A stretch of DNA of 64,000 nucleotides. Origin: Vicinamibacterales bacterium. Lineage in GTDB: Bacteria > Acidobacteriota > Vicinamibacteria > Vicinamibacterales > JAENWD01. Positions 1 to 64,000 of the stretch are shown piece after piece. The stretch covers positions 19,291-83,290 of the forward strand of contig DASVDJ010000159.1 of NCBI GenBank assembly GCA_036381155.1, written 5' to 3'. Within the stretch, counting starts at the first letter, position 1. The number at the start of each line of letters is the position of its first letter. Both the position numbers and the translations under genes were made by a program. Under the pieces are notes generated by a model that worked only from the letters and a program-made list of their open reading frames with translations, was not told the DNA's origin and did no database searches.

Positions 1-946
1 GCTGGCGGCCGTCGTGTGGCTCGCGGGCGGCGGTGCGGCTGTTGCCCAGGTGCCCCCTCCGCCCGAGGGGGCGCCGACCACACCGGCTCTCACGCGCCTC
101 CTCGAGGGGCGCGGGGAGGTCAAGCGGGTCGCGACCGGCTTCGGGTTCGCGCAGGACCTGGTCTGGGACGGCGAGTCGCTCCTCGTTGCCGATCGCGGCC
201 GGGGCCAGCTGCTGCGGGTGGGCACGCCGACGAGAATCCTGCTGCCGGAGCCCGGACTTGCGGCCGTGGCGCTCGACACCGGCGGCCAGCTGATTGCCGT
301 GTCCGGCGGCGAGCGGCGGATGCTCCGCCTCGGCGAGGACCGTCGCTCCGTGCTCGTCGAGCAGGAGGATCGGGAACCCCTGGCCCAGCCGGCGGATCTC
401 GTCGTGTCGCGGGACGGCCGCATCTTCGTCGCCGATCTCGCCGGCGAGTCCGGACGGATCGTCGAGATCGGCGCCGATCGCGAGCGGCGCGTCGTCGTCG
501 ACGATCTGGTGCGCCCGACGGGCGTCGCGCTGGCGCCCGACGGACAGACGCTCTACGTCAGCGACGCGGGACGCAGCGAGCTGCGGGCCTATGCGCTGGC
601 GGAAGGGGAGGTGGGCGAAGGCCGGCGCCTCGCGTCGATCGTGCCGTGGAAGCGTGGCGTACGCGGCGCGCCCGAGAAGATGACGCTCGACGAGGACGGA
701 CGGATCTATCTCGCCGGTCCCGGCGGCATCTGGGTCCTCGACCGGCGCGGCGGGCGGCTCGGCGTGATTGCGACCCCGGAGACGCCGACGGCGTGTGCGT
801 TCGGCGACGCGGACCGGCGCACGCTCTACATCACCGCGCGGAGCAGCGTGTACAAGGTGCGGCTGAAGGTCGAGGGCGCGCCGACGGCTGGCGGCAACTC
901 GTCGGCGACTCGACAGCCCGCCTCACGTCCCCGTCCTGTGACATGA
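1..946 (+). CDS. SMP-30/gluconolactonase/LRE-like beta-propeller protein, 5' end outside window
   Basis: ORF 14..946, with the frame open back to base 2. The first residues (LAAVVWLAGGGAAVAQ) look like the tail of a signal peptide. Repeated blade-like segments: DGESLLVADRG, DGRIFVADL, DGQTLYVSD, DGRIYLAGPGG, RTLYITA. Confidence 0.7.
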   Translation, partial: LAAVVWLAGGGAAVAQVPPPPEGAPTTPALTRLLEGRGEVKRVATGFGFAQDLVWDGESLLVADRGRGQLLRVGTPTRILLPEPGLAAVALDTGGQLIAVSGGERRMLRLGEDRRSVLVEQEDREPLAQPADLVVSRDGRIFVADLAGESGRIVEIGADRERRVVVDDLVRPTGVALAPDGQTLYVSDAGRSELRAYALAEGEVGEGRRLASIVPWKRGVRGAPEKMTLDEDGRIYLAGPGGIWVLDRRGGRLGVIATPETPTACAFGDADRRTLYITARSSVYKVRLKVEGAPTAGGNSSATRQPASRPRPVT

Positions 947-978
947 CGGCCGGCTGGCCGTCTGCATTTGCGACTGTC

Positions 979-1566
979 CTACGAGTGCTCGGGGTGCGTG
1001 CAGCCCTTGAACTCGGGGAAGAACAGGTGCCGCGCCTCGCCGATCTCCTCGAGCAGCCCCGCCTCTGACGTGTAGTAGCCGGTGACGGTCAGCGGCTTCA
1101 GCGCGCGGAAGAAGTCGGCGCCGGCCCTGTCGTCGTCGGCCGGCTCGCGGCTGCTGATGGCGGTCAGCAGCGCGTTCTGCTGCGCTTCGGTTGCCTGGAC
1201 GAACGGCACGCCGTGGTCGCGCCGGCTGCGCGCGTCCACCCAGGCCAGCCCGTCGAGGAACTGCCGGCGGACCTCCGGGCTGGCGTCGGCGAGCACCGCG
1301 TCGATGAACTGGTTCACGCCGGCCTTCGCCGCGCCCGGCGTGTCGGTCTCCGGGATGATGCGCTCCGTGAGCGCGATGACGAGCTCGTTCTGTGCGGGTG
1401 TGAAAACCTTCGGCGTCCAGCCGGCAGCGGCCGCCTGGCTCTGATACCGGGCGGCGTGCTCCGCCGCCGCCCCGGCGAGCGCTTCGACCCAGAAGGGCGC
1501 GCCCACGACCGCCGCTCCGCCCACGGCGAGCCTCCGGATTGCCTCGCGCCGATCGAACGTCGTCAT
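979..1566 (-). CDS. gluconate 2-dehydrogenase subunit 3-like small subunit with Tat-type signal
   Basis: Track ORF 979..1695 trimmed to the ATG at 1566. MTTFDRREAIRRLAVGGAAVVGAP is a twin-arginine-type leader. The rest resembles the small subunit that pairs with GMC flavoprotein dehydrogenases. No GMC partner is in the window. Confidence 0.6.
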   Translation of the reverse strand: MTTFDRREAIRRLAVGGAAVVGAPFWVEALAGAAAEHAARYQSQAAAAGWTPKVFTPAQNELVIALTERIIPETDTPGAAKAGVNQFIDAVLADASPEVRRQFLDGLAWVDARSRRDHGVPFVQATEAQQNALLTAISSREPADDDRAGADFFRALKPLTVTGYYTSEAGLLEEIGEARHLFFPEFKGCTHPEHS

Positions 1567-1583
1567 GCCGCGCCCTCCGTAGC

Positions 1584-1693
1584 CTGCAGCCGGCAGCCGG
1601 CAGCCGGCAGTCGCCCCGCACGAACGGGGCATCTGGCGGTCAGCAGCGAATCGCTCCCTGACTGCCAGCTGCCAGCGGCCCGCCGCCAGCTGC
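1584..1693. repeat. heptamer-armed inverted-repeat element (GCAGCCG / CTGCCAG arms)
   Basis: Left arm ctgcagccggcagccggcagccggcag (1584-1610). Right arm ctgccagctgccagcggcccgccgccagctgc (1662-1693). The 51-nt core has hairpin GCCCCG-cacgaa-CGGGGC and palindrome AGCGA-A-TCGCT. Confidence 0.7.
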
Positions 1694-1702
1694 ACGGATC
1701 AC

Positions 1703-2665
1703 CTACGCCCAGTACGCCGTTCCCGCCGGGGCGCTGATCACCGTGTTCTTCAGCACCGCGATGGCCTTCTTCAACCCTTCGTCACCCGACATCAGCGAGT
1801 CCTCGTGCTCGATGCTGATGACGTGGTCGTAGCCGACCATCCGCAGGTTGCTGACGATGTCGCGCCAGACGGATTCGCTGTTGCCGTAGCCGACGGTGCG
1901 GAAGATCCACGAGCGGTTGATCTCGTCCGTGTACTTCTTCACGTCGAGCACCCCGTTCTTCATCGTGTTGACGGGGTCGACCTTGCAGTCCTTCGCGTGC
2001 ACGTGGAAGATGAGGTCCCCCAGCTCGCGGATGGCGGTCGGCGGATCCGCCTGCTGCCAGAACAGGTGGCTCGGGTCGAAGTTGCACCCGATCACGCCCG
2101 GCGCCACGTCGGCGAGCCGCCGCATCGTCTCCGGATTGTAGACCACGAAGTTCGGGTGCATCTCGATGGCGACGCGCACGCCGCGCGCCTTCAGGAACTT
2201 CGCCGTCTCCTTCCAGTAGGGGACCACCCGCTCCTTCCACTGCCACTCGAGCATCTTCGGGAACTCGGGCGGCCAGGCCGAGGTGATCCAGTTGGGCTGC
2301 GTCGCCTTCGGGTCGCCGCCGGGGCAGCCGGAGAAGGTGATGACCTGCCTGACGCCGAGCCGCTTCGCCAGCTCGACGGTGTCGCGGAAGACCTTGTCGT
2401 GCGCGCCGGCAATGCGCCGATCCGGATGGATCGGGTTCCCGTGGCAGGAGAGGGCGCTGATGACGAGCCCGCGGCGGTCGATCGCCTCGCGGAACGCCTT
2501 CAGCTTCTTCTTGTTCCGGAGCAGCTCGGCCGGCTTGCAGTGCGCGTCGCCGGGATAGGCGCCGGTGCCGATCTCGACCGCCTCGAGCCCGAGCTCCCTG
2601 ACGTAGTCGAGCGTCTCCTCGAACGGCTTCGTTCCGAACAGGACGGTGAACACTCCGAGTTTCAT
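1703..2665 (-). CDS. sugar phosphate isomerase/epimerase (xylose isomerase-like TIM barrel)
   Basis: 320-aa ORF. MKLGVFTVLF...ETLDYVRELGLEAVEIG and the later IEMHP / ISIEHED segments are typical of the AP endonuclease 2/TIM-barrel family. Confidence 0.8.
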   Translation of the reverse strand: MKLGVFTVLFGTKPFEETLDYVRELGLEAVEIGTGAYPGDAHCKPAELLRNKKKLKAFREAIDRRGLVISALSCHGNPIHPDRRIAGAHDKVFRDTVELAKRLGVRQVITFSGCPGGDPKATQPNWITSAWPPEFPKMLEWQWKERVVPYWKETAKFLKARGVRVAIEMHPNFVVYNPETMRRLADVAPGVIGCNFDPSHLFWQQADPPTAIRELGDLIFHVHAKDCKVDPVNTMKNGVLDVKKYTDEINRSWIFRTVGYGNSESVWRDIVSNLRMVGYDHVISIEHEDSLMSGDEGLKKAIAVLKNTVISAPAGTAYWA

Positions 2666-2681
2666 CGCACGCTCCCGGGGC

Positions 2682-3809
2682 TTAGACCTTGACCCACCGC
2701 TTCGTGGCCGCGGCCTTCTCCATCGCGGCCAGCACCTTCTGATTCTTCACGCCGTCCTCGAAGTTCGGCGTCGGCACCTTGTCGCGGGCGATGGCTTCGA
2801 GCAGGTCGTAGACCGTGTGCACGAACGTGTGCTCGTAGCCGATGATGTGGCCCGCCGGCCACCAGTTCCCGACGTACGGATGGTGATCGCCGTCGGTGAC
2901 CATCACCGTGTGGAAGCCCTGGACGGCCGGGTCGTCCTCCGTCAGATAGACCTCGAGCTCGTTCAGGCGCTCCAGGTTGAAGGCGATCGATCCCTTGCTG
3001 CCGTTGATCTCGAAGCGATTGTAGTTCTTGCGCCCGGTGGCGAAACGGCTCGCCTCGATCGTGCCGAGCGCGCCGTTCTGGAACCGTACCACCGCGGCCG
3101 AGGCGTCGTCGACGGTGACGCGCCCCTTCTTCTTCGGGTTGTCCGGCAGCGGGCGCTGCTTGACGAACGTCTCCAGGGCGGCGGTCACCTCGGTGATCTC
3201 GCCGACGAGGAAGCGCCCGAGGTCGAGCGAGTGCGACGCGATGTCGCCGAGCGCGCCGGACCCGGCCGCCTCCTTGCGGAGCCGCCAGACGAGCGGGAAG
3301 TCGGGGTCGACGATCCAGTCCTGCAGGTACGTGCCGCGATAGTGGTAGATCTTCCCGAGCTTGCCGGACTCGATCAGCTGCTTCGCCAGCATCACCGCCG
3401 GCGCGCGGCGGTAGTTGTGGCAGATCATGTGGATGACGCCGGCCTTCTTCACCGCCGCGAGCATCTGCTCCGCTTCGCGCACGGTGTTGGCCAGCGGCTT
3501 CTCGCAGAAGACGACCTTGCCGTTGCGGGCCGCTTCGATGGCGATCTCCGCGTGGCTGTCGCCCGGCGTGCTGATGTCGACGATGTCGATGTCCTTGCGG
3601 CGGACGACCTCACGCCAGTCCGTGGAGGTCTCCTCCCAGCCCAGTTGCGCGGCCGCGGCCTTGACGCTCTTCGCCGTGCGGCCGCAGAGCACTTTCATCC
3701 GGGGCGGATGCTTCGGGTTGAAGAACCGGGCCACCTGACGGTACGCGTTGCTGTGCGCCCGTCCCATGAAGGCATAGCCAATCAGCGCGACATTCAGTGG
3801 TGCTGCCAT
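2682..3809 (-). CDS. Gfo/Idh/MocA family oxidoreductase
   Basis: 375-aa ORF with an N-terminal Rossmann motif ([13 protein letters not shown]). Adjacent to the isomerase with a 16-nt gap. Confidence 0.85.
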
Positions 3810-3986
3810 AGGCCTCGCTCACCGACCGGTCGGTCGGGTCCAGGGAAAAGGAGAGCGGCTTCCGCCGCCGATGACGCGAACGGATGGACGGGTCCGCGGA
3901 TGCGGCCCGCACGCGGGCAGGGCAGGGCGCCGCGGGCGCCCCGCCAGAGGTGTGGTCAGGATGACGCGTGGTCCGTGCCGGATCTG

Positions 3987-4367
3987 CTACTTGCCGGACT
4001 TGCGGGCCCCGTTGGCGCCGGGCTTCGCCTCGTCGCCCTCCGGCTTCAGCTTCTTGTCGAACTTCCGGACGTACTTGGCCAGCTCGAGGATCTCCGCCTC
4101 CGACAGCCGGCCCTTGAACGGCATCATCGCCGTCCCGGGCACGCCGTTCGTGATGACCGCCGCGAGCTCCTTCGCGGTGGTGCCGTGCTTCCACTCGCCG
4201 TCGGCGAAGTTCATCTGCTTGATGGCCGCATTGCCGTCGGGCATGTGGCACATCGCGCAGTTCGTCTTGTACAGCTCCTCGGCGGGCCTGGGCTTCCCGG
4301 CCGATTGCGCGGCCGCGGGGCCGGCCAGGAGGAAGCACCCCAGAGCAAACGGAACGGTCAGTCGCAC
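3987..4367 (-). CDS. secreted c-type cytochrome
   Basis: CAMCH haem-binding motif. Trimmed to the in-frame GTG at 4367, giving the signal peptide VRLTVPFALGCFLLAGPAAAQ, with GAGGA about 9 nt upstream. Confidence 0.7.
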   Translation of the reverse strand: MRLTVPFALGCFLLAGPAAAQSAGKPRPAEELYKTNCAMCHMPDGNAAIKQMNFADGEWKHGTTAKELAAVITNGVPGTAMMPFKGRLSEAEILELAKYVRKFDKKLKPEGDEAKPGANGARKSGK

Positions 4368-4579
4368 GATACCAGCGTCCTCAGCATGATGGGCGCCGCC
4401 GCGCCCGGATGGCACTAAGACGAGAAGACTGAATGAGTTCCGACAAACAGCCTTGAAGCGAGCGTAGCTGTCGCCTTCGGCGCTTGTCAAGCCAGTGGCC
4501 GCCGGCCCGCGTGCGGCGGTCACACCGCGCTGTTCCGCGTGAGGCCGGTTGCCACTAAGATGAGCCCGCCGGAGGATCG

Positions 4580-6403
<1,824 letters not shown>

Positions 6404-6411
6404 GAGCGGCC

Positions 6412-6672
6412 ATGGACATCCGCGTGCCCGTGAGCCTGCTGTTCGCCGTGCTCGGCGCGCTGCTGGCGGGCTTCGGCCTGACGACGGCGTCGAGCCCGAT
6501 GTACGAGCGGCACTCGCTCGGGATCAATCTGAACCTGTGGTCCGGTCTCGGGATGCTGGCCTTCGCCGGCGTCCTGTTCTGGCTGGCGCGGCGCGGCGCG
6601 CGCGTGCAGGCGGCCGGATCGGATCGCGAACAGACCTCGCGGCCGTCACGCCGCGAGGCGGGAGTGGGGTAG
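6412..6672 (+). CDS. small two-TM membrane protein following the symporter
   Basis: ATG at 6412 sits 9 nt after the symporter stop with GGAG upstream. Two hydrophobic helices (VSLLFAVLGALLAGFGL, GLGMLAFAGVLFWLA). Confidence 0.5.
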   Translation: MDIRVPVSLLFAVLGALLAGFGLTTASSPMYERHSLGINLNLWSGLGMLAFAGVLFWLARRGARVQAAGSDREQTSRPSRREAGVG

Positions 6673-6675
6673 CCG

Positions 6676-7677
6676 ATGCGCGAGGTGAGCCGCCGTCTGC
6701 GCGCGGGAGGCCGCCGCTGCGGCCTGCTGGCGTGTTTCCTGGTCCTGGTGCTGTCCGCGGCGATGCCGGCGGCGGCACAGCCGAGGATGAAGGTGCTGCT
6801 CGACACCGACATCGGCACCGACATCGACGATGCGTGGGCGCTCGGGCTGCTGATCGCGTCGCCGGAGGTGGAGCTGGTCGGCGTGACGATCACCGACGGC
6901 GATACCGCCGCGCGCGCGAAGGTCGCGTGCAAGCTGCTGCACGTGACGGGGAAGGGGGACGTGCCGGTTGCGGTCGGGCGCCGGACGCCGCCGCCGCACG
7001 ACGTCGACTACCAGTTCACGTGGGCCGAGGACTTCACGGCCAAGCAGCCCGTCGCGCAGCCGGCCGCGCAGTTCATCGTCGAGACGCTGCGGAAGTCACC
7101 GGGCGAGATCACGCTGGTCGCCGTCGGCCCGCTGCAGAACCTGGCCGACGCGCTGCGGCTGGAGCCGGAGCTGGGGCGCCTGGCGAAGCGGATCGTGCTC
7201 ATGAGCGGCTCGATCGGCCCGAACGCCTGGTCGCCGACGCCGGTCGCGGAGTGGAACGTCGTCCGGTCGACCGAGGACGCGCAGCTCGTCTACGGCGCGG
7301 GGCTGCCGTTGACGATCGTGCCGCTCGATTCGACGACCTACGTGACGCTGCGGCAGGACGAACGCGAGCGGCTGCGCACGCATCCGGCGCCGCTGACGCG
7401 GGCGCTCGAGGCGCTGTACCGGTTGTGGATCGAGCGGCCGGAGCAGCGCATGACGCTGCACGATCAGCTGGCCATCGCGGAGCTGCTGCGGCCGGGGGCC
7501 TTCTTCGCGCGGTGTCCGACGCTGGCCATCGCGGTGGACGACAAGGGCGTCATGCGCGTGGACGCGCCGGGCGCGAAGCCGGTGTCCGTGTGCCTCGAGC
7601 CGAAGCGCGACGCGTTCATGCAGTTCTACGTGAGCGGGCTGCTGCAGGAGGAGGCGTCGGCCGCCGGGGTGCGGTGA
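6676..7677 (+). CDS. secreted nucleoside hydrolase (IU-preferring family)
   Basis: DTDIGTDIDDAWAL matches the DxDxxxDD signature. Signal peptide present. Confidence 0.8.
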   Translation: MREVSRRLRAGGRRCGLLACFLVLVLSAAMPAAAQPRMKVLLDTDIGTDIDDAWALGLLIASPEVELVGVTITDGDTAARAKVACKLLHVTGKGDVPVAVGRRTPPPHDVDYQFTWAEDFTAKQPVAQPAAQFIVETLRKSPGEITLVAVGPLQNLADALRLEPELGRLAKRIVLMSGSIGPNAWSPTPVAEWNVVRSTEDAQLVYGAGLPLTIVPLDSTTYVTLRQDERERLRTHPAPLTRALEALYRLWIERPEQRMTLHDQLAIAELLRPGAFFARCPTLAIAVDDKGVMRVDAPGAKPVSVCLEPKRDAFMQFYVSGLLQEEASAAGVR

Positions 7678-7903
7678 GACACCCCGTCCCTCCCCACCCA
7701 ATACGCGGCCGGCTGATTGATTTCAGCAGGGCCTGAGGAGGGCCGGGGATGCCCCGGCCCTGAGCAAGCGCCATTCCCGCCATTCGGGCCGGAATCGCCC
7801 GATTTTTCCGCGAAGAATCTTCCGCGAGCCAGACGATCGTCGGGAGAGGAACAGACGGCAACGCGAGGAGAGAGTCCTCGGGGTTCCGGTCACATCCGGA
7901 ATA

Positions 7904-7999
7904 GCCGACCTGAAGGTCGGCCCTCCTGATTCGCAGGTCGGACTGCCCGGCCAATGTCGCGCGCCCCCAGCCCCTTTCATGGCCGAACTGAAGTTCGGC
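7904..7999. repeat. two REP-like GC hairpins (GCCGAMCTGAAGKTCGGC)
   Basis: gccgacctgaaggtcggc at 7904-7921 and gccgaactgaagttcggc at 7982-7999. Same family as 9004, 20817, 38936, 50065 and 50095. Confidence 0.75.
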
Positions 8000-8056
8000 T
8001 CTACGACGTCTGGCCCCTGGTCCCTGGCCCTGACCCCTACAAGAATCACTTTCCTC

Positions 8057-8085
8057 TTGCAGCGAATAAAAAGCGAAACTAGAAT
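8057..8085 (+). promoter_or_regulatory. sigma70-like promoter of imuA with CGAA-N7-CGAA direct repeat in the spacer (candidate SOS operator)
   Basis: TTGCAG (8057-8062), 17-nt spacer, TAGAAT (8080-8085). The spacer contains GCGAATAAAAAGCGAAA (8062-8078), nearly identical to 17370-17386 upstream of dnaE2. Confidence 0.5.
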
Positions 8086-8106
8086 GGCTGCCGGAGGAAC
8101 GTCCTC

Positions 8107-9003
8107 ATGGCGTCAGCTGCTGCACGTGCCGCTCTCGAGTCGCTGCTCCGGACCCGCAAGCTCGACACGACGCTCGTCGGGCAGGACCTGCCCGCTATCC
8201 GGCTGTCGCCGGATCGGGTGCTGTCCACCGGCGCGCCGGCGCTCGATTCGGCGCTGGGCGGCGGGCTGCCGCGCGGGCAGGTCTCCGAGATTGCCGGGCC
8301 GGCCAGCTCGGGACGCACCGCGCTGGCGCGCGCGCTGCTCGCGTCGGCGACCGGGGGCGGTGAGCTGGCTGCGATCGTGGACGTCTTCGATCGGTTCGAT
8401 CCGGCGGGTGCGGCCGGGGCCGGCGTCTGTCTCGACCGGCTGCTCTGGGTGCGTGGCGAGAGTGTGTGGCAGGACACGCCGCTCGCGCTCGATCCGGCCT
8501 GGGAGCCGTCCCGTCCCGGTCCCCGGGCCGCGCGCTCGCGCATGGGCCAGGCCGTCAACCGCGCGATCAAGGCGCTCTCGCTGGTGCTCTCCGCCGGCGG
8601 ATTCGGGCTCGTCGTCTTCGATGCGGCCGACGTGCCGGTGCGCGTGCTGCGGCAGCTGCCATTCACGACCTGGCTGCGGCTGCAGCGGGCGATCGAGGGG
8701 AGCGACACGGCCTGCGTGCTGCTGGTTCGCGAGCCGATCGGACGCAGCCCCGGCGGCGCGTCGGTGCGGCTCGGATCCCGCACGCCGGCGATCCGTGCCG
8801 TCGAGCAGCCGGCCGATTTCCACGTGCGCGTCCAGGCCAGCCGGCATCCGTTCGTTCCCGGACGCCCGCGCGTGAAGCCGGGCAGGGCAGGGGCCGCCCA
8901 GTGGACCGGGTCTCCGCAGGCCCGCCGGTTCCGCGGGCTGGCGCCCCTGGCGTCGGTGCAGTGCGGCATCCGGACGACGAGCTGCGAGCTGGAGTTTTCG
9001 TAG
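8107..9003 (+). CDS. imuA: ImuA-type RecA-like SOS mutagenesis protein
   Basis: GAPALDSALGGGLPRGQVSEIAGPASSGRTALA is a degenerate RecA/RadA-type P-loop. imuB follows immediately. GGAGGA lies upstream. Confidence 0.75.
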   Translation: MASAAARAALESLLRTRKLDTTLVGQDLPAIRLSPDRVLSTGAPALDSALGGGLPRGQVSEIAGPASSGRTALARALLASATGGGELAAIVDVFDRFDPAGAAGAGVCLDRLLWVRGESVWQDTPLALDPAWEPSRPGPRAARSRMGQAVNRAIKALSLVLSAGGFGLVVFDAADVPVRVLRQLPFTTWLRLQRAIEGSDTACVLLVREPIGRSPGGASVRLGSRTPAIRAVEQPADFHVRVQASRHPFVPGRPRVKPGRAGAAQWTGSPQARRFRGLAPLASVQCGIRTTSCELEFS

Positions 9004-9023
9004 GGCCGGGCTTCCGTCCGGCC
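9004..9023. terminator. REP-like hairpin directly after the imuA stop
   Basis: GGCCGG-gcttccgt-CCGGCC, starting 1 nt after the stop codon. Confidence 0.45.
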
Positions 9024-9025
9024 TT

Positions 9026-9077
9026 GCTGCCAGCTGCCCGCTGCCAGCCGCCAGCCGCCCGCTGCCAGCTGCCAGCT
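9026..9077. repeat. imperfect CTGCCAG heptamer tract
   Basis: gctgccagctgcccgctgccagccgccagccgcccgctgccagctgccagct. Related to the right arm of the 1584-1693 element. Confidence 0.7.
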
Positions 9078-9090
9078 ACATGGATCTCTT

Positions 9091-10554
9091 ATGTTCGCCT
9101 GCATCTGGATGACCGGATGGCGCGACGAGGTCGCGGCGCCGCAGCACGCGCTGCTGGAGGTCGCGCAGCGGTTCTCGCCGCGCGCCGCCTGGATCGGCCG
9201 CGACACGCTGGTGCTGGACGTGGCCGGACTGCGCCGGCTGTTCGGCGAGCCGTGCGAGCTCGGCGCCGAGCTGCGCCGCGCCCTGGCGGACGCGGGGCTC
9301 GAGACGCGCATCGCGCTGGCCGGCACGCGGACGGCCGCGCGATTGCTGGTCCGTGCACGCGCCGGCCTGACGATCACGGAAGCCGGCGACGAAGCGGCCG
9401 CGCTCGCGGCGCTGCCGATCACGCTGCTGCAGCACGTGCTCGTGCCGCCGCAGGAGGCAGGACAGCTGCCGCTCGACGGAACGGCCGCCGCGCCGTCGCC
9501 GCCGTCGCGCTTCTACCGGTCGTCGCCGGTGCAGGAGATCGTGCGCCCACGCCGGCGGAGCTCGGGGGCACGAAGCGCGGCGGAGCGGGCCGCAGCCGAA
9601 TGGCTGGCGACGTTCCGCCGGTGGGGGCTGCGCACGCTCGGCGATCTCGCGGCGCTGCCGCCCGCCGAGCTGGCGGCGCGCTTCGGCGACGCCGGGCCGG
9701 CCCTGCAGCGCCTGGCCCGCGGCGAGGATCCGGAGCCGCTCGTGCCCATGGCCGGCGACGAGCGGTTCGAGGAGACGCTGCCGCTCGACTGGCCCATCGA
9801 AGGGCTCGAGCCGCTCTCGTTCGTGCTCGCCCGGCTGTTCGATCCGCTCTGCGCGCAGCTCGATCGGCGCGGGCGTGCGGCCGCGGTGCTGCACGTCGAG
9901 CTCCAGCTGGTCACCCGCGAGTGCTGGGCGCGGCGGCTCGAACTGCCGGCCCCGGTGAACGACCCGCGCACGCTGCGGACGCTCGCGCTCCTCGATCTCG
10001 AGTCGTCGCCGCCGCCGGCGGCAATCGACGCGGTGACGGTGCGCGTCGACCCGACGCCGGCGCGCACGCTGCAGTTCTCGCTGCTCGAGCGCGCGCGTCC
10101 GGCGCCCGAGCAGGTCGCCACGCTCACCGCGCGTCTGATCGCGCTCATGGGCGAGCGACGCGTCGGCCGTCCGGTGCTCCTCGACACGCATCGTCCGGAC
10201 GCCTGGCGGCTCGAGCCGTTCACCGGCGAAGACGGGCATCCGGCCGCGCCGGCTTCGGAGCCGTCATCCGGCCGTCCGTCCGGCGCCGCGCTGCGCCGGC
10301 TCCGGCCGCCGGTCCCCGCGCGCGTCGTCGTCGACGCCGGGCGTCCGGCGGCCGTTCAGGTGAGCGGCAGCGATCCGATCGGCGGCGCGGTGGAGCAGGC
10401 CGCGGGCCCCTGGCGTGCATCCGGCGACTGGTGGGCGCCGGGCGAGGCCTGGGATCGCGACGAGTGGGACGTCGCGCTGGACGGCGGGACGGTCTGCCGG
10501 CTGGTACGCGATCGCCGGCAGGATCGCTGGTATCTCGACGGGCTCTACGACTGA
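9091..10554 (+). CDS. imuB: ImuB, Y-family DNA polymerase-like mutasome subunit
   Basis: 487 aa. The MFACIWMTGW start and the position after imuA are typical of ImuB. Confidence 0.75.
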   Translation: MFACIWMTGWRDEVAAPQHALLEVAQRFSPRAAWIGRDTLVLDVAGLRRLFGEPCELGAELRRALADAGLETRIALAGTRTAARLLVRARAGLTITEAGDEAAALAALPITLLQHVLVPPQEAGQLPLDGTAAAPSPPSRFYRSSPVQEIVRPRRRSSGARSAAERAAAEWLATFRRWGLRTLGDLAALPPAELAARFGDAGPALQRLARGEDPEPLVPMAGDERFEETLPLDWPIEGLEPLSFVLARLFDPLCAQLDRRGRAAAVLHVELQLVTRECWARRLELPAPVNDPRTLRTLALLDLESSPPPAAIDAVTVRVDPTPARTLQFSLLERARPAPEQVATLTARLIALMGERRVGRPVLLDTHRPDAWRLEPFTGEDGHPAAPASEPSSGRPSGAALRRLRPPVPARVVVDAGRPAAVQVSGSDPIGGAVEQAAGPWRASGDWWAPGEAWDRDEWDVALDGGTVCRLVRDRRQDRWYLDGLYD

Positions 10555-10593
10555 CATTGACGAACCGCGGGCGCGCTGTCAGGATCTCGCCCC

Positions 10594-11676
10594 ATGATGG
10601 TCCGTCCGATGTTCCGCACGCGGGCGGGCGCGGGACTCGGCGCCGCGCTCCTGCTGCTCGCCCTCGACGTCCCCGCCGCGCGCCAGCCTGACAGCCAGGC
10701 CGGCGGCGACGCGCAGGCTCCTGGCCTGCAGATCCATTTCGTCGACACGGAAGGTGGCGCCGCCACGCTCATCACGACGCCGGCCGGCGAGTCCATCCTC
10801 ATCGACTCCGGCAATCCCGGCGACCGCGACGCCGGGCGCATCGTCGACGCCGCGCGCCAGGCGGGCGTGACCGAGATCACGCACTACATCACCACGCACT
10901 GGCACAGCGATCACGTCGGCGGCATCGGCACCGTCGCGCGCACCCTGCCGGTGCGCAACATCTACGGTCACCAGATTCCCGACCCGCTGCCCCGCGACAT
11001 CAACCCCGAGCTGATGGCCGCCTGGCGCTCGCTGTCGCCGACGCCGCGCATGCTCGCCGCCGGGGACACGATCGAGCTCAAGGGCCGGCGGGGCACGCCG
11101 CGTCCGGTCATCCGGGTGCTCGCGGCCGACGCGCGCGTCGAGGGAGAACCGGCCGGCGCCCCGCCCGTCGTCACCTGTGACGACGGGCACGAGGCCAGGC
11201 CGGAGGACACGTCGGACAACGCACGCAGCCTTGCGCTGCACCTCACCTACGGACGCTTCGATCTCTTCGCGGGCGGCGATCTGACCTGGAACATCGAGCA
11301 CAAGCTGACCTGCCCCCACCGTCGTGTGCCGCAGGTCGACGTCTATCTCGTCAACCATCACGGCATGGACTCGAGCAATCATCCCGCGCTCATCGCCGCG
11401 CTCGCGCCGGAAGTGGCCGTCGTCAACAACGGTCCCCGCAAGGGCGCCGAGCCCCGGACGATGGAGACGGTGCTGAAGCAGGTGGGCGACCTGGGCGTGT
11501 TCCAGCTGCACCGGAACGTCAGGCCCGGCGCCATCAACGCCGAGCGGTCGCGCATCGTCAACGACGCCGAGGCGTGCCAGGGGTTGCCGCTCCGGTTGCG
11601 GGTCGACCCCCGCGGCGACCGTTACACCGTCTACGTCCCGTCGCGTGACGCGGAGCGCGTCTTCCAGTCGCGCTGA
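10594..11676 (+). CDS. secreted MBL-fold metallo-hydrolase
   Basis: HWHSDHVGG matches HxHxDH. Signal peptide present. Confidence 0.8.
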   Translation: MMVRPMFRTRAGAGLGAALLLLALDVPAARQPDSQAGGDAQAPGLQIHFVDTEGGAATLITTPAGESILIDSGNPGDRDAGRIVDAARQAGVTEITHYITTHWHSDHVGGIGTVARTLPVRNIYGHQIPDPLPRDINPELMAAWRSLSPTPRMLAAGDTIELKGRRGTPRPVIRVLAADARVEGEPAGAPPVVTCDDGHEARPEDTSDNARSLALHLTYGRFDLFAGGDLTWNIEHKLTCPHRRVPQVDVYLVNHHGMDSSNHPALIAALAPEVAVVNNGPRKGAEPRTMETVLKQVGDLGVFQLHRNVRPGAINAERSRIVNDAEACQGLPLRLRVDPRGDRYTVYVPSRDAERVFQSR

Positions 11677-11682
11677 TCTCCC

Positions 11683-13599
11683 ATGCGGATCACATCGCTC
11701 ACCACGTGCGCGCTGCTGACGGTGGCGATCGGCTGCGGCTCGCCGGCGCAGGAGCCGGTGCGTCCGTCGTCTGATCCCTCGCAGCGCTTCTCGACCCTCG
11801 CGGCGATCACGCCGGACAATGTCACCCGGCTCGAGGTCGCCTGGACCGCGCACACGGGCGAGTTCGCCGGTGGGCGCGGCCCGAATCCCGGCCGCCCCGT
11901 CCCCGGGTTCCAGACGCGGCCCGTCCTCGCCGGCGACCGGCTGATCATCACGACCACGACGAGCAAGGTGATCGCGCTCGATCCGGAAACGGGCGCGGAG
12001 ATGTGGCGGTTCGATCCGTTCGCGACGCGCCCGCGCACGTGCGAGGCGCCGCACCGCGGCGTTGCGGTGTGGCCGGCCGCCGGCGCGCCGCCGGACGGGG
12101 CGTTCACGATCGTCTCGGGGACCTGTGACGGCCGGCTCGTCGCGCTCGACGCGCGCACGGGGCAGCCGCTGTCCTCGTTCGGCGATGGCGGCGAGCTCGA
12201 TCTGCGTCCCGGCGTGGACGCGCGTGACGGCGAAGAATACTCGGTGACGACGCCGCCGGCGATCTACCAGGATCTGGTGATCGTCGGGACGGCGCTGCCG
12301 GAAGGCACGCCGCACGGCCCGTCCGGCGACGTGCGCGCGTTCGACGTGCGGACCGGCCGCGAGGTCTGGCGTTTCCACACCGTGCCGCGGGATGGCGAGC
12401 CCGGTGCGGACACCTGGAGCGACGGCGCGCGTGAGCGGCGGACCGGCGTCAACGCGTGGTCCGCGATCACCGTCGATCACGAGCGCGGGCTGATCTTCGC
12501 GCCGCTCGGGTCGCCGGCCTACGACTTCTACGGCGGCGACCGCGTCGGACGCAACCTGTACGGGAACGCGCTGGTCGCGCTGGACGGGTCGACCGGCAGG
12601 CTGCGCTGGCACCAGCAGCTGGTCCATCACGACATCTGGGACTACGACCTGCCCGCGGCACCCATCCTCGTCGATATCGATCGTGCGGGACGGACGATTC
12701 CCGCGGTCGTGCAGCTGACGAAGATGGGGCTCGTCTTCGTCTTCGATCGCACGACCGGCGAGCCGGTGTTCGGCATCGAGGAGCGGCCGGTGCCGGCCAG
12801 CACGGTGCCGGGCGAGCAGACCTGGCCGACGCAGCCGTTCCCGGTGAAGCCGCCGCCGCTGTCGCGGATTGCGCCGCTCACCAGGGACGACCTCACCGAC
12901 GTCACGCCCGAATCGCAGCGCGAGTGCGCGGCGATGTTCGACCAGGCCGTCAGCGGCGGGTTGTACACGCCGCCGGGGCTGGAGCTGACGATCGTGTTTC
13001 CGGGGACGCTCGGCGGCGCCACCTGGTCCGGCGGCGCCGTCGACCCGTCGCGCGGCTATCTCTTCGTGAACACGAACGAGGTCGGCGCCATTGCGCGGAT
13101 GGCGGCGCAGCCGCCCGGCGCGCCGACGCCGTACCGGCGGACCAGTCCGTGGGGCGAGTACGCGCGGTTCTGGGATTCGAACCGGCTGCCGTGCGGCAAG
13201 CCGCCGTGGGGGCGGCTGCACGCGGTCGACCTGCGCACCGGCGAGATCGCGTGGCAGGTGCCGCTCGGCAACGCGCCGCAGCTGGCCTCGCGCGGCATCA
13301 CCGGCACCGGCACGCCGAGCCTCGGCGGTGCGATCGCAACCGCCACCGGTCTCGTCTTCATCGCGGGCACGAACGACGCGCGCCTGCGCGCGTTCGCGGC
13401 CGACTCGGGCCAGCAGCTCTGGGAGGCCGCGCTGCCGGCCAGCGGACATGCGACGCCGGTGACCTATGCCGGTCCGCGCTCGGGCCGCCAGTTCGTCGTG
13501 GTCGCCGCAGGTGGCGGCGGGCGCTTCTCATCGGACGTGAGCGATGCAGTCGTGGCCTTCGCGCTGCCCGCGGACCCGCAGCCGAGCGGCCGCAACTGA
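11683..13599 (+). CDS. PQQ-dependent (quinoprotein) sugar dehydrogenase, lipoprotein
   Basis: Lipobox LTVAIGC. LRWHQQLVHHDIWDYDLPAAP is typical of quinoprotein glucose dehydrogenases. Confidence 0.8.
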   Translation: MRITSLTTCALLTVAIGCGSPAQEPVRPSSDPSQRFSTLAAITPDNVTRLEVAWTAHTGEFAGGRGPNPGRPVPGFQTRPVLAGDRLIITTTTSKVIALDPETGAEMWRFDPFATRPRTCEAPHRGVAVWPAAGAPPDGAFTIVSGTCDGRLVALDARTGQPLSSFGDGGELDLRPGVDARDGEEYSVTTPPAIYQDLVIVGTALPEGTPHGPSGDVRAFDVRTGREVWRFHTVPRDGEPGADTWSDGARERRTGVNAWSAITVDHERGLIFAPLGSPAYDFYGGDRVGRNLYGNALVALDGSTGRLRWHQQLVHHDIWDYDLPAAPILVDIDRAGRTIPAVVQLTKMGLVFVFDRTTGEPVFGIEERPVPASTVPGEQTWPTQPFPVKPPPLSRIAPLTRDDLTDVTPESQRECAAMFDQAVSGGLYTPPGLELTIVFPGTLGGATWSGGAVDPSRGYLFVNTNEVGAIARMAAQPPGAPTPYRRTSPWGEYARFWDSNRLPCGKPPWGRLHAVDLRTGEIAWQVPLGNAPQLASRGITGTGTPSLGGAIATATGLVFIAGTNDARLRAFAADSGQQLWEAALPASGHATPVTYAGPRSGRQFVVVAAGGGGRFSSDVSDAVVAFALPADPQPSGRN

Positions 13600-13678
13600 T
13601 GGGCTGTCGGTCGGCGGCCGCGCAACGATCACATACTGGCCTGTGGGCGGGGCGTCGGCTCCGCGCGGGAGCGTGTGA

Positions 13679-15133
13679 ATGAGCATTCCGGTTTTCAGGA
13701 ACTTCATCGGCGGCGAGTGGGTCGCCGCCGCCAGCGGCGCGACGTTCGAGAATCGCAACCCCGCCGACACGGACGACATCGTCGGGCTCTTCCAGCAGTC
13801 CGATGCGTCCGATGCGCGGCAGGCGATCGACGCGGCCGCGGCGGCGCAGCCGAAATGGGCCGCCGTCCCCGCGCCGAAGCGCGGCGAGATCCTGCATCGT
13901 GCCGCGGCGCTGCTCGAGGCGCGCGCCGAGCAGGTGGCGCGCGAGATGACGCGCGAAGAAGGCAAGACGCTGCCCGAGGCGCGCGGCGAGGTCGGGCGCG
14001 CCATCAACATCCTCCGCTACTTCGGCGGGGAAGGGGCCCGACTCGGCGGTCATCACGTGCCGTCGGAGCGGCCCCGCGTCTTCATCCAGACGCAGCGCCG
14101 CCCGCTCGGCGTCGTCGGGCTGATCACGCCGTGGAACTTCCCGATTGCCATTCCGGCGTGGAAGGCCGCGCCGGCGCTCGTGGCCGGCAACGCCGTCGTG
14201 CTGAAGCCCTCGGACCTGTCGCCGCTCTGCGCGCTGCGGCTCGTCGAGGTGCTGGACGAGGCGGGCGTGACGAAGGGGGCGATCAACTTCATCACCGGGC
14301 CGGGTTCGAAGGTCGGCCACGAGATCGTCACGAATCCGATTGTGAAGGCAATCTCGTTCACCGGCTCGGAGGCCACCGGCAGCGGGATCGCGGTGGAAGC
14401 GGCGAAGCGGCGCGCCCGCGTGCAGCTGGAGATGGGCGGCAAGAACCCGACCATCGTGCTCGCCGACGCCGATGTCGCCGACGCGGTCAACGTCGTCGTC
14501 AACGCGGCGTTCTTCTCGACGGGGCAGCGGTGCACGGCGACGTCGCGCGTCATCGTCGAGGAGCCGATCGTCGAGCGGTTCACCAGGGCGCTCGTGGAGC
14601 GCACGAAATCGTTGAAGGTCGGCAACGGCCTCGAGCCGGGCATCGAGATCGGGCCGTCGATCGACGAGCGGCAGCTGGCGACGGTGCTCGACTACGTCGG
14701 CGTCGGGACGAAGGAAGGGGCGCGGCTGCTCTGCGGCGGCGAGCGCCTGAGCGACGGGCCGTACGCGCGCGGGTTCTTCTCGTCGCCGGCGGTGCTCACC
14801 GACGTCGCGCCGACGATGCGGGTGGCGCAGGAGGAGATTTTCGGCCCGGTGCTCGGCGTGCTGCCGGCGCGCGACATCGATCACGCCGTCGAGATCGCCA
14901 ACTCCGTGCGCTACGGCCTGTCGGCCGCGATCTGCACGAGCTCGCTGACGAAGGCGTACGAGTTCATCAACCGCGTCGAAGCCGGGCTGGTGATGGTCAA
15001 CCTGCCGTCGGCGGGCGTCGAGTACCATGTGCCGTTCGGCGGCTCGAAGGCGTCGTCCATGGGGATGCGCGAGCAGGGGCCCGTGGCGATTGACTTCTAT
15101 ACGGAGTGGCAGACGGCGTACATCAAGTTCTGA
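13679..15133 (+). CDS. NAD(P)-dependent aldehyde dehydrogenase (ketoglutarate-semialdehyde dehydrogenase-like)
   Basis: 484 aa. LEMGGKNP and [12 protein letters not shown] are catalytic Glu/Cys motifs. Confidence 0.85.
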
Positions 15134-15159
15134 TGCGGGTGTCAGGAGTGCGCCGGAAC

Positions 15160-15185
15160 GATCCGACCCGATTCGACCTGATCCC
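15160..15185. repeat. short copy of the GAYCYGATC nonamer tract
   Basis: gatccgacccgattcgacctgatccc, abutting the ATG at 15186. Confidence 0.6.
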
Positions 15186-16013
15186 ATGCACCTTTACCGT
15201 CTTGCCACGTCGATTCTCGTCAACGACTCCGGCCGGTGGTTCCGGCTGACCGACCCATGGGATGCGGTGGTGAACCGCGACGACCTGGCGGCCTGGCTGC
15301 GCGAGCAGGTTGCCGGCATGAAGCCGCTGACCGGGACGCCCGATCTCACCGGGCTGCAGCCGCCGATCCAGTCGCAGGAGGTGTGGGCGGCCGGCGTGAC
15401 GTACTACCGCAGCCGCACGGCGCGCATGGAGGAGGCGAAGAGCGCCGGCGGCGGCGACTTCTACGATCGCGTGTACGAAGCCGAACGGCCGGAGCTGTTC
15501 TTCAAGGCGACGCCGCATCGCGTGCGCGGGCACCAGCAGCCGGTGCGCCTGCGGAGCGACGGCAAATGGAACGTGCCCGAGCCCGAGCTGACGCTGATGG
15601 TGACGAGCGGCGGGCGCATCGTCGGCTACACGATCGGCAACGACATGAGCTCGCGGGACATCGAGGGGGAGAACCCGCTCTACCTGCCGCAGGCCAAGGT
15701 CTACGACGGCAGCTGTGCGCTGGGGCCGGGCCTGCTGGTCACAGAGGAGCCGCTGCCGCCGTCGACCGAGATCGTGCTGACGATCGCGCGCGGCGGCGCG
15801 CCCGTGTACGAAGGCCGGACGACGCTGGAGGCGATGCGGCGGACGCCGGAGGAGCTGGTCCGCTTCCTGTTCCGGGACAACACGTTTCCCGCCGGCTGCC
15901 TGCTGCTGACGGGAACCGGCATCGTGCCTCCCGACGACTTCACCCTGGCGCCGGGCGATGAGATCTCGATCGCCATCGAGCCGATCGGCACGCTCGTCAA
16001 CGTCGTGGCCTGA
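15186..16013 (+). CDS. fumarylacetoacetate hydrolase family protein (2-keto-3-deoxy-sugar-acid dehydratase-like)
   Basis: Track ORF 15027..16013 trimmed to MHLYRL at 15186. [31 protein letters not shown] is an FAH-fold segment. Confidence 0.75.
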
Positions 16014-16016
16014 GCG

Positions 16017-17015
16017 ATGACCAGGCGTGAGCTGCTGCGGGCGGCCGCTGCCGGCTTCTTCGCGACGCGCGCGGTGCGGACCGCCGCGGCGGAGTCGATT
16101 CAGACCGTCACCGGATCGGTTGCGCCGGACGCGCTCGGCGTCGTGCTGCCGCACGAGCACGTGCTCGTGGACTTCATCGGCGCGGACCGCGTGAGCCCGG
16201 ATCGCTACGACCGGACCGCGGCGTTCGAGAAGGCGCTGCCGCATCTGCGGCGCCTCGTGTCGCTCGGCTGCCGCACGCTCGTCGAGTGCACGCCGGCCTT
16301 CATCGGCCGCGACCCCGTGCTGCTGCGCGATCTCGCAAAGGCGACGGGGCTCCACATTCTCACGAACACCGGCTATTACGGCGCCGCGAACGACAAGTTC
16401 CTGCCGCCGCACGCTTTCACGGAATCCGCGTCGGTGCTGGCGGCGCGCTGGATCCGCGAGGCGCGCGAGGGCATCGACGGCACCGGCATCCGCCCGGCGT
16501 TCATGAAGATCGGCGTCGACGCCGGGCCGCTCTCGGAGGTCGACGGGAAGCTGGTCGACGCGGCGGCCCAGACGACGAGGGAGACCGGGCTGCCGATCTG
16601 GTCGCACACCGGCGACGGCGTCGCGGCGATGGCGCAGATCGAGCGGCTCGCGCGCCACCGGGTGCCGCTCTCGCGGTTCGTCTGGGTGCACGCGCAGAAC
16701 GAGAAGGACCCGGCGGTGCACGCCAGGGCGGCGTCGCGCGGCGCGTGGGTGTCGTTCGACGGGCTGAGCGAGGCGAGCTTCGACCGGCACGTCGAGCTGA
16801 TTCTCGAGATGCGCCGGCGCGGCCTGCTCGGCCGCCTGCTGGTGTCGCACGACGCCGGGTGGTACCACGTCGGCGAGCCCGACGGCGGCACCTACCGCCC
16901 CCACGACCTGCTCTTCACCGACGGCCTGCCGGCGCTGCGGAAGCACGGGCTGTCGGACGCGGAGATCCGGCAGCTGATCGAAGAGAACCCGCGACGGGCG
17001 CTCGCCTCGAGCTGA
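16017..17015 (+). CDS. phosphotriesterase-family amidohydrolase (possible lactonase), Tat signal
   Basis: MTRRELLRAAAAG leader, LPHEHVLVDF HxH metal motif and GYYG segment. Confidence 0.75.
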   Translation: MTRRELLRAAAAGFFATRAVRTAAAESIQTVTGSVAPDALGVVLPHEHVLVDFIGADRVSPDRYDRTAAFEKALPHLRRLVSLGCRTLVECTPAFIGRDPVLLRDLAKATGLHILTNTGYYGAANDKFLPPHAFTESASVLAARWIREAREGIDGTGIRPAFMKIGVDAGPLSEVDGKLVDAAAQTTRETGLPIWSHTGDGVAAMAQIERLARHRVPLSRFVWVHAQNEKDPAVHARAASRGAWVSFDGLSEASFDRHVELILEMRRRGLLGRLLVSHDAGWYHVGEPDGGTYRPHDLLFTDGLPALRKHGLSDAEIRQLIEENPRRALASS

Positions 17016-17057
17016 TCAAGCGCAACTGGAAACGGGAAACGGGAAGGGCGAAGAACG

Positions 17058-17096
17058 CGGAGACTGTCGCTGGTCGCGTTCTTCGCGCGGGGCTTC
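17058..17096 (+). terminator. 12-bp-stem hairpin after the phosphotriesterase gene, preceded by a GGAAACG heptamer tract (17038-17056)
   Basis: GCGAAGAACGCG-15 nt-CGCGTTCTTCGC. No U-tract follows. Confidence 0.4.
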
Positions 17097-17106
17097 AGCC
17101 CGCCTC

Positions 17107-17325
17107 ATCGCCGAGCCCGCGACCACTTGCATGCGGGCGAGGCAGGACCTGATCGCCCGCGCGACCAGCGCGGGCGAGACCTGATCTGACCTGATCCGCC
17201 GAGCCCGCGACCACTCGCACGCGGGCGAGGCGGGACCTGATCCGCCCGCGCGCTCCGGTCACCCGCGCGGGCGGGACCTGATCCGACCTGATCCGACCTG
17301 ATCCGACCCGATCCGACCTGATCCC
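17107..17325. repeat. GACCTGATC-type composite repeat element, copy A
   Basis: Two internal units of cgccgagcccgcgaccac-tYgcaYgcgggcgaggcRggacctgatc plus a hairpin (gcccgcgcg..cgcgcgggc). Ends with a 3' run gacctgatccgacctgatccgacctgatccgacccgatccgacctgatc. Homologous to 40101-40264. Confidence 0.8.
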
Positions 17326-17339
17326 CCACATCTTGTGTC

Positions 17340-17385
17340 TTGATCCCCGAAAACCGGCTCGTTATGATGGCGAAGAAAAAGCGAA
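17340..17385 (+). promoter_or_regulatory. sigma70-like promoter of dnaE2 plus CGAA-N7-CGAA repeat abutting the start codon
   Basis: TTGATC (17340-17345), 17-nt spacer, TATGAT (17363-17368). GCGAAGAAAAAGCGAA follows at 17370-17385, and the ATG starts at 17386. Confidence 0.5.
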
Positions 17386-20300
17386 ATGTTGGGCTATATC
17401 GAACTCAACGCCGCCTCGGCGTTCTCCTTCCTCCAGGGGGCGTCGCTGCCCGAGACCCTGGCCGAACGGGCGGCGGCGCTCGGGTATCCGGCGCTCGCGC
17501 TGATCGACCGCGACGGGGTGTACGGCCTGCCCCGGTTCCACAGGGCTGCCACGCAGCTCGGCATCAAGCCGCTCGTCGGCGCCGCGCTGACGATCGCCGA
17601 CGCGCCGCTCGATCCGGGGGGGCGCGTGAACGGCGGTGGGCACGCGACGGCGCGGCGGCGCCGCGGCGACACCTGGACGCTGCCGCTGCTCGTCGCCTCG
17701 CGCGAGGGCTATCAGAATCTCTGCCGGCTCATCACGAAGATGAAGCTGCGCGCCCCGAAGGGGGAAGGGGCGCTGACGCTCGAGGAGCTCGACGGCCACG
17801 TCGGCGGGCTCGTCGCCATCGCCGGCCGCGCGCTGCTGCGGGGAGGGCGGCACGGGGTCGCCGGGCTGCTCGACCGGCTGATCGGCATCTTCGGGCGCGA
17901 TCGCGTCTACGTCGAGCTGCAGCGGCACCTCGATCGCGAGGAGGCGATCGACAACGAGTCGCTCGTCGACCTCGCGGCGGCGTACCGCGTCCCGCTGCTG
18001 GCGACCAACGGCGTGCGGTTCGCGTCGCCCGACGAGCGGCCGCTGCACGACGTGTTCCTCTGCCTGCATCACGGCACCACGCTGGCGGAAGCCGGGCGCC
18101 GGCTGTCGGCGAACGCCGAGCGCTTCCTGAAGTCGCCGGAGGCGATGGCGGCGTTGTTCGCGGATCGGCCCGAGGCCGTGGCGGCGACGCGCGAGCTCGC
18201 GGACCGCCTCGAGTACACGATGGCCGATCTCGGCTACCGCTTCCCGGAATACCCCGTCCCGCCGGGCGAGACGATGCAGTCGTTCCTCGAGAAGATCACG
18301 CAGGTCGGGGCGCGGGAGCGGTACCGGCCGTATCACGACCGCGCGCGCGCGCAGGTCGCGCGCGAGCTCGCGCTCATCGACAAGCTCGATCTCGCCGGCT
18401 ACTTCCTCATCGTCTGGGACATCGTCAACTTCTGCCGCCAGCACGGGATCCTCGTGCAGGGGCGCGGGTCGGCGGCCAACAGCGCCGTCTGCTACAGCCT
18501 GGGCATCACCGCGGTCGACCCGGTCGGCATGGACCTGCTCTTCGAGCGCTTCCTCTCGGAGGAGCGCGGGGAGTGGCCCGACATCGACCTCGACCTGCCG
18601 AGCGGCGAGCGGCGCGAGCGCGTCATCCAGTACGTCTACGAACGCTACGGGCAGCTGGGGGCCGCGATGACGGCCAATGTCATCACGTACCGCGCGCGCA
18701 GCGCGACGCGCGAGGTCGGCAAGGTGCTCGGGTTCGATCCGGCGCTCGTCGACCGGCTGGCGAAGCTGATGGGGCGCTTCGAGTACGTCGACAGCAGCGA
18801 GACGCTGACGCGCCACCTGCGCGAGGCGAACGTCGACACGTCCGATCCCCGGATCCGCCGGTTCGCCGACCTGTGGCACCGGATGCAGGACCTGCCGCGC
18901 CATCTCGGCCAGCACAGCGGCGGCATGGTGATCTGCCAGGGACGTCTCGACAGCGTCGTCCCGCTGGAGAACGCCTCCATGCCCGGCCGCGTCGTCGTGC
19001 AGTGGGACAAGGACGACTGCGCCGACATGGGGATCATCAAGGTGGACCTGCTGGGCCTCGGGATGATGGCCGTGCTGCAGGACGCGCTGGCGCTGATCAA
19101 CTCGGAGGGAAGCGGGGCGCGCGCGGAGACGGGCAGCCAGCCGGCGCCGCGGGTGGAGCTGGCGCACCTGCCGCAGAACGATCCGGCCGTCTACCGGATG
19201 CTGCAGGAGGCCGACACGGTGGGGCTGTTCCAGGTCGAGTCGCGGGCGCAGATGGCGACGCTGCCGCGGCTGAAGCCGAAGTGCTTCTACGACCTCGTCG
19301 TGCAGGTCGCGATCATCCGGCCCGGGCCAATCGTCGGGCAGATGGTGCATCCGTACCTCAACCGGCGCGCCGGCCGCGAGCCGGTGACGTATCCGCATCC
19401 GTCGCTCGAGCCGATCCTCGCGCGCACGCTGGGCGTGCCGCTCTTCCAGGAGCAGCTGCTCCGGATCGCGATGGTGGCGGCGGGATTCACCGGCGGGCAG
19501 GCCGAGGAGCTGCGGCGCGCGATGGGATTCAAGCGATCGGAGAAGCGCATGCGGGCCATCGAGCAGCAGCTGCGCGACGGGATGGCGGCGCGCGGGATCA
19601 CGGGAGAGGCGGCGGAGGCGATCATCACGTCGATCACCTCCTTCGCGCTGTATGGATTCCCCGAGTCGCACGCGGCGAGCTTCGCGCTGCTGGCCTATGC
19701 CAGCGCGTACCTGAAGGTGCACTACCCGTCGGCCTTCTACGCCGGGCTGCTCAACAACCAGCCGATGGGCTTCTACCATCCGGCGACGCTCGTGAAGGAC
19801 GCGCAGCGGCGCGGCGTCCACTTCGCGCCGATCGACATCGAGGTCTCCGACTGGGACTGCACGATCGAGGCGGACGGCCGCATCCGGCTGGGGCTGCGCT
19901 ACGTGACGGGACTGCGCGAACAGGTCGGGCGCGCCATCGCTGCGGTGCGCCCGGCCGACCCGCCGCGGCCGTCGCGCTGTCCGAAGTGCGGCTGCGACGA
20001 CCCGTCGCTGCTCGAGGTCGCGCCGCAGGGGCGCGAGGCCGGCGTCTGGGCCTGCTTCTGCAACCTGTGCGCGCACGACTGGACCGCGCCGCGCGGTGCC
20101 GCGCGGAAGTTCACCTCGATCGAGGATCTGATCCGGAAGACCGGCGCGCGCCGGGACGAGCTGACCGTGCTCGCCGAGATCGGCGCGCTCGCGTCGCTCG
20201 GCTACGACCGGCGCGGCGCGCTGTGGCAGGTCGAAAAGGCCGTGCGGCCCGATCTCGCCCTGCGGATGGACGAGCCGGACGGGGAGGCCGCCGCCCCGTC

Positions 20301-20757
20301 AGTCGACGAGGAGGCGCCCGCTTTGATGCCGCTGCGCCCGATGAACCCGCTGGAGCGGATGACGGCCGACTTCGCGGGCACGGGGCTGACCATCGGCCCG
20401 CATCCGATGGCGTTCCATCGCCGCGCGCTCGCGCTGATGGGGGTGCTGCGCGCGATCGACCTGCCGCGGCAGCGTCCCGGCCGCCGCGTGCGGATTGCCG
20501 GCTGCGTCATCACGCGGCAGCGTCCCGGCACGGCCAAGGGGTTCGTGTTCCTGACGCTCGAGGACGAGACCGGCATCAGCAACGTGATCGTCCGGCCGCA
20601 CGTCTTCGAGGAGCAGCGCGCGGTGATCATCGAGTCGCACTTCGTGATGGTCGAAGGGCTGCTGCAGCAGGAGGATGGCGTCACCGCGGTTCGGGCGGAT
20701 CGGGTTCGGCCGCTGGAGGGGGTGCCGGTGGAAATCGAGTCGCACGACTTCCATTGA
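17386..20757 (+). CDS. dnaE2: error-prone DNA polymerase III alpha-like subunit DnaE2 (ImuC)
   Basis: 1123 aa. YIELNAASAFSFLQGAS PHP-domain start and a Pol III alpha body. Confidence 0.9.
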   Translation: MLGYIELNAASAFSFLQGASLPETLAERAAALGYPALALIDRDGVYGLPRFHRAATQLGIKPLVGAALTIADAPLDPGGRVNGGGHATARRRRGDTWTLPLLVASREGYQNLCRLITKMKLRAPKGEGALTLEELDGHVGGLVAIAGRALLRGGRHGVAGLLDRLIGIFGRDRVYVELQRHLDREEAIDNESLVDLAAAYRVPLLATNGVRFASPDERPLHDVFLCLHHGTTLAEAGRRLSANAERFLKSPEAMAALFADRPEAVAATRELADRLEYTMADLGYRFPEYPVPPGETMQSFLEKITQVGARERYRPYHDRARAQVARELALIDKLDLAGYFLIVWDIVNFCRQHGILVQGRGSAANSAVCYSLGITAVDPVGMDLLFERFLSEERGEWPDIDLDLPSGERRERVIQYVYERYGQLGAAMTANVITYRARSATREVGKVLGFDPALVDRLAKLMGRFEYVDSSETLTRHLREANVDTSDPRIRRFADLWHRMQDLPRHLGQHSGGMVICQGRLDSVVPLENASMPGRVVVQWDKDDCADMGIIKVDLLGLGMMAVLQDALALINSEGSGARAETGSQPAPRVELAHLPQNDPAVYRMLQEADTVGLFQVESRAQMATLPRLKPKCFYDLVVQVAIIRPGPIVGQMVHPYLNRRAGREPVTYPHPSLEPILARTLGVPLFQEQLLRIAMVAAGFTGGQAEELRRAMGFKRSEKRMRAIEQQLRDGMAARGITGEAAEAIITSITSFALYGFPESHAASFALLAYASAYLKVHYPSAFYAGLLNNQPMGFYHPATLVKDAQRRGVHFAPIDIEVSDWDCTIEADGRIRLGLRYVTGLREQVGRAIAAVRPADPPRPSRCPKCGCDDPSLLEVAPQGREAGVWACFCNLCAHDWTAPRGAARKFTSIEDLIRKTGARRDELTVLAEIGALASLGYDRRGALWQVEKAVRPDLALRMDEPDGEAAAPSVDEEAPALMPLRPMNPLERMTADFAGTGLTIGPHPMAFHRRALALMGVLRAIDLPRQRPGRRVRIAGCVITRQRPGTAKGFVFLTLEDETGISNVIVRPHVFEEQRAVIIESHFVMVEGLLQQEDGVTAVRADRVRPLEGVPVEIESHDFH

Positions 20758-20816
20758 GCCACCGGCTGGAGCGGGGCCTCGTGTCCGTGCGTGAAGGCCG
20801 GCCCCTGGTGACAGTT

Positions 20817-20834
20817 GCCGGCCTGAAGGCCGGC
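20817..20834. terminator. REP-like hairpin between dnaE2 and the convergent SDR gene
   Basis: GCCGGCC-tgaa-GGCCGGC, nested in ttgcc...ggcaa. Confidence 0.45.
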
Positions 20835-20845
20835 CCTCCTGGCAA

Positions 20846-21637
20846 CTACTGCCTACCGCCTGCTGTCTTCCTCCCGTACCCCAGCTCTGCACCGCCCGAG
20901 ACGATGTGGTCGGCGCCGGTGGTGAAGGTGGCGTCGGCGGCGAGATACAGGCAGAGGCGCGCCACCTCGGCCGGCTCGCCCATGCGCCCGACGGGCTGGG
21001 CCGCCTCGCCGTCCGCGCGCGTGCGCGCCGGATCGGGCGAGGCGTCGATGGCTTCCTGCCAGAGCGGCGTGTAGACGTTGCCGGGGGAGATGGCGTTCAC
21101 CCGCACGCCGTTCGGTGCCTCGTCGATGGCCAGCGCCTTCGTGAACGACAGGACCGCGCCCTTCGTCGCGACGTAGGTCGTCGCATGGCGCTGGCCGATG
21201 GTGGCGACCAGGCTCGCGAGATTGATGATGCAGCCCTGCGTCCGGCGCAGCCACGGCAGCGCCGTGCGGCATCCGACGAAGACGCTCATGACGTTGAGCT
21301 CGAAGAGGGCGCGGAAGTCCTCCGGCGTGAACCCGTCGATGGGGTAGTGCGGCGGGTGCCACCCGGCGTTGTTCACCAGGCAGTCGAGCCGGCCGTGCGC
21401 CTGCGCCGTCGCCTCGATGAACCGTGCCAGGTCGTCGGCCTTCGAGACGTCGCACAGCCCGAACTGCGCACGCCCCGGTCCGCGGCGCGTCACCGCCTCG
21501 GCGAGCTCGACGCCGCCGGCCGGCTCGTGCGAGCAGAACGTCACCAGCGCGCCGGCGCGGCAGAACTCCTCGACGATGGCCCGGCCAATCCCCCTGGTCC
21601 CGCCGGTGACGATGACCACGCGATCGGCGTAGCGCAT
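20846..21637 (-). CDS. SDR family oxidoreductase
   Basis: Track ORF 20846..22489 trimmed to MRYADRVVIVTGGTRGIGRAI (TGxxxGxG). YVATKGAV matches YxxxK. Confidence 0.85.
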   Translation of the reverse strand: MRYADRVVIVTGGTRGIGRAIVEEFCRAGALVTFCSHEPAGGVELAEAVTRRGPGRAQFGLCDVSKADDLARFIEATAQAHGRLDCLVNNAGWHPPHYPIDGFTPEDFRALFELNVMSVFVGCRTALPWLRRTQGCIINLASLVATIGQRHATTYVATKGAVLSFTKALAIDEAPNGVRVNAISPGNVYTPLWQEAIDASPDPARTRADGEAAQPVGRMGEPAEVARLCLYLAADATFTTGADHIVSGGAELGYGRKTAGGRQ

Positions 21638-21639
21638 GT

Positions 21640-22563
21640 CTAGTGGCCCACCGATGCGGCGCCCGCCGTCGCGGTGGCGGGGACCTCGCGCCGCGCCACC
21701 GTGCCGCGATCGACGGTCTCGCCCGTCCGCGAGATGACCTGGAAGTGCATCGTGTTGCCGATGATCTCGACGATCATGAAGCTGAGATCGGTGTCGAAGC
21801 CCGCGGCGTACAACGGGCCCTTCCGGATGTTGCCGGCGCGCAGCTTGCCGGCCGATCCGACCGTGAAGTACGCGATCCCCTGCTGCGGCTTCAGCCGCTC
21901 GTAGAAGTGCTCGTGCCCCGCGAAGACGACGCTGACGCCGTACTTGACGAACAGCGGCTCCAGGAAGGCGCGCAGCTCGACGTCCGATCCGTGCCGTTTG
22001 CCCGACGAGTAGATCGGGTGGTGCATGTAGGCGATCTTCCATGGGGCGTCCGACGCCTGGAGCGCCCCCTCGAGCCACTTGAGCTGCTCGGTGGACATGA
22101 ACGTGCTGTCCACCACGAAGAACTCGGCGTTCCCCTTCACGAAGCTGTGGTAGCGACGTCCGTTCAGGTTGAACGGCTTGTAATGGATCTGGATGTGCGG
22201 CTCGTCGTGGTTGCCGAGCGCCGCGTAGAAGGTCACGCCGGCGTCGAGCAGCGGCTGGTAGGGCCGCTCGAACTTCTGCACGAAGTCCTTCGGCCGTTCG
22301 CGCCCGTAGATGTTGTCGCCGAGCATCAGCACGAACTCGAACGGAAACGCACGATGCGCGAGCACCATCTGCCCGGCGACCTGGTACTGCCGGTACGAGC
22401 CGCTGCCGCTGTCGCCGATCACGGCGAACTTCAGCGACCCCTCGGCGTTGGGCAGCTCGAGCGTGACCGCGCCGGCGGCCACCGCCCACACGGCGGCGCC
22501 GAGCAGGGCGAGGCCGGCCCGCAGGCGCGGCGAACGGGATGGACGGCGGCTGATCATGGGCAC
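21640..22563 (-). CDS. secreted metallophosphoesterase (purple-acid-phosphatase-like)
   Basis: GDSGSG, GDNIY, GNHD and GHEH motifs. Its stop lies 2 nt before the SDR start. Confidence 0.85.
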   Translation of the reverse strand: MPMISRRPSRSPRLRAGLALLGAAVWAVAAGAVTLELPNAEGSLKFAVIGDSGSGSYRQYQVAGQMVLAHRAFPFEFVLMLGDNIYGRERPKDFVQKFERPYQPLLDAGVTFYAALGNHDEPHIQIHYKPFNLNGRRYHSFVKGNAEFFVVDSTFMSTEQLKWLEGALQASDAPWKIAYMHHPIYSSGKRHGSDVELRAFLEPLFVKYGVSVVFAGHEHFYERLKPQQGIAYFTVGSAGKLRAGNIRKGPLYAAGFDTDLSFMIVEIIGNTMHFQVISRTGETVDRGTVARREVPATATAGAASVGH

Positions 22564-22628
22564 CCCTGACCTGGCGCCGGGCGTTGCCCGGGCGCCTGGC
22601 GCCCCAGTCTATCAGCGCCGCCCGCCGG

Positions 22629-23648
22629 TCAGGAGGTCGGGGCGGTCTGGGTCCGCGGCTTCGGCGGCGGGCTCAGCCCTTCGCGCAGCCGGCGCACCGC
22701 TTCCCCGACCCGGATGGACGCATTGAACACATGGTCCACCTTGAGGGGGCCGGCCAGCCGGTACCGGCCGATCGCGCCGAGCCCCGCCGACGCGATGCAG
22801 CCGCAGTTGGCGCAGTCCGGCCTGCCGCCGAACTGGCACGGCGTGATGCGCGTCTCGAGGTCGGCGGAGTAGGACTTCGTGACCCGCGCGAAGACGCACT
22901 CGTCCGGCGAGGCCGGAGGGTCCGCGTAGACCTCGATCATCCCGCGCGGCATCTGGATCTTCGGGTAGCGCTCCCGCAGCACCATCAGCGCCGCGACGAC
23001 GTCGCGGCGATTCTCCGGCGTGAGCTTCTCGGCCGACTCCTCGCCGATCTGCGGCGTGTAGAGGCTGAACCAGATCTTCCGGCAGTGCGGCTGCTCCTGC
23101 CAGAAACGGGCGAACTCCTCGAGGTAGCCGTCGCGCTGCACCTGCTGCCGCGTCACGGTGCAGTGCACGACGATCTGGTGCCCGACGATGTGCTTGAGGA
23201 TGCGGTCGTAGGTCGCCGGCGCCCGGCGCACGTCGTGCTCGGCCGGCAGCCCGTCGATCGACACGACCACCGACAGCCGGGGGATGGAGGCCCACTCGAC
23301 CGGAATCGGCCGGACCGCGCTCGTGACGACCTGGACGTAGAGGCCGCGCGCCGACAGCTGCGGCAGCAGCTCGTTGAGCTCCCGGAACCGCACCAGCGGC
23401 TCGCCGCCGACGATGGAGACGTGCACCGGCTTGTAGCGATCGACGAGCGCGTGCACGCCGTCGATGAGCGCCTGCCCCTTGAAGTCGCGCACCTCGCGCA
23501 GCGTCATCGTGCCGCCGAGGTGTTCGTCGCCGTATGCGTAGCAGCCGGGACAGCGGAGGGGACACTCGCGGGTGATCTCGATCGACAGGAAGGGCGGATA
23601 TCCACCGAGAATCCGGCCCCACGATGTGAATATCCCTTCCATGCGCAA
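22629..23648 (-). CDS. radical SAM protein with C-terminal Cys-rich region
   Basis: CPLRCPGC matches CxxxCxxC. C-terminal CQFGGRPDCANCGC. Confidence 0.75.
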   Translation of the reverse strand: MRMEGIFTSWGRILGGYPPFLSIEITRECPLRCPGCYAYGDEHLGGTMTLREVRDFKGQALIDGVHALVDRYKPVHVSIVGGEPLVRFRELNELLPQLSARGLYVQVVTSAVRPIPVEWASIPRLSVVVSIDGLPAEHDVRRAPATYDRILKHIVGHQIVVHCTVTRQQVQRDGYLEEFARFWQEQPHCRKIWFSLYTPQIGEESAEKLTPENRRDVVAALMVLRERYPKIQMPRGMIEVYADPPASPDECVFARVTKSYSADLETRITPCQFGGRPDCANCGCIASAGLGAIGRYRLAGPLKVDHVFNASIRVGEAVRRLREGLSPPPKPRTQTAPTS

Positions 23649-23782
23649 CCTCCTGCCGGACGGGACGCCCGGGGCACCACTATATCAGCCTCGACGCGGA
23701 CACCCTGCGCGGTCCCATCCGTGCACGCCGGCCCGTCCGATCGAGGTGCGCCGGCGCGCGGCGATGTTATCTTGTTGGGCGC

Positions 23783-24175
23783 ATGATCGTTCGGAGACGT
23801 TCGAAGATAGCTGGCTGGGGCGTGTTCGCGACCCAGGACATCCCGAAAAACAAACGCATCATCGACTACGCCGGGGAGAAAATCACCCACAAGGAGAGCC
23901 GGAAGCGCGAGGCGCGGTACCTCAGGCGCGGCATGATCTGGTGCTTCACGCTCAACAACCGATGGGTCATCGACGCCAACGTCGGCGGCAACATCGCGCG
24001 CTTCATCAATCATTCCTGCAAGCCCAATTGCTACGCGCACATCGTCAACGGGACGATCTGGATCCGGGCCGCGCGGAACATCAGGAAGGGCGAGGAGCTC
24101 AGCTACAACTACAACACCACCGGCAATGCGGAGATCAAATGCCGGTGCCGGCCCGATTGTCCGAACTACCTATGA
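23783..24175 (+). CDS. SET-domain protein (lysine methyltransferase-like)
   Basis: 130 aa with GWGVFA, RFINHSCKPNC, EELSYNY and a post-SET-like CRCRPDC. Confidence 0.8.
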   Translation: MIVRRRSKIAGWGVFATQDIPKNKRIIDYAGEKITHKESRKREARYLRRGMIWCFTLNNRWVIDANVGGNIARFINHSCKPNCYAHIVNGTIWIRAARNIRKGEELSYNYNTTGNAEIKCRCRPDCPNYL

Positions 24176-24188
24176 CCGGCTGCCAGCC

Positions 24189-24857
24189 ATGAGCGCACCG
24201 GCGCTCCTCTACCTGCACGGGTTCGCCAGCTCGCCGCAGTCGTCGAAGGCGCGGTTCTTCGTCGAGCGGGCGCGGGCGGCCGGCCTGCCGGCCGACTGCC
24301 CGGACCTGAACCAGCCCGATTTCAGCACGCTGACGGTGACGCGCATGATCGAGCGCGTCCGCGAGGCCGCAGCGGCGATGCCCGCCGGCCCCGTCGTCCT
24401 CGTCGGCTCGAGCCTGGGCGCGTTCGTCGCGCTCCATGCCGTCGCGAAGGCTGGTTGGGACCCGGCGCGCCCGGTCGAACGGCTCGTGTTCCTGGCGCCG
24501 GCGCTCGACCTGGCGCCGGGCCTGGCTCGCGACTTCGGGCCCGAGCGCATGGCGGAGTGGGAGCGCACCGGGTGGATCGAGATCTTCCACTACGCCGAGG
24601 ACCGGATGCGCCGGCTGCACTGGGCGTTCATGGAGGACGCGCGCCGGTACGATTCGGACGCGGTCACGGTGCGGACTCCGACGCTCATCTGGCAGGGGCG
24701 GCAGGACGAGGTCGTGCCCGCCGCAGAGGTCGAGCGCTGGGCGTCGACGCGCCCCTGGACGACGGTGCGGCTGGTTGACGACGGTCATCAGCTGCTGTCC
24801 GTGCTCGAGCCGATGTGGGAGGACGTGCTGGCGTTCGTCACGGGCCGTTCCGGATGA
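24189..24857 (+). CDS. YqiA-like alpha/beta hydrolase (esterase)
   Basis: Trimmed to MSAPALLYLHGFASSPQS. The nucleophile elbow is GSSLG. Confidence 0.7.
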   Translation: MSAPALLYLHGFASSPQSSKARFFVERARAAGLPADCPDLNQPDFSTLTVTRMIERVREAAAAMPAGPVVLVGSSLGAFVALHAVAKAGWDPARPVERLVFLAPALDLAPGLARDFGPERMAEWERTGWIEIFHYAEDRMRRLHWAFMEDARRYDSDAVTVRTPTLIWQGRQDEVVPAAEVERWASTRPWTTVRLVDDGHQLLSVLEPMWEDVLAFVTGRSG

Positions 24858-27211
24858 GGTGGTTGCTCCTCGGCCTCGCGCTCGCCGGCGCCGCGTCCCT
24901 CTCGTTCTCGCGCGTCGGCGCGGAGGCCCCGGCGGAGGGCACCGCCGGTGCCGCATGGCGGGTCGTCGAGTGGCCCGGGGGCGCCGTGGTCGCCGAGTCG
25001 GACGGCGCGCGGCTGCAGACGCCGGTGCAGCCCGGGTCGATCCTGAAGCTTCCCGCGCTCATCGCTGCCCTGAATGCGGGCATCGTCACACAGGGGACTC
25101 GCGTGCCGTGCAGGGGCGAGGCCCGTGTGGGCGGGCACGTCGTCCGGTGCAGCCATCCACGGCAACGCCATGCGCTCGGCCCGTCCGAGGCGCTGGCCCT
25201 TTCCTGCAACGTCTGGTTTGCGACGGTCGGCAGCCGGTTGCCGCGCGGGCGGTTCGACGCCGTGCTGACGGCGCTGGGGTTGCCGCCGTCGCCTGGTGAT
25301 GCCCCGATGCCCCTGGCGGTGACGGGGCTGCGCGCGACGCCGGTGCCCCCGCTCGCGCTGCTCGAGGCGCTGCGCCGTGTCGTGACCGGTGCGCCTGGCG
25401 TGGAGCTGACGGATGCGGCCCGCCGTATCGTGATGGACGGCCTGCGCGGCGCCGCGCTCTACGGCACCGCGGACGCCTTCGCGGATCGGGGACTGGACGC
25501 CGCCGCCAAGACCGGCACGGCGGATGCACCGGGCGGCGGCGTGCACGGGCTCGTCGTGGCTGCGTGGCCGGCGACGAACCCGGCGCGCGGCCTCGTGCTC
25601 ATGGCGGCCGGCGCCGCCGGCACGAATGCGGCCCAGCTGGCTGCGGAGATCGCGACAGCCCAGCGCACGAGGGCGGTTCCGACGAAGGCTGATGCACGGT
25701 CGTCGCCGGGCGCGAGCGGGAACGCTGCGACGTCGCGTCAGACCCTGCTCCGCGTCGGCACCGCACAGGGTCGGCAGTATGCCGTTCGCGAGTACGAGCT
25801 CGAAGACTACGTCGCGCGCGTCGTCGCGGGCGAAGCGGCGCCGCGCAGCGCGCCGGCGGCGCTCGAGGCGCTGGCCATCGCCGTGCGCACGTTCGCGCTC
25901 GCGAACCGTGGGCGGCACGCACGCGACGGCTTCGACCTGTGCACGCTGACGCATTGCCAGGTCCTGCGCGAGCCGCACGAGGCGGCGCGGCGCGCGGCCC
26001 GGGCGACGGAAGGGCAGGTGCTCGTCGACCGCGGTGTGCCGGTGCCGGTGTACTTCTCGGCCTCGTGCGGCGGACGTACCGAACGGCCGTCGGCCGTCTG
26101 GCCGGGCGCGGACGATCCCTCGTGGCTGCCGTCGAGGCGCGACCGGGCGTGCGGCGGCGAGCCGCGCTGGGCCGCGGAGATCCCGGTCCAGGACCTCGAG
26201 CGCGCTCTGCGTGCTGCCGGGTTCAGCCGGGGCCGCCTGCTCCGCCTCTCAATCGACGGGCGCTCCTCGTCGGGCCGCGTCCTTCGGCTGCGCCTCGAAG
26301 GGCTCGTGCCGGATCGCATCACGGGACAGGACTTCAGGATGGCCGTGGGCCGCACGCTCGGCTGGCAGCTCGTGAAGAGCACCGCGTTCGACCTGCGGCG
26401 GACCGGCAACGGCTACCGGTTCGACGGCCGCGGTTTCGGACACGGCGTCGGGATGTGCGTGACCGGAGCGGCGCGACGCGCGGAGCGCGGCGAGGCGGTG
26501 CAGGAGATTCTCGACGCCTACTACCCGGGGCTGAGGGTGATGCGGATGCCCGCCGGCGCGTCCGCGCCGACAACGCGCATCGCGCCGGCACCAGAGCCGG
26601 CACGGCAGCCCCAGACCCCACCGGTGATGCAGGCCGCGAAGACGGCGCCGCCGGCACGGGCGGCGGCATCCGGTTCGAACCTGCGGATCGTGCTCCCTCC
26701 GACCGCCGAGTCCGAGCGCGCGGCGTTGACGGAGTACGCGCGCCGCACCCTCGACGCGCTGGTGCGTGCGACCGGACGCCAGGCGCCGGACCGGATCGAT
26801 CTCGTGTTCCATCCATCCGCGGCGAGCTTCCAGCGTGAGACGCAGGAGCCGTGGTGGTCCGCGGCGCGGACGCGCGGCACGCGCGTGGATCTGCTGCCGC
26901 CGGCCGTCCTGTGGGCGCGGGGCACGCTCGAGTCGACGCTGCGGCACGAGCTGGCGCACGTGCTCACCGCGCCGGTGCTCGGGGATCGGCCGGAGTGGGT
27001 GAGGGAAGGGGTCGCGATGTACTTCGCCGGCGAGCCGCCGCCGGCGTCGCTGCTTGGCGAGGACGGCCGCCCGCGCCGCGTGCGCTGCCCGTCCGACGAC
27101 GACCTGCGACGCCCGCCGTCGCCGGCCGTCGCGCGCGAGGCCTACGCGCGCGCGGCCGCCTGCGTCGCGCGCGAGATCCAGGGCGGCACGCCGTGGGGGG
27201 AGATTCGATAG
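24854..27211 (+). CDS. secreted fusion protein: PBP/beta-lactamase-type transpeptidase-like domain + SpoIID/LytB domain + HExxH C-terminal domain
   Basis: Start MRWLLLG at 24854 makes an ATGA overlap with the esterase stop. PBP motifs: SILK (SxxK), SCN (SxN), KTGT. SpoIID-type segments: ALAIAVRTFAL...LCTLTHCQV...YFSASCGGRTE. C-terminal LRHELAHVL. Confidence 0.75.
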   Translation: MRWLLLGLALAGAASLSFSRVGAEAPAEGTAGAAWRVVEWPGGAVVAESDGARLQTPVQPGSILKLPALIAALNAGIVTQGTRVPCRGEARVGGHVVRCSHPRQRHALGPSEALALSCNVWFATVGSRLPRGRFDAVLTALGLPPSPGDAPMPLAVTGLRATPVPPLALLEALRRVVTGAPGVELTDAARRIVMDGLRGAALYGTADAFADRGLDAAAKTGTADAPGGGVHGLVVAAWPATNPARGLVLMAAGAAGTNAAQLAAEIATAQRTRAVPTKADARSSPGASGNAATSRQTLLRVGTAQGRQYAVREYELEDYVARVVAGEAAPRSAPAALEALAIAVRTFALANRGRHARDGFDLCTLTHCQVLREPHEAARRAARATEGQVLVDRGVPVPVYFSASCGGRTERPSAVWPGADDPSWLPSRRDRACGGEPRWAAEIPVQDLERALRAAGFSRGRLLRLSIDGRSSSGRVLRLRLEGLVPDRITGQDFRMAVGRTLGWQLVKSTAFDLRRTGNGYRFDGRGFGHGVGMCVTGAARRAERGEAVQEILDAYYPGLRVMRMPAGASAPTTRIAPAPEPARQPQTPPVMQAAKTAPPARAAASGSNLRIVLPPTAESERAALTEYARRTLDALVRATGRQAPDRIDLVFHPSAASFQRETQEPWWSAARTRGTRVDLLPPAVLWARGTLESTLRHELAHVLTAPVLGDRPEWVREGVAMYFAGEPPPASLLGEDGRPRRVRCPSDDDLRRPPSPAVAREAYARAAACVAREIQGGTPWGEIR

Positions 27212-27570
27212 GGCCCTTGGACCTTGGGCTTTGGGCTTTTGGCTTTGGGCCTTCTTAGGCTTTGGGCATTGGGCTGTGGGCCTTGGGCTCACCGTTCCGG
27301 ATGCGTGGTGGCTTCAGGCCCTCAACCGAACGACGCTCGCTGTCACGCTGGCCGAGTTCAAAGGGAGCAGCAAGCACATCGCACGGCGTCCGTCTGCGAC
27401 GCACGTGAGAAGCGAGACTGCGAACGCCGCGGGGGCAACGCCGTTCGCCCGTCACACCCCGGACCAGCCCAAAGCCCAAAGCCCAAAGCCCAAAGCCTAG
27501 AGCCCAAGGCCCAAAGCCAAAGGCCCAACGCCAAAGGCCCAAAGCCCAAGAAGGCCCTAAAGCCCAGTCC
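27211..27570. repeat. GCCCAAAG-armed inverted-repeat element, copy 1
   Basis: Left arm is (GGGCTTTG)-like repeats at 27211-27290. Right arm is (GCCCAAAG)-like repeats at 27466-27570. The core of about 175 nt is homologous, in reverse orientation, to the core of 34624-34929. The element fills the whole convergent intergenic space. Confidence 0.85.
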
Positions 27571-27573
27571 GGG

Positions 27574-28281
27574 CTAGTCGCGCGCTGCGGTGCGCAGAAT
27601 GAGCGCCCAGCCCACCGCGGCCGCCACAGCAATCAGCCCCAGCTTGGCGGCGACGAACCACGGCTCCAGCGATAGCGCGAGGCCGCCGGGCCGCCAGTCG
27701 ACTGCCTGCACAGGCAGCACGATCAGCAGCACCAGCCACACCGTGATCAGCAGCCAGCGGGCCGGCCGCAGCGCGGCGCGGACCCAGCCGGCATCCCGCA
27801 GCACGCCGAAGCCGCCGCGGACGACGGCCGCGAGCAGCGTCAGCGACAGCGTGAGCGCCAGCGGCCATCGCACGAACTGCAGCGCCCAGAACACCAGCGC
27901 GTGGAGCCATTCCGTTCGCGGGCTGCCGGTCCGCGCGATGATCATCGCGTCGATCTGGCCGGCGATCCCGGCGTGCCACTCGAGCAGCCACCCGGTGACG
28001 ACGCGGATCACACAGAACAGCAACGTTGCCAGCAGGAACGGCGGCGCGTGGCGGATGCCGGTCAGCAGCGTGCGGACGAGGCCGTTCTCGTGCTGCCACG
28101 CGGCCACCGCGCCCGCGTGGATCGTGGCAACCCCCGCGACCAGCGCGACGACCGTGAGTGCGGAGAGGCCGAGCATCAGGACGGAGCTCTCGGGGATGTT
28201 GAGGAGTCCCCAGAAGATCCCGAGCAGCAGCAGATGCCCGCCCAGCAGCCACGAGGCGATCACGGCGAGCCGCGCGGTCAC
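27574..28281 (-). CDS. polytopic membrane protein, last gene of the A2M operon
   Basis: In-frame GTG at 28281 makes a GTGA overlap with the A2M stop. 235 aa with about 6 hydrophobic helices. Confidence 0.6.
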   Translation of the reverse strand: MTARLAVIASWLLGGHLLLLGIFWGLLNIPESSVLMLGLSALTVVALVAGVATIHAGAVAAWQHENGLVRTLLTGIRHAPPFLLATLLFCVIRVVTGWLLEWHAGIAGQIDAMIIARTGSPRTEWLHALVFWALQFVRWPLALTLSLTLLAAVVRGGFGVLRDAGWVRAALRPARWLLITVWLVLLIVLPVQAVDWRPGGLALSLEPWFVAAKLGLIAVAAAVGWALILRTAARD

Positions 28282-31200
28282 TGCGCCCCTCCATTCGCAA
28301 TCGTCACCATCTCGGGTGTCGTCGACGCCATGACGTCCGGCACGTACATCGGCGTGACGCGCGCCGGGAGCGCCGTGAACACGCCGGGCGACGTGATCTT
28401 CAGCAGGTACCAGAACTCCACGCGCCCGCCGGGCAGCCCGTCCTGGAAGAACACCACGCGGTCGTCGCGCAGCTCGCGCCGGTTCCGCCAGGACCCGGCA
28501 AGCGGCCGCTCCAGCTCGTAGAGCGAGTCGTCGGCCATGGCTTCGGATCCGGCCGGCAGCGGATCCTCGATCAGCAGATACCGCCAGTCGCTTGCGCCCG
28601 CCACCGTGAGCCGCACGAGCAGCACGTCTCCCGGCGAAGCCGCTCCGTCGAACGGCACCTGCCGGTAGACGATGCGGTCGCGGACGCGCTGCGGGGTCAG
28701 CGAGAAGTACTCGCGCGCGATCGCGAGCTCGCGTCCGCCGGTGCGGGCGATCGGCGTGCGCGTCTCGAAGTAACGTGCCGACGCGGACCAGTAGACCGTG
28801 CCCTCGCCCGTGACGGTGAGCGTGACGGCGTTCTCTCCCTCCCGTGCGGGGGCGGTGACCACCACCGGATCGGGCGCGGTGATGTCGTCGGCCTCGAAGG
28901 CGACCGTCTGCACCGGCGCGCCGTTCACCGCGACCTCCACGCTGACCGGGCTCGCACGCTCGCCGCGTGCCGTCATGTACGCGGTCAGCCCGTACACCGC
29001 CATCGCCGTCGCCTTGGTGCTCATCCACGCGCCGGCCTGGCGGCGCGCGAGGATGTAGCGGACGGCCTGTTCGAGCAGCGGGTCCGACGGCATGCGCGGC
29101 GCCAGCGCCTGCACGGCCATCGCGGTCGCCTCGACGCTCGTGTCGCTCCAGTCGTCCAGCAGCGGGTCGCGACCGACGGTCCACCAGGCCAGGTCGCCGC
29201 GCCGCTCCGCCTCGCCGGCGAGCGTGCGGGCGAGCTCGTCGCCTCGTGGATCCTTCAGCGCGTCGAACGCCAGCAGCAACAACGCGCGCCCGTATGGCGT
29301 CAGCCGATCGCGCGCGTTCCACACCTCGTCCAGCGCCGCGGCGCGATCGAACGGCTCGTCGCCAGGGGTGGGCTCCAGGCCGGCGGCCGACGCGCGCGCG
29401 AGGACGAAGAGCATGTACGCCTTCAGCGCGGGAACCGCCCGCGGGTACTCGCGATACTGCTCGACCATCGCGTTCAGGCCGCGACGGATGCGCCACTCGT
29501 CGACGTGATAGCCGTTCTGGCGTGTCTCGAGCAGCCCGTATACCGCATACGCCGTCATGAACGGATGGTTCTCGTCCGTCCGCCACCAGCCCCACCCGCC
29601 ATCGTCGTGCTGGTACTCGAGCAGCCGCGCGACGCCGGCCGTGACCTGCCGGTCGACGAGCGAGAGCCGTTCGGTGGCCTGCAGACCGAGCTGCGTCATC
29701 GCGCGCTGGACGACCAGCGTGGGCAGGAATCGCGACAGCGTCTGCTCCGTGCAGCCGTAGGGATAGCCCGTCAGGAAGTCGAGCGCGCCGAGCAGCGAGC
29801 CGGCCAGCGACGGCGCGAGCCGCACCGAGATCGTGCGGGCGGCCGGGTTCGTGTCGGCGGGAACGGTCAGCTGCGCGGAGGCCGTGCTGCCTCCGCGCGC
29901 GGAACCGGAGCTGCCGGTCTCGCGCTGCAATCCGAACGGCTGCACCGGGAACGAGAGCTCGACGGCGTCGGCCGCCGCTTCAGTGGTCGCGCGCGCGGTG
30001 ACCGTGGCGGTGCCGGCCGTCCCGGCCTCGACCTTCCAGTCGAGCCGCACGTCGCCGCCGGAGGGGATCGCGGCTTCCGTGGACGCGGGCGCTCCGGTGA
30101 CGGTGAGATTTGCCGCGTCGAGCTCGACGCGCGCCGTCGCCGTTCCGTCCTGGTAGTTGTGCGTGACGACGGGTACCGTCAGACGATCGCCTTCGACGAG
30201 GAACCGCGGCGTGATCGGACGCACGATCAAGTCCTTCGTCACCGTCGTCCGCGCGACCGCCTGCCCGGCTTTCGTGTCGGCGGTCACGCCGCGTGCCGTC
30301 ACGCGCCAGGTCGTGAGCGCATCGGGATACGTCAGCGTCACCATGGCTTCGCCGTTGGCGTCCGTGACGAGATCGCCGATCCAGTAGATCGCGTCCGGGA
30401 ACTCCTTGCGGACCTGCGGCTGGGCGGGCTTGTCCGCCTTGAAGTCGGCAAGGCTGTACGGCCGGCGCTTCTGCGCGAGGCGCAGGACCTCCGTGCCCGA
30501 GTACCCGACGAAGTAGTACTCGCGCGAGAACTGCGTCCCGACGCGGCTGTACGACCGCCGGTAGAAGTACTGCAGCGGGTCTGCCGTGTTGTCCGGCTTC
30601 ACGCCGTACACGGCCTCGTCGATCACGCCGAGGCCGAACTGCGCGCGGACGGGCGCACCGGTCGCGTCGACGGCCTTGACGCGGAAGCGCGCCGGCTCAC
30701 GCGGACGGGCCGTCTCCGCTTCCGGCGTGATCGTCACAGTGATCGCGCGGCTGACGGCCGGGACGCGGACGCGGCGCTCCGCGCGATATAGCCGCTTCTC
30801 CTGCATGAACACGAGGTTGACCCAGACGTCGCCGACGTCCTCCTCGGTGATCGGCACCTCGATCGTCCCGTTGCCGCGCGCCTGGATCACCTGCCGCCAC
30901 GAGACGTGGTCCGCCTCCTTCGTCACGAGGACGTGCGCGTCGAACTCGGCGCCGCGGATGAGGAACCGCGCGATCTCGCCCGGCATCACGGTCCGGCGCT
31001 CCGGGATGAGCTCGAGATAGCGGTACTCGTCGGACAGGCCCTCTTCGTCGGCCCGTCCACCCGGACGCCAGACGTACGCGTCGTCTTCGATCGCGCGCCC
31101 CTTCTCCATGGCGCGCGCCCGGATCCGGTAATCACCCGGCTCCTGCGGTGTCGGCACGACCCACGACGCGTCCCCGTTCGCGTCGGTCGTGATGGTGGCG

Positions 31201-32963
31201 GACGTGACCTCCTGGACGCCGCGCTCGTCCTCCCATCCGTAGGTGGCGAGCCGCCGCTGAAGGGCTACCTGCACCGGAAGGTTGGCCTTCGGCTCGCCCT
31301 GGTAGCTCACCGCGCGCACGCGCAGCGTCGTGGTCTCGCCGGGTCTGATCAGATAGCGGTCGGTCGACGCCGCGATCAGGAAGGTGCCGATCGTCGCATG
31401 GACGACGCGGCTGCCGGAGACCTCGCGGCCGCCGGCATCGGTCACGCGCGCCTCGATGCGGAGGCTGTAGTCGCGCCGGTCGTCGTCGGGCTCCGTGGGC
31501 ACGACGATCGTCGCGCGCCCGTCGGGGCCGAGCCGTGTCTCGCCCTGCAGCGTCTGCTCGTCGCCGTACCAGTAACCGCCACCGAACTCGTCCTCATCGT
31601 CCGACCAGCGCAGCGGAGAGTAGTACGGCTGCTTGTGCGCGACCCAGGCCACCCGCCCGTTGGCCACCGGCTGGCCGAAGTAGTACCGCGCGTCGATCGT
31701 CGCGGTGATGCCGGTGCCCTGGACGACGAACGGCTGCTCCGCGCGGACGATCACCTCGAACTCCGGCTTCCGGTACTCCTGGACCTCGAAGCCGGCGGTC
31801 GCGGTCTCATCGCCGTGCAGGATCGCGATCACGTAGTGGCCGAGGGCCACGCCGGGCCCCAGCGGGATGTCGGCCGTCACGCCGCCGAACGCATCCACCG
31901 GACGCCGCTCGCGGTAGATCACCTTCTGGGTCAGGTCGGAGACGCGGACTTCGACCTCTCCGGCGTCGAACGGCACCAGCGCGCCGTGCGTCCGCCATCG
32001 CAGGAAGCCCTTGACGTGGACCGTGTGGCCGGGACGGTAGATCGGCTTGTCGGTGAAGACGTAGCCGATCAGCTCGCGCGCCGCCTCGCGCAGGTACCAG
32101 CCGCCCGGATCGGCAATCGTGACCTGATCGCCGCAGCGCGCGATGGAGACGTACGAGTCGTGGCCGGCCGCAGGCTGGGCTTCGAACAGGCCGTCGGCGT
32201 CGGTCGTCCCCGAGGCGATCGGCTGCCGGTCCGCGAGGACCTGCACGCGGCAGCCGGCGGCGGGCGCGCCGGTGAAGCGGTCGGCCGCATACAGGAGCAG
32301 CTGCCCGGGCGCCGCCTTCGAGACCAGCCCGATGTCCGACACGACGACGATCGTGTAGGCGCGGTACGGCGGCGAGACCGCCTCGACCACGTACAGCCCC
32401 GGCTCGCGCGTGTCGATCGGGATGCGGCGGACGTCGGTGTCGCGCAGGCGCGGGAGGATCTCGTGCCACGACGTCACCAGCTGCGACGGGTTGAGCAGCG
32501 GGACCTGCGCGAACGATCGCGCGCGGGTCGTCTGGCGGCGGAGGACGACCGCGCTGGCGTCGAGGCGCTCGCGCCGCGCGCGGCGGTAGTCGGAGCTGAA
32601 CTGCGATCGGACGAAGGATCGGATCCGCGAGCGCCACCGCGCCTTCCAGGTCGCGATGCGCTCGAGCAGGGTGGGGGCCTGCGGCACGAGCGGCCGCTCG
32701 CTGCCGAGCTGGTGCGGATCCTCGAGCCCTGCGAGGAACGCCACCGGGTCCTGGACGCGATACACCCGGAAGTCGAGCCCCTCGAGATTGCGGAACGTCA
32801 GGTAGACCGCGGGCGTGTCGGCCGTCGTGAAGATCGTGCCGCTCGAGAGCGAGAAGGCCGGTCGATCGTCGGGCGCGTCCTGCGCGTTCGTCGCGGCTGC
32901 CGGCGCGAGCAGTGCGGCAATGACCAGCACGACACGGCCGGCGTGGCGGAAGACTCCTGTCAT
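28278..32963 (-). CDS. bacterial alpha-2-macroglobulin family protein with thioester motif
   Basis: Track ORF trimmed to MTGVFRHAGRVVLVIAALLAPAAATNAQ at 32963, a signal peptide with no lipobox. GYPYGCTEQTLSRF is the CxEQ thioester site. 1561 aa. Confidence 0.85.
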   Translation of the reverse strand: MTGVFRHAGRVVLVIAALLAPAAATNAQDAPDDRPAFSLSSGTIFTTADTPAVYLTFRNLEGLDFRVYRVQDPVAFLAGLEDPHQLGSERPLVPQAPTLLERIATWKARWRSRIRSFVRSQFSSDYRRARRERLDASAVVLRRQTTRARSFAQVPLLNPSQLVTSWHEILPRLRDTDVRRIPIDTREPGLYVVEAVSPPYRAYTIVVVSDIGLVSKAAPGQLLLYAADRFTGAPAAGCRVQVLADRQPIASGTTDADGLFEAQPAAGHDSYVSIARCGDQVTIADPGGWYLREAARELIGYVFTDKPIYRPGHTVHVKGFLRWRTHGALVPFDAGEVEVRVSDLTQKVIYRERRPVDAFGGVTADIPLGPGVALGHYVIAILHGDETATAGFEVQEYRKPEFEVIVRAEQPFVVQGTGITATIDARYYFGQPVANGRVAWVAHKQPYYSPLRWSDDEDEFGGGYWYGDEQTLQGETRLGPDGRATIVVPTEPDDDRRDYSLRIEARVTDAGGREVSGSRVVHATIGTFLIAASTDRYLIRPGETTTLRVRAVSYQGEPKANLPVQVALQRRLATYGWEDERGVQEVTSATITTDANGDASWVVPTPQEPGDYRIRARAMEKGRAIEDDAYVWRPGGRADEEGLSDEYRYLELIPERRTVMPGEIARFLIRGAEFDAHVLVTKEADHVSWRQVIQARGNGTIEVPITEEDVGDVWVNLVFMQEKRLYRAERRVRVPAVSRAITVTITPEAETARPREPARFRVKAVDATGAPVRAQFGLGVIDEAVYGVKPDNTADPLQYFYRRSYSRVGTQFSREYYFVGYSGTEVLRLAQKRRPYSLADFKADKPAQPQVRKEFPDAIYWIGDLVTDANGEAMVTLTYPDALTTWRVTARGVTADTKAGQAVARTTVTKDLIVRPITPRFLVEGDRLTVPVVTHNYQDGTATARVELDAANLTVTGAPASTEAAIPSGGDVRLDWKVEAGTAGTATVTARATTEAAADAVELSFPVQPFGLQRETGSSGSARGGSTASAQLTVPADTNPAARTISVRLAPSLAGSLLGALDFLTGYPYGCTEQTLSRFLPTLVVQRAMTQLGLQATERLSLVDRQVTAGVARLLEYQHDDGGWGWWRTDENHPFMTAYAVYGLLETRQNGYHVDEWRIRRGLNAMVEQYREYPRAVPALKAYMLFVLARASAAGLEPTPGDEPFDRAAALDEVWNARDRLTPYGRALLLLAFDALKDPRGDELARTLAGEAERRGDLAWWTVGRDPLLDDWSDTSVEATAMAVQALAPRMPSDPLLEQAVRYILARRQAGAWMSTKATAMAVYGLTAYMTARGERASPVSVEVAVNGAPVQTVAFEADDITAPDPVVVTAPAREGENAVTLTVTGEGTVYWSASARYFETRTPIARTGGRELAIAREYFSLTPQRVRDRIVYRQVPFDGAASPGDVLLVRLTVAGASDWRYLLIEDPLPAGSEAMADDSLYELERPLAGSWRNRRELRDDRVVFFQDGLPGGRVEFWYLLKITSPGVFTALPARVTPMYVPDVMASTTPEMVTIANGGAQ

Positions 32964-33640
32964 GGGAACGACGTGAGGCGGAAGACGCCGACGAAGGCCT
33001 CGTTCGACGGAACGGGACGCCACCGCGGCGCCGGATGCCGGAGCAGGTCGGCGAGCCGGACCTTCCGGATCTCGCCCGGGTCGTCGCCGTCCGGCCCCGT
33101 GTGATAGACGACGAAGTCCGGGGCGGCGCGATCGAAGCGCGACGCGCCGACGACGATCATCAGGTGGTCGGGCTGGCGTTGCGACGGCTGCCGGAAATAG
33201 AGCAGGTCGCCGGGGCGCGCCACCGAGACGTCGCGCGACACCTGCCAGGCGTTCCAGCGGACGATCGTCCGCGCGTCGGCGAACTCCGCGAGGTCGTCGG
33301 GACGTGCCGAGACGCGGAAGATCGGCAGCAGGCCGTCGCGCCCGGACGGGCGCTCGCGGACGTCGGGCAGGCCGGGGGCGGCCGGCAGGCCGGCGCGGCG
33401 CAGCCACTCGGGCGTGTGCGGGCGGAGCGATTCGCGCAGGGCGTAGCGCACGAGCGCCGCGCAGTCGGTGACCTCGGCCGGCGGCTCGTAGAACGCGGCG
33501 TCGGCCAGCAGCACGAACCAGCTGCGGAGCGCCTGACGGTCTCCGGCATCGGCGAGCCGGAGCTGCGCGGCCAGGTCGGCGCGCGTGCAGGGCAGGAGCA
33601 GAGCGGCGGCCGCGACCAGCAGCGCGGCCGCGCTACGCAT
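32960..33640 (-). CDS. DUF1175 (YfaT-like) protein
   Basis: 226 aa with a signal peptide. ATGA overlap with the A2M start. The C-terminal DHLMIVVG...VVYHTGP resembles the YfaT-type partner of A2M operons. Confidence 0.6.
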   Translation of the reverse strand: MRSAAALLVAAAALLLPCTRADLAAQLRLADAGDRQALRSWFVLLADAAFYEPPAEVTDCAALVRYALRESLRPHTPEWLRRAGLPAAPGLPDVRERPSGRDGLLPIFRVSARPDDLAEFADARTIVRWNAWQVSRDVSVARPGDLLYFRQPSQRQPDHLMIVVGASRFDRAAPDFVVYHTGPDGDDPGEIRKVRLADLLRHPAPRWRPVPSNEAFVGVFRLTSFP

Positions 33641-34586
33641 CGGCGATCCCGGCGGGCTGCTCCGGATAGCCCTTCGCCGCCGCGCGGCACACGGCGCCGA
33701 ACATCCGGACCCTGCGCATGTCGCCGCTCAGGAGGCTGCCCGCCGTGCGCAGGCCCATGCCCGTCACCACCAGCGCGCGCGTCAACGGGCGCGCGAGCAG
33801 GCCGTGGTGCTTCGCCATGTAGCGCTCCAGGTTCCGGTAGTACAGCGTCTGGATGTCGGCGCAGGTGAGCTGCCGCATCGACATCCCGCCGATATGCCGG
33901 AACGGCGCGCGCGGGATGAAGAAGATCGTCCAGCCGACGACGAGGAGCCGCCGGCAGAAGTCGACCTCCTCGAACCAGGCCGGCGCGAACTGCTCGTCCA
34001 TGCCGCCGACGTGCTCGAACGCATGCCGGCGGACGAGGAGGCACGCCGCCGTCGGCTGCTCGACCAGGTGCGGCTTCGAGTCGCCGACGTCGGCCGCCCT
34101 GGCGTGACGCGAGATCGGGTTGTCCGGCCACAGGTAGCCGAGCAGCAGGAGATGCGCGGCCAGCGTGTGATAACGCGGCAGCCGGCGGAGGTTCAGCCCG
34201 CGCTGCCACTGCTCGGTCATCGAGAGCAGCCGGCCGCACGCGGCGCCGCACGTCGGGTGCTCGTCGAGAAACGCCATCAGCCGGGCGACGGCGTTCGGCG
34301 TCGCCTCGGCATCCGGGTGCAGGAGGAGCAGATAGTCGCCGGTCGCCTCACGCGCCGCGCGGTTGATGCCGCCGGCGAACCCGAGATTCCGGTCGCTGCG
34401 AATCAGCCGGACGTGCGGGAACGTCTCCGCGACGAACTCCGCGCTGCCGTCCGTGGAGGCGTTGTCCACGGCCACGACCTCGCTGCCGGGCGGAAGCGAC
34501 TCGAGGCACCGGCCGAGGAACTCGCGGTTGTTCCGGATGACGACGAGCGTGGACAGCGTCGAGGCCAACGGCCCACATCCTAGCAT
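33633..34586 (-). CDS. family 2 glycosyltransferase
   Basis: Track ORF trimmed to the ATG at 34586. LSTLVVIRNNREFLGRCLESL..VAVDNASTDGS is a GT2 N-terminus. 8-nt overlap with the DUF1175 start. Confidence 0.8.
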   Translation of the reverse strand: MLGCGPLASTLSTLVVIRNNREFLGRCLESLPPGSEVVAVDNASTDGSAEFVAETFPHVRLIRSDRNLGFAGGINRAAREATGDYLLLLHPDAEATPNAVARLMAFLDEHPTCGAACGRLLSMTEQWQRGLNLRRLPRYHTLAAHLLLLGYLWPDNPISRHARAADVGDSKPHLVEQPTAACLLVRRHAFEHVGGMDEQFAPAWFEEVDFCRRLLVVGWTIFFIPRAPFRHIGGMSMRQLTCADIQTLYYRNLERYMAKHHGLLARPLTRALVVTGMGLRTAGSLLSGDMRRVRMFGAVCRAAAKGYPEQPAGIADA

Positions 34587-34623
34587 CGACCGAGCGGCCC
34601 CCGAGCGGCCCCCCGGGTGGCCT

Positions 34624-34929
34624 GAGCCGCTCTGGGCTTTAGGCTTTGGGCTCTTGGCCTTGGGCTCGTCCGGGTGTGACGGGCGTACGGCCTCGCCCGA
34701 GCGGCGTTCGCAGTCACGCTGTTCACGTACGCTGCGCAGGGCAGCGCGCGCAACATGCCAGGCAGCTGTCTTGATCCGACTGCGCGACAGCGAGTGCCGT
34801 CCGACCAAGCCCCTGTTGGCGCCGCGCATCCGGAACCGTGAGCCCAAAGCCCAAAGCCCAAAGCCCAAGGCCGAAAGCCCAAAGCCCAAAGCCCAAAGCG
34901 CCCAAAGCCCAGAGCGGCCCAAGGCCCAG
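34624..34929. repeat. GCCCAAAG-armed inverted-repeat element, copy 2 (opposite orientation to copy 1)
   Basis: Arms at 34632-34667 and 34841-34929. The outer inverted repeat is gagccgctctggg / cccagagcggc. Core blocks gtccgggtgtgacgggcgtacgg, gcggcgttcgcagtcacgct, gacagcgagtg and cgcatccggaaccgtgag match the reverse complement of copy 1. Confidence 0.85.
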
Positions 34930-34969
34930 TACTTGCAGACCCCGCGACGTCGTGGCACAGTCGCGTGTC

Positions 34970-35542
34970 ATGCGCCTGCTCGCCGGTGCCCTGATCTGCC
35001 TCGTCGCGCTCGGCGCGGACGCCGCGTCCGCGCAGCCGGCGCCGGGCCGGAATGAGAACCCGCAGGCCGAACGGGTGCAGGGGGACTCGGCCGAATTCCT
35101 CGCGGAGTGGCACAAGCGCATCCCGCAGATGCTCCGGACCGGCGCGCTCCGGCTGCGCGAGGAGCGCGAGCAGCCCGACGGCGCCCGCGACCAGTGGTTC
35201 GATCAGCTCCATCGGGGCGTGCCCGTCGAAGGCGGATCGCTCTGGCGGCGGCTCGTCAACGGATCGACGCAGGCCATCGACGGCACGCTGTATCGCGACA
35301 TCCGCGTCAATCCCGTGCCGAAGCTGACGCGCGCCGAGGCGGAGGCGGCCATCCAGGCGCTCGCGCCGGAGCGGCTCGGGCCCAGCCTGCCGCCGGAGCT
35401 GCTCGTGCTGCCGAAGGAGGACGGCACCTACGTGCTCGTCTACCGGGCGCGCGTGTTCTCCGGCACCGAGCTGGTCACGCACTACGTCGACGCGACGACG
35501 GGCGCGATCGTCCGGTCGGATGCGATGCCGGGGCCGCCGTGA
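34970..35542 (+). CDS. secreted FTP + PepSY domain protein (protease-propeptide-like, no protease domain)
   Basis: Trimmed to MRLLAGALICLVALGADAASAQ. The PepSY-like end is LTRAEAEAAIQAL...DGTYVLVYRARV...VDATTGAIV. Confidence 0.6.
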   Translation: MRLLAGALICLVALGADAASAQPAPGRNENPQAERVQGDSAEFLAEWHKRIPQMLRTGALRLREEREQPDGARDQWFDQLHRGVPVEGGSLWRRLVNGSTQAIDGTLYRDIRVNPVPKLTRAEAEAAIQALAPERLGPSLPPELLVLPKEDGTYVLVYRARVFSGTELVTHYVDATTGAIVRSDAMPGPP

Positions 35543-36210
35543 GCGCACGCGAGCGCGATGACGCGCGCGCGCTCCTTTCGCTGGCCGTCCACGAGCTGCG
35601 CTCGCCGCTCACCGTCGCGACCGGATCGGTGCAGCGCCTGCTCGCCTCGGACACGATCGACGACGAGACGCGGGCGCTCCTCGAACGGGCCCTGCGCGCG
35701 TGCCGGCAGGTGGAGACGATCGTCGGGCAGATGCGCGACTGGACGCGGCTGCACGACACGCCGGCCGCCGAGCCGCGTCCGGCGCCGCTCGCCCCCGCGC
35801 TGACGGAGGCGGCCGCGCTCGTCGGGGCAGCCCGGCCAGGACTGACGGTCGCGATCGACGCCGCGCCGGCGGTGCACGTCGCCGCGCTGCCCGGCCGGCT
35901 CGTGCCGGCGCTGGCTGCGGTGTTCTCCGCGGTCGCACGTCCGCTTCCCAACGGCGCCACGCTCCCGATCCGCACCGCCGTCCTTGGCGACCGCGTGGCC
36001 GTGCAGGCCGGACTGACCGGCCGCGTTCAGCCGGCCGGACACGAAGTGGCCGAGGTCGGCGGCCTCGGCTTCACGCTGCCGCTGGCGCGTGCCGTGCTCG
36101 AAGCCGGCGGCGGCCGCCTGTCCCTGGCCCGCGATGGGGACGAGCGGATCGCCGGTGCGGTGGTCGAGCTTCGGGCCGTCGCGGAACCATCGGGCACGGA
36201 CGGCATCTGA
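35539..36210 (+). CDS. sensor-less histidine-kinase-like protein
   Basis: GTG at 35539 makes a GTGA overlap with the upstream stop. H-box is HELRSPLT. C-terminal G-box-like [19 protein letters not shown]. No TM or sensor domain. Confidence 0.6.
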
Positions 36211-36317
36211 GTGGGTATTGCTGCCGGCGTGGTTCGCCGCGCCGTGCGTTTGTGGGAGCATGGGGGCATGGAGCCCGTACGCCGGACCTCCGGGCGGCGC
36301 GGGATGAGGGGGCAGGG

Positions 36318-37265
<948 letters not shown>

Positions 37266-37271
37266 GTCCGG

Positions 37272-37976
37272 GTGATCGCCGGCGCAACCGGCCCGGCGAT
37301 CGCCCCGGCCGCCACCGATTCGATGGTTGCCCGTCTGAAGCCGCTCGTGTTCCTGGCGGCCCTGGTGCCGTTCGGCGCGCTCGTCTACGGCGCGTTCGCC
37401 GACACGCTCGGGGCGAACCCGCTCGACGCGATCACGGACGAGACCGGCACCTGGACGCTGCGCTTCCTCGTCCTCACGCTGCTCATCACGCCGCTGCGCC
37501 GCTGGACCGGCTGGAACTGGCTCATCCGGTACCGCCGGATGCTCGGCCTGTTCGCCTTCTTCTACGGGTCGCTGCACTTCCTCACGTATATCTGGTTCGA
37601 TCAGTTCTTCGACCTCGCCGAGATCACCGCCGACATCGGGCGGCGGCCGTTCATCACGGTCGGGTTTTCGGCATTCGTCCTGATGGTGCCGCTCGCCGCG
37701 ACGTCGACGGCCGGCTGGATCCGGCGGCTGGGCGGGCGCCGCTGGAACCGCCTCCACCGCCTGGTCTACGCCTCCGCCACTCTCGCCGTCGTCCATTACC
37801 TGTGGCTGGTGAAGGCCGATACGTCCCGCCCGGTGCGCTACGGCGTCATCATCGGAATCCTGCTGGCCGCGCGTCTGTGGTTCGCCTACAATGCGCGCCA
37901 TGCCAATACCTCGCGCGCTGCTGCCGCTCGCCGCGGCGGCCTGCCTGATCGTGTCGAGTCCGCCGACGCTGGCTGA
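37272..37976 (+). CDS. msrQ: haem-binding membrane subunit MsrQ (YedZ)
   Basis: GTG at 37272; the ATG at 37323 (MVARLKPLVFLAALVPF) is an equally plausible start. FYGSLHFLTYIWFD is a typical MsrQ helix. Confidence 0.85.
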   Translation: MIAGATGPAIAPAATDSMVARLKPLVFLAALVPFGALVYGAFADTLGANPLDAITDETGTWTLRFLVLTLLITPLRRWTGWNWLIRYRRMLGLFAFFYGSLHFLTYIWFDQFFDLAEITADIGRRPFITVGFSAFVLMVPLAATSTAGWIRRLGGRRWNRLHRLVYASATLAVVHYLWLVKADTSRPVRYGVIIGILLAARLWFAYNARHANTSRAAAARRGGLPDRVESADAG

Positions 37977-38946
37977 CGAGCTGTCGGTGGCGCTCGCCGA
38001 CGCCGTCCGCTCGTTCCTCGACACGCTCGACGCCTCGCAGCGCGCGCGTGTGCAGTTCCCCTTCGACAGCGAAGAGCGGTTCAACTGGTTCTACGTGCCG
38101 CGCGAGCGGGAAGGGCTGCCGCTGAAGCGCATGTCCCCCGCGCAGCAGCAGGCCGCGCTCCGGGTCGTCGAAGCGGGGCTGAGCCAGAAGGGGTACTCGA
38201 AGGCCGAGGCGATCCGCGCGCTGGAGCCGGTGCTGGCGGCCATCGAGAACAACCCCGTGCGCCGCGATCCCGAGAACTACTACCTGACCGTGTTCGGCGA
38301 GCCGGGCGCGGATGCGACATGGGGCCTGCGGTGGGAAGGGCACCACCTGTCGCTCCACTGGACCATCGTCCAGGGAAAGGCGATTGCGACCACGCCGCAG
38401 TTCTTCGGCAGCAACCCGGCCGAGGTCCGCTCCGGGCCGAAGAAGGGCACGCGCGTGCTGCACGCGGAAGAGGATCTCGGGCGCGCGCTCGTGCAGGCGC
38501 TCGACGAGGCGCAGCGGAAGGTCGCCATCGTCGCGCCGGAGGCGCCGAGCGACATCCTGACGACGAACGAGCGGAAGGCGGGCATCCTCGAGCAGACGGG
38601 TCTCGCCTACAAGGACATGACCGCGCAGCAGCGCGGCATGCTCCTCGCGCTCATCGAGGAATACGCCAGCGCGCAGCCGCGCAAGCTCGCCGCCGAGCGC
38701 ATCCGGACGATTCGGGATGCCGGCCTCGACGAGGTGCGCTTCGCGTGGATGGGGTCAATCGAGAAGGGGGGCCTGCACTACTACCGCGTGCAGGGGCCGA
38801 CGTTCCTGATCGAGTACGACTGCGTGCAGAACGAGGGGAATCACATCCACGCCGTATGGCGTGATTTCGATGGCGATTTCGGGCGGGACCTGCTGGAAGA
38901 GCATTACAGGAACTCACCGCACCATCACGGGCACCGGCCGGACTGA
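37891..38946 (+). CDS. secreted DUF3500 family protein
   Basis: 351 aa with a signal peptide. LRWEGHHLSLHW is the segment I associate with DUF3500. Overlaps the msrQ 3' end by 86 nt. Confidence 0.65.
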   Translation: MRAMPIPRALLPLAAAACLIVSSPPTLADELSVALADAVRSFLDTLDASQRARVQFPFDSEERFNWFYVPREREGLPLKRMSPAQQQAALRVVEAGLSQKGYSKAEAIRALEPVLAAIENNPVRRDPENYYLTVFGEPGADATWGLRWEGHHLSLHWTIVQGKAIATTPQFFGSNPAEVRSGPKKGTRVLHAEEDLGRALVQALDEAQRKVAIVAPEAPSDILTTNERKAGILEQTGLAYKDMTAQQRGMLLALIEEYASAQPRKLAAERIRTIRDAGLDEVRFAWMGSIEKGGLHYYRVQGPTFLIEYDCVQNEGNHIHAVWRDFDGDFGRDLLEEHYRNSPHHHGHRPD

Positions 38947-38955
38947 AGTCCGGCC
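38936..38955. terminator. REP-like bidirectional hairpin between convergent genes
   Basis: GGCCGGAC-tgaa-GTCCGGCC. The DUF3500 TGA lies in the loop, and the BNR gene stop begins at 38956. Confidence 0.5.
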
Positions 38956-40035
38956 CTACGAAGTCGGCGACGCGATCACCCGCACGATCGTCTCGCCGCC
39001 GTCCTCGTACGCAACCACAATCCGATTCGGGTCTGGCAGGGAAGCCGCCGCCGCGAACTGCCCGCGTGCCGCGACGACCTGCGGCGCGGCGTCACCCCAG
39101 CGCGCGGTCAGGCCGTCGGGGGCGTTCCAGACGACGACCGGCGTGGCGCCTGCGAGCGCCAGCGTCGGGTTGACCCCCTCGCCGACGCGGGTCTCGCGGC
39201 CGGCGCCGCCGACGTAGACCGTTCCTTCACGACGCCAGGCCGCGACCAGTTCCCCCGCCCGGTCCAGCGCGATCGCGCCGCCGTCCATCGGGCACATGGT
39301 GATCGGCCACGTGCCGGTGCCGACGCGCCTCGCCTCGCCCCAGGTCGCGCCGCCGTCCGCTGACTCGATCGCGTACATGTCACGCGCGCCGTGCAAGTCG
39401 TTCCGGAACATCGCGACGACCCGCTGGCCGGCGATGAGGACGGACGGATGGCAGCAGGTGCAGATCGTCGGCGCGTCGTCGTAGGCCAGGCGATTCGGGC
39501 CCCACGTGCGCCCGCCGTCCGAGGAGGCCGCGCTCATGAGCCGCATCTTCCCGGTGCGCAGATCGAGCCAGAGCAGCGCGGCGCGGCTTCCCTGGAGCGC
39601 CATCCCGTGCAGCCCCTCGCGCGCCGCGTTCGGCACGTCGTTGACGACGACCGGCGCCGACCAGGTGGCGCCGCCGTCCTCGGAACGCCACACCATGAGG
39701 TCGCCGGATGTGCCGCGTGCCGCGCCCGGCTTGCTCACGATCGCCGAGACGAGGACCGAGCGGCCGGAGGCGGCGACCCGCGGCCCGCGATGGTTGCCGA
39801 GCGCGAGCTGCCCCGGCACGGCGATGGGTGTCAGACGCGTGAAGCTCGCGGCCGCGTCGGTCGATCGGGCAACCAGGATCGAATCGGGTGCGCCGCAGGC
39901 GACGTAGAGCCCCGAATCGGCGGCGGCCAGCTGAGGCTGGCGGCAGGGCAGCCTGGTGTCGCCCGCCTGCGCGTCCCCGGCCAGGGTCGCCACGAACCCG
40001 AGAGCGAGACAGAGGTACCTGAAGAAGGGCATCAC
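38956..40035 (-). CDS. BNR/Asp-box repeat (sialidase-like) beta-propeller protein
   Basis: SEDGGATWS, SSDGGRTWG and SADGGATWG Asp-boxes. Signal peptide present. Confidence 0.8.
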   Translation of the reverse strand: MMPFFRYLCLALGFVATLAGDAQAGDTRLPCRQPQLAAADSGLYVACGAPDSILVARSTDAAASFTRLTPIAVPGQLALGNHRGPRVAASGRSVLVSAIVSKPGAARGTSGDLMVWRSEDGGATWSAPVVVNDVPNAAREGLHGMALQGSRAALLWLDLRTGKMRLMSAASSDGGRTWGPNRLAYDDAPTICTCCHPSVLIAGQRVVAMFRNDLHGARDMYAIESADGGATWGEARRVGTGTWPITMCPMDGGAIALDRAGELVAAWRREGTVYVGGAGRETRVGEGVNPTLALAGATPVVVWNAPDGLTARWGDAAPQVVAARGQFAAAASLPDPNRIVVAYEDGGETIVRVIASPTS

Positions 40036-40100
40036 TGATTAGAGTATCGCGCTGGGCAGACGTGGTCGAGTTGCCAGCCCGCGGTACCAGTCGCCGCGGC

Positions 40101-40264
40101 GGGACCCGATCTGACCTGATCGCCGAGCCCGCGGAACGACTGCAGCGCGGGCGCAGGCGAGACCCGATCCGCCGTGCCGCGAACGGGACACGCGCGGCAC
40201 GGCGGGACCTGATCAGACCTGATCCGACCCGATCCGACCCGATCAGACCTGATCCGACCTGATC
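40101..40264. repeat. GACCTGATC-type composite repeat element, copy B
   Basis: gggacccgatctgacctgatcgccgagcccgcggaacgactgcagcgcgggcgcaggcgagacccgatccgcc, then a hairpin, then a gacctgatc run. Collinear with 17161-17325. Confidence 0.8.
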
Positions 40265-40282
40265 ACGGGCTAAGATCCGCAA

Positions 40283-41839
40283 GTGGTGCGTGGACGTGAC
40301 CTTCGGTTGAGCGTGCTGCTGGCGGCGGCGGTGCTCGCCGCGCCGGGCCTTCGCGCGCAAACCGCGGACGGAAACCGGGCCGCGCGCCTCGTGGCCGAAG
40401 GGTTGGCGCTGCTGCGGGCGGAGCGGACGGCAGAAGCGGAAAGGCTCCTGACGGAAGCGTCGACGCTCGACCCGAAGAACGCGCAGGCCAGCTATCTGCT
40501 CGGCATCGCGCTGGAGCGGCGGCGCGACCTCGAGGGGGCGCAGGGCGCCTACGAGCGCGCGGTCGCGCTCGACCCGGAGCTGGCGCCCGCCCACGACCGG
40601 CTCGGGTTCGTGCAGGGGCTGCTGGGCCGCACCGATCTCGCGCGGGCGTCATTCGAGCGCGCGGCCGAGCTGGATCCGACCTTCTTCGACGCGCAGTACC
40701 ACCTCGGGGTCACGCGCTGGCTGCTCCGCGATGCCGCCGGCGCGCACAAGGCGCTCGCTGCGGCGGTCGCCATCCGGAACGACCACGCCGAGTCGCAGTA
40801 CTATCTCGGGCTCGCGCTGCGGGCCCTCGGCCGGCTGCCCGACGCCATCACCCATCTGCGCCGCGCGACGGAGCTGGACGGCACGCTCGTGGTCGCGCAT
40901 GCGCACCTCGGGGTCGCATTGCGCGAGCACGGCGACCTCGACGGCGCGCGGCGCGCGGCGGAGCGCGCGCTCGTGCTCGATCCGGCGCGCTTCGACGCGC
41001 TGAACACGATCGGGTTGATCGCGATGCAGCGCGGCGACGCGGAGGACGCGGTCTCCACGTTCAAGCGCCTCGTCGACCTGCACCCCGACGAGCCGACCGC
41101 CCGCCTGAACCTCGGCACCGCGCTGATGCAGAAGGGGGACCTCGCCGGCGCCGTCGCCGTGCTGCGCGCGCTCACGGATCGCCGGCCGGAGCACGCGGAG
41201 GCCTTCTACAATCTCGGCACGGCGCTGAAGCAGCAGGACGACTTCGCCGGCGCCGAGACCGCGCTGCGCGAGGCGCTCCGGCTGAATCCCGCGCTGCCCG
41301 ACGCCCACTACACGCTCGGCGTCGTCCTCTGGCAGACGCGCCGGCTGGCCGAGGCGAAGGACGCCTTCCGCGCGGCCACGCGCGCGAAGCCCGATTACGC
41401 GCAGGCCTACTACATGCTGGGCACGATCTTGCGACAGGAACGTGAGTACCACGCCGCGCTCGTCGAGCTCCGCCGCGCGCTCGAGATCCAGCCGGACATG
41501 CCGGAGGCGCATCTCGCAATCGGGCAGATCCTGCAGCGGCAGGGCGATCGGGCGGCCGCGGCGAAGGCGTTCGCGGAAGCGGAGCGCCTGAACCGCATCA
41601 AGGCGGACCAGCAGGCCGCGGCGTTCGCGCTGGGCGTCGGGCTGTCGCGCCTGCGCGACGGCGACCTGGACGGCGCCGTGGAGCGCCTGCGCGAATCCGT
41701 GCGTCTCGATCCGGCGAACGCGCGGGCGCACCTGGCGCTCGCTGACGCGCTCAGTCGGCAGGGACACGCCGCGGAAGCGGCGAAGCACCGGCGCGAAGCG
41801 CGACGGCTCGACCCGTCGCTCGCCACGGAGGCGCCCTGA
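40283..41839 (+). CDS. TPR repeat protein (secreted)
   Basis: 518 aa with more than 10 TPR-like 34-aa repeats (A..Y.LG.AL...G....A...). Confidence 0.85.
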   Translation: MVRGRDLRLSVLLAAAVLAAPGLRAQTADGNRAARLVAEGLALLRAERTAEAERLLTEASTLDPKNAQASYLLGIALERRRDLEGAQGAYERAVALDPELAPAHDRLGFVQGLLGRTDLARASFERAAELDPTFFDAQYHLGVTRWLLRDAAGAHKALAAAVAIRNDHAESQYYLGLALRALGRLPDAITHLRRATELDGTLVVAHAHLGVALREHGDLDGARRAAERALVLDPARFDALNTIGLIAMQRGDAEDAVSTFKRLVDLHPDEPTARLNLGTALMQKGDLAGAVAVLRALTDRRPEHAEAFYNLGTALKQQDDFAGAETALREALRLNPALPDAHYTLGVVLWQTRRLAEAKDAFRAATRAKPDYAQAYYMLGTILRQEREYHAALVELRRALEIQPDMPEAHLAIGQILQRQGDRAAAAKAFAEAERLNRIKADQQAAAFALGVGLSRLRDGDLDGAVERLRESVRLDPANARAHLALADALSRQGHAAEAAKHRREARRLDPSLATEAP

Positions 41840-43566
41840 TGCGGGCAGTCGTGCGCTCCCTCGCGCTCGCCGTCGCCATCGGCATGGTCCTCTCGGTGCC
41901 GGCGCTGACGTCGGACAACGGCCTCGGCTTCAGCTTCCGTCTGCTCGGGCCCGACGCCGGCCTCACCGGCCGCATCGTGTTCGGCGGCGTGGACACCAAC
42001 CGGTACCTGCTCGAGACCACCGGCACCGGCGTCGCGATGTTCGACTACGACAACGACGGCTGGCTCGACCTCTTCTTCGTCAACGGGACGACGCTCGAAG
42101 GGTTCCCGAAGGGCAAGGAGCCGCGTCCGTTCCTGTACCGGAACACCGGCGACGGCCGCTTCGAGGACGTCACGCGCGCGGCGGGGTTGTCGGAGCAGTG
42201 GGGCTGGGGCCAGGGCGCGTGCGCCGGCGACATCGACAACGACGGGCACACCGATCTCTTCGTCACCTACTACGGCCAGAACCGGCTGTTCAGGAACACC
42301 GGCGGGCGGTTCGAGGAGATCACCGAGGCCGCCGGCCTCACGCAGACGCGCACGCGCTGGAACACCGGCTGCGCCTTCGTCGACTACGACCGCGACGGCC
42401 GCCTCGACCTGTTCGTTGCGAACTACATCGATCTCGATCTCGAAAATGCGCCGACGCCCGAGTCGGGGCTGTGCCGCTACAAGGGGGTGCCGGTGGCGTG
42501 CGGTCCTCCCGGCCTGACCGGCGGACGCAACCTGCTCTACCGCAACCTCGGCGACAACCGCTTCGTCGACGTCTCGGAGCAATCCGGCATCCTGCAGACG
42601 ACCAGCACCTACAGCCTCGGCGTCGCGACGCTCGACTTCGACGACGACGGGTGGACGGACATCTACGTGGCGAACGACTCGAACCCGAGCTCGCTGTACC
42701 GGAACCGCGGCGACGGCACGTTCGAGGACATCGGCATCCGCGCCGAGTGCGCGTTCAGCCAGGACGGCAAGCCGCAGGCGGGCATGGGCGTCGGCATCGG
42801 CGACTTCGACCGCAACGGCACCCTCGACATCGTCAAGACGAACTTCGCGGGCGACACCTCGTCGCTCTACGCGAACAGCGGCGAGGGCTTCTGCGAGGAC
42901 CGGACGTTCGACGCCGGGCTCGGCATGAACACGCGGTGGCTGGGGTGGGGCGCCGGCTTCGCCGACTTCGACAACGACGGCTGGCTCGACATCTTCCTGA
43001 CCAACGGGCACGTGTATCCGGAGGTCCGTCACATCCCGACGGAAGCCGCGTACGAACAGCGGAAGGTCGTGTATCGCAACACCGGCAACGGCCTGTTCAC
43101 GGATGTGACCGACCGTCTCGGCGCGCCGGCCACGACGCCGCGTGCCGGACGCGGCAGCGCCTTCGGCGATCTCGACAACAACGGCACCGTCGACGTCGCG
43201 GTCGCCAACGTGCACGCGACGCCCGACGTGTTCCTGACCACCGCGACCGCCGGCCACCACTGGGTGCTCCTGCATCTCACAGGCACGAAGTCCAATCGCA
43301 GCGCGATCGGCGCGCGCGTGCGGGTCGTCACCGGTGATGTCACGCAGATCGGCGAGGTGCAGGGCGGTGGCAGCTACCTGTCGCAGAACGACCTGCGCCT
43401 GCATTTCGGGCTTGGCGCTGCGACCAGGGTCGACCGCGTCGAGGTGCGCTGGCCGAACGGCCAGCGGGAGGGGTGGAGCGGCCTCGAGGCCGACAGGATG
43501 CACCGGCTGGTCGAAGGGGAGGGAACGCCGGTGGAGAGCGGCGCACCGGCCGGTTCGGGGCAATGA
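41839..43566 (+). CDS. CRTAC1/ASPIC-UnbV family protein with FG-GAP/VCBS repeats
   Basis: FDYDNDGWLDLF, VDYDRDGRLDLF and FDDDGWTDIYV repeats. The C-terminal GGGSYLSQNDLRLHFGLG is UnbV_ASPIC-like. Confidence 0.85.
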   Translation: MRAVVRSLALAVAIGMVLSVPALTSDNGLGFSFRLLGPDAGLTGRIVFGGVDTNRYLLETTGTGVAMFDYDNDGWLDLFFVNGTTLEGFPKGKEPRPFLYRNTGDGRFEDVTRAAGLSEQWGWGQGACAGDIDNDGHTDLFVTYYGQNRLFRNTGGRFEEITEAAGLTQTRTRWNTGCAFVDYDRDGRLDLFVANYIDLDLENAPTPESGLCRYKGVPVACGPPGLTGGRNLLYRNLGDNRFVDVSEQSGILQTTSTYSLGVATLDFDDDGWTDIYVANDSNPSSLYRNRGDGTFEDIGIRAECAFSQDGKPQAGMGVGIGDFDRNGTLDIVKTNFAGDTSSLYANSGEGFCEDRTFDAGLGMNTRWLGWGAGFADFDNDGWLDIFLTNGHVYPEVRHIPTEAAYEQRKVVYRNTGNGLFTDVTDRLGAPATTPRAGRGSAFGDLDNNGTVDVAVANVHATPDVFLTTATAGHHWVLLHLTGTKSNRSAIGARVRVVTGDVTQIGEVQGGGSYLSQNDLRLHFGLGAATRVDRVEVRWPNGQREGWSGLEADRMHRLVEGEGTPVESGAPAGSGQ

Positions 43567-44564
43567 TGGCGTCCGGCCTGCTGCTTCCGGCGGTGCTCGC
43601 GCTGGTCCTGTCGCAGTCGGCGACACCGGCCCCGCCGCCCGATCGGGCGGAGATTCGCGGCTGGATCATGGACGGCCAGACGGCGCGCGCGCTCGAGGCG
43701 CTCAAGGCGCAGCCGCAGGACTCGCCGTGGGTCCGCTATCTCACCGGGCTGGCGTACTACCATCGCGACGACCACGTCCGCGCCATCGAGCTGCTGGCGC
43801 CGGTCATCGCCGAACTGCCGGATGGATCGCCGGAACGCCGCGAAGCGGTGCAGGTGCTGGGGCTCTCGTACTTCGTTGCCGGGCGGCTGCAGGAGGCGCT
43901 GCCGCTGCTGGAGGAGACGCGCGCGTGGGCGTCGGACACGATGGAGCTGGCGCGCGTGCTCGGCGCGGCGTACATCCAGACGCGACAGCCCGCGAAGGCG
44001 CGTGAGGCCATCGCGCAGGTGTTCGGCGTGCCTCCGGAGTCGGCCGACGCGCACCTGCTGGCTGCGCAGCAGATGATCCGGCTCGAGTTCGAGGACATGG
44101 CGGAGACGGAGATCCGCCGCGCGCTCGAGATCGACCCGCAGGCCCGCGAGGCGCACTACCTGCTCGGGCAGCTCGCGGTCCATCGCGCGCGCTTCGACGA
44201 GGGCATCGAGCACTTCCGCACCGAGATCGCGCGCAACCCGCTGCACGCGATGGCCTACTACCGGCTCGGTGAGACCTACGCGCGGCAGCAGAAGTGGGAT
44301 GCCGCCACCGAAGCGCTCCAGCGCTCGCTCTGGATCAACCCGTACTACAGCGGCACCTACATCGTCCTTGGGCGCGCCTATCTGACGCGGGGGCAGCCGT
44401 CGACGGCGGAAGGGCTGCTGCGGCGGGCGGTCGAGTACGACCCGAACAACGCCTCGGCGCATTACCTGCTCGCGCAGGCGCTGCAGCGGCTCGGCCGGCA
44501 GGACGAGGCTGCGCGCGAGTTCGAGGTCGCGGCCAGATTGAGCGAGGGGCAGCCGCGACGATGA
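43563..44564 (+). CDS. TPR repeat protein
   Basis: Trimmed to MMASGLLLPAVLALVLS, overlapping the upstream stop. TPR repeats present. Confidence 0.8.
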   Translation: MMASGLLLPAVLALVLSQSATPAPPPDRAEIRGWIMDGQTARALEALKAQPQDSPWVRYLTGLAYYHRDDHVRAIELLAPVIAELPDGSPERREAVQVLGLSYFVAGRLQEALPLLEETRAWASDTMELARVLGAAYIQTRQPAKAREAIAQVFGVPPESADAHLLAAQQMIRLEFEDMAETEIRRALEIDPQAREAHYLLGQLAVHRARFDEGIEHFRTEIARNPLHAMAYYRLGETYARQQKWDAATEALQRSLWINPYYSGTYIVLGRAYLTRGQPSTAEGLLRRAVEYDPNNASAHYLLAQALQRLGRQDEAAREFEVAARLSEGQPRR

Positions 44565-44577
44565 CGGTGCCGGGGCG

Positions 44578-46272
44578 ATGACACTGCGGCGCCTTGTCAT
44601 GCCGATCGCGGTCCTGCTGGCGGCAGGGGGGCTCGCCGGAGCGGGGGACGACTGGCCGGTACGCTTCGTCGACGTCGCCGCGCAGGCGGGCCTGACCGCG
44701 CCGTCGATCTACGGCGGGCTCGAGTCGAAGCGGTTCATCATCGAGACCAACGGCGCCGGCGCCGCCTGGATCGACGTCGACGACGACGGCTGGATCGACG
44801 CGCTGGTGCTGGGCGGGACGCGGCTGGAGCCTGGGACCCGCCGTGCGATGGCCAACCCGGACTTCGGGCCGACGACCCGGCTGTACCGCAACAACCGCGA
44901 CGGCACGTTCACGGACATCACCGCGCAGTCGGGGCTGGGGCGGACGGCGTGGGCGTCTTCCGTCTGCGCCGGCGACGCCGACGGCGACGGCGCAATCGAC
45001 CTGTACGTCACCGCCTATGGCACCAACGTGCTGTATCGCAACCGCGGCGGCGGGCGGTTCGAGGACGTGACGAAGGCCGCCGGCCTCCCCGACAGCGGCG
45101 TCCGCTGGGGCTCCGGCTGCTCGTTCTTCGACTACGACCGCGACGGCGACGTCGACCTGTTCGTCGCGAACTACCTCTCGTTCGATATCGAGACCGCGAG
45201 CGAACCGGGGCAGCGCGTGAACTGCCTGTGGAAGGGCATCCCGGTGAACTGCGGGCCGAGGGGCCTGCCCACCGACACGAACCTGCTGTTCCGCAACCGC
45301 GGCGACGGCACGTTCGAGGACGTCTCCGAGGCTTCGGGCATCGCGCGCGTGCGCAACCGCTACCCGATGACGGCGCTTGCCGCCGACTTCACAGACGATG
45401 GGTGGGTCGACGTGTACGTGGCGTCGGATTCGACCGCGGCGATCCTGTATCGCAACAACCACGACGGCACGTTCACCGACATCGCGGTGGCCAGCGGCGC
45501 CGCGTTCAACGAGACCGGCATCGCGCAGGCCGGCATGGGGGTCGCGGCGGGCGACGTCGACGGCGACGGGCGGCTCGATCTCGTCAAGACGCACTTCGCC
45601 GACGACATCCCGGCGCTCTATCGTGCGCTCGGCGGCGGGCTGTTCGAGGAGCGCGCCACGGCGGCGGGGCTGGCCGTGCAGAACCAGCACGTCGAGTGGG
45701 GGACCGGGCTGGCCGACTTCGACAACGACGGCCGCCACGACCTGATGTACGTCACCGGCAACGTCTACCCGGAGATCGAGCGGCACATCGCGCGCTACCC
45801 GCACAAGGGGCCGCGCGTGGTCTTCCGCAACCGCGGAGACGGGACGTTCGAGGACGTCACGGCGCGATCGGGTCCCGGGCCGCTCGACGCGCGATCGAGC
45901 CGCGGCGCGGCCTTCGGCGACTACGACAACGACGGCGACGTCGACGTGCTGATCATGAACATGAACGAGCCGCCGTCGCTGCTGCGCAACGACTACGCCG
46001 GCCCGAACCGCTGGCTGCGCGTCCTCCTCGAGGGCACGACCTCCAATCGCGACGCCTACGGCGCGACGGTGAGGGTGACGGCCGGCGGCCGCACGCAGGC
46101 GCGCGCGCTGCTCAGCCAGAGCAGCTACTACTCCCACGACGACCGGCGGCTGCACTTCGGCGTCGGCGAGGCGGCGACGGCCGAGGTCGAAGTGGTGTGG
46201 CCATCCGGCGCACGCGATGTCGTGAAGGGGGTGGCCACGAACCGCGAGGTCCGGATCCGCGAGACGCGCTGA
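44578..46272 (+). CDS. CRTAC1/ASPIC-UnbV family protein, second copy
   Basis: Same repeat architecture as 41839..43566. Ends ...SQSSYYSHDDRRLHFGVG... Confidence 0.85.
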   Translation: MTLRRLVMPIAVLLAAGGLAGAGDDWPVRFVDVAAQAGLTAPSIYGGLESKRFIIETNGAGAAWIDVDDDGWIDALVLGGTRLEPGTRRAMANPDFGPTTRLYRNNRDGTFTDITAQSGLGRTAWASSVCAGDADGDGAIDLYVTAYGTNVLYRNRGGGRFEDVTKAAGLPDSGVRWGSGCSFFDYDRDGDVDLFVANYLSFDIETASEPGQRVNCLWKGIPVNCGPRGLPTDTNLLFRNRGDGTFEDVSEASGIARVRNRYPMTALAADFTDDGWVDVYVASDSTAAILYRNNHDGTFTDIAVASGAAFNETGIAQAGMGVAAGDVDGDGRLDLVKTHFADDIPALYRALGGGLFEERATAAGLAVQNQHVEWGTGLADFDNDGRHDLMYVTGNVYPEIERHIARYPHKGPRVVFRNRGDGTFEDVTARSGPGPLDARSSRGAAFGDYDNDGDVDVLIMNMNEPPSLLRNDYAGPNRWLRVLLEGTTSNRDAYGATVRVTAGGRTQARALLSQSSYYSHDDRRLHFGVGEAATAEVEVVWPSGARDVVKGVATNREVRIRETR

Positions 46273-46403
46273 CGGACCCGTTTCGCCGCCTGGCCGAACC
46301 AAAAAGCCCTCCCGGCTGCCGGCTCAGGCTGACGTCCGGCCCTGCACCGGGCCCGCTCTGCACGGAAACACGCGTCTCGTCCCCGAATTGCGCCATCGGT
46401 ACC

Positions 46404-46477
46404 TTGACGGCGAACCGGCGACGGCCCTAGTATCCACATACTACTGGTCGGACCACTCCCCAGGGCTACCAGTGGTC
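46404..46477 (+). promoter_or_regulatory. candidate promoter plus GntR/FadR-like palindrome upstream of the TonB-dependent receptor
   Basis: TTGACG (46404-46409), 18-nt spacer, TAGTAT (46428-46433). TGGTC-G-GACCA follows at 46445-46455, with a second inverted pair GACCACT (46451-46457) / AGTGGTC (46471-46477). Confidence 0.4.
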
Positions 46478-46636
46478 ACGCCGTCGCTCTCGGGCGAAGG
46501 TCGTTATCCCGCAAAGAGGCCGGCGTGTTGACCTCGTCGACGCGTCGGATCTTCCCCACCGCGCGTCGCCGATCTGTGTGCGTTGCGAAGGGACCGCGTA
46601 CCACTTCCAGCGCGTCCCCGCGAAAGGAACCTGGTC

Positions 46637-49600
46637 ATGCTCCGTTTCTGTGCGTGGAATTGCGTGCGAATAGCCGTCGCCGCGCTGGCCGTACTCTGGT
46701 GTTCGGCGCCACCGGCCGCCGCCCAGGCGGTGTACGGCAGCATCAGCGGAACCGTTGTCGACGAGAGCGGTGCCGTCCTCCCCGGCGTCACCATCACGAT
46801 TACCAGCCTCGAGCGCAAGACCGTCGATACGGTCGTCACCAACGAAGCCGGCTTCTTCCTCCGCGAGCGCCTGCTGCCGGGCACCTACGAGGTGAAGGCG
46901 GAGCTCGCAAGCTTCAAGACCGCCATCGTGCCCGAGGTCGTCGTGCGCGTCGACACGCAGACGCCGCTGAGCTTCCGGCTCGAGGTGGGCGCGATCGCCG
47001 AGACCGTCGAGGTCACCGGCGGGTCGCCACTGCTCAAGACCGACCGCGCCGACGTCGCGACCACGTTCGACGAGCGCCAGCTCACCGATCTCCCCGTCGT
47101 CGACCGCAACTTCACGAAATTCATCCTGCTGACCCCCGGCACGCAGCAGCTCGGCTGGCAGCACGCGGCCAGCGAGAACCCGCAGGGCTCCGTGCAGACG
47201 ATGGTCAACGGGCAGCATTTCAGCGGGACGGGGTACCAGCTGGACGGCACCGAGAACCGTGACCCGATTCTCGGCATCATCGTCATCAACCCGAACCTCG
47301 ACGCCATCGGCGAGTCGAAGATCACGTCGCAGAACTACGACGCCGAGTTCGGCCAGGCGATCGCGGGCGTCGTCTCGGTGCAGACCAAGTCGGGCAGCAA
47401 CGAGTTCCGTGGCAGTGCGTTCGAGTTCTGGCAGGGGGACAAGTTCCAGGCGCGCAATCCGTTCTCGCAGGCGCTGCCGGATCCGCTGACCGGGCGCTTC
47501 ATCCCCGAGACCAGCAAGCACCAGTTCGGCGGCACGTTCGGCGGGCCGATCTCGCGGAACCGGACCTTCTTCTTCGGCGCGTATCAGGGGCAGCGGCAGA
47601 CGCAGGGCGGGTCGCGCCTGCTGACCGTGCCGACCGCCGCGGCACGGACGGGCGACCTGAGCGCGTACGGCATCGACATCTTCGACCCGGCCAGCGGCGC
47701 GCGTCCCGAGGACCGCGTGCAGTTCCCGGGCAACGTCATCCCGCAGAACCGGCTGTCGCCGCAGGCGCTGGCGCTGCTCAACCTGATCCCGCTGCCGAAC
47801 GCGCCGGGCGTGGAGAACGGCACGCGCGAGAACTACATCGCCAGCGGCAGCGAGACCTTCGACGGGAACCAGTTCGACGTCCGGATCGACCACCGGCTGA
47901 GCGCCGACGCGAACCTGTTCGGACGCTACTCGCTCGCCGACTACCTGCGTGACGGGCCGACGGCGTTCGGCCAGGGCGGCGGCCCCGAGTTCGTCAGCCT
48001 GGGCGGCGTCTCGGACGTGCGCAACCAGAGCCTGGCCTTCGGCTACGACCGGACCCTGTCGCCGACCCTGCTCGCCGACTTCCGGTTCGGGTGGTTCCGC
48101 TACGACGTCGACGTGCTGCCGTTCGACTTCGGGACGACGCCGGCGGCGGATGCGGGCATCCCGGGCCTGAACCTCGACACGACGTTCACGAGCGGTCTGC
48201 CGGCGATCTTCGTCGAGGGCATCGGCGGGTTCAACGCCGGGTCGGGGCTCGGCGTGAACCGTTGCAACTGCCCGCTCGACCAGGACGAACAGCAGTGGCA
48301 GGTGGTCGGCAACGTCACGAAGCTCTGGGGCAACCACACGTTCAAGTTCGGCGTCGACGTCCGGCGCGCGTACAACCTGCGGGTGCCGAGCGACGCGCAC
48401 CGGTCGGGCGAGCTGACGTTCAACACCGACCGGACGCGTGGTCCGTCGGGCGGCGGCATGGGGCTGGCGACGTTCCTGCTGGGTGACGTCACGCGGCTGG
48501 CGCGCTACGTCAGCACCAGCACGAACGCGCGCGAGCGGCAGTGGCGCCACTTCTACTACGCGCAGGACACGTGGCGACCGACGCCGCGCCTGACCCTGAA
48601 CTACGGCCTGCGGCTCGACGTCATCAACCCGCAGACCGTCAACGAGCCGGGCAACGGCGGCTGGCTCGACCTGACGACCGGCGAGATCCTCGTCGCCGGC
48701 GTCGGCGGGATCGACCTGGCGGGCAACGTCGAGAACCGGCTGAACTGGGCGCCGCGGCTGGGGGCGTCGTTCAACCTCGACGAGCGCACCGTCATCCGCG
48801 CCGGCTACGGCCGCAGCTACGACATCGGCGTGTTCGGGTCGCTCTTCGGCCACAGCGTCACGCAGAACCTGCCGGTGCTGGCGTTCCAGGAGCTGCGCGG
48901 CGCGGAGAACTTCGACGCGGCGTTCAACCTGGCCCAGGGGCCGAGCGCGCCGGTGTTCCCCGAGGTGCCCGGCAACGGGCGGATCCGCCTGCCCAACGGC
49001 ATCAACACCCGGGCGCTGCCGACGAAGCAGCGGCCGCCGGCCGTCGATGCCTTCAACGTCACGCTGCAGCGGCAGCTGACCGACACGATGGCGGTGGAGA
49101 TCGGGTACGTCGGCAACCGCGGCCGGCGGGTCTTCGCCGGCGACGGGCCGGAGGTGAACGCCAACGAGCCGACGCTCGAGGGCTTCGCGCAGGGCGTGCC
49201 GCGCAACGAGCGGCTGCCGTTCTTCGCGCGGTCCGACGGCACGATCAACCGGACGCCGTACCTGGGGCTCGGCGGCGGGTTCGGATGGACGCAGGGCATC
49301 GGGTACTTCTGCAACTGCGCCAACAACTGGTACGACTCGCTGCAGACGCGCCTCGACAAGCGCTTCTCGAACGGCTACGCCGTGCAGGTGAACTACACCT
49401 GGCAGCGGGCGCGCGGCGAGGGCGGCAGCTACTTCTTCTGGGACCGCACGCTCGAGCGCGGCGTCCAGGACTGGGACCGCACCCACATCCTGAACGCGAC
49501 GCTCGTCTGGGAGCTGCCGTTCGGGCGTGACAAGCGGTGGGGCGCGGACTGGTCGACCGCCATGGATCTGGTGCTCGGCGGCTGGCAGTTCAACGCCACC

Positions 49601-50059
49601 CACACGATCCAGAGCGGGCTGCCGTTCAACGTCACCTACGCCGACGCGGGCGCGGATCGGGACGTCGGCCCCAACCGGCCGAACCTGATTGGCGATCCGG
49701 AGGGCCCGAAGACGCGTGACCAGTGGTTCAACACGGCGCCCATCGGCTCCCCGAACAGCGCCTTCGCGCGGCCGGCGCCGGGCACGTTCGGCAACCTCGA
49801 ACGCAACGCGCTGCGCGGGCCGTACTACCGGCGCACCGACGCGTCGCTGTTCAAGCACTTCCGGCTTGGCGGCAACCGCGATCTGGAGGTCCGCATCGAG
49901 GCCGTGAACCTGTTCAACGTCGTCAATCTCGGCAACCCGGACAGCGAGATCGGCACGGAGAACAGCCCGCGGCCGAACGCCGGGCGTATCAGCTCCACGG
50001 CGTACGGCGGGCTTGACCCGCAGCGGAACCTGCAGTTCGCGGTGAAGTTCAGGTTCTGA
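46637..50059 (+). CDS. TonB-dependent receptor with N-terminal carboxypeptidase-regulatory-like domain
   Basis: Trimmed to MLRFCAW at 46637. GSISGTVVDESGAVLPGVTITIT..TNEAGFF is CarboxypepD_reg-like. The C-terminus is ...LQFAVKFRF, a terminal aromatic. Confidence 0.85.
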   Translation: MLRFCAWNCVRIAVAALAVLWCSAPPAAAQAVYGSISGTVVDESGAVLPGVTITITSLERKTVDTVVTNEAGFFLRERLLPGTYEVKAELASFKTAIVPEVVVRVDTQTPLSFRLEVGAIAETVEVTGGSPLLKTDRADVATTFDERQLTDLPVVDRNFTKFILLTPGTQQLGWQHAASENPQGSVQTMVNGQHFSGTGYQLDGTENRDPILGIIVINPNLDAIGESKITSQNYDAEFGQAIAGVVSVQTKSGSNEFRGSAFEFWQGDKFQARNPFSQALPDPLTGRFIPETSKHQFGGTFGGPISRNRTFFFGAYQGQRQTQGGSRLLTVPTAAARTGDLSAYGIDIFDPASGARPEDRVQFPGNVIPQNRLSPQALALLNLIPLPNAPGVENGTRENYIASGSETFDGNQFDVRIDHRLSADANLFGRYSLADYLRDGPTAFGQGGGPEFVSLGGVSDVRNQSLAFGYDRTLSPTLLADFRFGWFRYDVDVLPFDFGTTPAADAGIPGLNLDTTFTSGLPAIFVEGIGGFNAGSGLGVNRCNCPLDQDEQQWQVVGNVTKLWGNHTFKFGVDVRRAYNLRVPSDAHRSGELTFNTDRTRGPSGGGMGLATFLLGDVTRLARYVSTSTNARERQWRHFYYAQDTWRPTPRLTLNYGLRLDVINPQTVNEPGNGGWLDLTTGEILVAGVGGIDLAGNVENRLNWAPRLGASFNLDERTVIRAGYGRSYDIGVFGSLFGHSVTQNLPVLAFQELRGAENFDAAFNLAQGPSAPVFPEVPGNGRIRLPNGINTRALPTKQRPPAVDAFNVTLQRQLTDTMAVEIGYVGNRGRRVFAGDGPEVNANEPTLEGFAQGVPRNERLPFFARSDGTINRTPYLGLGGGFGWTQGIGYFCNCANNWYDSLQTRLDKRFSNGYAVQVNYTWQRARGEGGSYFFWDRTLERGVQDWDRTHILNATLVWELPFGRDKRWGADWSTAMDLVLGGWQFNATHTIQSGLPFNVTYADAGADRDVGPNRPNLIGDPEGPKTRDQWFNTAPIGSPNSAFARPAPGTFGNLERNALRGPYYRRTDASLFKHFRLGGNRDLEVRIEAVNLFNVVNLGNPDSEIGTENSPRPNAGRISSTAYGGLDPQRNLQFAVKFRF

Positions 50060-50064
50060 CGCAG

Positions 50065-50114
50065 GGCCGAACTCCAGTTCGGCCGAACCCGTAGGGCCGA
50101 ACTTCAGTTCGGCC
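50065..50114. repeat. two REP-like hairpins after the receptor gene
   Basis: ggccgaactccagttcggcc at 50065-50084 and ggccgaacttcagttcggcc at 50095-50114. Confidence 0.75.
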
Positions 50115-50204
50115 AGACCTTGGCCGACGGCGGACAGAGAACCGACGCATGCAGGGCGGGCGCTATCAGCCCCGCCCGCATGCGCCCGCTTCCTCTGCCA
50201 TCCC

Positions 50205-50234
50205 CTTGCAGACCCCCGCTGTACCCGGTATACT
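50205..50234 (+). promoter_or_regulatory. candidate promoter of the tRNA gene
   Basis: TTGCAG (50205-50210), 18-nt spacer, TATACT (50229-50234), 12 nt before the tRNA 5' end. Confidence 0.5.
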
Positions 50235-50245
50235 GAATCGGTTGA

Positions 50246-51912
<1,667 letters not shown>

Positions 51913-51916
<4 letters not shown>

Positions 51917-52110
51917 CGTAGGGTCTCGTCGAGTTTGCCGCCCTGCTCGGCCAGTGCTCGCTCGAACGTCTCCCGGGCAGCTTCACGAGCCAGGATCTGA
52001 ACAAGTGTCCGGAGCATCTCCGTCTCTCGATCGAGCGCCTCGTCCTTCCGGTCACGACGACCGGCTCCGACGAGGCTCGCTGCACGATCTGGCTTCTCCC
52101 GACGAGTCAT
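51913..52110 (-). CDS. small helical hypothetical protein (possible directionality factor)
   Basis: 65 aa. ATGA overlap with the recombinase start. Weak RBS. Confidence 0.4.
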
Positions 52111-52135
52111 AATAGCGCCGATCCGTTACCTGCGC

Positions 52136-52555
52136 TCAGCCCTCGCGCAACTCCTTGGCCACACAACGTGAGTTTCGCGGGGCGCGGAACACATCTCGAA
52201 CACCCAGGGAGGGCAAGTCCAGCACCTTAGCGTCCGCCAAGTTCGGCTCGTGCCGCACTGCCTGCCAACCGGCGTGCATGAGGCCTGGTGGGAGCACCTC
52301 AATGGCATCTCCGCCCGCAGCGGGCAAGGAAGTTGTCACGGCCGCTGTTGCTTGCCGTGGAAACCGATGCACCTCGCGTCTGCGTGGGTCGAGGCTCGTT
52401 CCGGTCTTCGTCGTCGCGTGCTGGTTCCTTGACGAGACGTGTAGCCGTCTGGCAGCGCTCACCTGTGCTCGGTTTCCGTCGGGAGCGGGGGCACGTCCGT
52501 CGCCGATCATTCGCGTAACGTCGGCAGCATTGTCGATTGCTCCTTCGTAGTCCAC
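52136..52555 (-). CDS. hypothetical protein
   Basis: Track ORF 52136..52714. I prefer the in-frame GTG at 52555, preceded by AGGAGGAGA. The ATG at 52579 is immediately flanked by the pyrimidine arm of a hairpin. Composition is unremarkable, so coding status is uncertain. Confidence 0.3.
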   Translation of the reverse strand: MDYEGAIDNAADVTRMIGDGRAPAPDGNRAQVSAARRLHVSSRNQHATTKTGTSLDPRRREVHRFPRQATAAVTTSLPAAGGDAIEVLPPGLMHAGWQAVRHEPNLADAKVLDLPSLGVRDVFRAPRNSRCVAKELREG

Positions 52556-52579
52556 CGGTCTCCTCCTCTTGCGCGGCAT

Positions 52580-52620
52580 CTTCGAGGGAAGGCTCGATCG
52601 CTGCCCGCCTTCCCTCGAAG
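52580..52620 (-). promoter_or_regulatory. perfect 13-bp-stem hairpin 12 nt after SpoVG-like gene 1
   Basis: CTTCGAGGGAAGG (52580-52592), 15-nt loop, CCTTCCCTCGAAG (52608-52620). Confidence 0.7.
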
Positions 52621-52631
52621 GACGCCAGTGT

Positions 52632-52934
52632 TCAGGTGTCCGATTGACCGCTCTCCGCGGCGTAGGCCTGCAGCACGAGCTGACGGAGGCGGTCCTCGGC
52701 GCTCCGGTCGTCAACGGCGCGGATCAGTGAAAAGTTGCGCCGCTCTCCGTTCACCATGAACGGGCGCGCCGGGAAGGTCACATTGCGGCCCGATCCGTTG
52801 CGCTGTCGCCAGATGGCGAAGCCGAGCAGCTTCAGACCATCGAGCTCTCCGCCGATGAACTGCAGCTCGGCATCCGCCAGCTTGTCCTGCGGTGTGTTCT
52901 TCTCGTTGCGAACGATATTGACCGTGATCGTCAT
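52632..52934 (-). CDS. SpoVG-like small nucleic-acid-binding protein, paralog 1 (assignment by pattern only)
   Basis: 100 aa with an AAGGAG RBS. The layout KLADAELQF..GLKLLGFAIW..GRNVTFPARPF..GERRNFSLIR..LRQLVLQAY parallels SpoVG (beta-strands, then the P-containing loop, then the helix). Paralogous to 56387..56710. Confidence 0.5.
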   Translation of the reverse strand: MTITVNIVRNEKNTPQDKLADAELQFIGGELDGLKLLGFAIWRQRNGSGRNVTFPARPFMVNGERRNFSLIRAVDDRSAEDRLRQLVLQAYAAESGQSDT

Positions 52935-52976
52935 GGGGTCTGCTCCTTACATGCGCTCGCATCGGCGAGCCGGGCG

Positions 52977-53402
52977 TTATGCGTGTGCGGCGTGCGCCTG
53001 CTCCTCTTCGAGCGGTGCGCCGAGCCGCTGCCACAGCCAGTTCTGCAAGGTGTTCAAGCCGACGAGCACCGGATCCGCGGGTACGAACAGGTGCCCGTGC
53101 TCGCGGCAGCGCCGCTTCTGCCACGAACGTTCCGTGGCGTCGACGAGAATCAGCCGCGCCTTCGTCCTGGCGCGACACGCATCGAAGACGATCTCGTCGA
53201 GGGCCAGTCCCGACACGTCCGCGAGCGGCGCGGTGTAGAGCGTCATCGTGGACGGAGCATCGAGGGCGGCCGGTGCGGTCGTGATGTGGGCGTAATAGAG
53301 GCGTGTGTGCCGGCCGATCGTCACCCCGATGCTGGGTGTGATCGACGTCGTGTTCATCGCTGGTCCTTCCTTTCGAATCGAGCCCAACGTCCAAGCGGTC
53401 AT
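52977..53402 (-). CDS. hypothetical protein
   Basis: 141 aa from the ATG at 53402, which makes an ATGA overlap with the upstream small ORF. Alternatively 126 aa from the ATG at 53357, which has an AAGGAAGGA RBS. Confidence 0.5.
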   Translation of the reverse strand: MTAWTLGSIRKEGPAMNTTSITPSIGVTIGRHTRLYYAHITTAPAALDAPSTMTLYTAPLADVSGLALDEIVFDACRARTKARLILVDATERSWQKRRCREHGHLFVPADPVLVGLNTLQNWLWQRLGAPLEEEQAHAAHA

Positions 53403-53581
53403 GAACCTGCCGGGCCATCACGTAATTGCGAGAAGCCGGGCTCGACCGAGGGCCTCGTCAAGGGCGCCAGCCGCGCGGAGCGCGGTCGGAGCCAGGCGAT
53501 GCAGGCGGAGATCCTTGACGAGCCCGAGGCGAGCCGGACAATCGGACCCGTGATGGCCCATAGCAGACAGCCGTCCGTCAT
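53399..53581 (-). CDS. possible 60-aa ORF
   Basis: GAAGGAG lies 7 nt upstream of the ATG at 53581. Its stop overlaps the ATG at 53402. No recognisable features. Confidence 0.25.
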   Translation of the reverse strand: MTDGCLLWAITGPIVRLASGSSRISACIAWLRPRSARLAPLTRPSVEPGFSQLRDGPAGS

Positions 53582-53826
53582 CGGGCGGTTCTCCTTCGCA
53601 GGGAGCGAGACCCGCGCGCACACGAGCCTCGCCCCCGGTTGTCCATGCGAAGCACGATGCTTCGCGCGGGCCTCAACGGTGTTCTGGTTCTCAGAGAGCC
53701 GCTGGGCTTGATGGCGCAAGCGGCGATGCAGGCGATCTCGGTCGCCTCAGGAACGGGCGGGGTTGAACCCGCACCCGCACATCTGGTGGGCGCCGCGGGG
53801 CTGTGCCCGCACGGCGGATGACCCGG

Positions 53827-54933
53827 TCAGTGGACCGTGGTCAGGAGTCGGCTGGCGGCGCGGTCGAGTGCGAATCGGTGATCCTGCCACGGGGTGCGCT
53901 GACTGAGTCGCGTTAACCCTTGCACATACCCCCAGACGGATCGGGGATTCGTCTCGTACTGCTCGGCAAGCGCGTAGGCGTGTGCAGCCTGCTTGCGCGA
54001 GAGCTCCACTCGCGCGGTAACGGCATCGAGCACCGCGTCTCGCGTCGGCCCCAGCTCGTGGGTCGTGGCCCGGAGGAGCAGCGTCCGATCGTCGGCGGCG
54101 CCTGTGTCGAGCGCCGAACGCACCGCCTCCAGTGAGTCGGTCCACGCCGCGTGAATGGACCCACCTACGTGCCGGCGCCGAAAGCTGGCGACGTGCCGGA
54201 AGCCCCAGATGATGTTGTTGCCGCACACGGCGCGGTAGAGAAACACATCCAGGGTCAGGGCGGCGGCGCCCACGTCGCTGTTCCGGATGATGAACCCGCG
54301 GAACAACCCTCCGTGCGACCGGTCGGTGGGATCGTCGAGATCACGGTTGCCGTCGATCAGGAAGAGAAACATGTCTCGATCTCCCAGATACGCGCCGGAG
54401 GGCACGAGCTCGGCCCCGTACACGCCATCCTTGTACCCGAGCGGCAGGTGCCACGCCGGATGAGCGGCCATGAGGTCGAGCACCCGGGCGGCCAGGTCGT
54501 CGTGGTGCACCCGCGCGTACCTCGGCGAGGTGATCGCGTGGATGGTCCACGGCGCTTCGCGATCCGCGAGGACTTGATGCGCCTCGCGGTGTGGCCGCTC
54601 GAGGCCCACGTTGATCGCGCTCGACGCGATCGGCGCGGGCAGTGTCCGGAGGTACTTCGGCGGCGCGCCGACAATCGCGGCAAGCTGCTCGAAGCTCCAG
54701 TGCGTCAGCGGAGCGGTGCGACCCGACGCCTCTCGCACGACGAGGTCGTCGTCTGTTTCCGCCGCTGTTCGAACCTGGTGAGTCTCGATGGTGCGCTCTT
54801 CGGTGCGTGCCCGCCGGACGCGAGCCGCCTCGTAGAGCGCCGAGACGCTGGCGAACCGTTCGTCGGGCGGCCGCGTGGCCCATTCCCGATGCGCGGTATA
54901 CGCCGTGACCGCAGATACACCAGTCCTCTGCAT
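53827..54933 (-). CDS. DUF932-like (phage/plasmid-like) protein
   Basis: 368 aa with an AAAGGAG RBS. GFIIRNSDVGAAALTLDVFLYRAVCGNNIIWG resembles the NSEVG...C.N motif I associate with DUF932. Confidence 0.6.
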   Translation of the reverse strand: MQRTGVSAVTAYTAHREWATRPPDERFASVSALYEAARVRRARTEERTIETHQVRTAAETDDDLVVREASGRTAPLTHWSFEQLAAIVGAPPKYLRTLPAPIASSAINVGLERPHREAHQVLADREAPWTIHAITSPRYARVHHDDLAARVLDLMAAHPAWHLPLGYKDGVYGAELVPSGAYLGDRDMFLFLIDGNRDLDDPTDRSHGGLFRGFIIRNSDVGAAALTLDVFLYRAVCGNNIIWGFRHVASFRRRHVGGSIHAAWTDSLEAVRSALDTGAADDRTLLLRATTHELGPTRDAVLDAVTARVELSRKQAAHAYALAEQYETNPRSVWGYVQGLTRLSQRTPWQDHRFALDRAASRLLTTVH

Positions 54934-55056
54934 ACAGTGCTCCTTTCTGTGCCCTGAGGGCGATCGAGTGAGGAAGCATCTCCACGTCGCTGGACGATGC
55001 GTGGAGGGGTGGCCGGGATGGCCACAGGCGAGAAAACTGGAGACGCTACGGTGGGC

Positions 55057-56235
55057 TCATGCCGGCTCCTTTCCGTTTTCGAGGGTCGGCTGTCCGTCGG
55101 CCTCGTGATTCGATGCCAGGTATTCGCGCCGTAACAGCACGGGACCGATCTTCCTGGTCACGACGAGGGTGAGCTGTGTCAGACGCGGGACGCCGGGATC
55201 CCGTCGCCAGATGAACTCGCGGAGGTGCAGGGCCACGTGGGCGTCCGGCACGAGGGCCTTGACCTGCTGCAGCAACGACCATTGGTCCTTCGTCATCGTT
55301 CGCACCGGATGGCCGAAGACCACGAAATCCCGTTCGGTCACGTTGGATCGCTTCCGACGGAGCCATTGCTCGACGTGCGCGCGCATGCGCTCGACACCAT
55401 CATGCGTGTAGCGCGGCCGGTCCGCGACCGCGCGGAACGCCTGGTCGGCCATGGCCTCCTTGATCTCCGACGGAGGGAGCAGCCTGGCCGCCAGCCGCGC
55501 CTGCTGGTCCGGTGTACCGTGCTTGTTGATCCACGCGGTCATCGCCTGCCACCGTTCATCGCGCAGGCGCACGTGCTCAGCGCGCTCGCGGGCACGCCGT
55601 TCGCGTGCCGCGTTGACATCGGCCCGAAACCGTCGCAGGGCCTCGCGCGGCACGTCACGGGCGGGCCCAGTGTCGAGCTTCCGGTCGAAGCGGAGGTGCC
55701 CGTACGGGGTCGCAAGATAACAGCGTCTGGGCGTCGGCGAGGGGTGAGCGAGCGCCCGCTGCGTCGGATCGGCGAGAAAGGCCAGAGCGATCTCGGTGCG
55801 ACGAACCCGATCGGTGTCCGCGCGCTGGTCGCGCGCGATCGTCCGCTGCGCATGGTACGCGCGCTCGAGCTGATGATTGCGTGCGGCCAGCCGCAGCAGC
55901 TCGTCGATCGTGGGCGGCTCGTCGTAGATCGGCGCCCTGTCGATGCAGATGACGCGCTGATCCGCGTCGAGCTCGTATCGGGGGCGGAGCTTGAGGCGTG
56001 CCACGCCGTGGCCGTTGACGGTGACAAGGTGCAGGCGATTCGCCGGGACCTCGAACGTGATGCGCTGCACCGCGCGTCCGTCGCCGCCGGCAAGCAGCGA
56101 GGCCTTCCGGCCCGCCTCGGACAGGTGGTACACGGCGGTCACGGTCAATGCCTGAGCCGTCGCTGGACCGGGCAGTGTCGTCGGTGTGTTGACCTGCTCT
56201 GAATGAACCAGCACGGGGCGGGCCAAGGATTCCAT
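55057..56235 (-). CDS. hypothetical protein, 392 aa
   Basis: Long ORF co-directional with its neighbours. Arg-rich helical central region. No family recognised. Confidence 0.6.
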   Translation of the reverse strand: MESLARPVLVHSEQVNTPTTLPGPATAQALTVTAVYHLSEAGRKASLLAGGDGRAVQRITFEVPANRLHLVTVNGHGVARLKLRPRYELDADQRVICIDRAPIYDEPPTIDELLRLAARNHQLERAYHAQRTIARDQRADTDRVRRTEIALAFLADPTQRALAHPSPTPRRCYLATPYGHLRFDRKLDTGPARDVPREALRRFRADVNAARERRARERAEHVRLRDERWQAMTAWINKHGTPDQQARLAARLLPPSEIKEAMADQAFRAVADRPRYTHDGVERMRAHVEQWLRRKRSNVTERDFVVFGHPVRTMTKDQWSLLQQVKALVPDAHVALHLREFIWRRDPGVPRLTQLTLVVTRKIGPVLLRREYLASNHEADGQPTLENGKEPA

Positions 56236-56300
56236 GACGCGATCCTTTCCGGTCAGCGGCTTTGCTGAAACCTCACGTGACGGAAACGGGGGCTGTGCCC

Positions 56301-56325
56301 CCTCGAGGCCCTGAGGGCGTCGAGG
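56301..56325 (-). promoter_or_regulatory. two-tier stem-loop, copy b
   Basis: Minus-sense CCUCG-AC-GCCC-UCA-GGGC-CU-CGAGG. Confidence 0.6.
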
Positions 56326-56346
56326 GGGAGACAGCCGGGCGGTCGG

Positions 56347-56371
56347 GGTCGAGGGCCTGAGGCCGACGACC
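56347..56371 (-). promoter_or_regulatory. two-tier stem-loop, copy c
   Basis: Minus-sense GGUCG-UC-GGCC-UCA-GGCC-CU-CGACC. Confidence 0.6.
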
Positions 56372-56386
56372 GGTCACCCTGAGGAT

Positions 56387-56710
56387 TCACTCGGTCTGCA
56401 TCTCGACGCGGCTGAACGCGTCGAGGATGTAGTCCCGAATGGCCTCCTGCGCGCTGGCATCCCCGTTGGCGGGACGGAGCAGCGCGAAGCTCCGGCGTTC
56501 TCCGTTGACGGAGTACTGCCGGGCCGGGAACGTGACGTTCCTCCCTCCGGTCCGTCGTTCCCAGATGGCGAAGCCGATCAGCTTGAGCCCGCTCAGCGGG
56601 CCGGCGCCGGCTTCGAAGGTCAGTTCCGCATCGGCCAGCTTCCCCGGAGGGTTGCCGGACGTGTTGGGAACGACCCGTACGGACACGAGTTCCGTCTTGC
56701 CTTTGGTCAT
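56387..56710 (-). CDS. SpoVG-like small nucleic-acid-binding protein, paralog 2 (assignment by pattern only)
   Basis: Track ORF trimmed to MTKGKTELVSV at 56710 with a GGAGGA RBS. KLADAELTF..GLKLIGFAIW..GRNVTFPARQY..GERRSFALLR aligns residue for residue with 52632..52934. Confidence 0.55.
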   Translation of the reverse strand: MTKGKTELVSVRVVPNTSGNPPGKLADAELTFEAGAGPLSGLKLIGFAIWERRTGGRNVTFPARQYSVNGERRSFALLRPANGDASAQEAIRDYILDAFSRVEMQTE

Positions 56711-56727
56711 GGAGTCCTCCATTTGGA

Positions 56728-56752
56728 CGCCGAGGGCCTGAGACCGACGGCG
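56728..56752 (-). promoter_or_regulatory. two-tier stem-loop, copy d, in the 5' leader of SpoVG-like gene 2
   Basis: Minus-sense CGCCG-UC-GGUC-UCA-GGCC-CU-CGGCG. The inner stem keeps pairing through a G.U wobble only on the minus strand. Confidence 0.6.
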
Positions 56753-56880
56753 TAGGCGAAGGTTCCGGCGGATCCTGGGGATGCCGCGGAACGGGGTGGG
56801 ACGCACGGCTCTGGGAGCGCGTGCGTGCTGACGGGCAGAGCCGTCTGTATACCTATAAGAACCCGGTCACGACGGCAAAA

Positions 56881-58382
56881 CTAACGGGAGGTTACCAGAC
56901 GAACGCGACGCTGCTCAGTCAGCGATTGCCGATAGAAGGAGCGGGCCAGCGCACACGCTCGCGTCAACTTCGAGCGCTGCCAGATCGACCTCGTGTCGAG
57001 GGTCCCGGAGGACAGGCTCCTGCGTGATGCCTGCGCGATCGGCGCGATGCTTCGACGATGAGGGCAGTCAGCGGCGACAGGCCGGCCGTGAGCGCACCCA
57101 GCCGTCAACGCTGATGACCACGTCAGCCGGAATCTGCCTGCGGGAACGAGTGACAGAAGCGCAGGGCCAGCGAGAAACGCCGCCGCCGCACCAAGCGCGC
57201 CGCCGGCGAGCGAGAGCACGGCGCCTTCTGCGAGGAACTGGCGAACGAGCCGTGCGCGGCTCGCGCCCAGGGCCAGCCGCGTGGCGATCTCGTGCCGGCG
57301 CGAGATGGCCCGCATCAGCAGCAGGTTGGCTACGTTCGCGCAGCCGATCAAGAGGACGAGCGCCACGGCACCGCCGACCACGAGCAGCGGCAGGCGGACA
57401 TCGCTCAACATGGCGTCGTGCAGCAAGGTCACCCGCGCGATGAGATCGCGGGGCCGGTCGGGATTTGGCGGCAGGTTCCGTATCCAGGTTTCCAGGTCGG
57501 CCTGAGCCTGTTCGCGTGTGATGCCTGGTTTCACCCGTCCGATCACCGGCCTGATGACCCCGAGGCCTGGGCCGGGGCGGATCGCGTGCGGGATCCAATA
57601 CTCGGCGTTGGCAGGATACGAGAAGCCGCGCGGAAGAATGCCGACGATGCAATAGAGCGATCCGTTGAGCGTAATCGTCGTGTTGACGATGCGCGGATCG
57701 CCGCCGAACTGCCGCTGCCAGAGGCTGTCGGAGATCAGCACCGTGTTCTATCCCGGCTGTTCGTCTTCGGCGCCGAACGTGCGCCCCATCGCGGCGCCGA
57801 CGCCGAGAACCCGGAAGAAGTCGACGGTGACCGCGGCGCCCGTGAGTTGTGTGGCCGCGCCCGCACCCGCCAATGTCGATTCTGCCTGGGAGATCATGGC
57901 GATCGACTCGAAGGTACGGTTGGCGTCGCGGAAGTCCACGTAGTAGCCTTGCTCGCACATGCCCGGGCAGAGCCAGGCTGGTCTAAGACTCTAGACTAGG
58001 CGACGTGTACGAGATTGCGAACAGCCGGTCGGCGTCGGGGCAGGGAAGCGGCCGGAGGAGAACGCCATGCACGACGGTGAACATGGCGGTTGTTGCGCCG
58101 ATGCCGCGGGCCAGCGCGGCCGTCGTGAACGCCGGGCTGCGCCGCATCGCGCGTACCGCGTGACGCACGTCCCGCGCGAGATCATCGAGCCACGGCAGCC
58201 CGCGCTGATCGCGCAGCGCCTCCATCGCCGCGAGCTGTCCGCCCGCCTTAGTGAGTGCGGGGCGGCCCGCTTCGGCGGCCCATCTCCGCATGCAGTCGCG
58301 GCTACTCGGCCAGATCTTCGTCGCTCCGTCGCGGGCGTACCACCCCGAGGAGGCGAGCGCTCCATTCACGCAGCCAGCGCAT
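56881..58382 (-). pseudogene. decayed, 3'-truncated ADOP-type (FtsX/MacB-like) ABC permease
   Basis: Collinear fragments lie in different frames. MRWLREWSARLLG..DEDLAE is the C-terminal end of track ORF 58302..58709. LARDVRHAVRAMRRSPAFT...LLRPLPCPDADRL is in 57983..58369. MacB_PCD-like fragments are in 57748..57960 and 56881..57741. The FtsX helices are broken by further frameshifts near 57060-57140. The second half of the duplicated permease is absent. Confidence 0.75.
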
Positions 58383-58613
58383 GTCGGGTCCCTGCGCGTT
58401 GCCCCTTAACGGTGCATGGAAGATGCGCGTCTTCCCAGTCACGGCGGCGCAGCAGTTTATTAACCGTGCCAATGGAGCGTCCGCCAACTGTATCTGAATG
58501 CCAAATAGAAGCGGGAGTCGGTTCCTTGGCCACGCCGGCGTCTCCGGATGTGGGACCGGAGGTGACCCGAAGCGCGCGTTGACAGCCATTCCGGCCGTAC
58601 CGACTCGCGAAAG

Positions 58614-58694
58614 CCCCTTGCAACGACCCGCGAACGCCCCTTGCACCGACACCCGGAAGCTGCCTTGCACCAGTCGTGAACCCCGTGTACAAGG
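58614..58694 (+). repeat. three direct CCTTGCAMC repeats plus an inverted copy upstream of the 804-aa gene
   Basis: ccccttgcaacgac at 58614-58627, ccccttgcaccgac at 58637-58650, tgccttgcaccagt at 58661-58674 (23-24 nt spacing), then gtgtacaagg at 58685-58694. Confidence 0.6.
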
Positions 58695-58903
58695 TCGCGA
58701 GATGGCCATATGCTCGTCGTTGCTGGCGCTCCCCGCAGGCCTCCTGCTGGCAGCGCTGTGCTGGCGGGAGGGCAGGGCATTCGGTCAACCACGAGCGGAA
58801 AATCCCGGGCGCCTCAAGGGTTCGCTCGCTCCGCTCGCTGGCGGCGCGCGCTTGCTCGGCCCGGCGCGCTCCCATCGTACTGGCATTTGCCGGGGATCGA
58901 CGT

Positions 58904-61318
58904 ATGACCGTGAATAGCCTGCGCAAACGCGCATGGCACTTCGGCTTTAGAGTCCGGTTCGGCGTCCGCAAGCTTGTGACTCTTGCGCGCAAAGTGATCC
59001 CGAGTTTCGATGTTGCCCTTCGGGCTGCGCTGTTCGTCGGCACGGCACTTGGTCTTGGGGCATTCATCAACGCCGCCGCCGACCTCAGTCGTCTCACAGC
59101 GGAAACGTTGATCAATGTGCTGATCGCCATGGGGACGATGTTCGGCGGTGTGCTTGCAATCGTGTTTGCATTATCGAGCTTCATGCAACAGAACGCGGCA
59201 GATCTGTACTCATCGCAGTTCTACGAGGTGTACGCTCGGGATTGGCGAGAGAAACTGATCTTCAGTGCGATTGCCGTACTGACGGTTCTTTCCTTCGCGC
59301 TCGCCATTTTTCAGGACACCGCGATCGTCCCGTTGCGACCGTCTTTCTTGGTGTACGTGATCCTGCTTGTAACTGCTGCCGTTTTCGCGCTCGTCGATTG
59401 GCAGTACAAGCTGGTCACCAAGAAGATCAACCCGCTGATCGCCCTGGCGTTTCTCGAACGACAGTGCATGAAGTCTCTTGAGTCCGCACACGATCTCGCT
59501 AAACACCTCGCGTCCTGGCTGCGGATCAGCAATGAACAGCTCACCGAAGAGCAAGCATTGGCTGTCAGTTACAGCCGATTCGTCGCACCGTATCTGACAC
59601 ACGTAGATCGTCAGCTTGATCATCTCACCGAGATTTCGCTCCGGCTGGCCGCGAAAGGCGAGCTGCTGGCGACGCAGAGAGGGCTAGCGAGCGCGCACAA
59701 CGTCTTAGCAAAGTACCTACAATTCCGAAAGGATTCGTCGCTTGCGATACCTGCGGGTCCGTACTTGATGGCGGTTGAAAGCGATAGCCAATGGTTCTTG
59801 GCAAGAACGTTCCAGCGAATTAACACAGCCGGCGAAATGTTGATGGCTCAACGTCAGTCCGCATCGGTTGTTTTCCTCATGGATCTGTACGCTTCGTTGG
59901 CTACGTATGCGAAAGAGGTGCAATTCCTCAATCGCCCCGGTGAAAACCCGATTATCGACCAACTGAGAGGTTACATGAGCGGCCTCTTGGACGCCGCGAT
60001 TCGAGTCGATGATGTGGAGGTCTGTTTTCGAAGCGTCGCTGTGTCACGAGCGATTGGGACTGCGGCGGTTGAGCGCAAGCTCCACTCAGCCACGCGGTGT
60101 GCAGTCTACGGCGACCTTACGAAGGTCGCGATGTGGGCGATCGCAAGCAAGAAGCCCGTGTTTATCGAACACTGCACGGATGCCATGGTTCAGTTGATCG
60201 GCAAGTCAATCAATGACGATGGTTCTGGGCTCGACACCGAGCTGGCCGAAGCGTTCGATCGGCTCACCACGATAACGAGCACGATGTATACGGCTGTATC
60301 CGCCGGACTGGTGCCCAGCGCTATCGACACTCAAATCATGGTTGGTAAGTGTTACGGGCAATTGGCGGCAGTACTCGCGGCCGTGGTTGATCGATACGAA
60401 CGCCTGATAGAGGGACACGAGAAACGAGCGCTGGGGTGGAACCTCGCCGCGTGCTTCAAAGCACTATACCGAAGCCTTCGAGAGATGTCGGAGGTGCTGA
60501 AGAACTGCGACGCTCCGGTCGTGTTCAATATTGCATCCCTGATCGAGGAAATCCTCAAGATGTTGGTTCGCCTCTCGACCGACACGAAGGGGCTACGTGA
60601 GCGCCACGAGTTTGAAAAGCAGTTGAGCTGGTACGTCCACCTGCCGGGTTGGTTTGTAGAGCATGCCAGCAACGTCACGTTAACAGATGCGTTCGACACA
60701 CTGGCCGACATCGGTCCAAAGGTTGGACTCCAGCTTCTGCACCGCAACGCTCCGTCGGACTCCATTGTGAAATGCGCCCAGGCAGCGTTCTCCATAACGA
60801 AACAGATGCTAGCGAAGCTTAAAGGTGGATACGCGTACGCTGAGCCACGTCACATGCTGACGGTGTGCTACTTGGGCATCGTCGCATTGAAACAGGGAGC
60901 CATCGGAAGTGGTGTTGTCCAGGCAATCCTATCGATGGTTCGAGAGTTCGAGGAACTCTACCGCAAGAAGTACTTCAGCACGTTTACACCACCGGCCGGC
61001 AATTACATGGACCCGAGGCCGCAGCAACTGATGGTGGAGGTGCTTCGCTGGAGAAGCGATGTCATTCGTGAGCGATACAACATCCCGCCACTGTTGGACC
61101 GCTCGCGCGACATCGTGCGCCAGATGGTCGACGTTGCTGACATTGATCGGTTCATTTTTGAGGTGTGGCGCATGGTGCCATCAGACAGTCCGATCAAGGC
61201 TGAATTGACGGACCGGCAGCGCCGCCACGTTCTGATGCTGAGATTGTTGCGTCTCTTGAGTGCTGAACTGCAACGGCGGCAGCCCGTAAATGCACCTGCA
61301 CAGACAGACGACGCTTAA
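58904..61318 (+). CDS. orphan 804-aa protein: four N-terminal TM helices plus a long helical cytoplasmic region; no family recognised
   Basis: Track ORF trimmed to MTVNSLRKRAW at 58904 with GGGGA upstream. TM segments: ALFVGTALGLGAFINAAA, LINVLIAMGTMFGGVLAIVFAL, LIFSAIAVLTVLSFALAIF, FLVYVILLVTAAVFALV. Spot GC counts are 48-62% (about mid-50s) against about 70% for the host. It is the only plus-strand gene in the island. Confidence 0.75.
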   Translation: MTVNSLRKRAWHFGFRVRFGVRKLVTLARKVIPSFDVALRAALFVGTALGLGAFINAAADLSRLTAETLINVLIAMGTMFGGVLAIVFALSSFMQQNAADLYSSQFYEVYARDWREKLIFSAIAVLTVLSFALAIFQDTAIVPLRPSFLVYVILLVTAAVFALVDWQYKLVTKKINPLIALAFLERQCMKSLESAHDLAKHLASWLRISNEQLTEEQALAVSYSRFVAPYLTHVDRQLDHLTEISLRLAAKGELLATQRGLASAHNVLAKYLQFRKDSSLAIPAGPYLMAVESDSQWFLARTFQRINTAGEMLMAQRQSASVVFLMDLYASLATYAKEVQFLNRPGENPIIDQLRGYMSGLLDAAIRVDDVEVCFRSVAVSRAIGTAAVERKLHSATRCAVYGDLTKVAMWAIASKKPVFIEHCTDAMVQLIGKSINDDGSGLDTELAEAFDRLTTITSTMYTAVSAGLVPSAIDTQIMVGKCYGQLAAVLAAVVDRYERLIEGHEKRALGWNLAACFKALYRSLREMSEVLKNCDAPVVFNIASLIEEILKMLVRLSTDTKGLRERHEFEKQLSWYVHLPGWFVEHASNVTLTDAFDTLADIGPKVGLQLLHRNAPSDSIVKCAQAAFSITKQMLAKLKGGYAYAEPRHMLTVCYLGIVALKQGAIGSGVVQAILSMVREFEELYRKKYFSTFTPPAGNYMDPRPQQLMVEVLRWRSDVIRERYNIPPLLDRSRDIVRQMVDVADIDRFIFEVWRMVPSDSPIKAELTDRQRRHVLMLRLLRLLSAELQRRQPVNAPAQTDDA

Positions 61319-61586
61319 TTAAACTAAGCTAATCAATTATCGCGAAGTCGTAGCTGAACTTAGAGATGTGTGGGCGCATCAATCGCCTCCTACGGGTGCG
61401 GCGCGCGGAATCCGCTCGCCTCACCGAAGCATCGCAGAGCGCGAAGGCTCGCCTCCTTCCACGGATGAGCTTAGCGTAAACTGATCCCGGCCGCCCAGAG
61501 GGGACGATGCCCCACCGCCTCCGGCGCTGGGTTTTCGACGAGCCGCCGAGAATGGTCGTCGCAGCGGGTGATCTTGGAAACGACCC

Positions 61587-62543
61587 TCAGGTGAGTAGAC
61601 CGCCCCGCGCGAGTCCGCCGATTGGTTCGCGGCCATAGCGTCTCGCCCGCCGCAGCTTGTCCAGTAGTTCCCGCTCGGACCATGGCGGCTGGCATCGAGT
61701 GTTCCAGTCGCTGATCGCACGGAGCGCCTGATCATCTCCAAGCGCGAACCCGCGCACGAGCCGACAGCACACGCGGAACGTGTGGGCGTCGCCGTGCTGA
61801 CCGGCGATGGCCGGCGGCACGCGCTCGAGATATCGGCGCGCCCGGTCCACGGTACTGCGTTCATCGACTCGAAGAGAGGTAGCACGCGCCGGCGCCGGCG
61901 CCCGCACGACTGGCGGCGTCGCGTCGCACCGGGCAGCGTCGCGGGACACTTGCACCGCGGGAAAATCTGGCGGGGTGTACACGCGGTCCAGACGTCCGTA
62001 CTCGACGGTCACGAGGTGAGCGGACGCGTACTTGTGGTTGTTGAAGCCCGGCAGCCGGGTGGTCTGCGTCGCCGGCGTCGCGGCAGGATCCGTATCGAGT
62101 TCGCTGGCGAGCCTTTTCTGGAGCGCCTCGATGCAGTGAGGTTCGAAGGCGGTCACCCGCCAGAAGATGTGAACGCGGTTCGGCGATGAATGCAGGATGT
62201 ACGACGGCTCTGGCAGATCGGATCGGGCGGCGATGCGCGCGAGGACGCCTGGGCCATCACGATCCGCCTCCAGGAACGCATGGCGGATCGCGCCCACGGA
62301 GTCGCGCGTCCGCGTCCGCTTCCATGGCGCAATTGCGTTCACGCCGCAGTACACGTTGAACTTCTGCGAGTTCTTGAATCGGAGCCACGCCTGGAAGCGC
62401 GGATGCATCACCCAGTCGAGCGGCCCGACGCGCTGGGTGACCTGTCCCGTCTCGTACGACTTCAGGAAGATCGCGACCCAATCGTCGGGTTCGAACGCGG
62501 TCTGAAGGAATCTGAGCGGCGCCTCAGGGTCGATGGCAGCCAA
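61587..62543 (-). CDS. RepB-family DNA primase-like protein with PriCT-like C-terminal domain
   Basis: NVYCGVN...IRHAFLEADRD...PEPSYILHSSPNRVHIFWRV...TRLPGFNNHK follows the RepB-primase pattern. The C-terminal GDAHTFRVCCRLVRGFALGDDQALRAISDWNTRCQPPWSEREL is primase-C-terminal-like. Confidence 0.6.
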   Translation of the reverse strand: MAAIDPEAPLRFLQTAFEPDDWVAIFLKSYETGQVTQRVGPLDWVMHPRFQAWLRFKNSQKFNVYCGVNAIAPWKRTRTRDSVGAIRHAFLEADRDGPGVLARIAARSDLPEPSYILHSSPNRVHIFWRVTAFEPHCIEALQKRLASELDTDPAATPATQTTRLPGFNNHKYASAHLVTVEYGRLDRVYTPPDFPAVQVSRDAARCDATPPVVRAPAPARATSLRVDERSTVDRARRYLERVPPAIAGQHGDAHTFRVCCRLVRGFALGDDQALRAISDWNTRCQPPWSERELLDKLRRARRYGREPIGGLARGGLLT

Positions 62544-62556
62544 GGTTCGATCCCCG

Positions 62557-63039
62557 CTATTGCTTCGTCAGCACGACCTGACCGGCGAACACCGCCGCGT
62601 TGCAGTCGGTGCCCGTGAAGTCGGCTTCAATCCGGGTGGCCTGCGCAGTGCCACTGCTCCCGAACGTCCCCGTGCAACCGCGCGGTGACGAGAACGTTCC
62701 CTGCGTGCTGATCCCCGTAGGCGGGGTGTTGCCTGGCGAGATCGCCGTCGTGGCAGTAGTCGTCATGTTCAGCCAGGGATGTTCCGACCGGATCGTGCTG
62801 TTGAACGACTGACGGTTCGAGTTGGGCATCACCTCGAACGTCCACGTGATCGGCCCGCTCGTGGGCGGAGCCGCACCTGGGGCATGCGGGTTGACCTGGA
62901 TTGTTACCGTCCCCCGCCACGTACCCGAGAGGAAGGACTGCTCCGACGGTGACGTCGGCGACCCCTCCCGCCCACACGCGGCAAGAGCCATCAAAGCGAT
63001 CAGCGGCCACCACGCGGCCCGACGTCTCCAGTGCGTCAT
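62557..63039 (-). CDS. lipoprotein of unknown function
   Basis: ATG at 63039 with a GGAGGTGA RBS; an upstream GTG at 63051 is also possible. Lipobox is LMALAAC. Confidence 0.6.
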   Translation of the reverse strand: MTHWRRRAAWWPLIALMALAACGREGSPTSPSEQSFLSGTWRGTVTIQVNPHAPGAAPPTSGPITWTFEVMPNSNRQSFNSTIRSEHPWLNMTTTATTAISPGNTPPTGISTQGTFSSPRGCTGTFGSSGTAQATRIEADFTGTDCNAAVFAGQVVLTKQ

Positions 63040-63047
63040 CGTCGGAC

Positions 63048-64000
63048 TCACCTCCGAAACGAGCGCTCATCCCGGCGCGCGTCTGCCGCCGCGCCGTCCA
63101 GGGTCTCTAGCTCGAAGCGTTCCGACGCAGGATCGTACCCGCGAATCCCGACAACTTCCGTCACCTTCCGAAGCCCATCCACACGTGCAATGTGCACGAC
63201 GAGGTGGATCGCCAGCGAGATGGCTTCGCGGACGCTGCGATGCGGCAGGCCCACGTTCGCCGTGAGTACGCAGTGGGCGAGGCGTGTGAGCGCCTGCTCC
63301 GCTGAGTTGGCGTGGATGGTGCTCAAGCTGCCGAGGTGGCCGGTGTTCAACGCCTGGAGCAGGTCGAACGCTTCGGGACCGCGCACCTCGCCGACAAGAA
63401 TCCGATCCGGGCGGTGACGTAGCGTGGCACGGACGAGATCGGAAATCGTCACGGCCGGCACTGGGGTCTCCTGGCCGAGTGGGATCTGAGCACGTCGGGC
63501 CTCGAACCGGACGAGGTTCGGCTTGTCGATGAGAATCTCCGAGGTCTCCTCGATGAGCACGATGCGATCGCCCTCAGGAATCTTCGCGGCGAGCGCGTTG
63601 AGCAGTGTCGTCTTGCCGGTACCGGTCCCTCCTGAGATGAGGATGTTCCTTCGGTCGTCGACCGCACGCCGGAGCCGTGCGGCGACGTCCTCACTGAGCG
63701 TGCCGACTGAAACCAGCTCGTCCAGCGTGTACCGGTGCGCGAACTTCCGCACGGTCAGCGTCGGTCCGTCGACGGAGCAGGGCGGAAACATTGCCGCCAC
63801 TCGTGACCCGTCTTCGAGGCGCGCGTCCAGCATCGGCTGGTGATCGGAGATCTCGTCCCCGCATGCTCTCGCGATGTTCTTGATGGCCACGGTCAGGTTC
63901 CGGACCTCCAGCGTCCGATCGGGCACCGCCTCCACGAGGCCGTGCCGCTCGACGAACACCCGCGTGCCGCCTCCGTTCACCATCACCTCGGTGACGCTCG
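63048..64000 (-). CDS. VirB11/CpaF(TadA)-type secretion ATPase, 5' end probably outside window
   Basis: Walker A is GGTGTGKTT. RILVGEVRGPEAFDLLQALNTGHLGSLSTIHANS is present. The frame is still open upstream of the ATG at 63986 (..SVTEVMVNGG). Confidence 0.85.
   Translation of the reverse strand, partial: SVTEVMVNGGGTRVFVERHGLVEAVPDRTLEVRNLTVAIKNIARACGDEISDHQPMLDARLEDGSRVAAMFPPCSVDGPTLTVRKFAHRYTLDELVSVGTLSEDVAARLRRAVDDRRNILISGGTGTGKTTLLNALAAKIPEGDRIVLIEETSEILIDKPNLVRFEARRAQIPLGQETPVPAVTISDLVRATLRHRPDRILVGEVRGPEAFDLLQALNTGHLGSLSTIHANSAEQALTRLAHCVLTANVGLPHRSVREAISLAIHLVVHIARVDGLRKVTEVVGIRGYDPASERFELETLDGAAADARRDERSFRR

Follow-up and report, generated by a model that had tools for sequence, protein, structure and literature searches.

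The window analyzed here, a 64,000-nucleotide stretch of DNA from a Vicinamibacterales bacterium, contains a block (positions 52136-56710) in which five minus-strand genes were recognized. Read in their own direction, these encode VG2 (SpoVG-like paralogue 2, 107 aa; 56387-56710), p392 (392 aa; 55057-56235), a DUF932 protein (368 aa; 53827-54933), p126 (126 aa; 52977-53357), and VG1 (SpoVG-like paralogue 1, 100 aa; 52632-52934). All five are real genes under purifying selection, with Ka/Ks values versus relatives of 0.04-0.42 (VG2, 0.22-0.42; p392, 0.14-0.33; DUF932, 0.04-0.20; p126, 0.14-0.33; VG1, 0.11-0.30). The VG2 start codon (ATG at 56710) is preceded by GGAGG 6 nt upstream, and aligning 17 relatives (121-126 aa) placed the start of p126 at the ATG at 53357; the "126-141-aa" gene of the first-pass annotation is thus retained at 126 aa, and the 141-aa form is discarded. 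Beyond VG1 lies a minus-strand spacer (52111-52631) that holds the VG1 3' hairpin and no Xis/HTH_17 remnant. A "~139-aa" gene proposed here (within 52136-52714) is unsupported, as GC content does not differ among the three codon phases and no homologue occurs in any relative. The adjacent 65-aa ORF (51913-52110, minus strand), the stop of which overlaps the recombinase start codon, is doubtful and unsupported as a gene: its codon-position signal is weak, no family match or upstream Shine-Dalgarno motif was seen, and no homologue was found in any locus, even where the recombinase is 77% identical. The large serine recombinase itself (545 aa; 50279-51916, minus strand) is the integrase of the element and possesses the Resolvase (5.5e-25), Recombinase (1.4e-22), and Zn_ribbon_recom (6.9e-08) Pfam domains, in agreement with the first reading of this neighbor. 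Its orthologues (66-77% identity) follow VG1 in loci L008, L026, and L042. The 3' end of the recombinase ORF is overlapped by the 3' part of a tRNA-Met (CAT; 50246-50322, plus strand; ARAGORN, and Rfam tRNA at 67 bits), the integration site of the element, and the same overlap is present in L008 and L026.

The DUF932 assignment, suggested earlier, was borne out by matches to Pfam PF06067 (25.3 bits, cutoff 23) and phrog_1362 (4.9e-25), and homologues with 31-33% identity were found on 311 plasmids, mostly conjugative. The p126 family, of 2,179 homologues, matches nothing in Pfam or PDB. For p392, with at least 1,055 homologues, Pfam gave no match, and neither sequence nor fold comparison found one in PDB. 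In its AF2 model (pLDDT 86), a beta domain at the N-terminus is followed by two long helices and an alpha/beta domain at the C-terminus. No p392, p126, or VG protein occurs in the plasmid and phage collections that were searched.

The block is the integrase-side end of an integrative conjugative element (ICE) rather than a self-contained island. The order VG2-p392-DUF932-(RadC)-p126-VG1-(Xis)-integrase was observed in 14 non-redundant Vicinamibacterales/Acidobacteriota loci possessing both pairs, each with a serine or tyrosine recombinase adjoining a tRNA. The full family layout runs from type IV secretion genes through the coupling protein, VirB11-like ATPase, RepB' primase, VG2, and p392, followed by variable genes, RadC, and ParB in some cases, and then DUF932, a structured element, p126, VG1, an optional Xis, the tyrosine or serine recombinase, and the tRNA. 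In relatives, genes for VirB6/8/10, the coupling protein, the VirB11-like ATPase, and the RepB'-type primase are immediately upstream of the block (L095, L099, and L101 have TrbI, TrbL, VirB8, a TraG-type coupling protein, VirB11, and primase upstream of VG2-p392), and the window retains the primase and ATPase at 61.6-64.0 kb; the ICE assignment follows from these two observations. This element family, of Vicinamibacterales (Acidobacteriota), is common in soil Acidobacteria. The first-pass annotation had not recognized the arrangement from described ICE, prophage, or defense modules, but it belongs to an ICE with type IV secretion genes, and the DUF932-RadC adjacency is already known on conjugative plasmids.

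The block is also not bounded by the decayed permease, as had been supposed, because island-type codon composition (GC3 0.67-0.84, versus 0.92-0.95 for host genes) continues to the window end and module genes are found at 61587-63986. The frameshifted FtsX/MacB-type permease fragments (56881-58369, minus strand; Pfam FtsX 2.3e-11, MacB_PCD 2.5e-06) have island-type GC3 values of 0.79-0.83 and are internal to the element rather than marking its border. An 880-aa ORF without a family match (58676-61318, plus strand) occupies a low-GC stretch (55-56%) and is apparently cargo inserted between the primase and VG2; in relatives VG2 directly follows the primase with nothing inserted. The RepB'-type DNA primase (318 aa; 61587-62543, minus strand; Pfam RepB_primase 7.6e-15) precedes VG2 at the same position in L095, L099, L035, L041, and L050. 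The VirB11-like secretion ATPase (63048-63986, minus strand; Pfam T2SSE 1.3e-43) has probably lost its N-terminus to the window end, and in L095, L099, and L101 its 333-aa orthologues are flanked by the coupling protein and primase genes. Apart from the inserted cargo gene, every gene from the ATPase through the integrase points the same way. RadC and Xis, although present in relatives, are absent from the window copy, which may be decaying given these losses and the pseudogenized permease. Neither a relaxase nor an oriT could be assigned to this family, and the window ends inside the element, so self-transmissibility of this copy is unproven.

VG1 and VG2 share 53% identity over 93 residues (E=4e-31) and the motifs quoted when they were first called paralogues, confirming that assignment. 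The family yielded 7,795 matches at 90% clustering (1,702 clusters at 50% identity) with the conserved motifs KLADAEL, GLKLIGFA[IV]W, and GRNVTFPAR, and it is not previously annotated, having no match in Pfam, NCBIfam, PHROG, or PADLOC. VG1 directly follows p126 in 25/25 loci, with a gap of about 40-70 nt, and p126 is its obligate upstream partner. VG2 directly precedes p392 in 13 of the 16 loci where this could be judged, and also in L099 and L101, and the VG2 sequences form a single clade in the tree. VG2 heads a sub-block as claimed, whereas VG1 ends the p126-VG1 pair before xis/int. Two VG copies are not obligatory, since three ICE relatives are without VG2. A single chromosomal VG copy was found in about 45 of the 84 loci examined, in a fixed core acpS-VG-ftsZ/ftsA/ftsQ/murC context (mutS2-dnaG-rpoD-...-acpS-VG, with radical SAM, ftsZ, ftsA, ftsQ, murC, and murG genes on the opposite strand), and some genomes (PMZR01 and CAWDRS01) possess both host and ICE copies. 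VG1 and VG2 are ICE-borne, diverged paralogues of this small host protein, which occurs once per genome beside the cell-division cluster.

One of the closest known systems is SpoVG (PF04026; Bacillus subtilis 2IA9, Staphylococcus epidermidis 2I9X/2I9Z, and phage proteins such as that of Clostridium phage phiCP7R). The AF2 model of VG (pLDDT 80.7) has six strands and then a C-terminal helix, and its best viral Foldseek match (BFVD) was phiCP7R SpoVG (E=4e-3, probability 1.0, TM 0.63, full length), which was checked to be a true SpoVG homologue. Using hhalign, VG and SpoVG gave a full-length collinear alignment (P=8e-5); hhalign probabilities were only 14-33%. The profile alignment outscored column shuffles in 150/150 (global) and 149/150 (local) cases, and a repeat with core columns in global mode scored 21.4 versus 3.0±2.6 for shuffles, with 0/150 reaching that value. 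HMMER gave no match of VG to PF04026 or to PDB SpoVG sequences, and none of the 50 listed PDB matches from Foldseek was a SpoVG or reached E≤0.001. Both proteins are about 100 aa, their secondary-structure order (several strands, then a C-terminal helix) appears to match, and a P-[SA]-[KR] ... G-E-x-R ... VLxxY pattern is common to them in the weak full-length profile alignment; SpoVG genes likewise reside on Firmicutes mobile elements, where canonical SpoVG is reported to be enriched (PMC6907783). In contrast, their identity is 13-20% and they differ in phylum, conserved motifs, and genomic contexts. The modeling and profile results weakly but consistently support a remote similarity of fold, reproducible across these comparisons, in proteins that are not members of Pfam SpoVG.

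Between DUF932 and p126, a "possible 60-aa ORF" was rejected as a gene (Ka/Ks about 1.0), yet its nucleotides vary less than do synonymous sites in the neighboring genes. What is conserved here is a structured non-coding element of 148 nt (53412-53559, minus strand) that forms a long hairpin. RNAalifold predicted 39 pairs, with 97.6% of cells paired versus 82.9% after shuffling and with both sides changed in 25/39 pairs; invariant stem segments and conserved G-U/U-G pairs are also present. The element has no Rfam match, and its covariance model (R1) matched 27 ICE loci, always on the sense strand, and 0 chromosomal loci. A promoter-like TTGACG-16-GACAAT lies within the 5' arm on the antisense strand. 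In L035 a second copy occurs past the integrase and tRNA-Ser; about 430 nt downstream of it come a 130-aa ORF with no Pfam match, which reads from its sequence as TraD-like, and then a MobA/MobL relaxase.

Hairpins also flank the VG genes. The VG2-p392 intergenic region (56236-56386, minus strand) folds into two GC-rich hairpins (about 56347-56371 and 56291-56336) with a minimum free energy of -75.9 kcal/mol (z=-4.0; 0/200 shuffles as stable), and all relatives have one or two hairpins of differing sequence at this position. With the VG1 3' hairpin (about 52581-52619; -40.2 kcal/mol, z=-2.3), a stable stem-loop follows each paralogue, as first noted. Layout comparison revealed a conserved structured 5' leader of VG2 (56711-56820, minus strand), its two hairpins recurring in 13 loci with differing stem sequences. 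A 19-nt motif (repeat family D2) occurs three times around VG2; the second leader hairpin carries it, and it is repeated 3' of the gene. Median hairpin z values were -3.7 (VG2) and -3.0 (VG1) versus -0.6 for chromosomal VG copies; the hairpins are specific to the ICE copies and are supported by compensatory changes. The ones that follow VG1 and VG2 may simply be the terminators or attenuators of an organism with high GC.

With moderate confidence, we interpret the block as an integrase-proximal ICE accessory module in which VG1 and VG2, paralogues of a putative host nucleic-acid-binding regulator, would act on their own flanking hairpins. By analogy to SpoVG, we infer that VG1, VG2, and host VG would be nucleic-acid-binding regulators or architectural proteins. 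The ICE copies would have four putative targets: the leader of VG2, the hairpins between VG2 and p392, the 148-nt element that precedes p126-VG1, and the hairpin 3' of VG1. The proteins may set the expression of genes for establishment, excision, and transfer, or may act as a buffer to the host regulator. Plasmid-borne H-NS-like proteins probably act in a similar manner, and the conjugative plasmid pOT1-7 has H-NS and SSB genes beside DUF932-RadC. The H-NS-like "stealth" proteins of plasmids and ICEs (Sfh of R27, Pmr of pCAR1) resemble the VG copies in that an element capable of conjugation brings along its own version of a small host regulator that binds, or for VG would bind, nucleic acid; they differ in that the VG fold is unrelated, binding and silencing by VG are putative, and VG comes as two diverged copies, each at a fixed position and with hairpins of its own. 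Among the roles suggested in the first-pass annotation, element-specific regulation is the most plausible, and no support was found for partition or replication control. That annotation was partly confirmed in its observations and partly supported in its interpretation. None of the three contrary outcomes it had named occurred: a SpoVG-like fold has weak but consistent support, the homologues were not an annotated family, and the SpoVG-like/392-aa/DUF932 order is strongly conserved.

An unlikely alternative is that the 148-nt hairpin is an oriT, with p126 and VG1, whose genes lie just downstream, as DNA-binding relaxosome accessory proteins and VG2/p392 in a related DNA-processing step. In the RP4, RSF1010, and Ti systems, such small accessory proteins typically have their genes beside oriT. 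Invariant stem segments are as expected for a protein-recognized site, the element is limited to ICE loci, and the second L035 copy is in the usual oriT position, upstream of the putative TraD-like ORF and relaxase, the expected look of a hitch-hiking mobilizable element mimicking its helper. However, no relaxase was seen beside the element in the ICEs themselves, no nic-site consensus was recognized, the conserved G-U/U-G pairs suit RNA at least as well, and a close VG homologue in a non-mobile host core context is unexpected for a dedicated relaxosome protein. We regard as quite unlikely the proposal that the five proteins are early products protecting or establishing the incoming single strand, with the hairpins acting together with the RepB' primase as single-strand promoters or sites of priming (Frpo/ssi type). 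An enzyme of this type requires specific single-strand initiation hairpins (RSF1010), the 148-nt element has its promoter-like site, and on a conjugative plasmid DUF932/RadC have SSB, H-NS, and toxin-antitoxin genes as neighbors. Yet that site lies on the antisense strand, no -35/-10 boxes accompany the short, perfect GC stems of the VG hairpins, and no known anti-defense, SSB, PsiB, or Ard family was matched. Leading regions are co-directional with hairpin promoters (PMC11541004), and the ATPase-to-integrase genes fit this orientation; like the block, such Frpo/ssi islands combine small genes of unknown function with neighboring transfer genes, a conjugative primase, and conserved hairpins between genes, but the block has no known anti-defense gene and no similarity to known Frpo sequences.

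It is highly improbable that p126 and VG1 are a toxin-antitoxin-like pair stabilizing the element, comparable to the small pairs after RadC in E. coli CP4-type islands. Their strict adjacency and location downstream of DUF932-RadC, presumably the position of cbeA/cbtA-type pairs, would fit, but neither matches a toxin or antitoxin family in Pfam or PADLOC, VG exists without p126 as both VG2 and the single-copy host gene, and relatives have separate recognizable pairs (MazE/PIN, Gp49/HTH_37) in the same region. CP4-type islands contain DUF932-RadC neighborhoods (YfjQ/YfjY). The window copy differs from these in having lost RadC, whereas a RadC-like JAB protein follows DUF932 in relatives of the element and in pOT1-7, and both systems are near integrase/AlpA-type genes.

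In the window, whose GC content is ~70%, five protein-coding genes of the minus-strand block were found to be under purifying selection when compared with those of four relatives. These are VG1 (52632-52934; 100 aa; Ka/Ks 0.11-0.30), p126 (52977-53357; 126 aa, with the start set by aligning 17 relatives that are 121-126 aa long; 0.14-0.33), a DUF932 protein (53827-54933; Pfam PF06067 at 25.3 bits against a gathering cutoff of 23, phrog_1362 at 4.9e-25; 0.04-0.20), p392 (55057-56235; 392 aa; 0.14-0.33), and VG2 (56387-56710; 107 aa, with GGAGG 6 nt before the ATG; 0.22-0.42). A large serine recombinase with Resolvase, Recombinase, and Zn_ribbon_recom domains is encoded on the same strand (50279-51916), and its 3' end overlaps a tRNA-Met gene on the plus strand (50246-50322). 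VG1 and VG2 share 53% identity across 93 residues (E = 4e-31) and are thus paralogues, as the first-pass annotation had stated. Scans of all block ORFs with Pfam, PHROG, NCBIfam, and PADLOC gave matches only for DUF932 and the recombinase, and none of eight block ORFs matched a PADLOC defence model at E ≤ 0.1. No minus-strand sites were detected in scans for sigma-70 promoters and T-tailed terminators, which is expected at this GC content. The smaller ORFs listed by the first-pass annotation fared less well. GC content is flat over the three codon phases of the ~139-aa ORF (within 52136-52714), which has no homologue in any related locus; the 65-aa ORF (51913-52110) has no homologue even in loci with a 77%-identical recombinase; and a possible 60-aa ORF is not protein-coding, given its Ka/Ks of ~1.0. 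Because the nucleotide divergence of this last region (0.12) also falls below the 0.3-0.5 measured at synonymous sites of the neighbouring genes, the nucleic acid and not a protein is constrained there.

Genes were called in 84 related loci and the window by GC contrast between codon positions, the products were clustered, and the VG genes were seen to occupy two genomic contexts. The core chromosome of about 45 loci carries a single VG gene in the order mutS2, dnaG, rpoD, zinc-ribbon protein, rnhA, YfiH-like gene, acpS, VG, faced on the opposite strand by a radical-SAM gene, ftsZ, ftsA, ftsQ, murC, and murG (from protein sequences). On the basis of this fixed context, a conserved VG gene is present once in the host, at the end of a division/cell-wall cluster, a position that hints at a link to cell division. 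Examples of the host copy are present in loci L052 (8001-8303), L013, L053, and L066. The second context, represented by 27 loci and by others fetched later, is a mobile element with the order VG2, p392, DUF932, (RadC-like JAB protein; Pfam 9.5e-32), p126, VG1, (HTH_17 excisionase-type gene), and a tyrosine integrase or serine recombinase; no remnants of RadC or Xis/HTH_17 were found in the window. A gene neighbourhood search had been suggested with the first-pass annotation, and the VG2/p392/DUF932 order does recur across the mobile-element loci. A VG gene follows p126 in 25 of 25 non-redundant loci, VG2 directly precedes p392 in 13 of the 16 loci where the position can be judged, and both pairs occur together in 12 loci, plus L099 and L101. 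Chromosomal and mobile copies co-occur in some genomes (PMZR01, CAWDRS01).

The VG family is large. At E ≤ 1e-3, VG1 has 7,795 homologues in a 90%-clustered collection, all of them unnamed and none with a Pfam domain, and an exhaustive profile search resolved the family into 1,702 clusters at 50% identity. Among species-representative genomes, VG relatives are encoded at 574 loci, nearly all in Acidobacteriota and chiefly in Vicinamibacterales, with a few in Gemmatimonadaceae, Woeseiaceae, Acidimicrobiia, and Gaiellales; tblastn of plasmid and phage collections with VG1 gave no match. VG2 formed a single clade in a neighbour-joining tree, and VG1 fell into several groups, some near the chromosomal clade and that of the window apart, a topology that is only indicative because it is based on ~100 residues. 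We conclude that the two small paralogues come from a large unannotated family, and that this family also has a host member, present as one copy in a core context.

The first-pass annotation did not recognise the arrangement from integrative conjugative elements (ICEs), but the block is best read as the integrase-side end of such an element, from an ICE family with T4SS genes upstream in relatives. In L095, the genes preceding VG2 encode a coupling protein of TraG type, a VirB11-like ATPase, a protein of 157 aa, and a RepB primase. TrbI/VirB10, DUF4141, TrbL/VirB6, and VirB8 precede the same coupling protein-ATPase-primase set in L099 and L101, where VG2-p392 is followed by variable genes (HTH regulators, a Gp49/HTH_37 toxin-antitoxin pair, RadC, and ParB) and then by DUF932, p126, VG1, HTH_17, and the integrase. 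The transfer-type genes within the window, which ends at this point, are a RepB'-type primase (61587-62543; RepB primase 7.6e-15) and a VirB11-like ATPase (63048-63986; T2SSE 1.3e-43) that runs into the window end. Island-type codon usage (GC3 0.67-0.84) spans 50279-63986, to the window end, and the host genes at 44019-50059 have GC3 values of 0.92-0.95. The block had been described as lying between the recombinase and the decayed permease; the primase, the ATPase, and the island-type GC3 indicate that the element continues beyond the permease (56881-63986). The frameshifted FtsX/MacB permease fragments, located between the primase and VG2, are part of an insertion, as is an 880-aa ORF on the strand opposite to the module (58676-61318, plus strand) in a stretch of 55-56% GC, for which no family match was found, including in Pfam. 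Metal-efflux genes are present at the matching position in L093, so the primase-VG2 gap looks like a cargo site.

Integration of these elements is associated with tRNA genes. The serine recombinase ORF ends within the opposite-strand tRNA-Met in three independent loci, namely the window (50279-50322), L008 (4502-4578), and L026 (8255-8331). The same DNA from the element therefore provides part of the tRNA gene sequence and part of the C-terminus of the integrase. A tyrosine integrase adjoins tRNA-Ser in L035, and other relatives are inserted at tRNA-Ala or tRNA-Ser. The tRNA 3' end was not found to recur (attR) in the window, an uninformative result since the element extends beyond it and serine recombinases can do without long repeats. 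These features define a widespread Vicinamibacterales ICE family with integration at tRNA genes, interchangeable serine and tyrosine recombinases, and the possibility of metal-efflux cargo. Vicinamibacterales rank among the most abundant bacteria of soil, and to our knowledge their mobile elements are essentially undescribed; a literature search found no description of this ICE family.

The SpoVG-like fold that had been proposed for the paralogues was weakly supported by structure and profile comparison but was not recovered by HMMER, as the PF04026 HMM matched neither paralogue nor any of 30 relatives even at E ≤ 10. Likewise, the VG family profile retrieved no SpoVG from PDB sequences, and the Foldseek comparison of VG1 to the PDB gave no SpoVG among the 50 matches listed and none at E ≤ 0.001. 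In the AF2 model of VG1 (pLDDT 80.7), six strands precede a C-terminal helix. The best viral-model match to it (BFVD, Foldseek) is a full-length alignment to a "putative SpoVG" of Clostridium phage phiCP7R (E = 4e-3, probability 1.0, TM 0.63/0.62), a genuine homologue of Bacillus subtilis SpoVG (31% identity, E = 9e-7, annotated pfam04026). DUF736 was a weak fold match to VG1 at rank 5, and a literature search on DUF736 gave no function. When a 135-sequence VG alignment was compared with a 10-sequence SpoVG alignment using hhalign, one collinear full-length alignment was obtained with P values of 8e-5 (global) and 1.2e-3 (local) and a probability of just 19-33%. The comparison was rerun on the SpoVG core columns, and the global score was 21.4 (probability 14%) versus 3.0 ± 2.6 for 150 column-shuffled SpoVG alignments, none of which reached 21.4; the local score was 21.8 versus 11.1 ± 2.3, with one shuffle reaching the score. 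Wider alignments of both families were needed for the signal to emerge; a narrow VG alignment compared to one SpoVG sequence gave nothing. We conclude that VG is not a member of the Pfam SpoVG family and, judging from the profiles and the predicted structure, is probably related to it only remotely, with a fold like that of SpoVG. SpoVG has been reported to be enriched on mobile elements of Firmicutes (PMC6907783). If VG is a remote SpoVG branch, this type of regulator reaches the Acidobacteria, with a host copy at the end of a cell-division cluster, and another conjugative element carries copies of a host regulator.

The remaining proteins of the module were also compared with known families. 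At least 1,055 relatives of p392 were identified; it has no Pfam match, and a relaxed Pfam scan of 45 members gave no consistent relaxase or Rep signal. The confident AF2 model of p392 (pLDDT 86) consists of an N-terminal beta domain, two long helices (46 and 50 residues), and a C-terminal alpha/beta domain, with no PDB match by sequence profile and none by Foldseek at E ≤ 0.001. For p126, with 2,179 relatives, there was no Pfam or PDB match; PDB profile matches to haloacid dehalogenases (E ~0.03) were taken as chance. DUF932 relatives of 31-33% identity are encoded on 311 plasmids, mainly alphaproteobacterial and conjugative, and the neighbourhood in pOT1-7 comprises H-NS, SSB, an HTH regulator, DUF932, RadC, RadC, DUF6878, toxin-antitoxin genes, and a strawberry-notch helicase. 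A full-text literature search found no paper giving DUF932 a function, and a weak match of this protein to a "major head protein" (PHROG, E = 0.049) was rejected as chance.

The ICE copies of VG, unlike the host copies, are set among conserved hairpins. The 90 nt after the VG stop codons were folded and compared with shuffled sequence, and the median z was -3.7 for VG2 and -3.0 for VG1 versus -0.6 for chromosomal copies. The stable stem-loops noted earlier after each paralogue were confirmed in the window, where the VG2-p392 spacer folds at -75.9 kcal/mol (z = -4.0) and the VG1 3' hairpin at -40.2 kcal/mol (z = -2.3). In 13 relatives the VG1 3' hairpin has a 13-bp stem with compensatory changes in 8 of 13 pairs; the hairpin of the window is in the same place, with a sequence unlike those of the relatives. 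The VG2 leader (110 nt; 56711-56820, minus strand) contains two hairpins that are kept in 13 loci, whether cargo or the primase is upstream, and the 19-nt core of the second has two further copies 3' of VG2 in the window. The motif GTGCGTCCCACCCC upstream of VG2 is also conserved.

The region of the supposed 60-aa ORF corresponds to a 148-nt long hairpin (53412-53559, minus strand) located 55 nt upstream of p126, with 39 pairs predicted by RNAalifold. A covariance model detected this element in 27 ICE loci and in no locus of chromosomal context; the best matches scored 130-152 bits on the gene strand versus 28-50 bits antisense. Across 24 sequences, 97.6% of cells were paired versus 82.9% after shuffling, both-side changes were present in 25 of 39 pairs (reached by 0 of 500 shuffles), and slid controls gave 30-43% pairing. 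The invariant stem segments are CCATCACG/CGTGATGG and CGTCAAGG/CCTTGACG. The retention of one U-G pair in 23 of these 24 sequences suggests a single strand with sense polarity. When Rfam covariance models were run on 50000-64000 at E ≤ 1, only tRNA was reported and the element was unmatched. It is a candidate transfer origin (oriT), RNA leader, or single-strand priming site for the RepB' primase, and in the first and last of these roles it can be directly tested.

Binding of nucleic acid by SpoVG is established in Borrelia, Staphylococcus, and Listeria. By analogy, the VG family would also bind nucleic acid, with the conserved hairpins as predicted targets, and the ICE copies could control the genes of the element or else interfere with the regulator of the host, much as plasmid-borne H-NS-like proteins do. 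A tentative reading, which we judge to be more probably wrong than right, is that the VG proteins and four hairpin regions form a new ICE-specific control circuit. VG proteins copied from the host regulator beside the division cluster would bind structured RNA or single-stranded DNA and so time excision, transfer, or establishment, and the 148-nt element, recognised either by p126/VG1 or by the RepB' primase, would serve as a novel kind of transfer origin or priming site. One main alternative makes p126 and VG1 relaxosome accessory proteins and the 148-nt element their oriT. A second copy of the element in L035 (11981-12106), beyond the integrase and tRNA-Ser, is consistent with this alternative, as it lies ~430 nt upstream of a 130-aa ORF (TraD-like as read from its sequence; no Pfam match) and a MobA/MobL relaxase (1.9e-31). 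This region (10406-14000) is located beyond the tRNA, however, and may be a tandem mobilisable element sharing the cis-acting site of the ICE; moreover, no relaxase was identified in the 10 kb that precede the module in either L099 or L101.

Another main alternative is that the block is an establishment module of the leading-region type, with promoters or priming sites that act on single strands, given that leading regions with single-strand promoters have been described (PMC11541004). An Frpo/ssi-type site would be a long imperfect hairpin with -35 and -10 boxes, at promoter spacing, on the transferred strand. The long conserved hairpin is real, and the sole promoter-like match (TTGACG-16-GACAAT) is on its antisense strand. 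The third main alternative, in which p126-VG1 is an addiction pair, is opposed by the lack of a match to known toxin or antitoxin families (Pfam, PADLOC) and by the fact that VG2 and the host gene are VG genes that lack a p126 partner. ICEs, DUF932-RadC neighbourhoods, and elements with host-regulator homologues are of known kinds. New are the Vicinamibacterales ICE family, three large unannotated protein families (VG-like, p392, and p126), several conserved structured non-coding elements including that of 148 nt, and a fixed two-copy SpoVG-like arrangement with its own structured elements.

A separate repeat was observed outside the block. Two tandem 30-nt units that are 87% identical, each with an internal palindrome (GGCCGAACT.CAGTTCGGCC), occupy 50060-50119 of the window, between the end of a 1158-aa ORF (46583-50059, plus strand) and the tRNA-Met gene.

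Follow-up and report, generated by a model that had tools for sequence, protein, structure and literature searches.

A covarying family of gene-sense hairpins fills the spacers of an operon on an integrative element of Vicinamibacterales

Introduction

What are three similar stem-loops doing around one small gene of a mobile element? The window analysed here, a stretch of 64 000 nucleotides from a Vicinamibacterales bacterium, carries them on the minus strand, on either side of the gene for a 107-aa protein. A sequence-only reading had taken them for three copies of one 25-nt two-tier repeat, selected as an RNA structure and belonging to no described element, with the caveat that three copies might be complementary by chance. 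The host phylum, Acidobacteriota, is a dominant one in soils, and its gene regulation and mobile elements are little known.

Results and discussion

The host element and its operon

The operon with the hairpins is part of an integrative mobile element found in Vicinamibacterales (Acidobacteriota), which in this genome is inserted at tRNA-Met and has all of its genes on one strand. The operon runs from a RepB-type primase gene through a leader to the genes for the 107-aa protein, the 392-aa protein, a DUF932 protein, a 141-aa protein, a 100-aa paralogue and a large serine recombinase (PF00239, PF07508, PF13408), which is the recombinase of the element. At least 10 hairpins, all on the gene-sense strand and spread over 3 kb of operon spacers, fill every non-coding segment of the operon (Table 1). 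At least 429 relatives of the 107-aa gene were confirmed in genome contigs and at least 535 in metagenome contigs, and the related loci analysed below are the best 160 of at least 964. Literature searches on DUF932 with serine recombinases, on SpoVG with DUF932 and on Vicinamibacter mobile elements returned no relevant report.

Table 1. Features of the hairpin-bearing operon in the window, in gene order (sequences given on the gene strand).
Feature	Coordinates	Strand	Sequence	Basis or remark
Start of conserved leader, block	56848..56885	minus	GTTAGTTTTGCC...TTCTTATAGGTATAC	putative promoter
Hairpin Y	56830..56845	minus	GACGG-cucugc-CCGUC	minimum-free-energy fold
Hairpin Z	56801..56826	minus	ACGCACG-c-GCUC-cca-GAGC-CGUGCGU	C bulge, 4-bp stem, CCA triloop; minimum-free-energy fold, alignment
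C-rich linker	56793..56800	minus	(U)CCCACCCC	conserved, single-stranded
Hairpin A	56762..56792	minus	GUUCCG-CGG-c-AUCC-cca-GGAU-CCG-c-CGGAAC	covariation
Hairpin U, full	56727..56753	minus	ACGCCG-uc-GGUC-uca-GGCC-cu-CGGCGU	covariation, covariance model
Hairpin U as first read (third copy)	56752-56728	minus	CGCCG-UC-GGUC-UCA-GGCC-CU-CGGCG
107-aa protein CDS	56387..56710	minus		'SpoVG-like gene 2' of the sequence-only reading; >8000 homologues, none with a Pfam domain
Hairpin D1 (second copy)	56371-56347	minus	GGUCG-UC-GGCC-UCA-GGCC-CU-CGACC
Hairpin D2, full	56291..56336	minus	GGCUGU-cu-CCCCCUCGA-c-GCCC-uca-GGGC-c-UCGAGGGGG-c-ACAGCC, then CCCCGUUUCC	minimum-free-energy fold
Top of hairpin D2 (first copy)	56325-56301	minus	CCUCG-AC-GCCC-UCA-GGGC-CU-CGAGG
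392-aa protein CDS	55057..56235	minus		without known domain; order after 107-aa gene conserved
Hairpin P0	55009..55025	minus	GUGGCC-auccc-GGCCAC	conserved in sequence
Hairpin P1	54980..55006	minus	CUCCACG-ca-UCGU-cca-GCGA-CGUGGAG	signature scan, orthologues
Hairpin P2 (partial copy)	54951..54961	minus	GCCC-uca-GGGC	orthologue conservation
DUF932 CDS, 368 aa	53827..54933	minus		Pfam PF06067 E = 1.5e-5; PHROG 1362 E = 4.9e-25
Hairpin E	53791..53816	minus	CGCCGUG-c-GGGC-aca-GCCC-CGCGGCG	covariance model, signature scan

Three stem-loops as parts of three distinct hairpins

The three stem-loops lie where they were first reported, with the minus-strand sequences quoted for them, and all three appear in the minimum-free-energy folds of their spacers (z-scores -3.8, -3.6). 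Their common 19-nt core, CGNCGSYCTCAGGSCCTCG, is matched three times in the window, always on the minus strand, against 0.01 matches expected from dinucleotide shuffles (none of 100 shuffles reached three), which argues against chance complementarity. What they are not is three copies of one repeat: each is the positional orthologue of one of three distinct conserved hairpins, here called U, D1 and D2. The third copy (U) ends 17 nt ahead of the ATG at 56710, as had been noted, and its outer stem comprises 6 bp rather than the 5 bp first assigned. The first copy, described as a complete two-tier hairpin, is the top of the three-tier hairpin D2, and within it an A pairs with a U to leave a single C.C mismatch, so that the UC/CU internal loop is not invariant.

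Two partial copies had also been listed. That at 54961-54951 (P2) exists and is kept in orthologues; that at 53744-53751 is spurious, the gene strand there reading CCUGAGGC, without a stem. A search for more copies found full members on the same strand, Z (56826-56801), A (56792-56762), P1 (55006-54980) and E (53816-53791), all of which the sequence-only reading had overlooked.

Conserved hairpins in the leader

In an alignment of 70 upstream regions, conservation begins with the block at 56848..56885. In a subgroup of loci (L087, L094, L103, L008 and L010) the same place, just 5' of Z, holds a promoter-like TTGACA-17 nt-TATACG/TATTGA; its sigma-70-like form, TTGACA-17 nt-TATACG, would make Z, A and U part of the transcript. 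The arms of Y (GACGG..CCGTC) are conserved in most orthologues, the subgroup having the promoter block instead. The 3' arm of Z, CCGTGCG, is nearly invariant (alignment A1), and across 75 sequences the linker (U)CCCACCCC holds the only invariant columns of the leader apart from the ATG. Indels in the MAFFT alignment kept RNAalifold from recovering more than part of the structure, and we therefore set it by hand and counted pairs. Hairpin A has 13 pairs, of which nine have changed on both sides, and 84.9% of its cells are paired in an alignment that was not fitted to the structure.

Hairpin U ends 6 nt ahead of the Shine-Dalgarno sequence GGAGGA (56720-56715) of the 107-aa gene, and in 74 distinct orthologous leaders the Shine-Dalgarno sequence follows it directly. 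In these, aligned without fitting to a structure, both sides have changed in nine of the 10 pairs and 90.7% of cells are paired; when the partners are slid at most 43.5% are paired, and none of 500 shuffles reaches the observed score. A covariance model of U scores the hairpin itself at 44.5 bits in the window, followed by E (22.1 bits, E = 0.007) and D1 (21.4 bits, E = 0.01), with copy 1, the top of D2, at noise level (13.6 bits, E = 0.8). Across 80 genome loci all 37 significant matches fall at the U position on the gene strand, and D1- or D2-type copies were not found there with this model. Because the model thus recognises the U position alone elsewhere, we looked for a shared apical module instead (see below). 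We also considered an anti-Shine-Dalgarno switch, in which CCUC of the 3' arm of U would pair with GGAGG, and rejected it, as a large minority of the 75 leaders lack CU there (CA, CG, other).

Hairpins beside stop codons and before DUF932

Downstream of the 107-aa gene, D1 starts 15 nt past the stop codon. A hairpin lies within the first 85 nt past the stop in 72 of 72 orthologous spacers, usually a much stronger one of 13-17 bp, and both sides have changed in 12 of the 13 pairs of the D1 helix. D2, which totals 19 bp in its three tiers (GGCUGU/ACAGCC, CCCCCUCGA/UCGAGGGGG and GCCC/GGGC), occurs in orthologues of the long class, and there both sides have changed in 10 of 13 and four of six pairs. 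Taken jointly, D1 and D2 show changes on both sides in 26 of 32 pairs, with 70.8% of cells paired in an alignment unfitted to structure, against at most 54.6% when slid and none of 500 shuffles reaching the observed value. Strong compensatory change in homologous elements, which had been proposed as a check on the original idea, is therefore found in U, A, D1 and D2. A TTT occurs no more than 12 nt downstream of D2 in 12 of 56 orthologues, about four times the background of 4.9%, and after D1 in five of 72.

The spacer between the 392-aa gene and DUF932 holds three further hairpins. P0 is found in essentially all of 40 orthologous spacers; the upper stem of P1 covaries (UCGU/GCGA, CCGU/GCGG, CCGC/GCGG); and P2 sits 4 nt ahead of the DUF932 Shine-Dalgarno sequence AAAGGAG, with orthologues in the same place, many of which have a short lower stem and an unpaired C. 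Hairpin E starts 10 nt past the DUF932 stop codon, where orthologues have comparable hairpins. The array thus adjoins translation signals, with 4-12 nt between the end of U or P2 and a Shine-Dalgarno sequence and about 10-25 nt between a stop and the start of D1 or E.

A shared apical module on the gene-sense strand

The feature common to most of the hairpins is not the UC/CU loop, as had been thought, but an apical module made of an unpaired C (a bulge or C.C mismatch), a 4-bp stem and an NCA triloop, in which the unpaired C and the C and A of the loop are conserved while the stems vary. A UC/CU or C.C loop is seen in U at most loci, in D1 at L004, L010, L092 and L098, and in D2 at L081. Among the related loci (the best 160 of at least 964), the module occurs 94 times in the sense orientation and twice in antisense, or 56 and two times when counted as distinct sequences, with 24 different upper-stem sequences. 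The orientation relative to the genes, a second check that had been suggested, is thus almost exclusively gene-sense. Unrelated viral contigs totalling 1.04 Mb give a background of nine and four, and no copies of the module or of a U-type motif were found in the window's 50 kb of host DNA, which is part of one genome.

Several further properties bear on strand. At the paired positions of U, G.U outnumbers A.C by 54 to 23 on the sense strand (about 2.5 to 1), and sense folds hold more G.U than antisense folds for both U (51 versus 18) and A (25 versus 9), a moderate excess; for D1 it is weak (87 versus 68). Folding energies do not discriminate the strands, sense folds being no more stable than antisense ones. 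The conserved pyrimidine mismatches UC/CU are asymmetric and so break dyad symmetry. That these are selected gene-sense structures rather than simple DNA palindromes, as originally claimed, is therefore borne out by covariation and by the 94 to two orientation; as to their being RNA, the genes are all co-oriented, and single-stranded DNA acting on one strand would explain the bias just as well.

Known structured elements

The claim that the stem-loops match no described element has held up: a cmscan search with Rfam 15 over positions 49000-64000, both strands, at E <= 5 gave no match at any hairpin. An intrinsic terminator combines a G+C-rich hairpin with a run of U directly behind it; a consensus scan of the window for such terminators found none at D1, D2 or E, the hairpins in a terminator-like position downstream of coding sequences, and Z, A, U, P1 and P2 precede start codons. 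Membership of the REP/BIME class, whose palindromes are conserved in sequence and recur in both orientations over the host genome, was rejected on the lack of copies in the 50 kb of host DNA, the orientation bias and the 24 upper-stem types. Integron attC sites have core sequences R''/R' (RYYYAAC ... GTTRRRY) around an imperfect hairpin and are served by an IntI tyrosine integrase; such core sites were not found flanking U, D1 and D2, and the recombinase here is a large serine enzyme.

A probable role in the mRNA

We consider it reasonably probable that the hairpins are transcribed, cis-acting mRNA structures that serve in stability, insulation of ribosome binding sites and attenuation, perhaps with one binding factor. 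Z, A and U would together make up the 5' untranslated region, about 125 nt long, of a putative transcript whose start site and 3' ends we infer. U stops a few nucleotides short of the Shine-Dalgarno sequence and would leave this single-stranded; it may shield the 5' side of the cistron and block pairing of upstream RNA with the ribosome binding site, and P2 may do for DUF932 what U does for the 107-aa gene. D1, D2 and E, just past stops, could impede 3' decay and also work as partial terminators poor in U-tracts, with the result that the 107-aa gene would be expressed above the genes downstream of it. Since most hairpins share one apical module, a single trans-acting factor, protein or ribonuclease, probably reads them.

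Parts of this scheme have counterparts. Intercistronic stem-loops set segmental stability or attenuation in mRNAs such as Rhodobacter puf and E. coli malEFG (REP hairpins), and U-tract-poor 'I-shaped' terminators have been proposed for high-G+C bacteria. Like these, the element hairpins are G+C-rich, gene-sense and placed just past stops and before the next ribosome binding site, where they could raise expression of the upstream cistron. Unlike such stem-loops, they share an apical module in every spacer, lie also immediately 5' of Shine-Dalgarno sequences and are confined to one mobile element rather than spread genome-wide, and a U-tract is not general among them. The RNase III sites of phage T7, with stems of about 20 bp or more (about two helical turns) and an internal loop, offer a second comparison. 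Those of the T7 early genes resemble the present hairpins as an irregular, two-tier, sense-strand family with an internal loop, in which one shape recurs with varying sequence and each spacer between the genes of a mobile-element operon has its hairpin. The hairpins of the element differ in stem length, which is 10 bp for U and 9 bp for the window's D1, although it reaches 19 bp over the three tiers of D2 and 13-17 bp for orthologous D1, and in that the triloop and unpaired C have no T7 counterpart.

A possible binding protein encoded by the element

A reading that overlaps with the mRNA structures just proposed, and makes the trans-acting factor the core of the mechanism, is that the hairpins are sites for an element-encoded RNA-binding protein, such as the 107-aa or 100-aa SpoVG-fold protein, comparable to phage nut/boxB sites or to the operators of coat proteins; from U the protein would regulate its own translation, and from D1, D2, P and E read-through or processing along the operon. 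One apical module at different positions on 24 stem sequences, the recurrence of the UC/CU or C.C loop in U, D1 and D2, and the conservation of the unpaired C and the loop C and A amid varying stems all favour it. Nevertheless we think it rather unlikely, given that the U covariance model detects neither D1 nor D2 in other loci and given what is known of the candidate proteins.

SpoVG proteins have been reported to bind nucleic acids, and the label 'SpoVG-like' that had been attached to the 107-aa protein has support at the level of fold. The AlphaFold2 model of this arginine-rich protein (pLDDT 88) matched a 'Putative SpoVG protein' of Clostridium phage phiCP7R in the BFVD library (TM-score 0.65, probability 1.00, E = 3e-3), its sole meaningful fold match. 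By contrast, searches by sequence and by PDB fold gave no support for membership: Pfam had no match even at E <= 10, nothing relevant came from profiles run on PDB sequences, no PDB structure matched in Foldseek at E <= 0.001 and no SpoVG was among the top 50 matches listed, and hhalign against a B. subtilis SpoVG sequence returned a probability of 0.5%. Moreover, the 69 phage contigs that carry 107-aa paralogues have hairpins at background numbers only, with one alone adjoining the gene.

Comparison with known operators is similarly divided. A nut site consists of a boxB hairpin with a 5-nt GNRA-like loop and a linear boxA, and operators of RNA phages such as Qbeta have a 3-nt loop and a bulged base. 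The element hairpins are like boxB and the Qbeta coat-protein operator in being short, with a defined loop and an unpaired nucleotide, and in lying both in a leader and after an upstream gene, and a small basic protein could read them. Against this, boxB has its GNRA-like pentaloop and boxA, and coat-protein operators overlap the start codon and bulge an A. A lambda-type nut in particular was rejected: the loops have 3 nt and are mostly NCA, and no shared linear element precedes the copies. A wider version, in which a factor encoded by the element, possibly one of its two SpoVG-fold proteins or the 392-aa protein, would read the module at 10 or more sites to coordinate the operon, tuning translation, processing or antitermination on entry into or exit from a host, strikes us as equally doubtful.

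Possible roles as single-stranded DNA or DNA palindromes

Less likely again is a role as single-stranded DNA, in which the hairpins would act in conjugative transfer or rolling-circle-type replication, perhaps as priming signals for the RepB-type primase, with Z and the conserved CCCACCCC as a possible origin of transfer. Where the element is intact, the leader is directly preceded by a gene with a RepB-primase domain; a signal in single-stranded DNA would be expected to show such a strand bias; DNA hairpins tolerate G.T wobbles; and the best-conserved sequence of the leader, a single-stranded one, lies immediately 3' of a covarying hairpin. In F-like leading regions, on the other hand, the transferred strand is the template strand and not the sense strand. 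Ten or more sites in 3 kb are unlike known priming or nick signals, and the hairpins are tied to translation signals, namely Shine-Dalgarno sequences and stops.

The closest known case is RSF1010, whose RepB' primase recognises 21-nt hairpins in ssiA and ssiB, 40-nt sites in which a specific 6-nt flank precedes the hairpin on its 5' side and a GTG start follows it, placed one per strand within oriV (PMC8567376). The element resembles it in having G+C-rich hairpins of about 21 nt, strand-specific and with a RepB-type primase gene adjoining, and this likeness favours priming. It differs in having 10 or more hairpins, all on one strand over 3 kb and beside translation signals, with unrelated flanks at U, D1, D2 and E, and membership of the RSF1010-type ssi class was rejected on those grounds.

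That the hairpins are instead double-stranded operator palindromes for a dimeric regulator, REP-like selfish palindromes or products of chance is highly improbable and already largely refuted by covariation and orientation, since, although inverted repeats do lie in intergenic DNA near a putative promoter and 70% G+C DNA makes short palindromes common, the stems covary, the opposite of what a sequence-specific operator would conserve, the non-complementary UC/CU breaks dyad symmetry, the orientation is 94 to two, the 50 kb of flanking host DNA lacks copies, the 1 Mb of other contigs stays at background, and the core is matched three times against 0.01 expected.

A candidate RNA family

If the hairpins are mRNA elements, they constitute a well-supported, undescribed family of structured RNAs, represented by dozens of divergent examples in which compensatory change is abundant. 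What sets the array apart is that one apical module serves again in every spacer of an operon, beside both ribosome binding sites and stops, which points to a dedicated reader, protein or nuclease. The family would be a candidate for Rfam and a marker for an integrative element that is widespread, to judge from the genome and metagenome relatives counted above. The matches that Rfam did return in the region scanned were the tRNA-Met and a chance fragment of a group II intron inside the 100-aa gene (18.3 bits versus a gathering score of 49, E = 2).

Conserved hairpins around the genes of a mobile element

The 107-aa gene belongs to a mobile element of Vicinamibacterales (Acidobacteriota). At the far side of the element, a large serine recombinase gene shares its 3' end with tRNA-Met, the recombinase C-terminus (..GFEPATFGL) corresponding to the complement of the 3' part of the tRNA; this overlap is probably the integration site and one element end. 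G+C is 70% over the window and 60-68% from about 50 kb onward. Read from 56.9 kb, the minus strand carries in turn a non-coding leader, the 107-aa gene, a 392-aa gene, DUF932, a spacer, a 141-aa gene, a 100-aa gene (its product a paralogue of the 107-aa protein) and the recombinase, and the same order is repeated in dozens of contigs from Vicinamibacterales and other Acidobacteriota. In intact copies of the element only about 100-250 nt lie between the end of a RepB-primase-domain gene and the leader downstream of it; in the window the two are parted by 4.7 kb that looks like an insertion or rearrangement within the element. This segment, of about 60% G+C, holds MacB/FtsX permease fragments and a plus-strand 880-aa ORF with no known domain.

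Coordinates of the genes, hairpins and other features in the window
Feature	Position	Strand	Remark
tRNA-Met gene	50246-50322	+	
Large serine recombinase gene	50279-51916	-	545 aa
Hairpin E	53816-53791	-	After DUF932 stop codon
Hairpin P2	54961-54951	-	4 nt ahead of Shine-Dalgarno sequence
Hairpin P0	55009-55025	-	GUGGCC-AUCCC-GGCCAC
Hairpin D2	56336-56291	-	46 nt, three tiers; copy 1 (56325-56301) is its apex
Hairpin D1	56371-56347	-	Extent of copy 2
107-aa gene	56710-56387	-	
Hairpin U	56753-56727	-	6-bp outer stem; contains copy 3 (56752-56728)
Top-conserved leader sequence	56793-56810	-	CCGUGCG-UCCCACCCC
MacB/FtsX permease fragments	56881-58369		
Inserted or rearranged segment	56888-61586		
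RepB-primase-like gene	61587-62543	-	

From 160 related loci (the best 160 of at least 964; L-numbers below) we extracted 74 distinct orthologous leaders, which share one architecture: a conserved promoter-like block, hairpins Y and Z, a nearly invariant single-stranded UCCCACCC, hairpins A and U, a 4-12 nt spacer, a Shine-Dalgarno sequence and the ATG. In 72 of 72 orthologous spacers the 85 nt that follow the stop codon contain a strong hairpin (D1), which in most loci has 13-17 bp and is much stronger than D1 of the window; longer spacers carry an extra three-tier hairpin (D2). Between the 392-aa gene and DUF932 lie three conserved hairpins (P0, P1 and P2).

The sequence-only reading had described three 25-nt minus-strand stem-loops here, and their positions and letters proved exact; the third copy corresponds to U, the second to D1 and the first to D2. 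Their common 19-nt core, CGNCGSYCTCAGGSCCTCG, matches three times in the 64-kb window, each time on the minus strand (0.01 expected by chance; three matches in 0 of 100 dinucleotide-preserving shuffles), and minimum-free-energy folds of the spacers contain each of the three hairpins (z-scores -3.8 and -3.6 versus shuffles). Their extents needed revision: the outer stem of U is longer, copy 1 is part of a larger hairpin rather than a complete unit, and its supposed AC/CU internal loop is in fact an A-U pair plus a single C.C mismatch. One of two proposed partial copies is P2; the other (53744-53751), with the gene-strand sequence CCUGAGGC, is no copy.

Across homologous elements, compensatory change was found in U, A and D1 + D2, with pairs counted in MAFFT alignments not fitted to any structure. 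Both sides have changed in nine of the 10 pairs of U (90.7% of cells paired) and nine of the 13 of A (84.9%), against 43.5% in the best slid control for A and U together, and in 26 of the 32 pairs of D1 + D2 (70.8%; best slid control 54.6%). In both the A/U and D1/D2 analyses, 0 of 500 shuffles attained the observed covariation score. The outer stem of U, for example, occurs as CGCCG/CGGCG, CUGCC/GGCAG, CACCG/CGGUG, CAUCG/CGAUG and CGCCA/UGGCG, and its inner stem as GGUC/GAUC, GGCC/GGCC, GAUC/GAUC, GAGC/GCUC and GGU/ACC. The hairpins are selected structures rather than chance palindromes or sequence-specific operators.

Distinct elements with a shared apical module

The three stem-loops had been taken for copies of one repeat, a view that fails against a covariance model of U trained on 59 distinct sequences. 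Of its 37 significant matches in 80 genome loci, every one lies on the gene strand at U's position; in the window U scores 44.5 bits, hairpin E 22.1 bits (E-value 0.007), copy 2 21.4 bits (E-value 0.01) and copy 1 just 13.6 bits (E-value 0.8). Thus each of U, D1 and D2 is a positional element of its own, and their near-identical cores are particular to the window's lineage.

Common to U, D1, D2, Z, A, P1, P2 and E is an apical module: above a lower stem come an unpaired C (bulge or C.C mismatch, sometimes widened to UC/CU), an upper stem of 4 bp and a triloop, NCA. The UC/CU loop, previously thought invariant, occurs in its strict form in U of most loci, D1 of four and D2 of one. Further copies exist and are strongly oriented: in the best 160 of at least 964 loci the module matches 94 times on the gene strand and twice on the other (56 and two for distinct sequences only), with 24 different upper-stem sequences among the 56 distinct sense hairpins. 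The window has six matches on the minus strand of the island (Z, U, D1, D2, P1 and E) and one outside it on either strand; A and P2, with short lower stems, were missed by the scan and their module recognised by eye. Rfam holds nothing matching the hairpins and literature searches found no description of them. Structured mRNA hairpins in leaders and between cistrons are of a kind already known; what is new is this particular apical module, how densely it occurs and its restriction to a single widespread mobile element of Acidobacteriota.

Whereas the other hairpins covary, the sequence of P0 itself is kept in nearly all orthologous 392-aa/DUF932 spacers, which may mark P0 as a site of another kind. 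In many orthologues (L001-L008 and others) the DNA of roughly 1 kb that separates DUF932 from the 141-aa gene has several further hairpins with the module, 100-1300 nt downstream of DUF932 (e.g. CCGCAGC-c-GCGG-aca-CCGC-c-GCUGUGG); it encodes no homologue of any window protein and thus may be a long structured non-coding region.

RNA or DNA, and possible function

Several features of these sequences argue for a reading as gene-strand RNA. Paired positions of U hold 54 G.U versus 23 A.C, and G.U pairs are more numerous in sense than antisense folds of U (51 versus 18) and A (25 versus 9), the excess in D1 being weak (87 versus 68). Conserved pyrimidine mismatches disrupt dyad symmetry, and translation signals adjoin the hairpins: a Shine-Dalgarno sequence follows closely on U and on P2, and D1 and E come closely behind stop codons. 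In one subgroup (L087, L094, L103, L008, L010) a sigma-70-like TTGACA-17 nt-TATACG/TATTGA replaces the usual upstream block and hairpin Y, immediately 5' of Z and about 130-170 nt ahead of the 107-aa gene; a transcript starting from it would carry Z, A and U in its 5' untranslated region, about 125 nt long.

We consider it fairly likely that these are cis-acting mRNA hairpins bracketing cistrons. Those on the 5' side would shield the transcript and keep the ribosome-binding site insulated, and those after stop codons would slow 3' decay and partly terminate transcription. There is weak support for a terminator role: 21% of D2 orthologues have TTT within 12 nt of the hairpin, versus 4.9% background, and a standard terminator scan passed neither D1 nor D2 of the window. 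The recurrence of one apical module points to a reader common to the hairpins. That this reader is a protein encoded by the element seems unlikely; the hairpins do not accompany the 107-aa family in phages, where 1.04 Mb of viral contigs encoding its paralogues gave nine gene-strand and four other-strand matches.

Every gene of the element being co-oriented, the strand bias would fit a single-stranded-DNA signal equally well, and the upstream neighbour is a RepB-type primase gene; even so, we regard action at the DNA level, on one single-stranded form of the element, as improbable. RSF1010 ssi signals are marked by a specific 5' flank and a GTG start, with one copy per strand (PMC8567376), whereas here the flanks are unrelated and at least 10 hairpins keep to a single strand throughout, which sets them apart from that type.

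The 107-aa protein and its relatives

Homologues of the 107-aa protein number more than 8000. No Pfam domain was found in the protein itself, nor any match in the PDB by sequence or by fold; its AlphaFold2 model (pLDDT 88) resembles a phage 'putative SpoVG' (TM-score 0.65), so the earlier label 'SpoVG-like' is supported at the fold level only. Relatives at 47-73% identity are encoded on 69 IMG/VR viral contigs (L161-L229; up to 83 kb), and the family is thus common in soil phages besides the integrative element; 11 of the 69 also encode DUF932. Distant paralogues (L042-L079, e.g. L062, L063, L049, L068) have no hairpin leader; their gene starts have sigma-54-type promoter matches (TGGCNC-N5-TTGCW) about 40-60 nt upstream. 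In another subgroup (L039, L054, L056, L066, L077) a different hairpin, GGUUCC...GGAACC, replaces the usual leader. The top-conserved leader sequence, located at a covarying hairpin and directly 3' of it, is similar to the nick region (GTGCG|CCCT) of RSF1010-type transfer origins, and an oriT could overlap the leader there.

Follow-up and report, generated by a model that had tools for sequence, protein, structure and literature searches.

The 804 codons that run from an ATG at 58904 to a stop ending 61318 of the window (the whole 64-kb stretch of DNA that was analysed) encode an inner-membrane protein, and the gene is horizontally acquired, stand-alone cargo in a variable region of an integrative island of conjugative type. 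The protein belongs to a widespread, unnamed family of fixed architecture, with a basic cytoplasmic tail, a conserved four-helix membrane module and an alpha-solenoid of ∼600 aa. Judged from genomic context and architecture, it is tentatively read as a one-protein factor that defends against phages or other incoming DNA, in which the solenoid would be the sensor and the four-TM module the membrane effector. This reading was given a probability of about 0.4. Features are collected in Table 1.

Table 1. Positions in the window of the gene, of the parts of its product and of the surrounding island features
Feature	Position	Strand	Basis and remarks
tRNA-Met, left island junction	50246..50322	+	ARAGORN; Rfam 67 bits; GC changes here from ∼0.70 to 0.65
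Large serine recombinase of the island	50279..51916	-	Pfam Resolvase + Recombinase + Zn_ribbon_recom
Three tandem 23-nt repeats	58601..58669	+	∼235 nt upstream of the start; TRF score 80
CDS of the 804-aa protein	58904..61318	+	ORF and start codon, stop codon included; homologues full-length from Met1; AF2 pLDDT 92.6
Basic N-terminal tail, residues 1-35	58904..59008	+	9 K/R, 0 D/E; predicted cytoplasmic; poorly conserved
Four-TM module, residues 36-170	59009..59413	+	Hydropathy, charges and AF2 helices; N-in/C-in topology
Most conserved family block, residues 76-117	59129..59254	+	Consensus of A1/A3/A5 alignments
Cytoplasmic all-alpha solenoid, residues 177-792	59432..61279	+	AF2 secondary structure; ∼25 helices, ∼600 aa
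Most variable internal solenoid block, residues 421-520	60164..60463	+	Identity comparison
AT-rich tail TTAATTAAACTAAGCTAATCAATTAT	61316..61341	+	Sequence; includes the stop codon; right edge of the low-GC patch
RepB-type primase, backbone gene adjoining the cargo gene	61587..62543	-	Pfam RepB_primase, E = 7.6e-15
VirB11/T2SSE-type secretion ATPase, conjugation-type backbone	63048..63986	-	Pfam T2SSE, E = 1.3e-43

Borders and composition of the gene within its island

The first-pass annotation had regarded the gene as foreign cargo on a mobile island, and this was borne out by the tRNA-Met junction, the large serine recombinase, the RepB-type primase, the VirB11-type ATPase and a DUF932 gene that is also carried on the island. 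The island continues past the end of the window. A GC3-based ORF screen from the tRNA at 50246 to the window end agreed that this is the only plus-strand gene in the island. An Rfam scan of 50000-64000 returned the tRNA and no other match. For the MacB fragment in ORF 57068-57958, a frameshifted N-terminal half was considered and rejected, as it had no PDB match.

Low GC, previously estimated by spot counts, was reproduced over the full profile: GC content is 0.558 in the gene, whereas the remainder of the island has 0.663 and the chromosome (1-50245) 0.711. The lowest-GC 2415-nt window of the whole 64 kb starts at 58951, the gene lies at z = -6.3 relative to windows outside it, and 200-nt windows within it range from 0.50 to 0.585. 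The dip extends from ∼58850-58900 to ∼61350, which corresponds to the gene and roughly 30 nt, so that the discontinuity sits at the gene borders; the AT-rich tail reported to follow the gene is present. GC3 is 0.67, whereas other genes of the island have 0.76-0.84 and those of the chromosome 0.94-0.95, and GC1 and GC2 are likewise below those of other genes. One short 192-aa island ORF has a GC3 of 0.69. The start ATG is supported because a 65% identical homologue (P0002) starts at the same Met.

At the DNA level the gene resembles its nearest relatives only within the CDS. A secondary insertion into the island, raised earlier as a possibility, is plausible from these limits and from the GC dip, and also because a related element (L002) carries its homologue at another position. 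A search for insertion scars around the gene gave neither IS ends nor flanking direct repeats that were convincing, and turned up just a weak 25-nt inverted repeat with 76% complementarity. A promoter and terminator scan at the gene ends gave nothing above chance. The core of the tandem repeats upstream of the start has no exact copies elsewhere in the window, and the repeats are a possible operator or regulatory site.

The protein family and its architecture

An HMMER scan recovered homologues in 345 clusters (50% identity), 113 of them at E <= 1e-30, and the designation of the gene as an orphan was therefore withdrawn. Nearly all clusters were full-length matches and nearly all family members were 750-830 aa long; full-length homologues with shared conserved motifs were found down to ∼20% identity. 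None of the 345 clusters carries a name, and none is represented in Pfam, NCBIfam, PADLOC or the PDB. The family has a scattered distribution that takes in at least eight phyla (Acidobacteriota, Nitrospirota, Atribacterota, Parcubacteria, Saccharibacteria, Elusimicrobiota, Delta- and Gammaproteobacteria), and its members come almost exclusively from uncultured lineages, CPR bacteria included. All 10 of the 90%-identity clusters checked were singletons. In every one of the 29 loci compared, the family gene had a lower GC than the 10 kb on either side; this lower GC in every host may in part reflect amino-acid composition instead of recent transfer. In two loci the gene was frameshifted or truncated. 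A word-indexed homology search with the family profile added one weak match. Neither 72,556 plasmids nor 50,697 phages gave a match by tblastn, and 2 loci only were recovered from IMG/VR (2.9 million contigs).

Hydropathy, composition and the AF2 model agree with the layout described at first pass, namely four N-terminal TM helices followed by ∼600 aa of Leu/Ala/Arg-rich helical sequence (L 12.4%, A 11.9%, R 7.2%). The AF2 model has a pLDDT of 92.6 and a pTM of 0.83, and its N-terminal part forms helices at residues 3-58, 66-101, 114-139 and 146-175. Only about 8 and 7 residues make up the periplasmic loops of the TM module. Conservation in the family peaks in a block that spans the Gly-rich end of TM2 together with the juxtamembrane loop (consensus GxMxGGxLAIVFxLSxFxxQNAADLYSSxxFExY..DWxEK), which argues that the TM module is functional and more than a mere anchor; identity over residues 81-120 is 88% among close relatives and 60% among distant ones. 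Conserved polar positions of the solenoid include R275, S293-D294-S295, N348-P349, E372 and R526, and further E647-P648-R649, K663 and D746. The least conserved internal block sits in the solenoid and not in the TM module: over residues 421-520 identity falls to 44-49% (close) and 14-21% (distant), compared with 60-75% and 30-47% elsewhere. This block is a candidate recognition surface.

The 804-aa protein matched nothing in Pfam, NCBIfam, PADLOC or the PDB sequences, in keeping with the earlier remark that it holds no recognisable motif. In Pfam nothing reached E <= 1, and profiles of the HEAT, ARM and TPR repeat families in Pfam matched neither the protein nor its relatives. None of the 5027 system-protein models of PADLOC-DB v2.0.0 matched the protein at E <= 1, so a known defence family was not found. 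Pfam and PADLOC scans of the family covered 53 of 84 members; these 53 relatives gave three isolated single-member PADLOC matches and no consistent family. A Foldseek search with an AlphaFold model had been suggested, and the model proved confident, although the whole model returned only generic HEAT/ARM solenoids and designed repeats from the PDB (TM-score (TMq) <= 0.27) and generic solenoids alone from BFVD. A profile search of the PDB likewise gave designed helical repeats alone (E >= 1.4e-3). The TM module (model pLDDT 90) gave nothing significant against the PDB by Foldseek, with a best E of 0.41, and no structural match to bestrophin, CALHM, MotA/ZorA-type or other solved 4-TM channels. 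A literature search found no description of a protein that combines four TM helices with an alpha-solenoid.

DUF2254 (PF10011), named at first pass as a possible known family, was matched by 14 of the 53 relatives with a best E of 2.1e-9. The matches cover profile positions ∼4-189 of 368, which is the membrane half, and never reach the C-terminal part of the profile; the four shown in detail scored 17-21 bits, under the Pfam gathering cut-off of 28.8. By sequence the TM module is a remote relative of the membrane half of DUF2254. Both families have an N-terminal four-TM module, but DUF2254 has its own C-terminal domain where the present family has the alpha-solenoid. The suggested similarity was therefore found for the TM half of relatives, weakly, and not for the 804-aa protein itself. 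Since DUF2254 has no defined function, its match does not refute the defence reading.

Neighbourhoods of the relatives

Neighbours were compared at 32 loci by all-against-all BLAST; the contexts of P0007, P0008 and P0009 were short and uninformative on neighbours. No neighbour gene was conserved across the 32 loci, so the gene stands alone, and a conserved multi-gene system was rejected for lack of a common partner.

Relatives recur in mobile or defence contexts, as the first-pass annotation had proposed to check. At two loci with type I RM operons the gene comes immediately 3' of hsdR (L019, L031; same strand, gap 2-21 nt), and at two others it is directly 3' of an MmeI-like gene (L027, L030; same strand, gap 27-52 nt). 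At L009 it is divergent from an MmeI-like MTase and an SNF2-PLD helicase. On L002 the homologue adjoins AbiEii/DUF6088, HTH + M78, a Schlafen-like gene and DUF4238. At L005, L009 and L037 the gene is flanked by tyrosine integrases and HTH_17 genes, and 7 of the 32 loci have a large serine recombinase no more than 10 kb away from it. RM, methylase and Abi families were abundant in the pooled neighbour scans, with RM and methylase families among the commonest matches. Many of the 32 loci have RM, Abi or recombinase neighbours, counted as raw occurrence, and housekeeping neighbours (CTP synthase, RF-1, FtsH) occur at some loci as well. The RM associations are spread over different branches of the family tree, but in most loci, the window included, RM genes are not directly adjacent. 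Among loci with per-gene annotation a VirB11-type gene was seen only in the window and L002, and no conjugation families were among the top 25 of the pooled neighbour scans. L024 was rejected as a clear prophage, since one of its neighbours matches just part of tape-measure proteins and is ambiguous. A neighbour at L025 had no match to phage proteins.

Proposed function and its alternatives

From guilt by association we infer a link to defence, and the family is a good candidate for a new anti-phage or anti-plasmid defence encoded by a single gene. The variable middle part of the solenoid would bind an invader-derived protein or another signal, and the resulting change would travel along the strongly conserved juxtamembrane stretch into the bundle of Gly-rich TM helices. 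This bundle, probably as an oligomer, would then open or disrupt the membrane, and the infected cell would no longer support replication (abortive infection). Pore formation by the TM module is an assumption, because no known channel matches it structurally. A more specific and rather doubtful version is that the family forms a new class of membrane-embedded immune receptor-effector, in which the solenoid, on recognising invader proteins, would directly gate an oligomeric DUF2254-like four-helix pore; the family would have spread as a single-gene cassette through many uncultured phyla, CPR included, settling behind RM operons and next to serine recombinases.

Several known systems offer analogies. 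Genes of the PrrC/RloC type lie within hsd operons or close them, like the present gene at L019 and L031, but the 804-aa protein has no anticodon-nuclease or ABC-ATPase domain and RM linkage is confined to a minority of loci. In the eukaryotic LRRC8/VRAC channels (∼810 aa) a four-helix module forms the pore and a cytoplasmic solenoid regulates gating. The combination of a four-helix module with a large cytoplasmic repeat solenoid is the likeness; LRRC8 differs in its LRR (beta/alpha) repeats and large extracellular loops, has no homology to the protein and is absent from the Foldseek matches. In DSR2 (Sir2 + HEAT-repeat) the HEAT domain is the sensor. DSR2 is described as a single-protein defence with a HEAT-repeat domain whose NADase is triggered by a phage tail tube protein (PMC11263360). 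By analogy, one large protein carried as putative defence-island cargo could bind a phage protein through its HEAT-like domain and switch an N-terminal effector. The effector differs (Sir2 NADase in DSR2, a 4-TM module here), and no sequence or specific fold similarity to the protein was found, the Foldseek matches being generic repeats. Small TM bundles of CBASS, Pycsar, type III CRISPR CARF TM effectors, RexB and Kiwa KwaA depolarise the membrane and abort infection, and the same output is proposed here; for the CARF proteins, depolarisation is reported in 10.1101/2025.11.13.688252. The triggers of such effectors are nucleotide signals or same-operon partners, whereas the present family has no conserved partner. 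No PADLOC model matched the protein, and its TM module gave no structural match.

A role outside defence is the reading that competes most with the defence factor, although it is on the unlikely side: the protein would be a channel, a transporter or a sensor of stress, or would serve the mobile element selfishly through addiction or toxicity, and would accumulate in variable regions only because these tolerate insertions. The sole detectable family link is to DUF2254, which is widespread, has no defined function and has no defence link reported in four papers where it is mentioned; the housekeeping genes among some neighbours and the lack of a PADLOC match point the same way. The patchy distribution with close clusters that are all singletons, the recurrence of RM, Abi and recombinase adjacency in separate branches of the tree, and the frameshifted or truncated copies, which are typical of dispensable accessory genes, argue against such a role. 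Quite unlikely is superinfection or entry exclusion, in which the inner-membrane protein would block phage DNA injection or conjugative entry without killing while the solenoid binds the incoming machinery. The mobile and defence context suits exclusion as well as abortive infection. A large cytoplasmic domain on an inner-membrane protein, an island with a VirB11-type ATPase and a homologue on the related element L002 speak for exclusion. There is no constant T4SS linkage among the per-gene annotated loci, however, the short periplasmic loops offer little surface for meeting machinery from outside, and known exclusion proteins are, to our knowledge, much smaller than 804 aa.

An accessory role in restriction-modification was considered improbable. 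The protein would be a membrane-tethered scaffold or regulator of RM enzymes at DNA entry, or a PrrC-like latent back-up effector that acts when RM is inhibited. The close same-strand placement after hsdR or MmeI-like genes and the frequency of RM and methylase families among the neighbours fit such a role, but the directly adjacent genes at most loci are not RM genes, and the variation in partner (type I or MmeI-like) counts against a specific physical partnership. A spurious ORF or a decaying pseudogene without a product was refuted and is of vanishing probability: although the GC3 is low for the genome, so that codon bias supports coding less than for neighbouring genes, the frame is intact over its whole length, full-length homologues share its motifs at ∼20% identity, and the AF2 model is very confident.

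If the family is not defensive, the compositionally striking 'orphan' is still a member of a sizeable, well-defined accessory membrane protein family. The confident model and the clear division into conserved and variable parts make mutagenesis and escaper-phage designs easy. If the protein is a defence factor, it would open DUF2254-type membrane modules to functional testing, and a gated DUF2254-like pore, if true, would provide the large DUF2254 superfamily with its first hint of a function. A defence factor of this kind would represent a compact, self-contained design of sensor and membrane effector in uncultured lineages whose defence repertoires are poorly known.

Composition of the gene and its island

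The 804-aa gene was assigned to the ATG at 58904 because P0002, a homologue with 65% identity, starts from this Met and has identical first residues. A longer GTG-started variant from 58676 was also present among the mechanical ORF calls. GC content was 0.558 for the gene, 0.663 for the remainder of the island and 0.711 for the chromosomal part (1-50245), in agreement with the first-pass annotation, which had described a low-GC gene followed by an AT-rich tail. The lowest-GC 2415-nt window in the 64 kb starts at 58951, and the GC of the gene is 6.3 standard deviations lower than that of windows outside it. The GC profile is discontinuous, dropping at ~58850-58900 and recovering at ~61350, and these borders match the gene and its tail. 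GC3 was 0.67 for the gene, compared with 0.76-0.84 for other island genes (except for a short 192-aa ORF at 0.69) and 0.94-0.95 for two chromosomal genes; GC1 and GC2 were likewise lower. All other plausible island genes were placed on the minus strand by a GC3-guided ORF screen, as had been claimed.

Features of the island and of the 804-aa gene (window positions)
Feature	Position	Strand	Remarks
16-nt tandem repeat	50063-50114		Just upstream of tRNA-Met
tRNA-Met	50246-50322		Island left junction
Large serine recombinase	50279-51916	Minus	Immediately after tRNA-Met
N-terminally truncated MacB/FtsX-type permease	56881-57741	Minus	MacB_PCD match from profile position 124
Three tandem 23-nt repeats, consensus CGACACGCGAAAGCCCCTTGCAA	58601-58669		~235 nt upstream of 804-aa gene; exact copies of the repeat core confined to this interval within the window
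804-aa gene	58904-61318	Plus	804 codons, ATG to stop
AT-rich tail TTAATTAAACTAAGCTAATCAATTAT	61316-61341		Right edge of low-GC patch

The last codons of the recombinase ORF overlap the 3' 44 nt of tRNA-Met, and the left junction of the island therefore lies inside the tRNA gene. After the recombinase the island carries a DUF932 protein, the truncated MacB/FtsX permease (a probable gene remnant), the 804-aa gene, a RepB-type primase and a VirB11/T2SSE ATPase. An ORF overlapping the MacB fragment (57068-57958) gave no PDB match. The element, integrative and of conjugative type, extends beyond the right-hand edge of the window. On its left, chromosomal genes encode an FG-GAP/ASPIC protein and a CarboxypepD_reg TonB-dependent-like barrel, both of which are common in Acidobacteriota. 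The nearest homologue of the 804-aa protein came from an Acidobacteriota MAG.

The 23-nt tandem repeats could serve as an operator or an iteron-like site. A minus-strand ORF of 16 codons (MRPHISKFSYDFAIID*; ATG at 61379, within 61329-61391) lies within the AT-rich tail and runs convergently to the 804-aa gene, with a perfect AGGAGG a few nt upstream of its ATG. This SD sequence also belongs to an arm of a 25-nt inverted repeat, a weak one, bracketing the gene (58332-58356 / 61383-61407, 76% complementary).

The gene had also been proposed as a possible secondary insertion into the island. At the DNA level, the three nearest relatives are similar over 59017-61198 only, within the CDS. The contig of locus L002, the one carrying homologue P0003, has two further segments in common with the island, one of 306 nt (L002:590-895 = 53030-53335, a small ORF) and one in part of the VirB11-type gene (L002:12-130 = 63277-63395); L002 and the island are therefore related elements whose cargo is arranged differently. 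The L002 homologue is at a different position, amid other defence-type cargo. The MacB fragment next to the gene is suggestive of an earlier rearrangement. The GC borders, the CDS-limited similarity and the L002 layout are consistent with secondary insertion, but neither a target-site duplication nor IS ends were found around the gene. It is likely that the gene entered the island's variable region as an independent acquisition.

Family and predicted structure

Nine relatives only were returned by a word-indexed search. When 1.84 billion representatives were scanned exhaustively with HMMER, 345 clusters were obtained at E <= 1e-3, of which 113 reached E <= 1e-30, and the protein is not the orphan it was first called. 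Nearly all clusters were full-length (750-830 aa) with a single matched stretch; all 10 of those checked were single-member, and any name on record was 'hypothetical protein'. The absence of a recognised motif was upheld: the 804-aa protein had no match in Pfam or in a PDB sequence search and no credible match in NCBIfam, and no consistent PADLOC match was obtained for it and 53 relatives. DUF2254, a membrane family named at first pass as a match that might overturn its reading, was matched in Pfam by 14 of the 53 (best E = 2.1e-9). The matches inspected in detail, however, covered profile positions ~4-189 of 368 (the membrane half) under the gathering cut-off, and the papers found to mention DUF2254, a family with no function assigned, dealt with knotted topology or feature lists only. 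This sole family link is weak. The protein could not be placed in DUF2254 proper, any PADLOC family, the named repeat families or the known 4-TM channels.

An AlphaFold2 model was built with an 84-sequence alignment (pLDDT 92.6, pTM 0.83) and was all-helical except for a small hairpin near residues 281-293. Residues 1-35 contain nine K/R and no acidic residues, and this stretch is therefore predicted to face the cytoplasm. Four TM helices were predicted from hydropathy and charge at ~36-58, 66-93, 114-139 and 146-170, with very short periplasmic loops and a cytoplasmic C-terminal domain, in which ~25 helices were modelled (residues ~177-792). The architecture described at first pass, four N-terminal TM helices and a long helical region, was reproduced; as modelled, the protein is located in the inner membrane, where a conserved 4-TM module is joined to a large solenoid on the cytoplasmic side. 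Foldseek of the solenoid returned generic alpha-solenoids only (karyopherins, cohesin SA2, designed toroids; query TM-score <= 0.27), a PDB profile search designed helical repeats only, and a BFVD structure search nothing further. A separate model of residues 1-215 (pLDDT 90) gave a best PDB match of E = 0.41.

The most conserved block of the entire protein comprises the Gly-rich end of TM2 and the cytoplasmic juxtamembrane loop (consensus GxMxGGxLAIVFxLSxFxxQNAADLYSSxxFExY..DWxEK). Identity over residues 81-120 was 88% among close and 60% among distant relatives. A membrane anchor would not be expected to rank as the most conserved part, and the TM module is therefore probably functional in its own right. 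Internal conservation is lowest in the solenoid (residues ~421-520; 44-49% close, 14-21% distant), and a variable stretch in a repeat domain is as would be expected of a recognition surface. Conserved polar positions of the solenoid (R275, S293-D294-S295, N348-P349, E372, R526, E647-P648-R649, K663, D746) formed no recognisable catalytic motif.

Loci of relatives

Loci were drawn from species-representative genomes, IMG/VR, JGI metagenomes and exact look-ups. Hosts include Acidobacteriota, Nitrospirota, Atribacterota, Parcubacteria, Saccharibacteria, Elusimicrobiota and Delta- and Gammaproteobacteria. GC of the family gene was below that of the +-10 kb flanks in 29/29 loci (mean gap 5 points); amino-acid composition may account for part of this, and within the window the same gap is seen in GC3. 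All-against-all BLAST of the neighbours from 32 loci gave no conserved partner gene. The gene is stand-alone and horizontally mobile, and recurs beside RM, Abi and recombinase genes.

A large serine recombinase lay within 10 kb in seven of the 32 loci. It adjoins the homologue at L021:12341-13675, L038:2604-3620 and L039:8385-9755, with convergently overlapping ends in L021 and L038, which hints at minimal recombinase-plus-cargo mobile units, one of them in Saccharibacteria. Tyrosine integrases and HTH_17 genes were present at L005, L009, L031 and L037. In two unrelated MAGs (L019:2952-12160, L031:4704-12295) the family gene is the last of a type I RM operon, 2-21 nt past hsdR on the same strand; the L019 hsdR matched PDB 3H1T at E = 1.8e-136. 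The homologue lies 27-52 nt downstream of an MmeI-like methylase-nuclease gene, on the same strand, at L027:1004-6918 and L030:63-4080, and is divergent from such a gene at L009:3251-12457; a SNF2-PLD helicase is also present at L009 and L027. The L019 and L031 homologues fall on different family-tree branches. RM-linked loci are on different branches of the distance tree, and the RM association therefore arose more than once. The L002 neighbours are AbiEii/DUF6088, HTH + M78, DUF4238 and a Schlafen-like gene; a recent report describes a role for prokaryotic Schlafens as defence effectors (PMC13056530).

Pooled scans of 175 neighbours gave N6_Mtase, Eco57I, C5 methylase, ResIII, PDDEXK, Methylase_S, AbiEii, RhuM, Prok-E2_D, MADS mad2 and PDC-S05. 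Housekeeping families (CTP synthase, RF-1, FtsH) occurred in the same scans. Two copies are decayed: that of L020:9728-12231, from the complete genome CP096137 (Elusimicrobiota), has a frameshift after ~residue 135, and P0006 (L008:10001-11536), next to a terminase-like gene in an IS-rich region, is truncated to 511 aa. Among 72,556 plasmids and 50,697 phage genomes no copy was found; IMG/VR contained two only.

Candidate function

The context points, with a probability of about 0.4, to a one-component defence factor combining a solenoid sensor with a membrane-permeabilising TM bundle. The solenoid would sense an invader product, the signal would be relayed via the juxtamembrane segment, and the TM bundle, probably oligomeric, would permeabilise the membrane. 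Both halves have precedents. In DSR2, sensing is done by the HEAT domain. DSR2 is reported to be a single-protein defence with a HEAT-repeat domain, whose NADase is triggered by a phage tail tube protein (PMC11263360), and type III CRISPR TM effectors are reported to depolarise the membrane (10.1101/2025.11.13.688252). The 804-aa protein resembles repeat-sensor defence proteins and membrane-disrupting effectors in design, not in sequence.

Because the evidence for defence in the family is all from context, cargo serving some non-defence role was also considered and was judged rather unlikely. Non-lethal entry exclusion is less probable still, as the periplasmic loops are tiny and the family is without constant T4SS linkage. 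An accessory or back-up role for RM enzymes would fit the operons at L019 and L031, but RM linkage was seen in a minority of loci only and the linked RM types differ, making this role improbable.

The gene was rated as candidate defence-island cargo, a putative sensor and membrane effector in one protein, from a family not yet described. Many such candidates exist; this family is well-defined, confidently modelled and widespread, with a consistent context.
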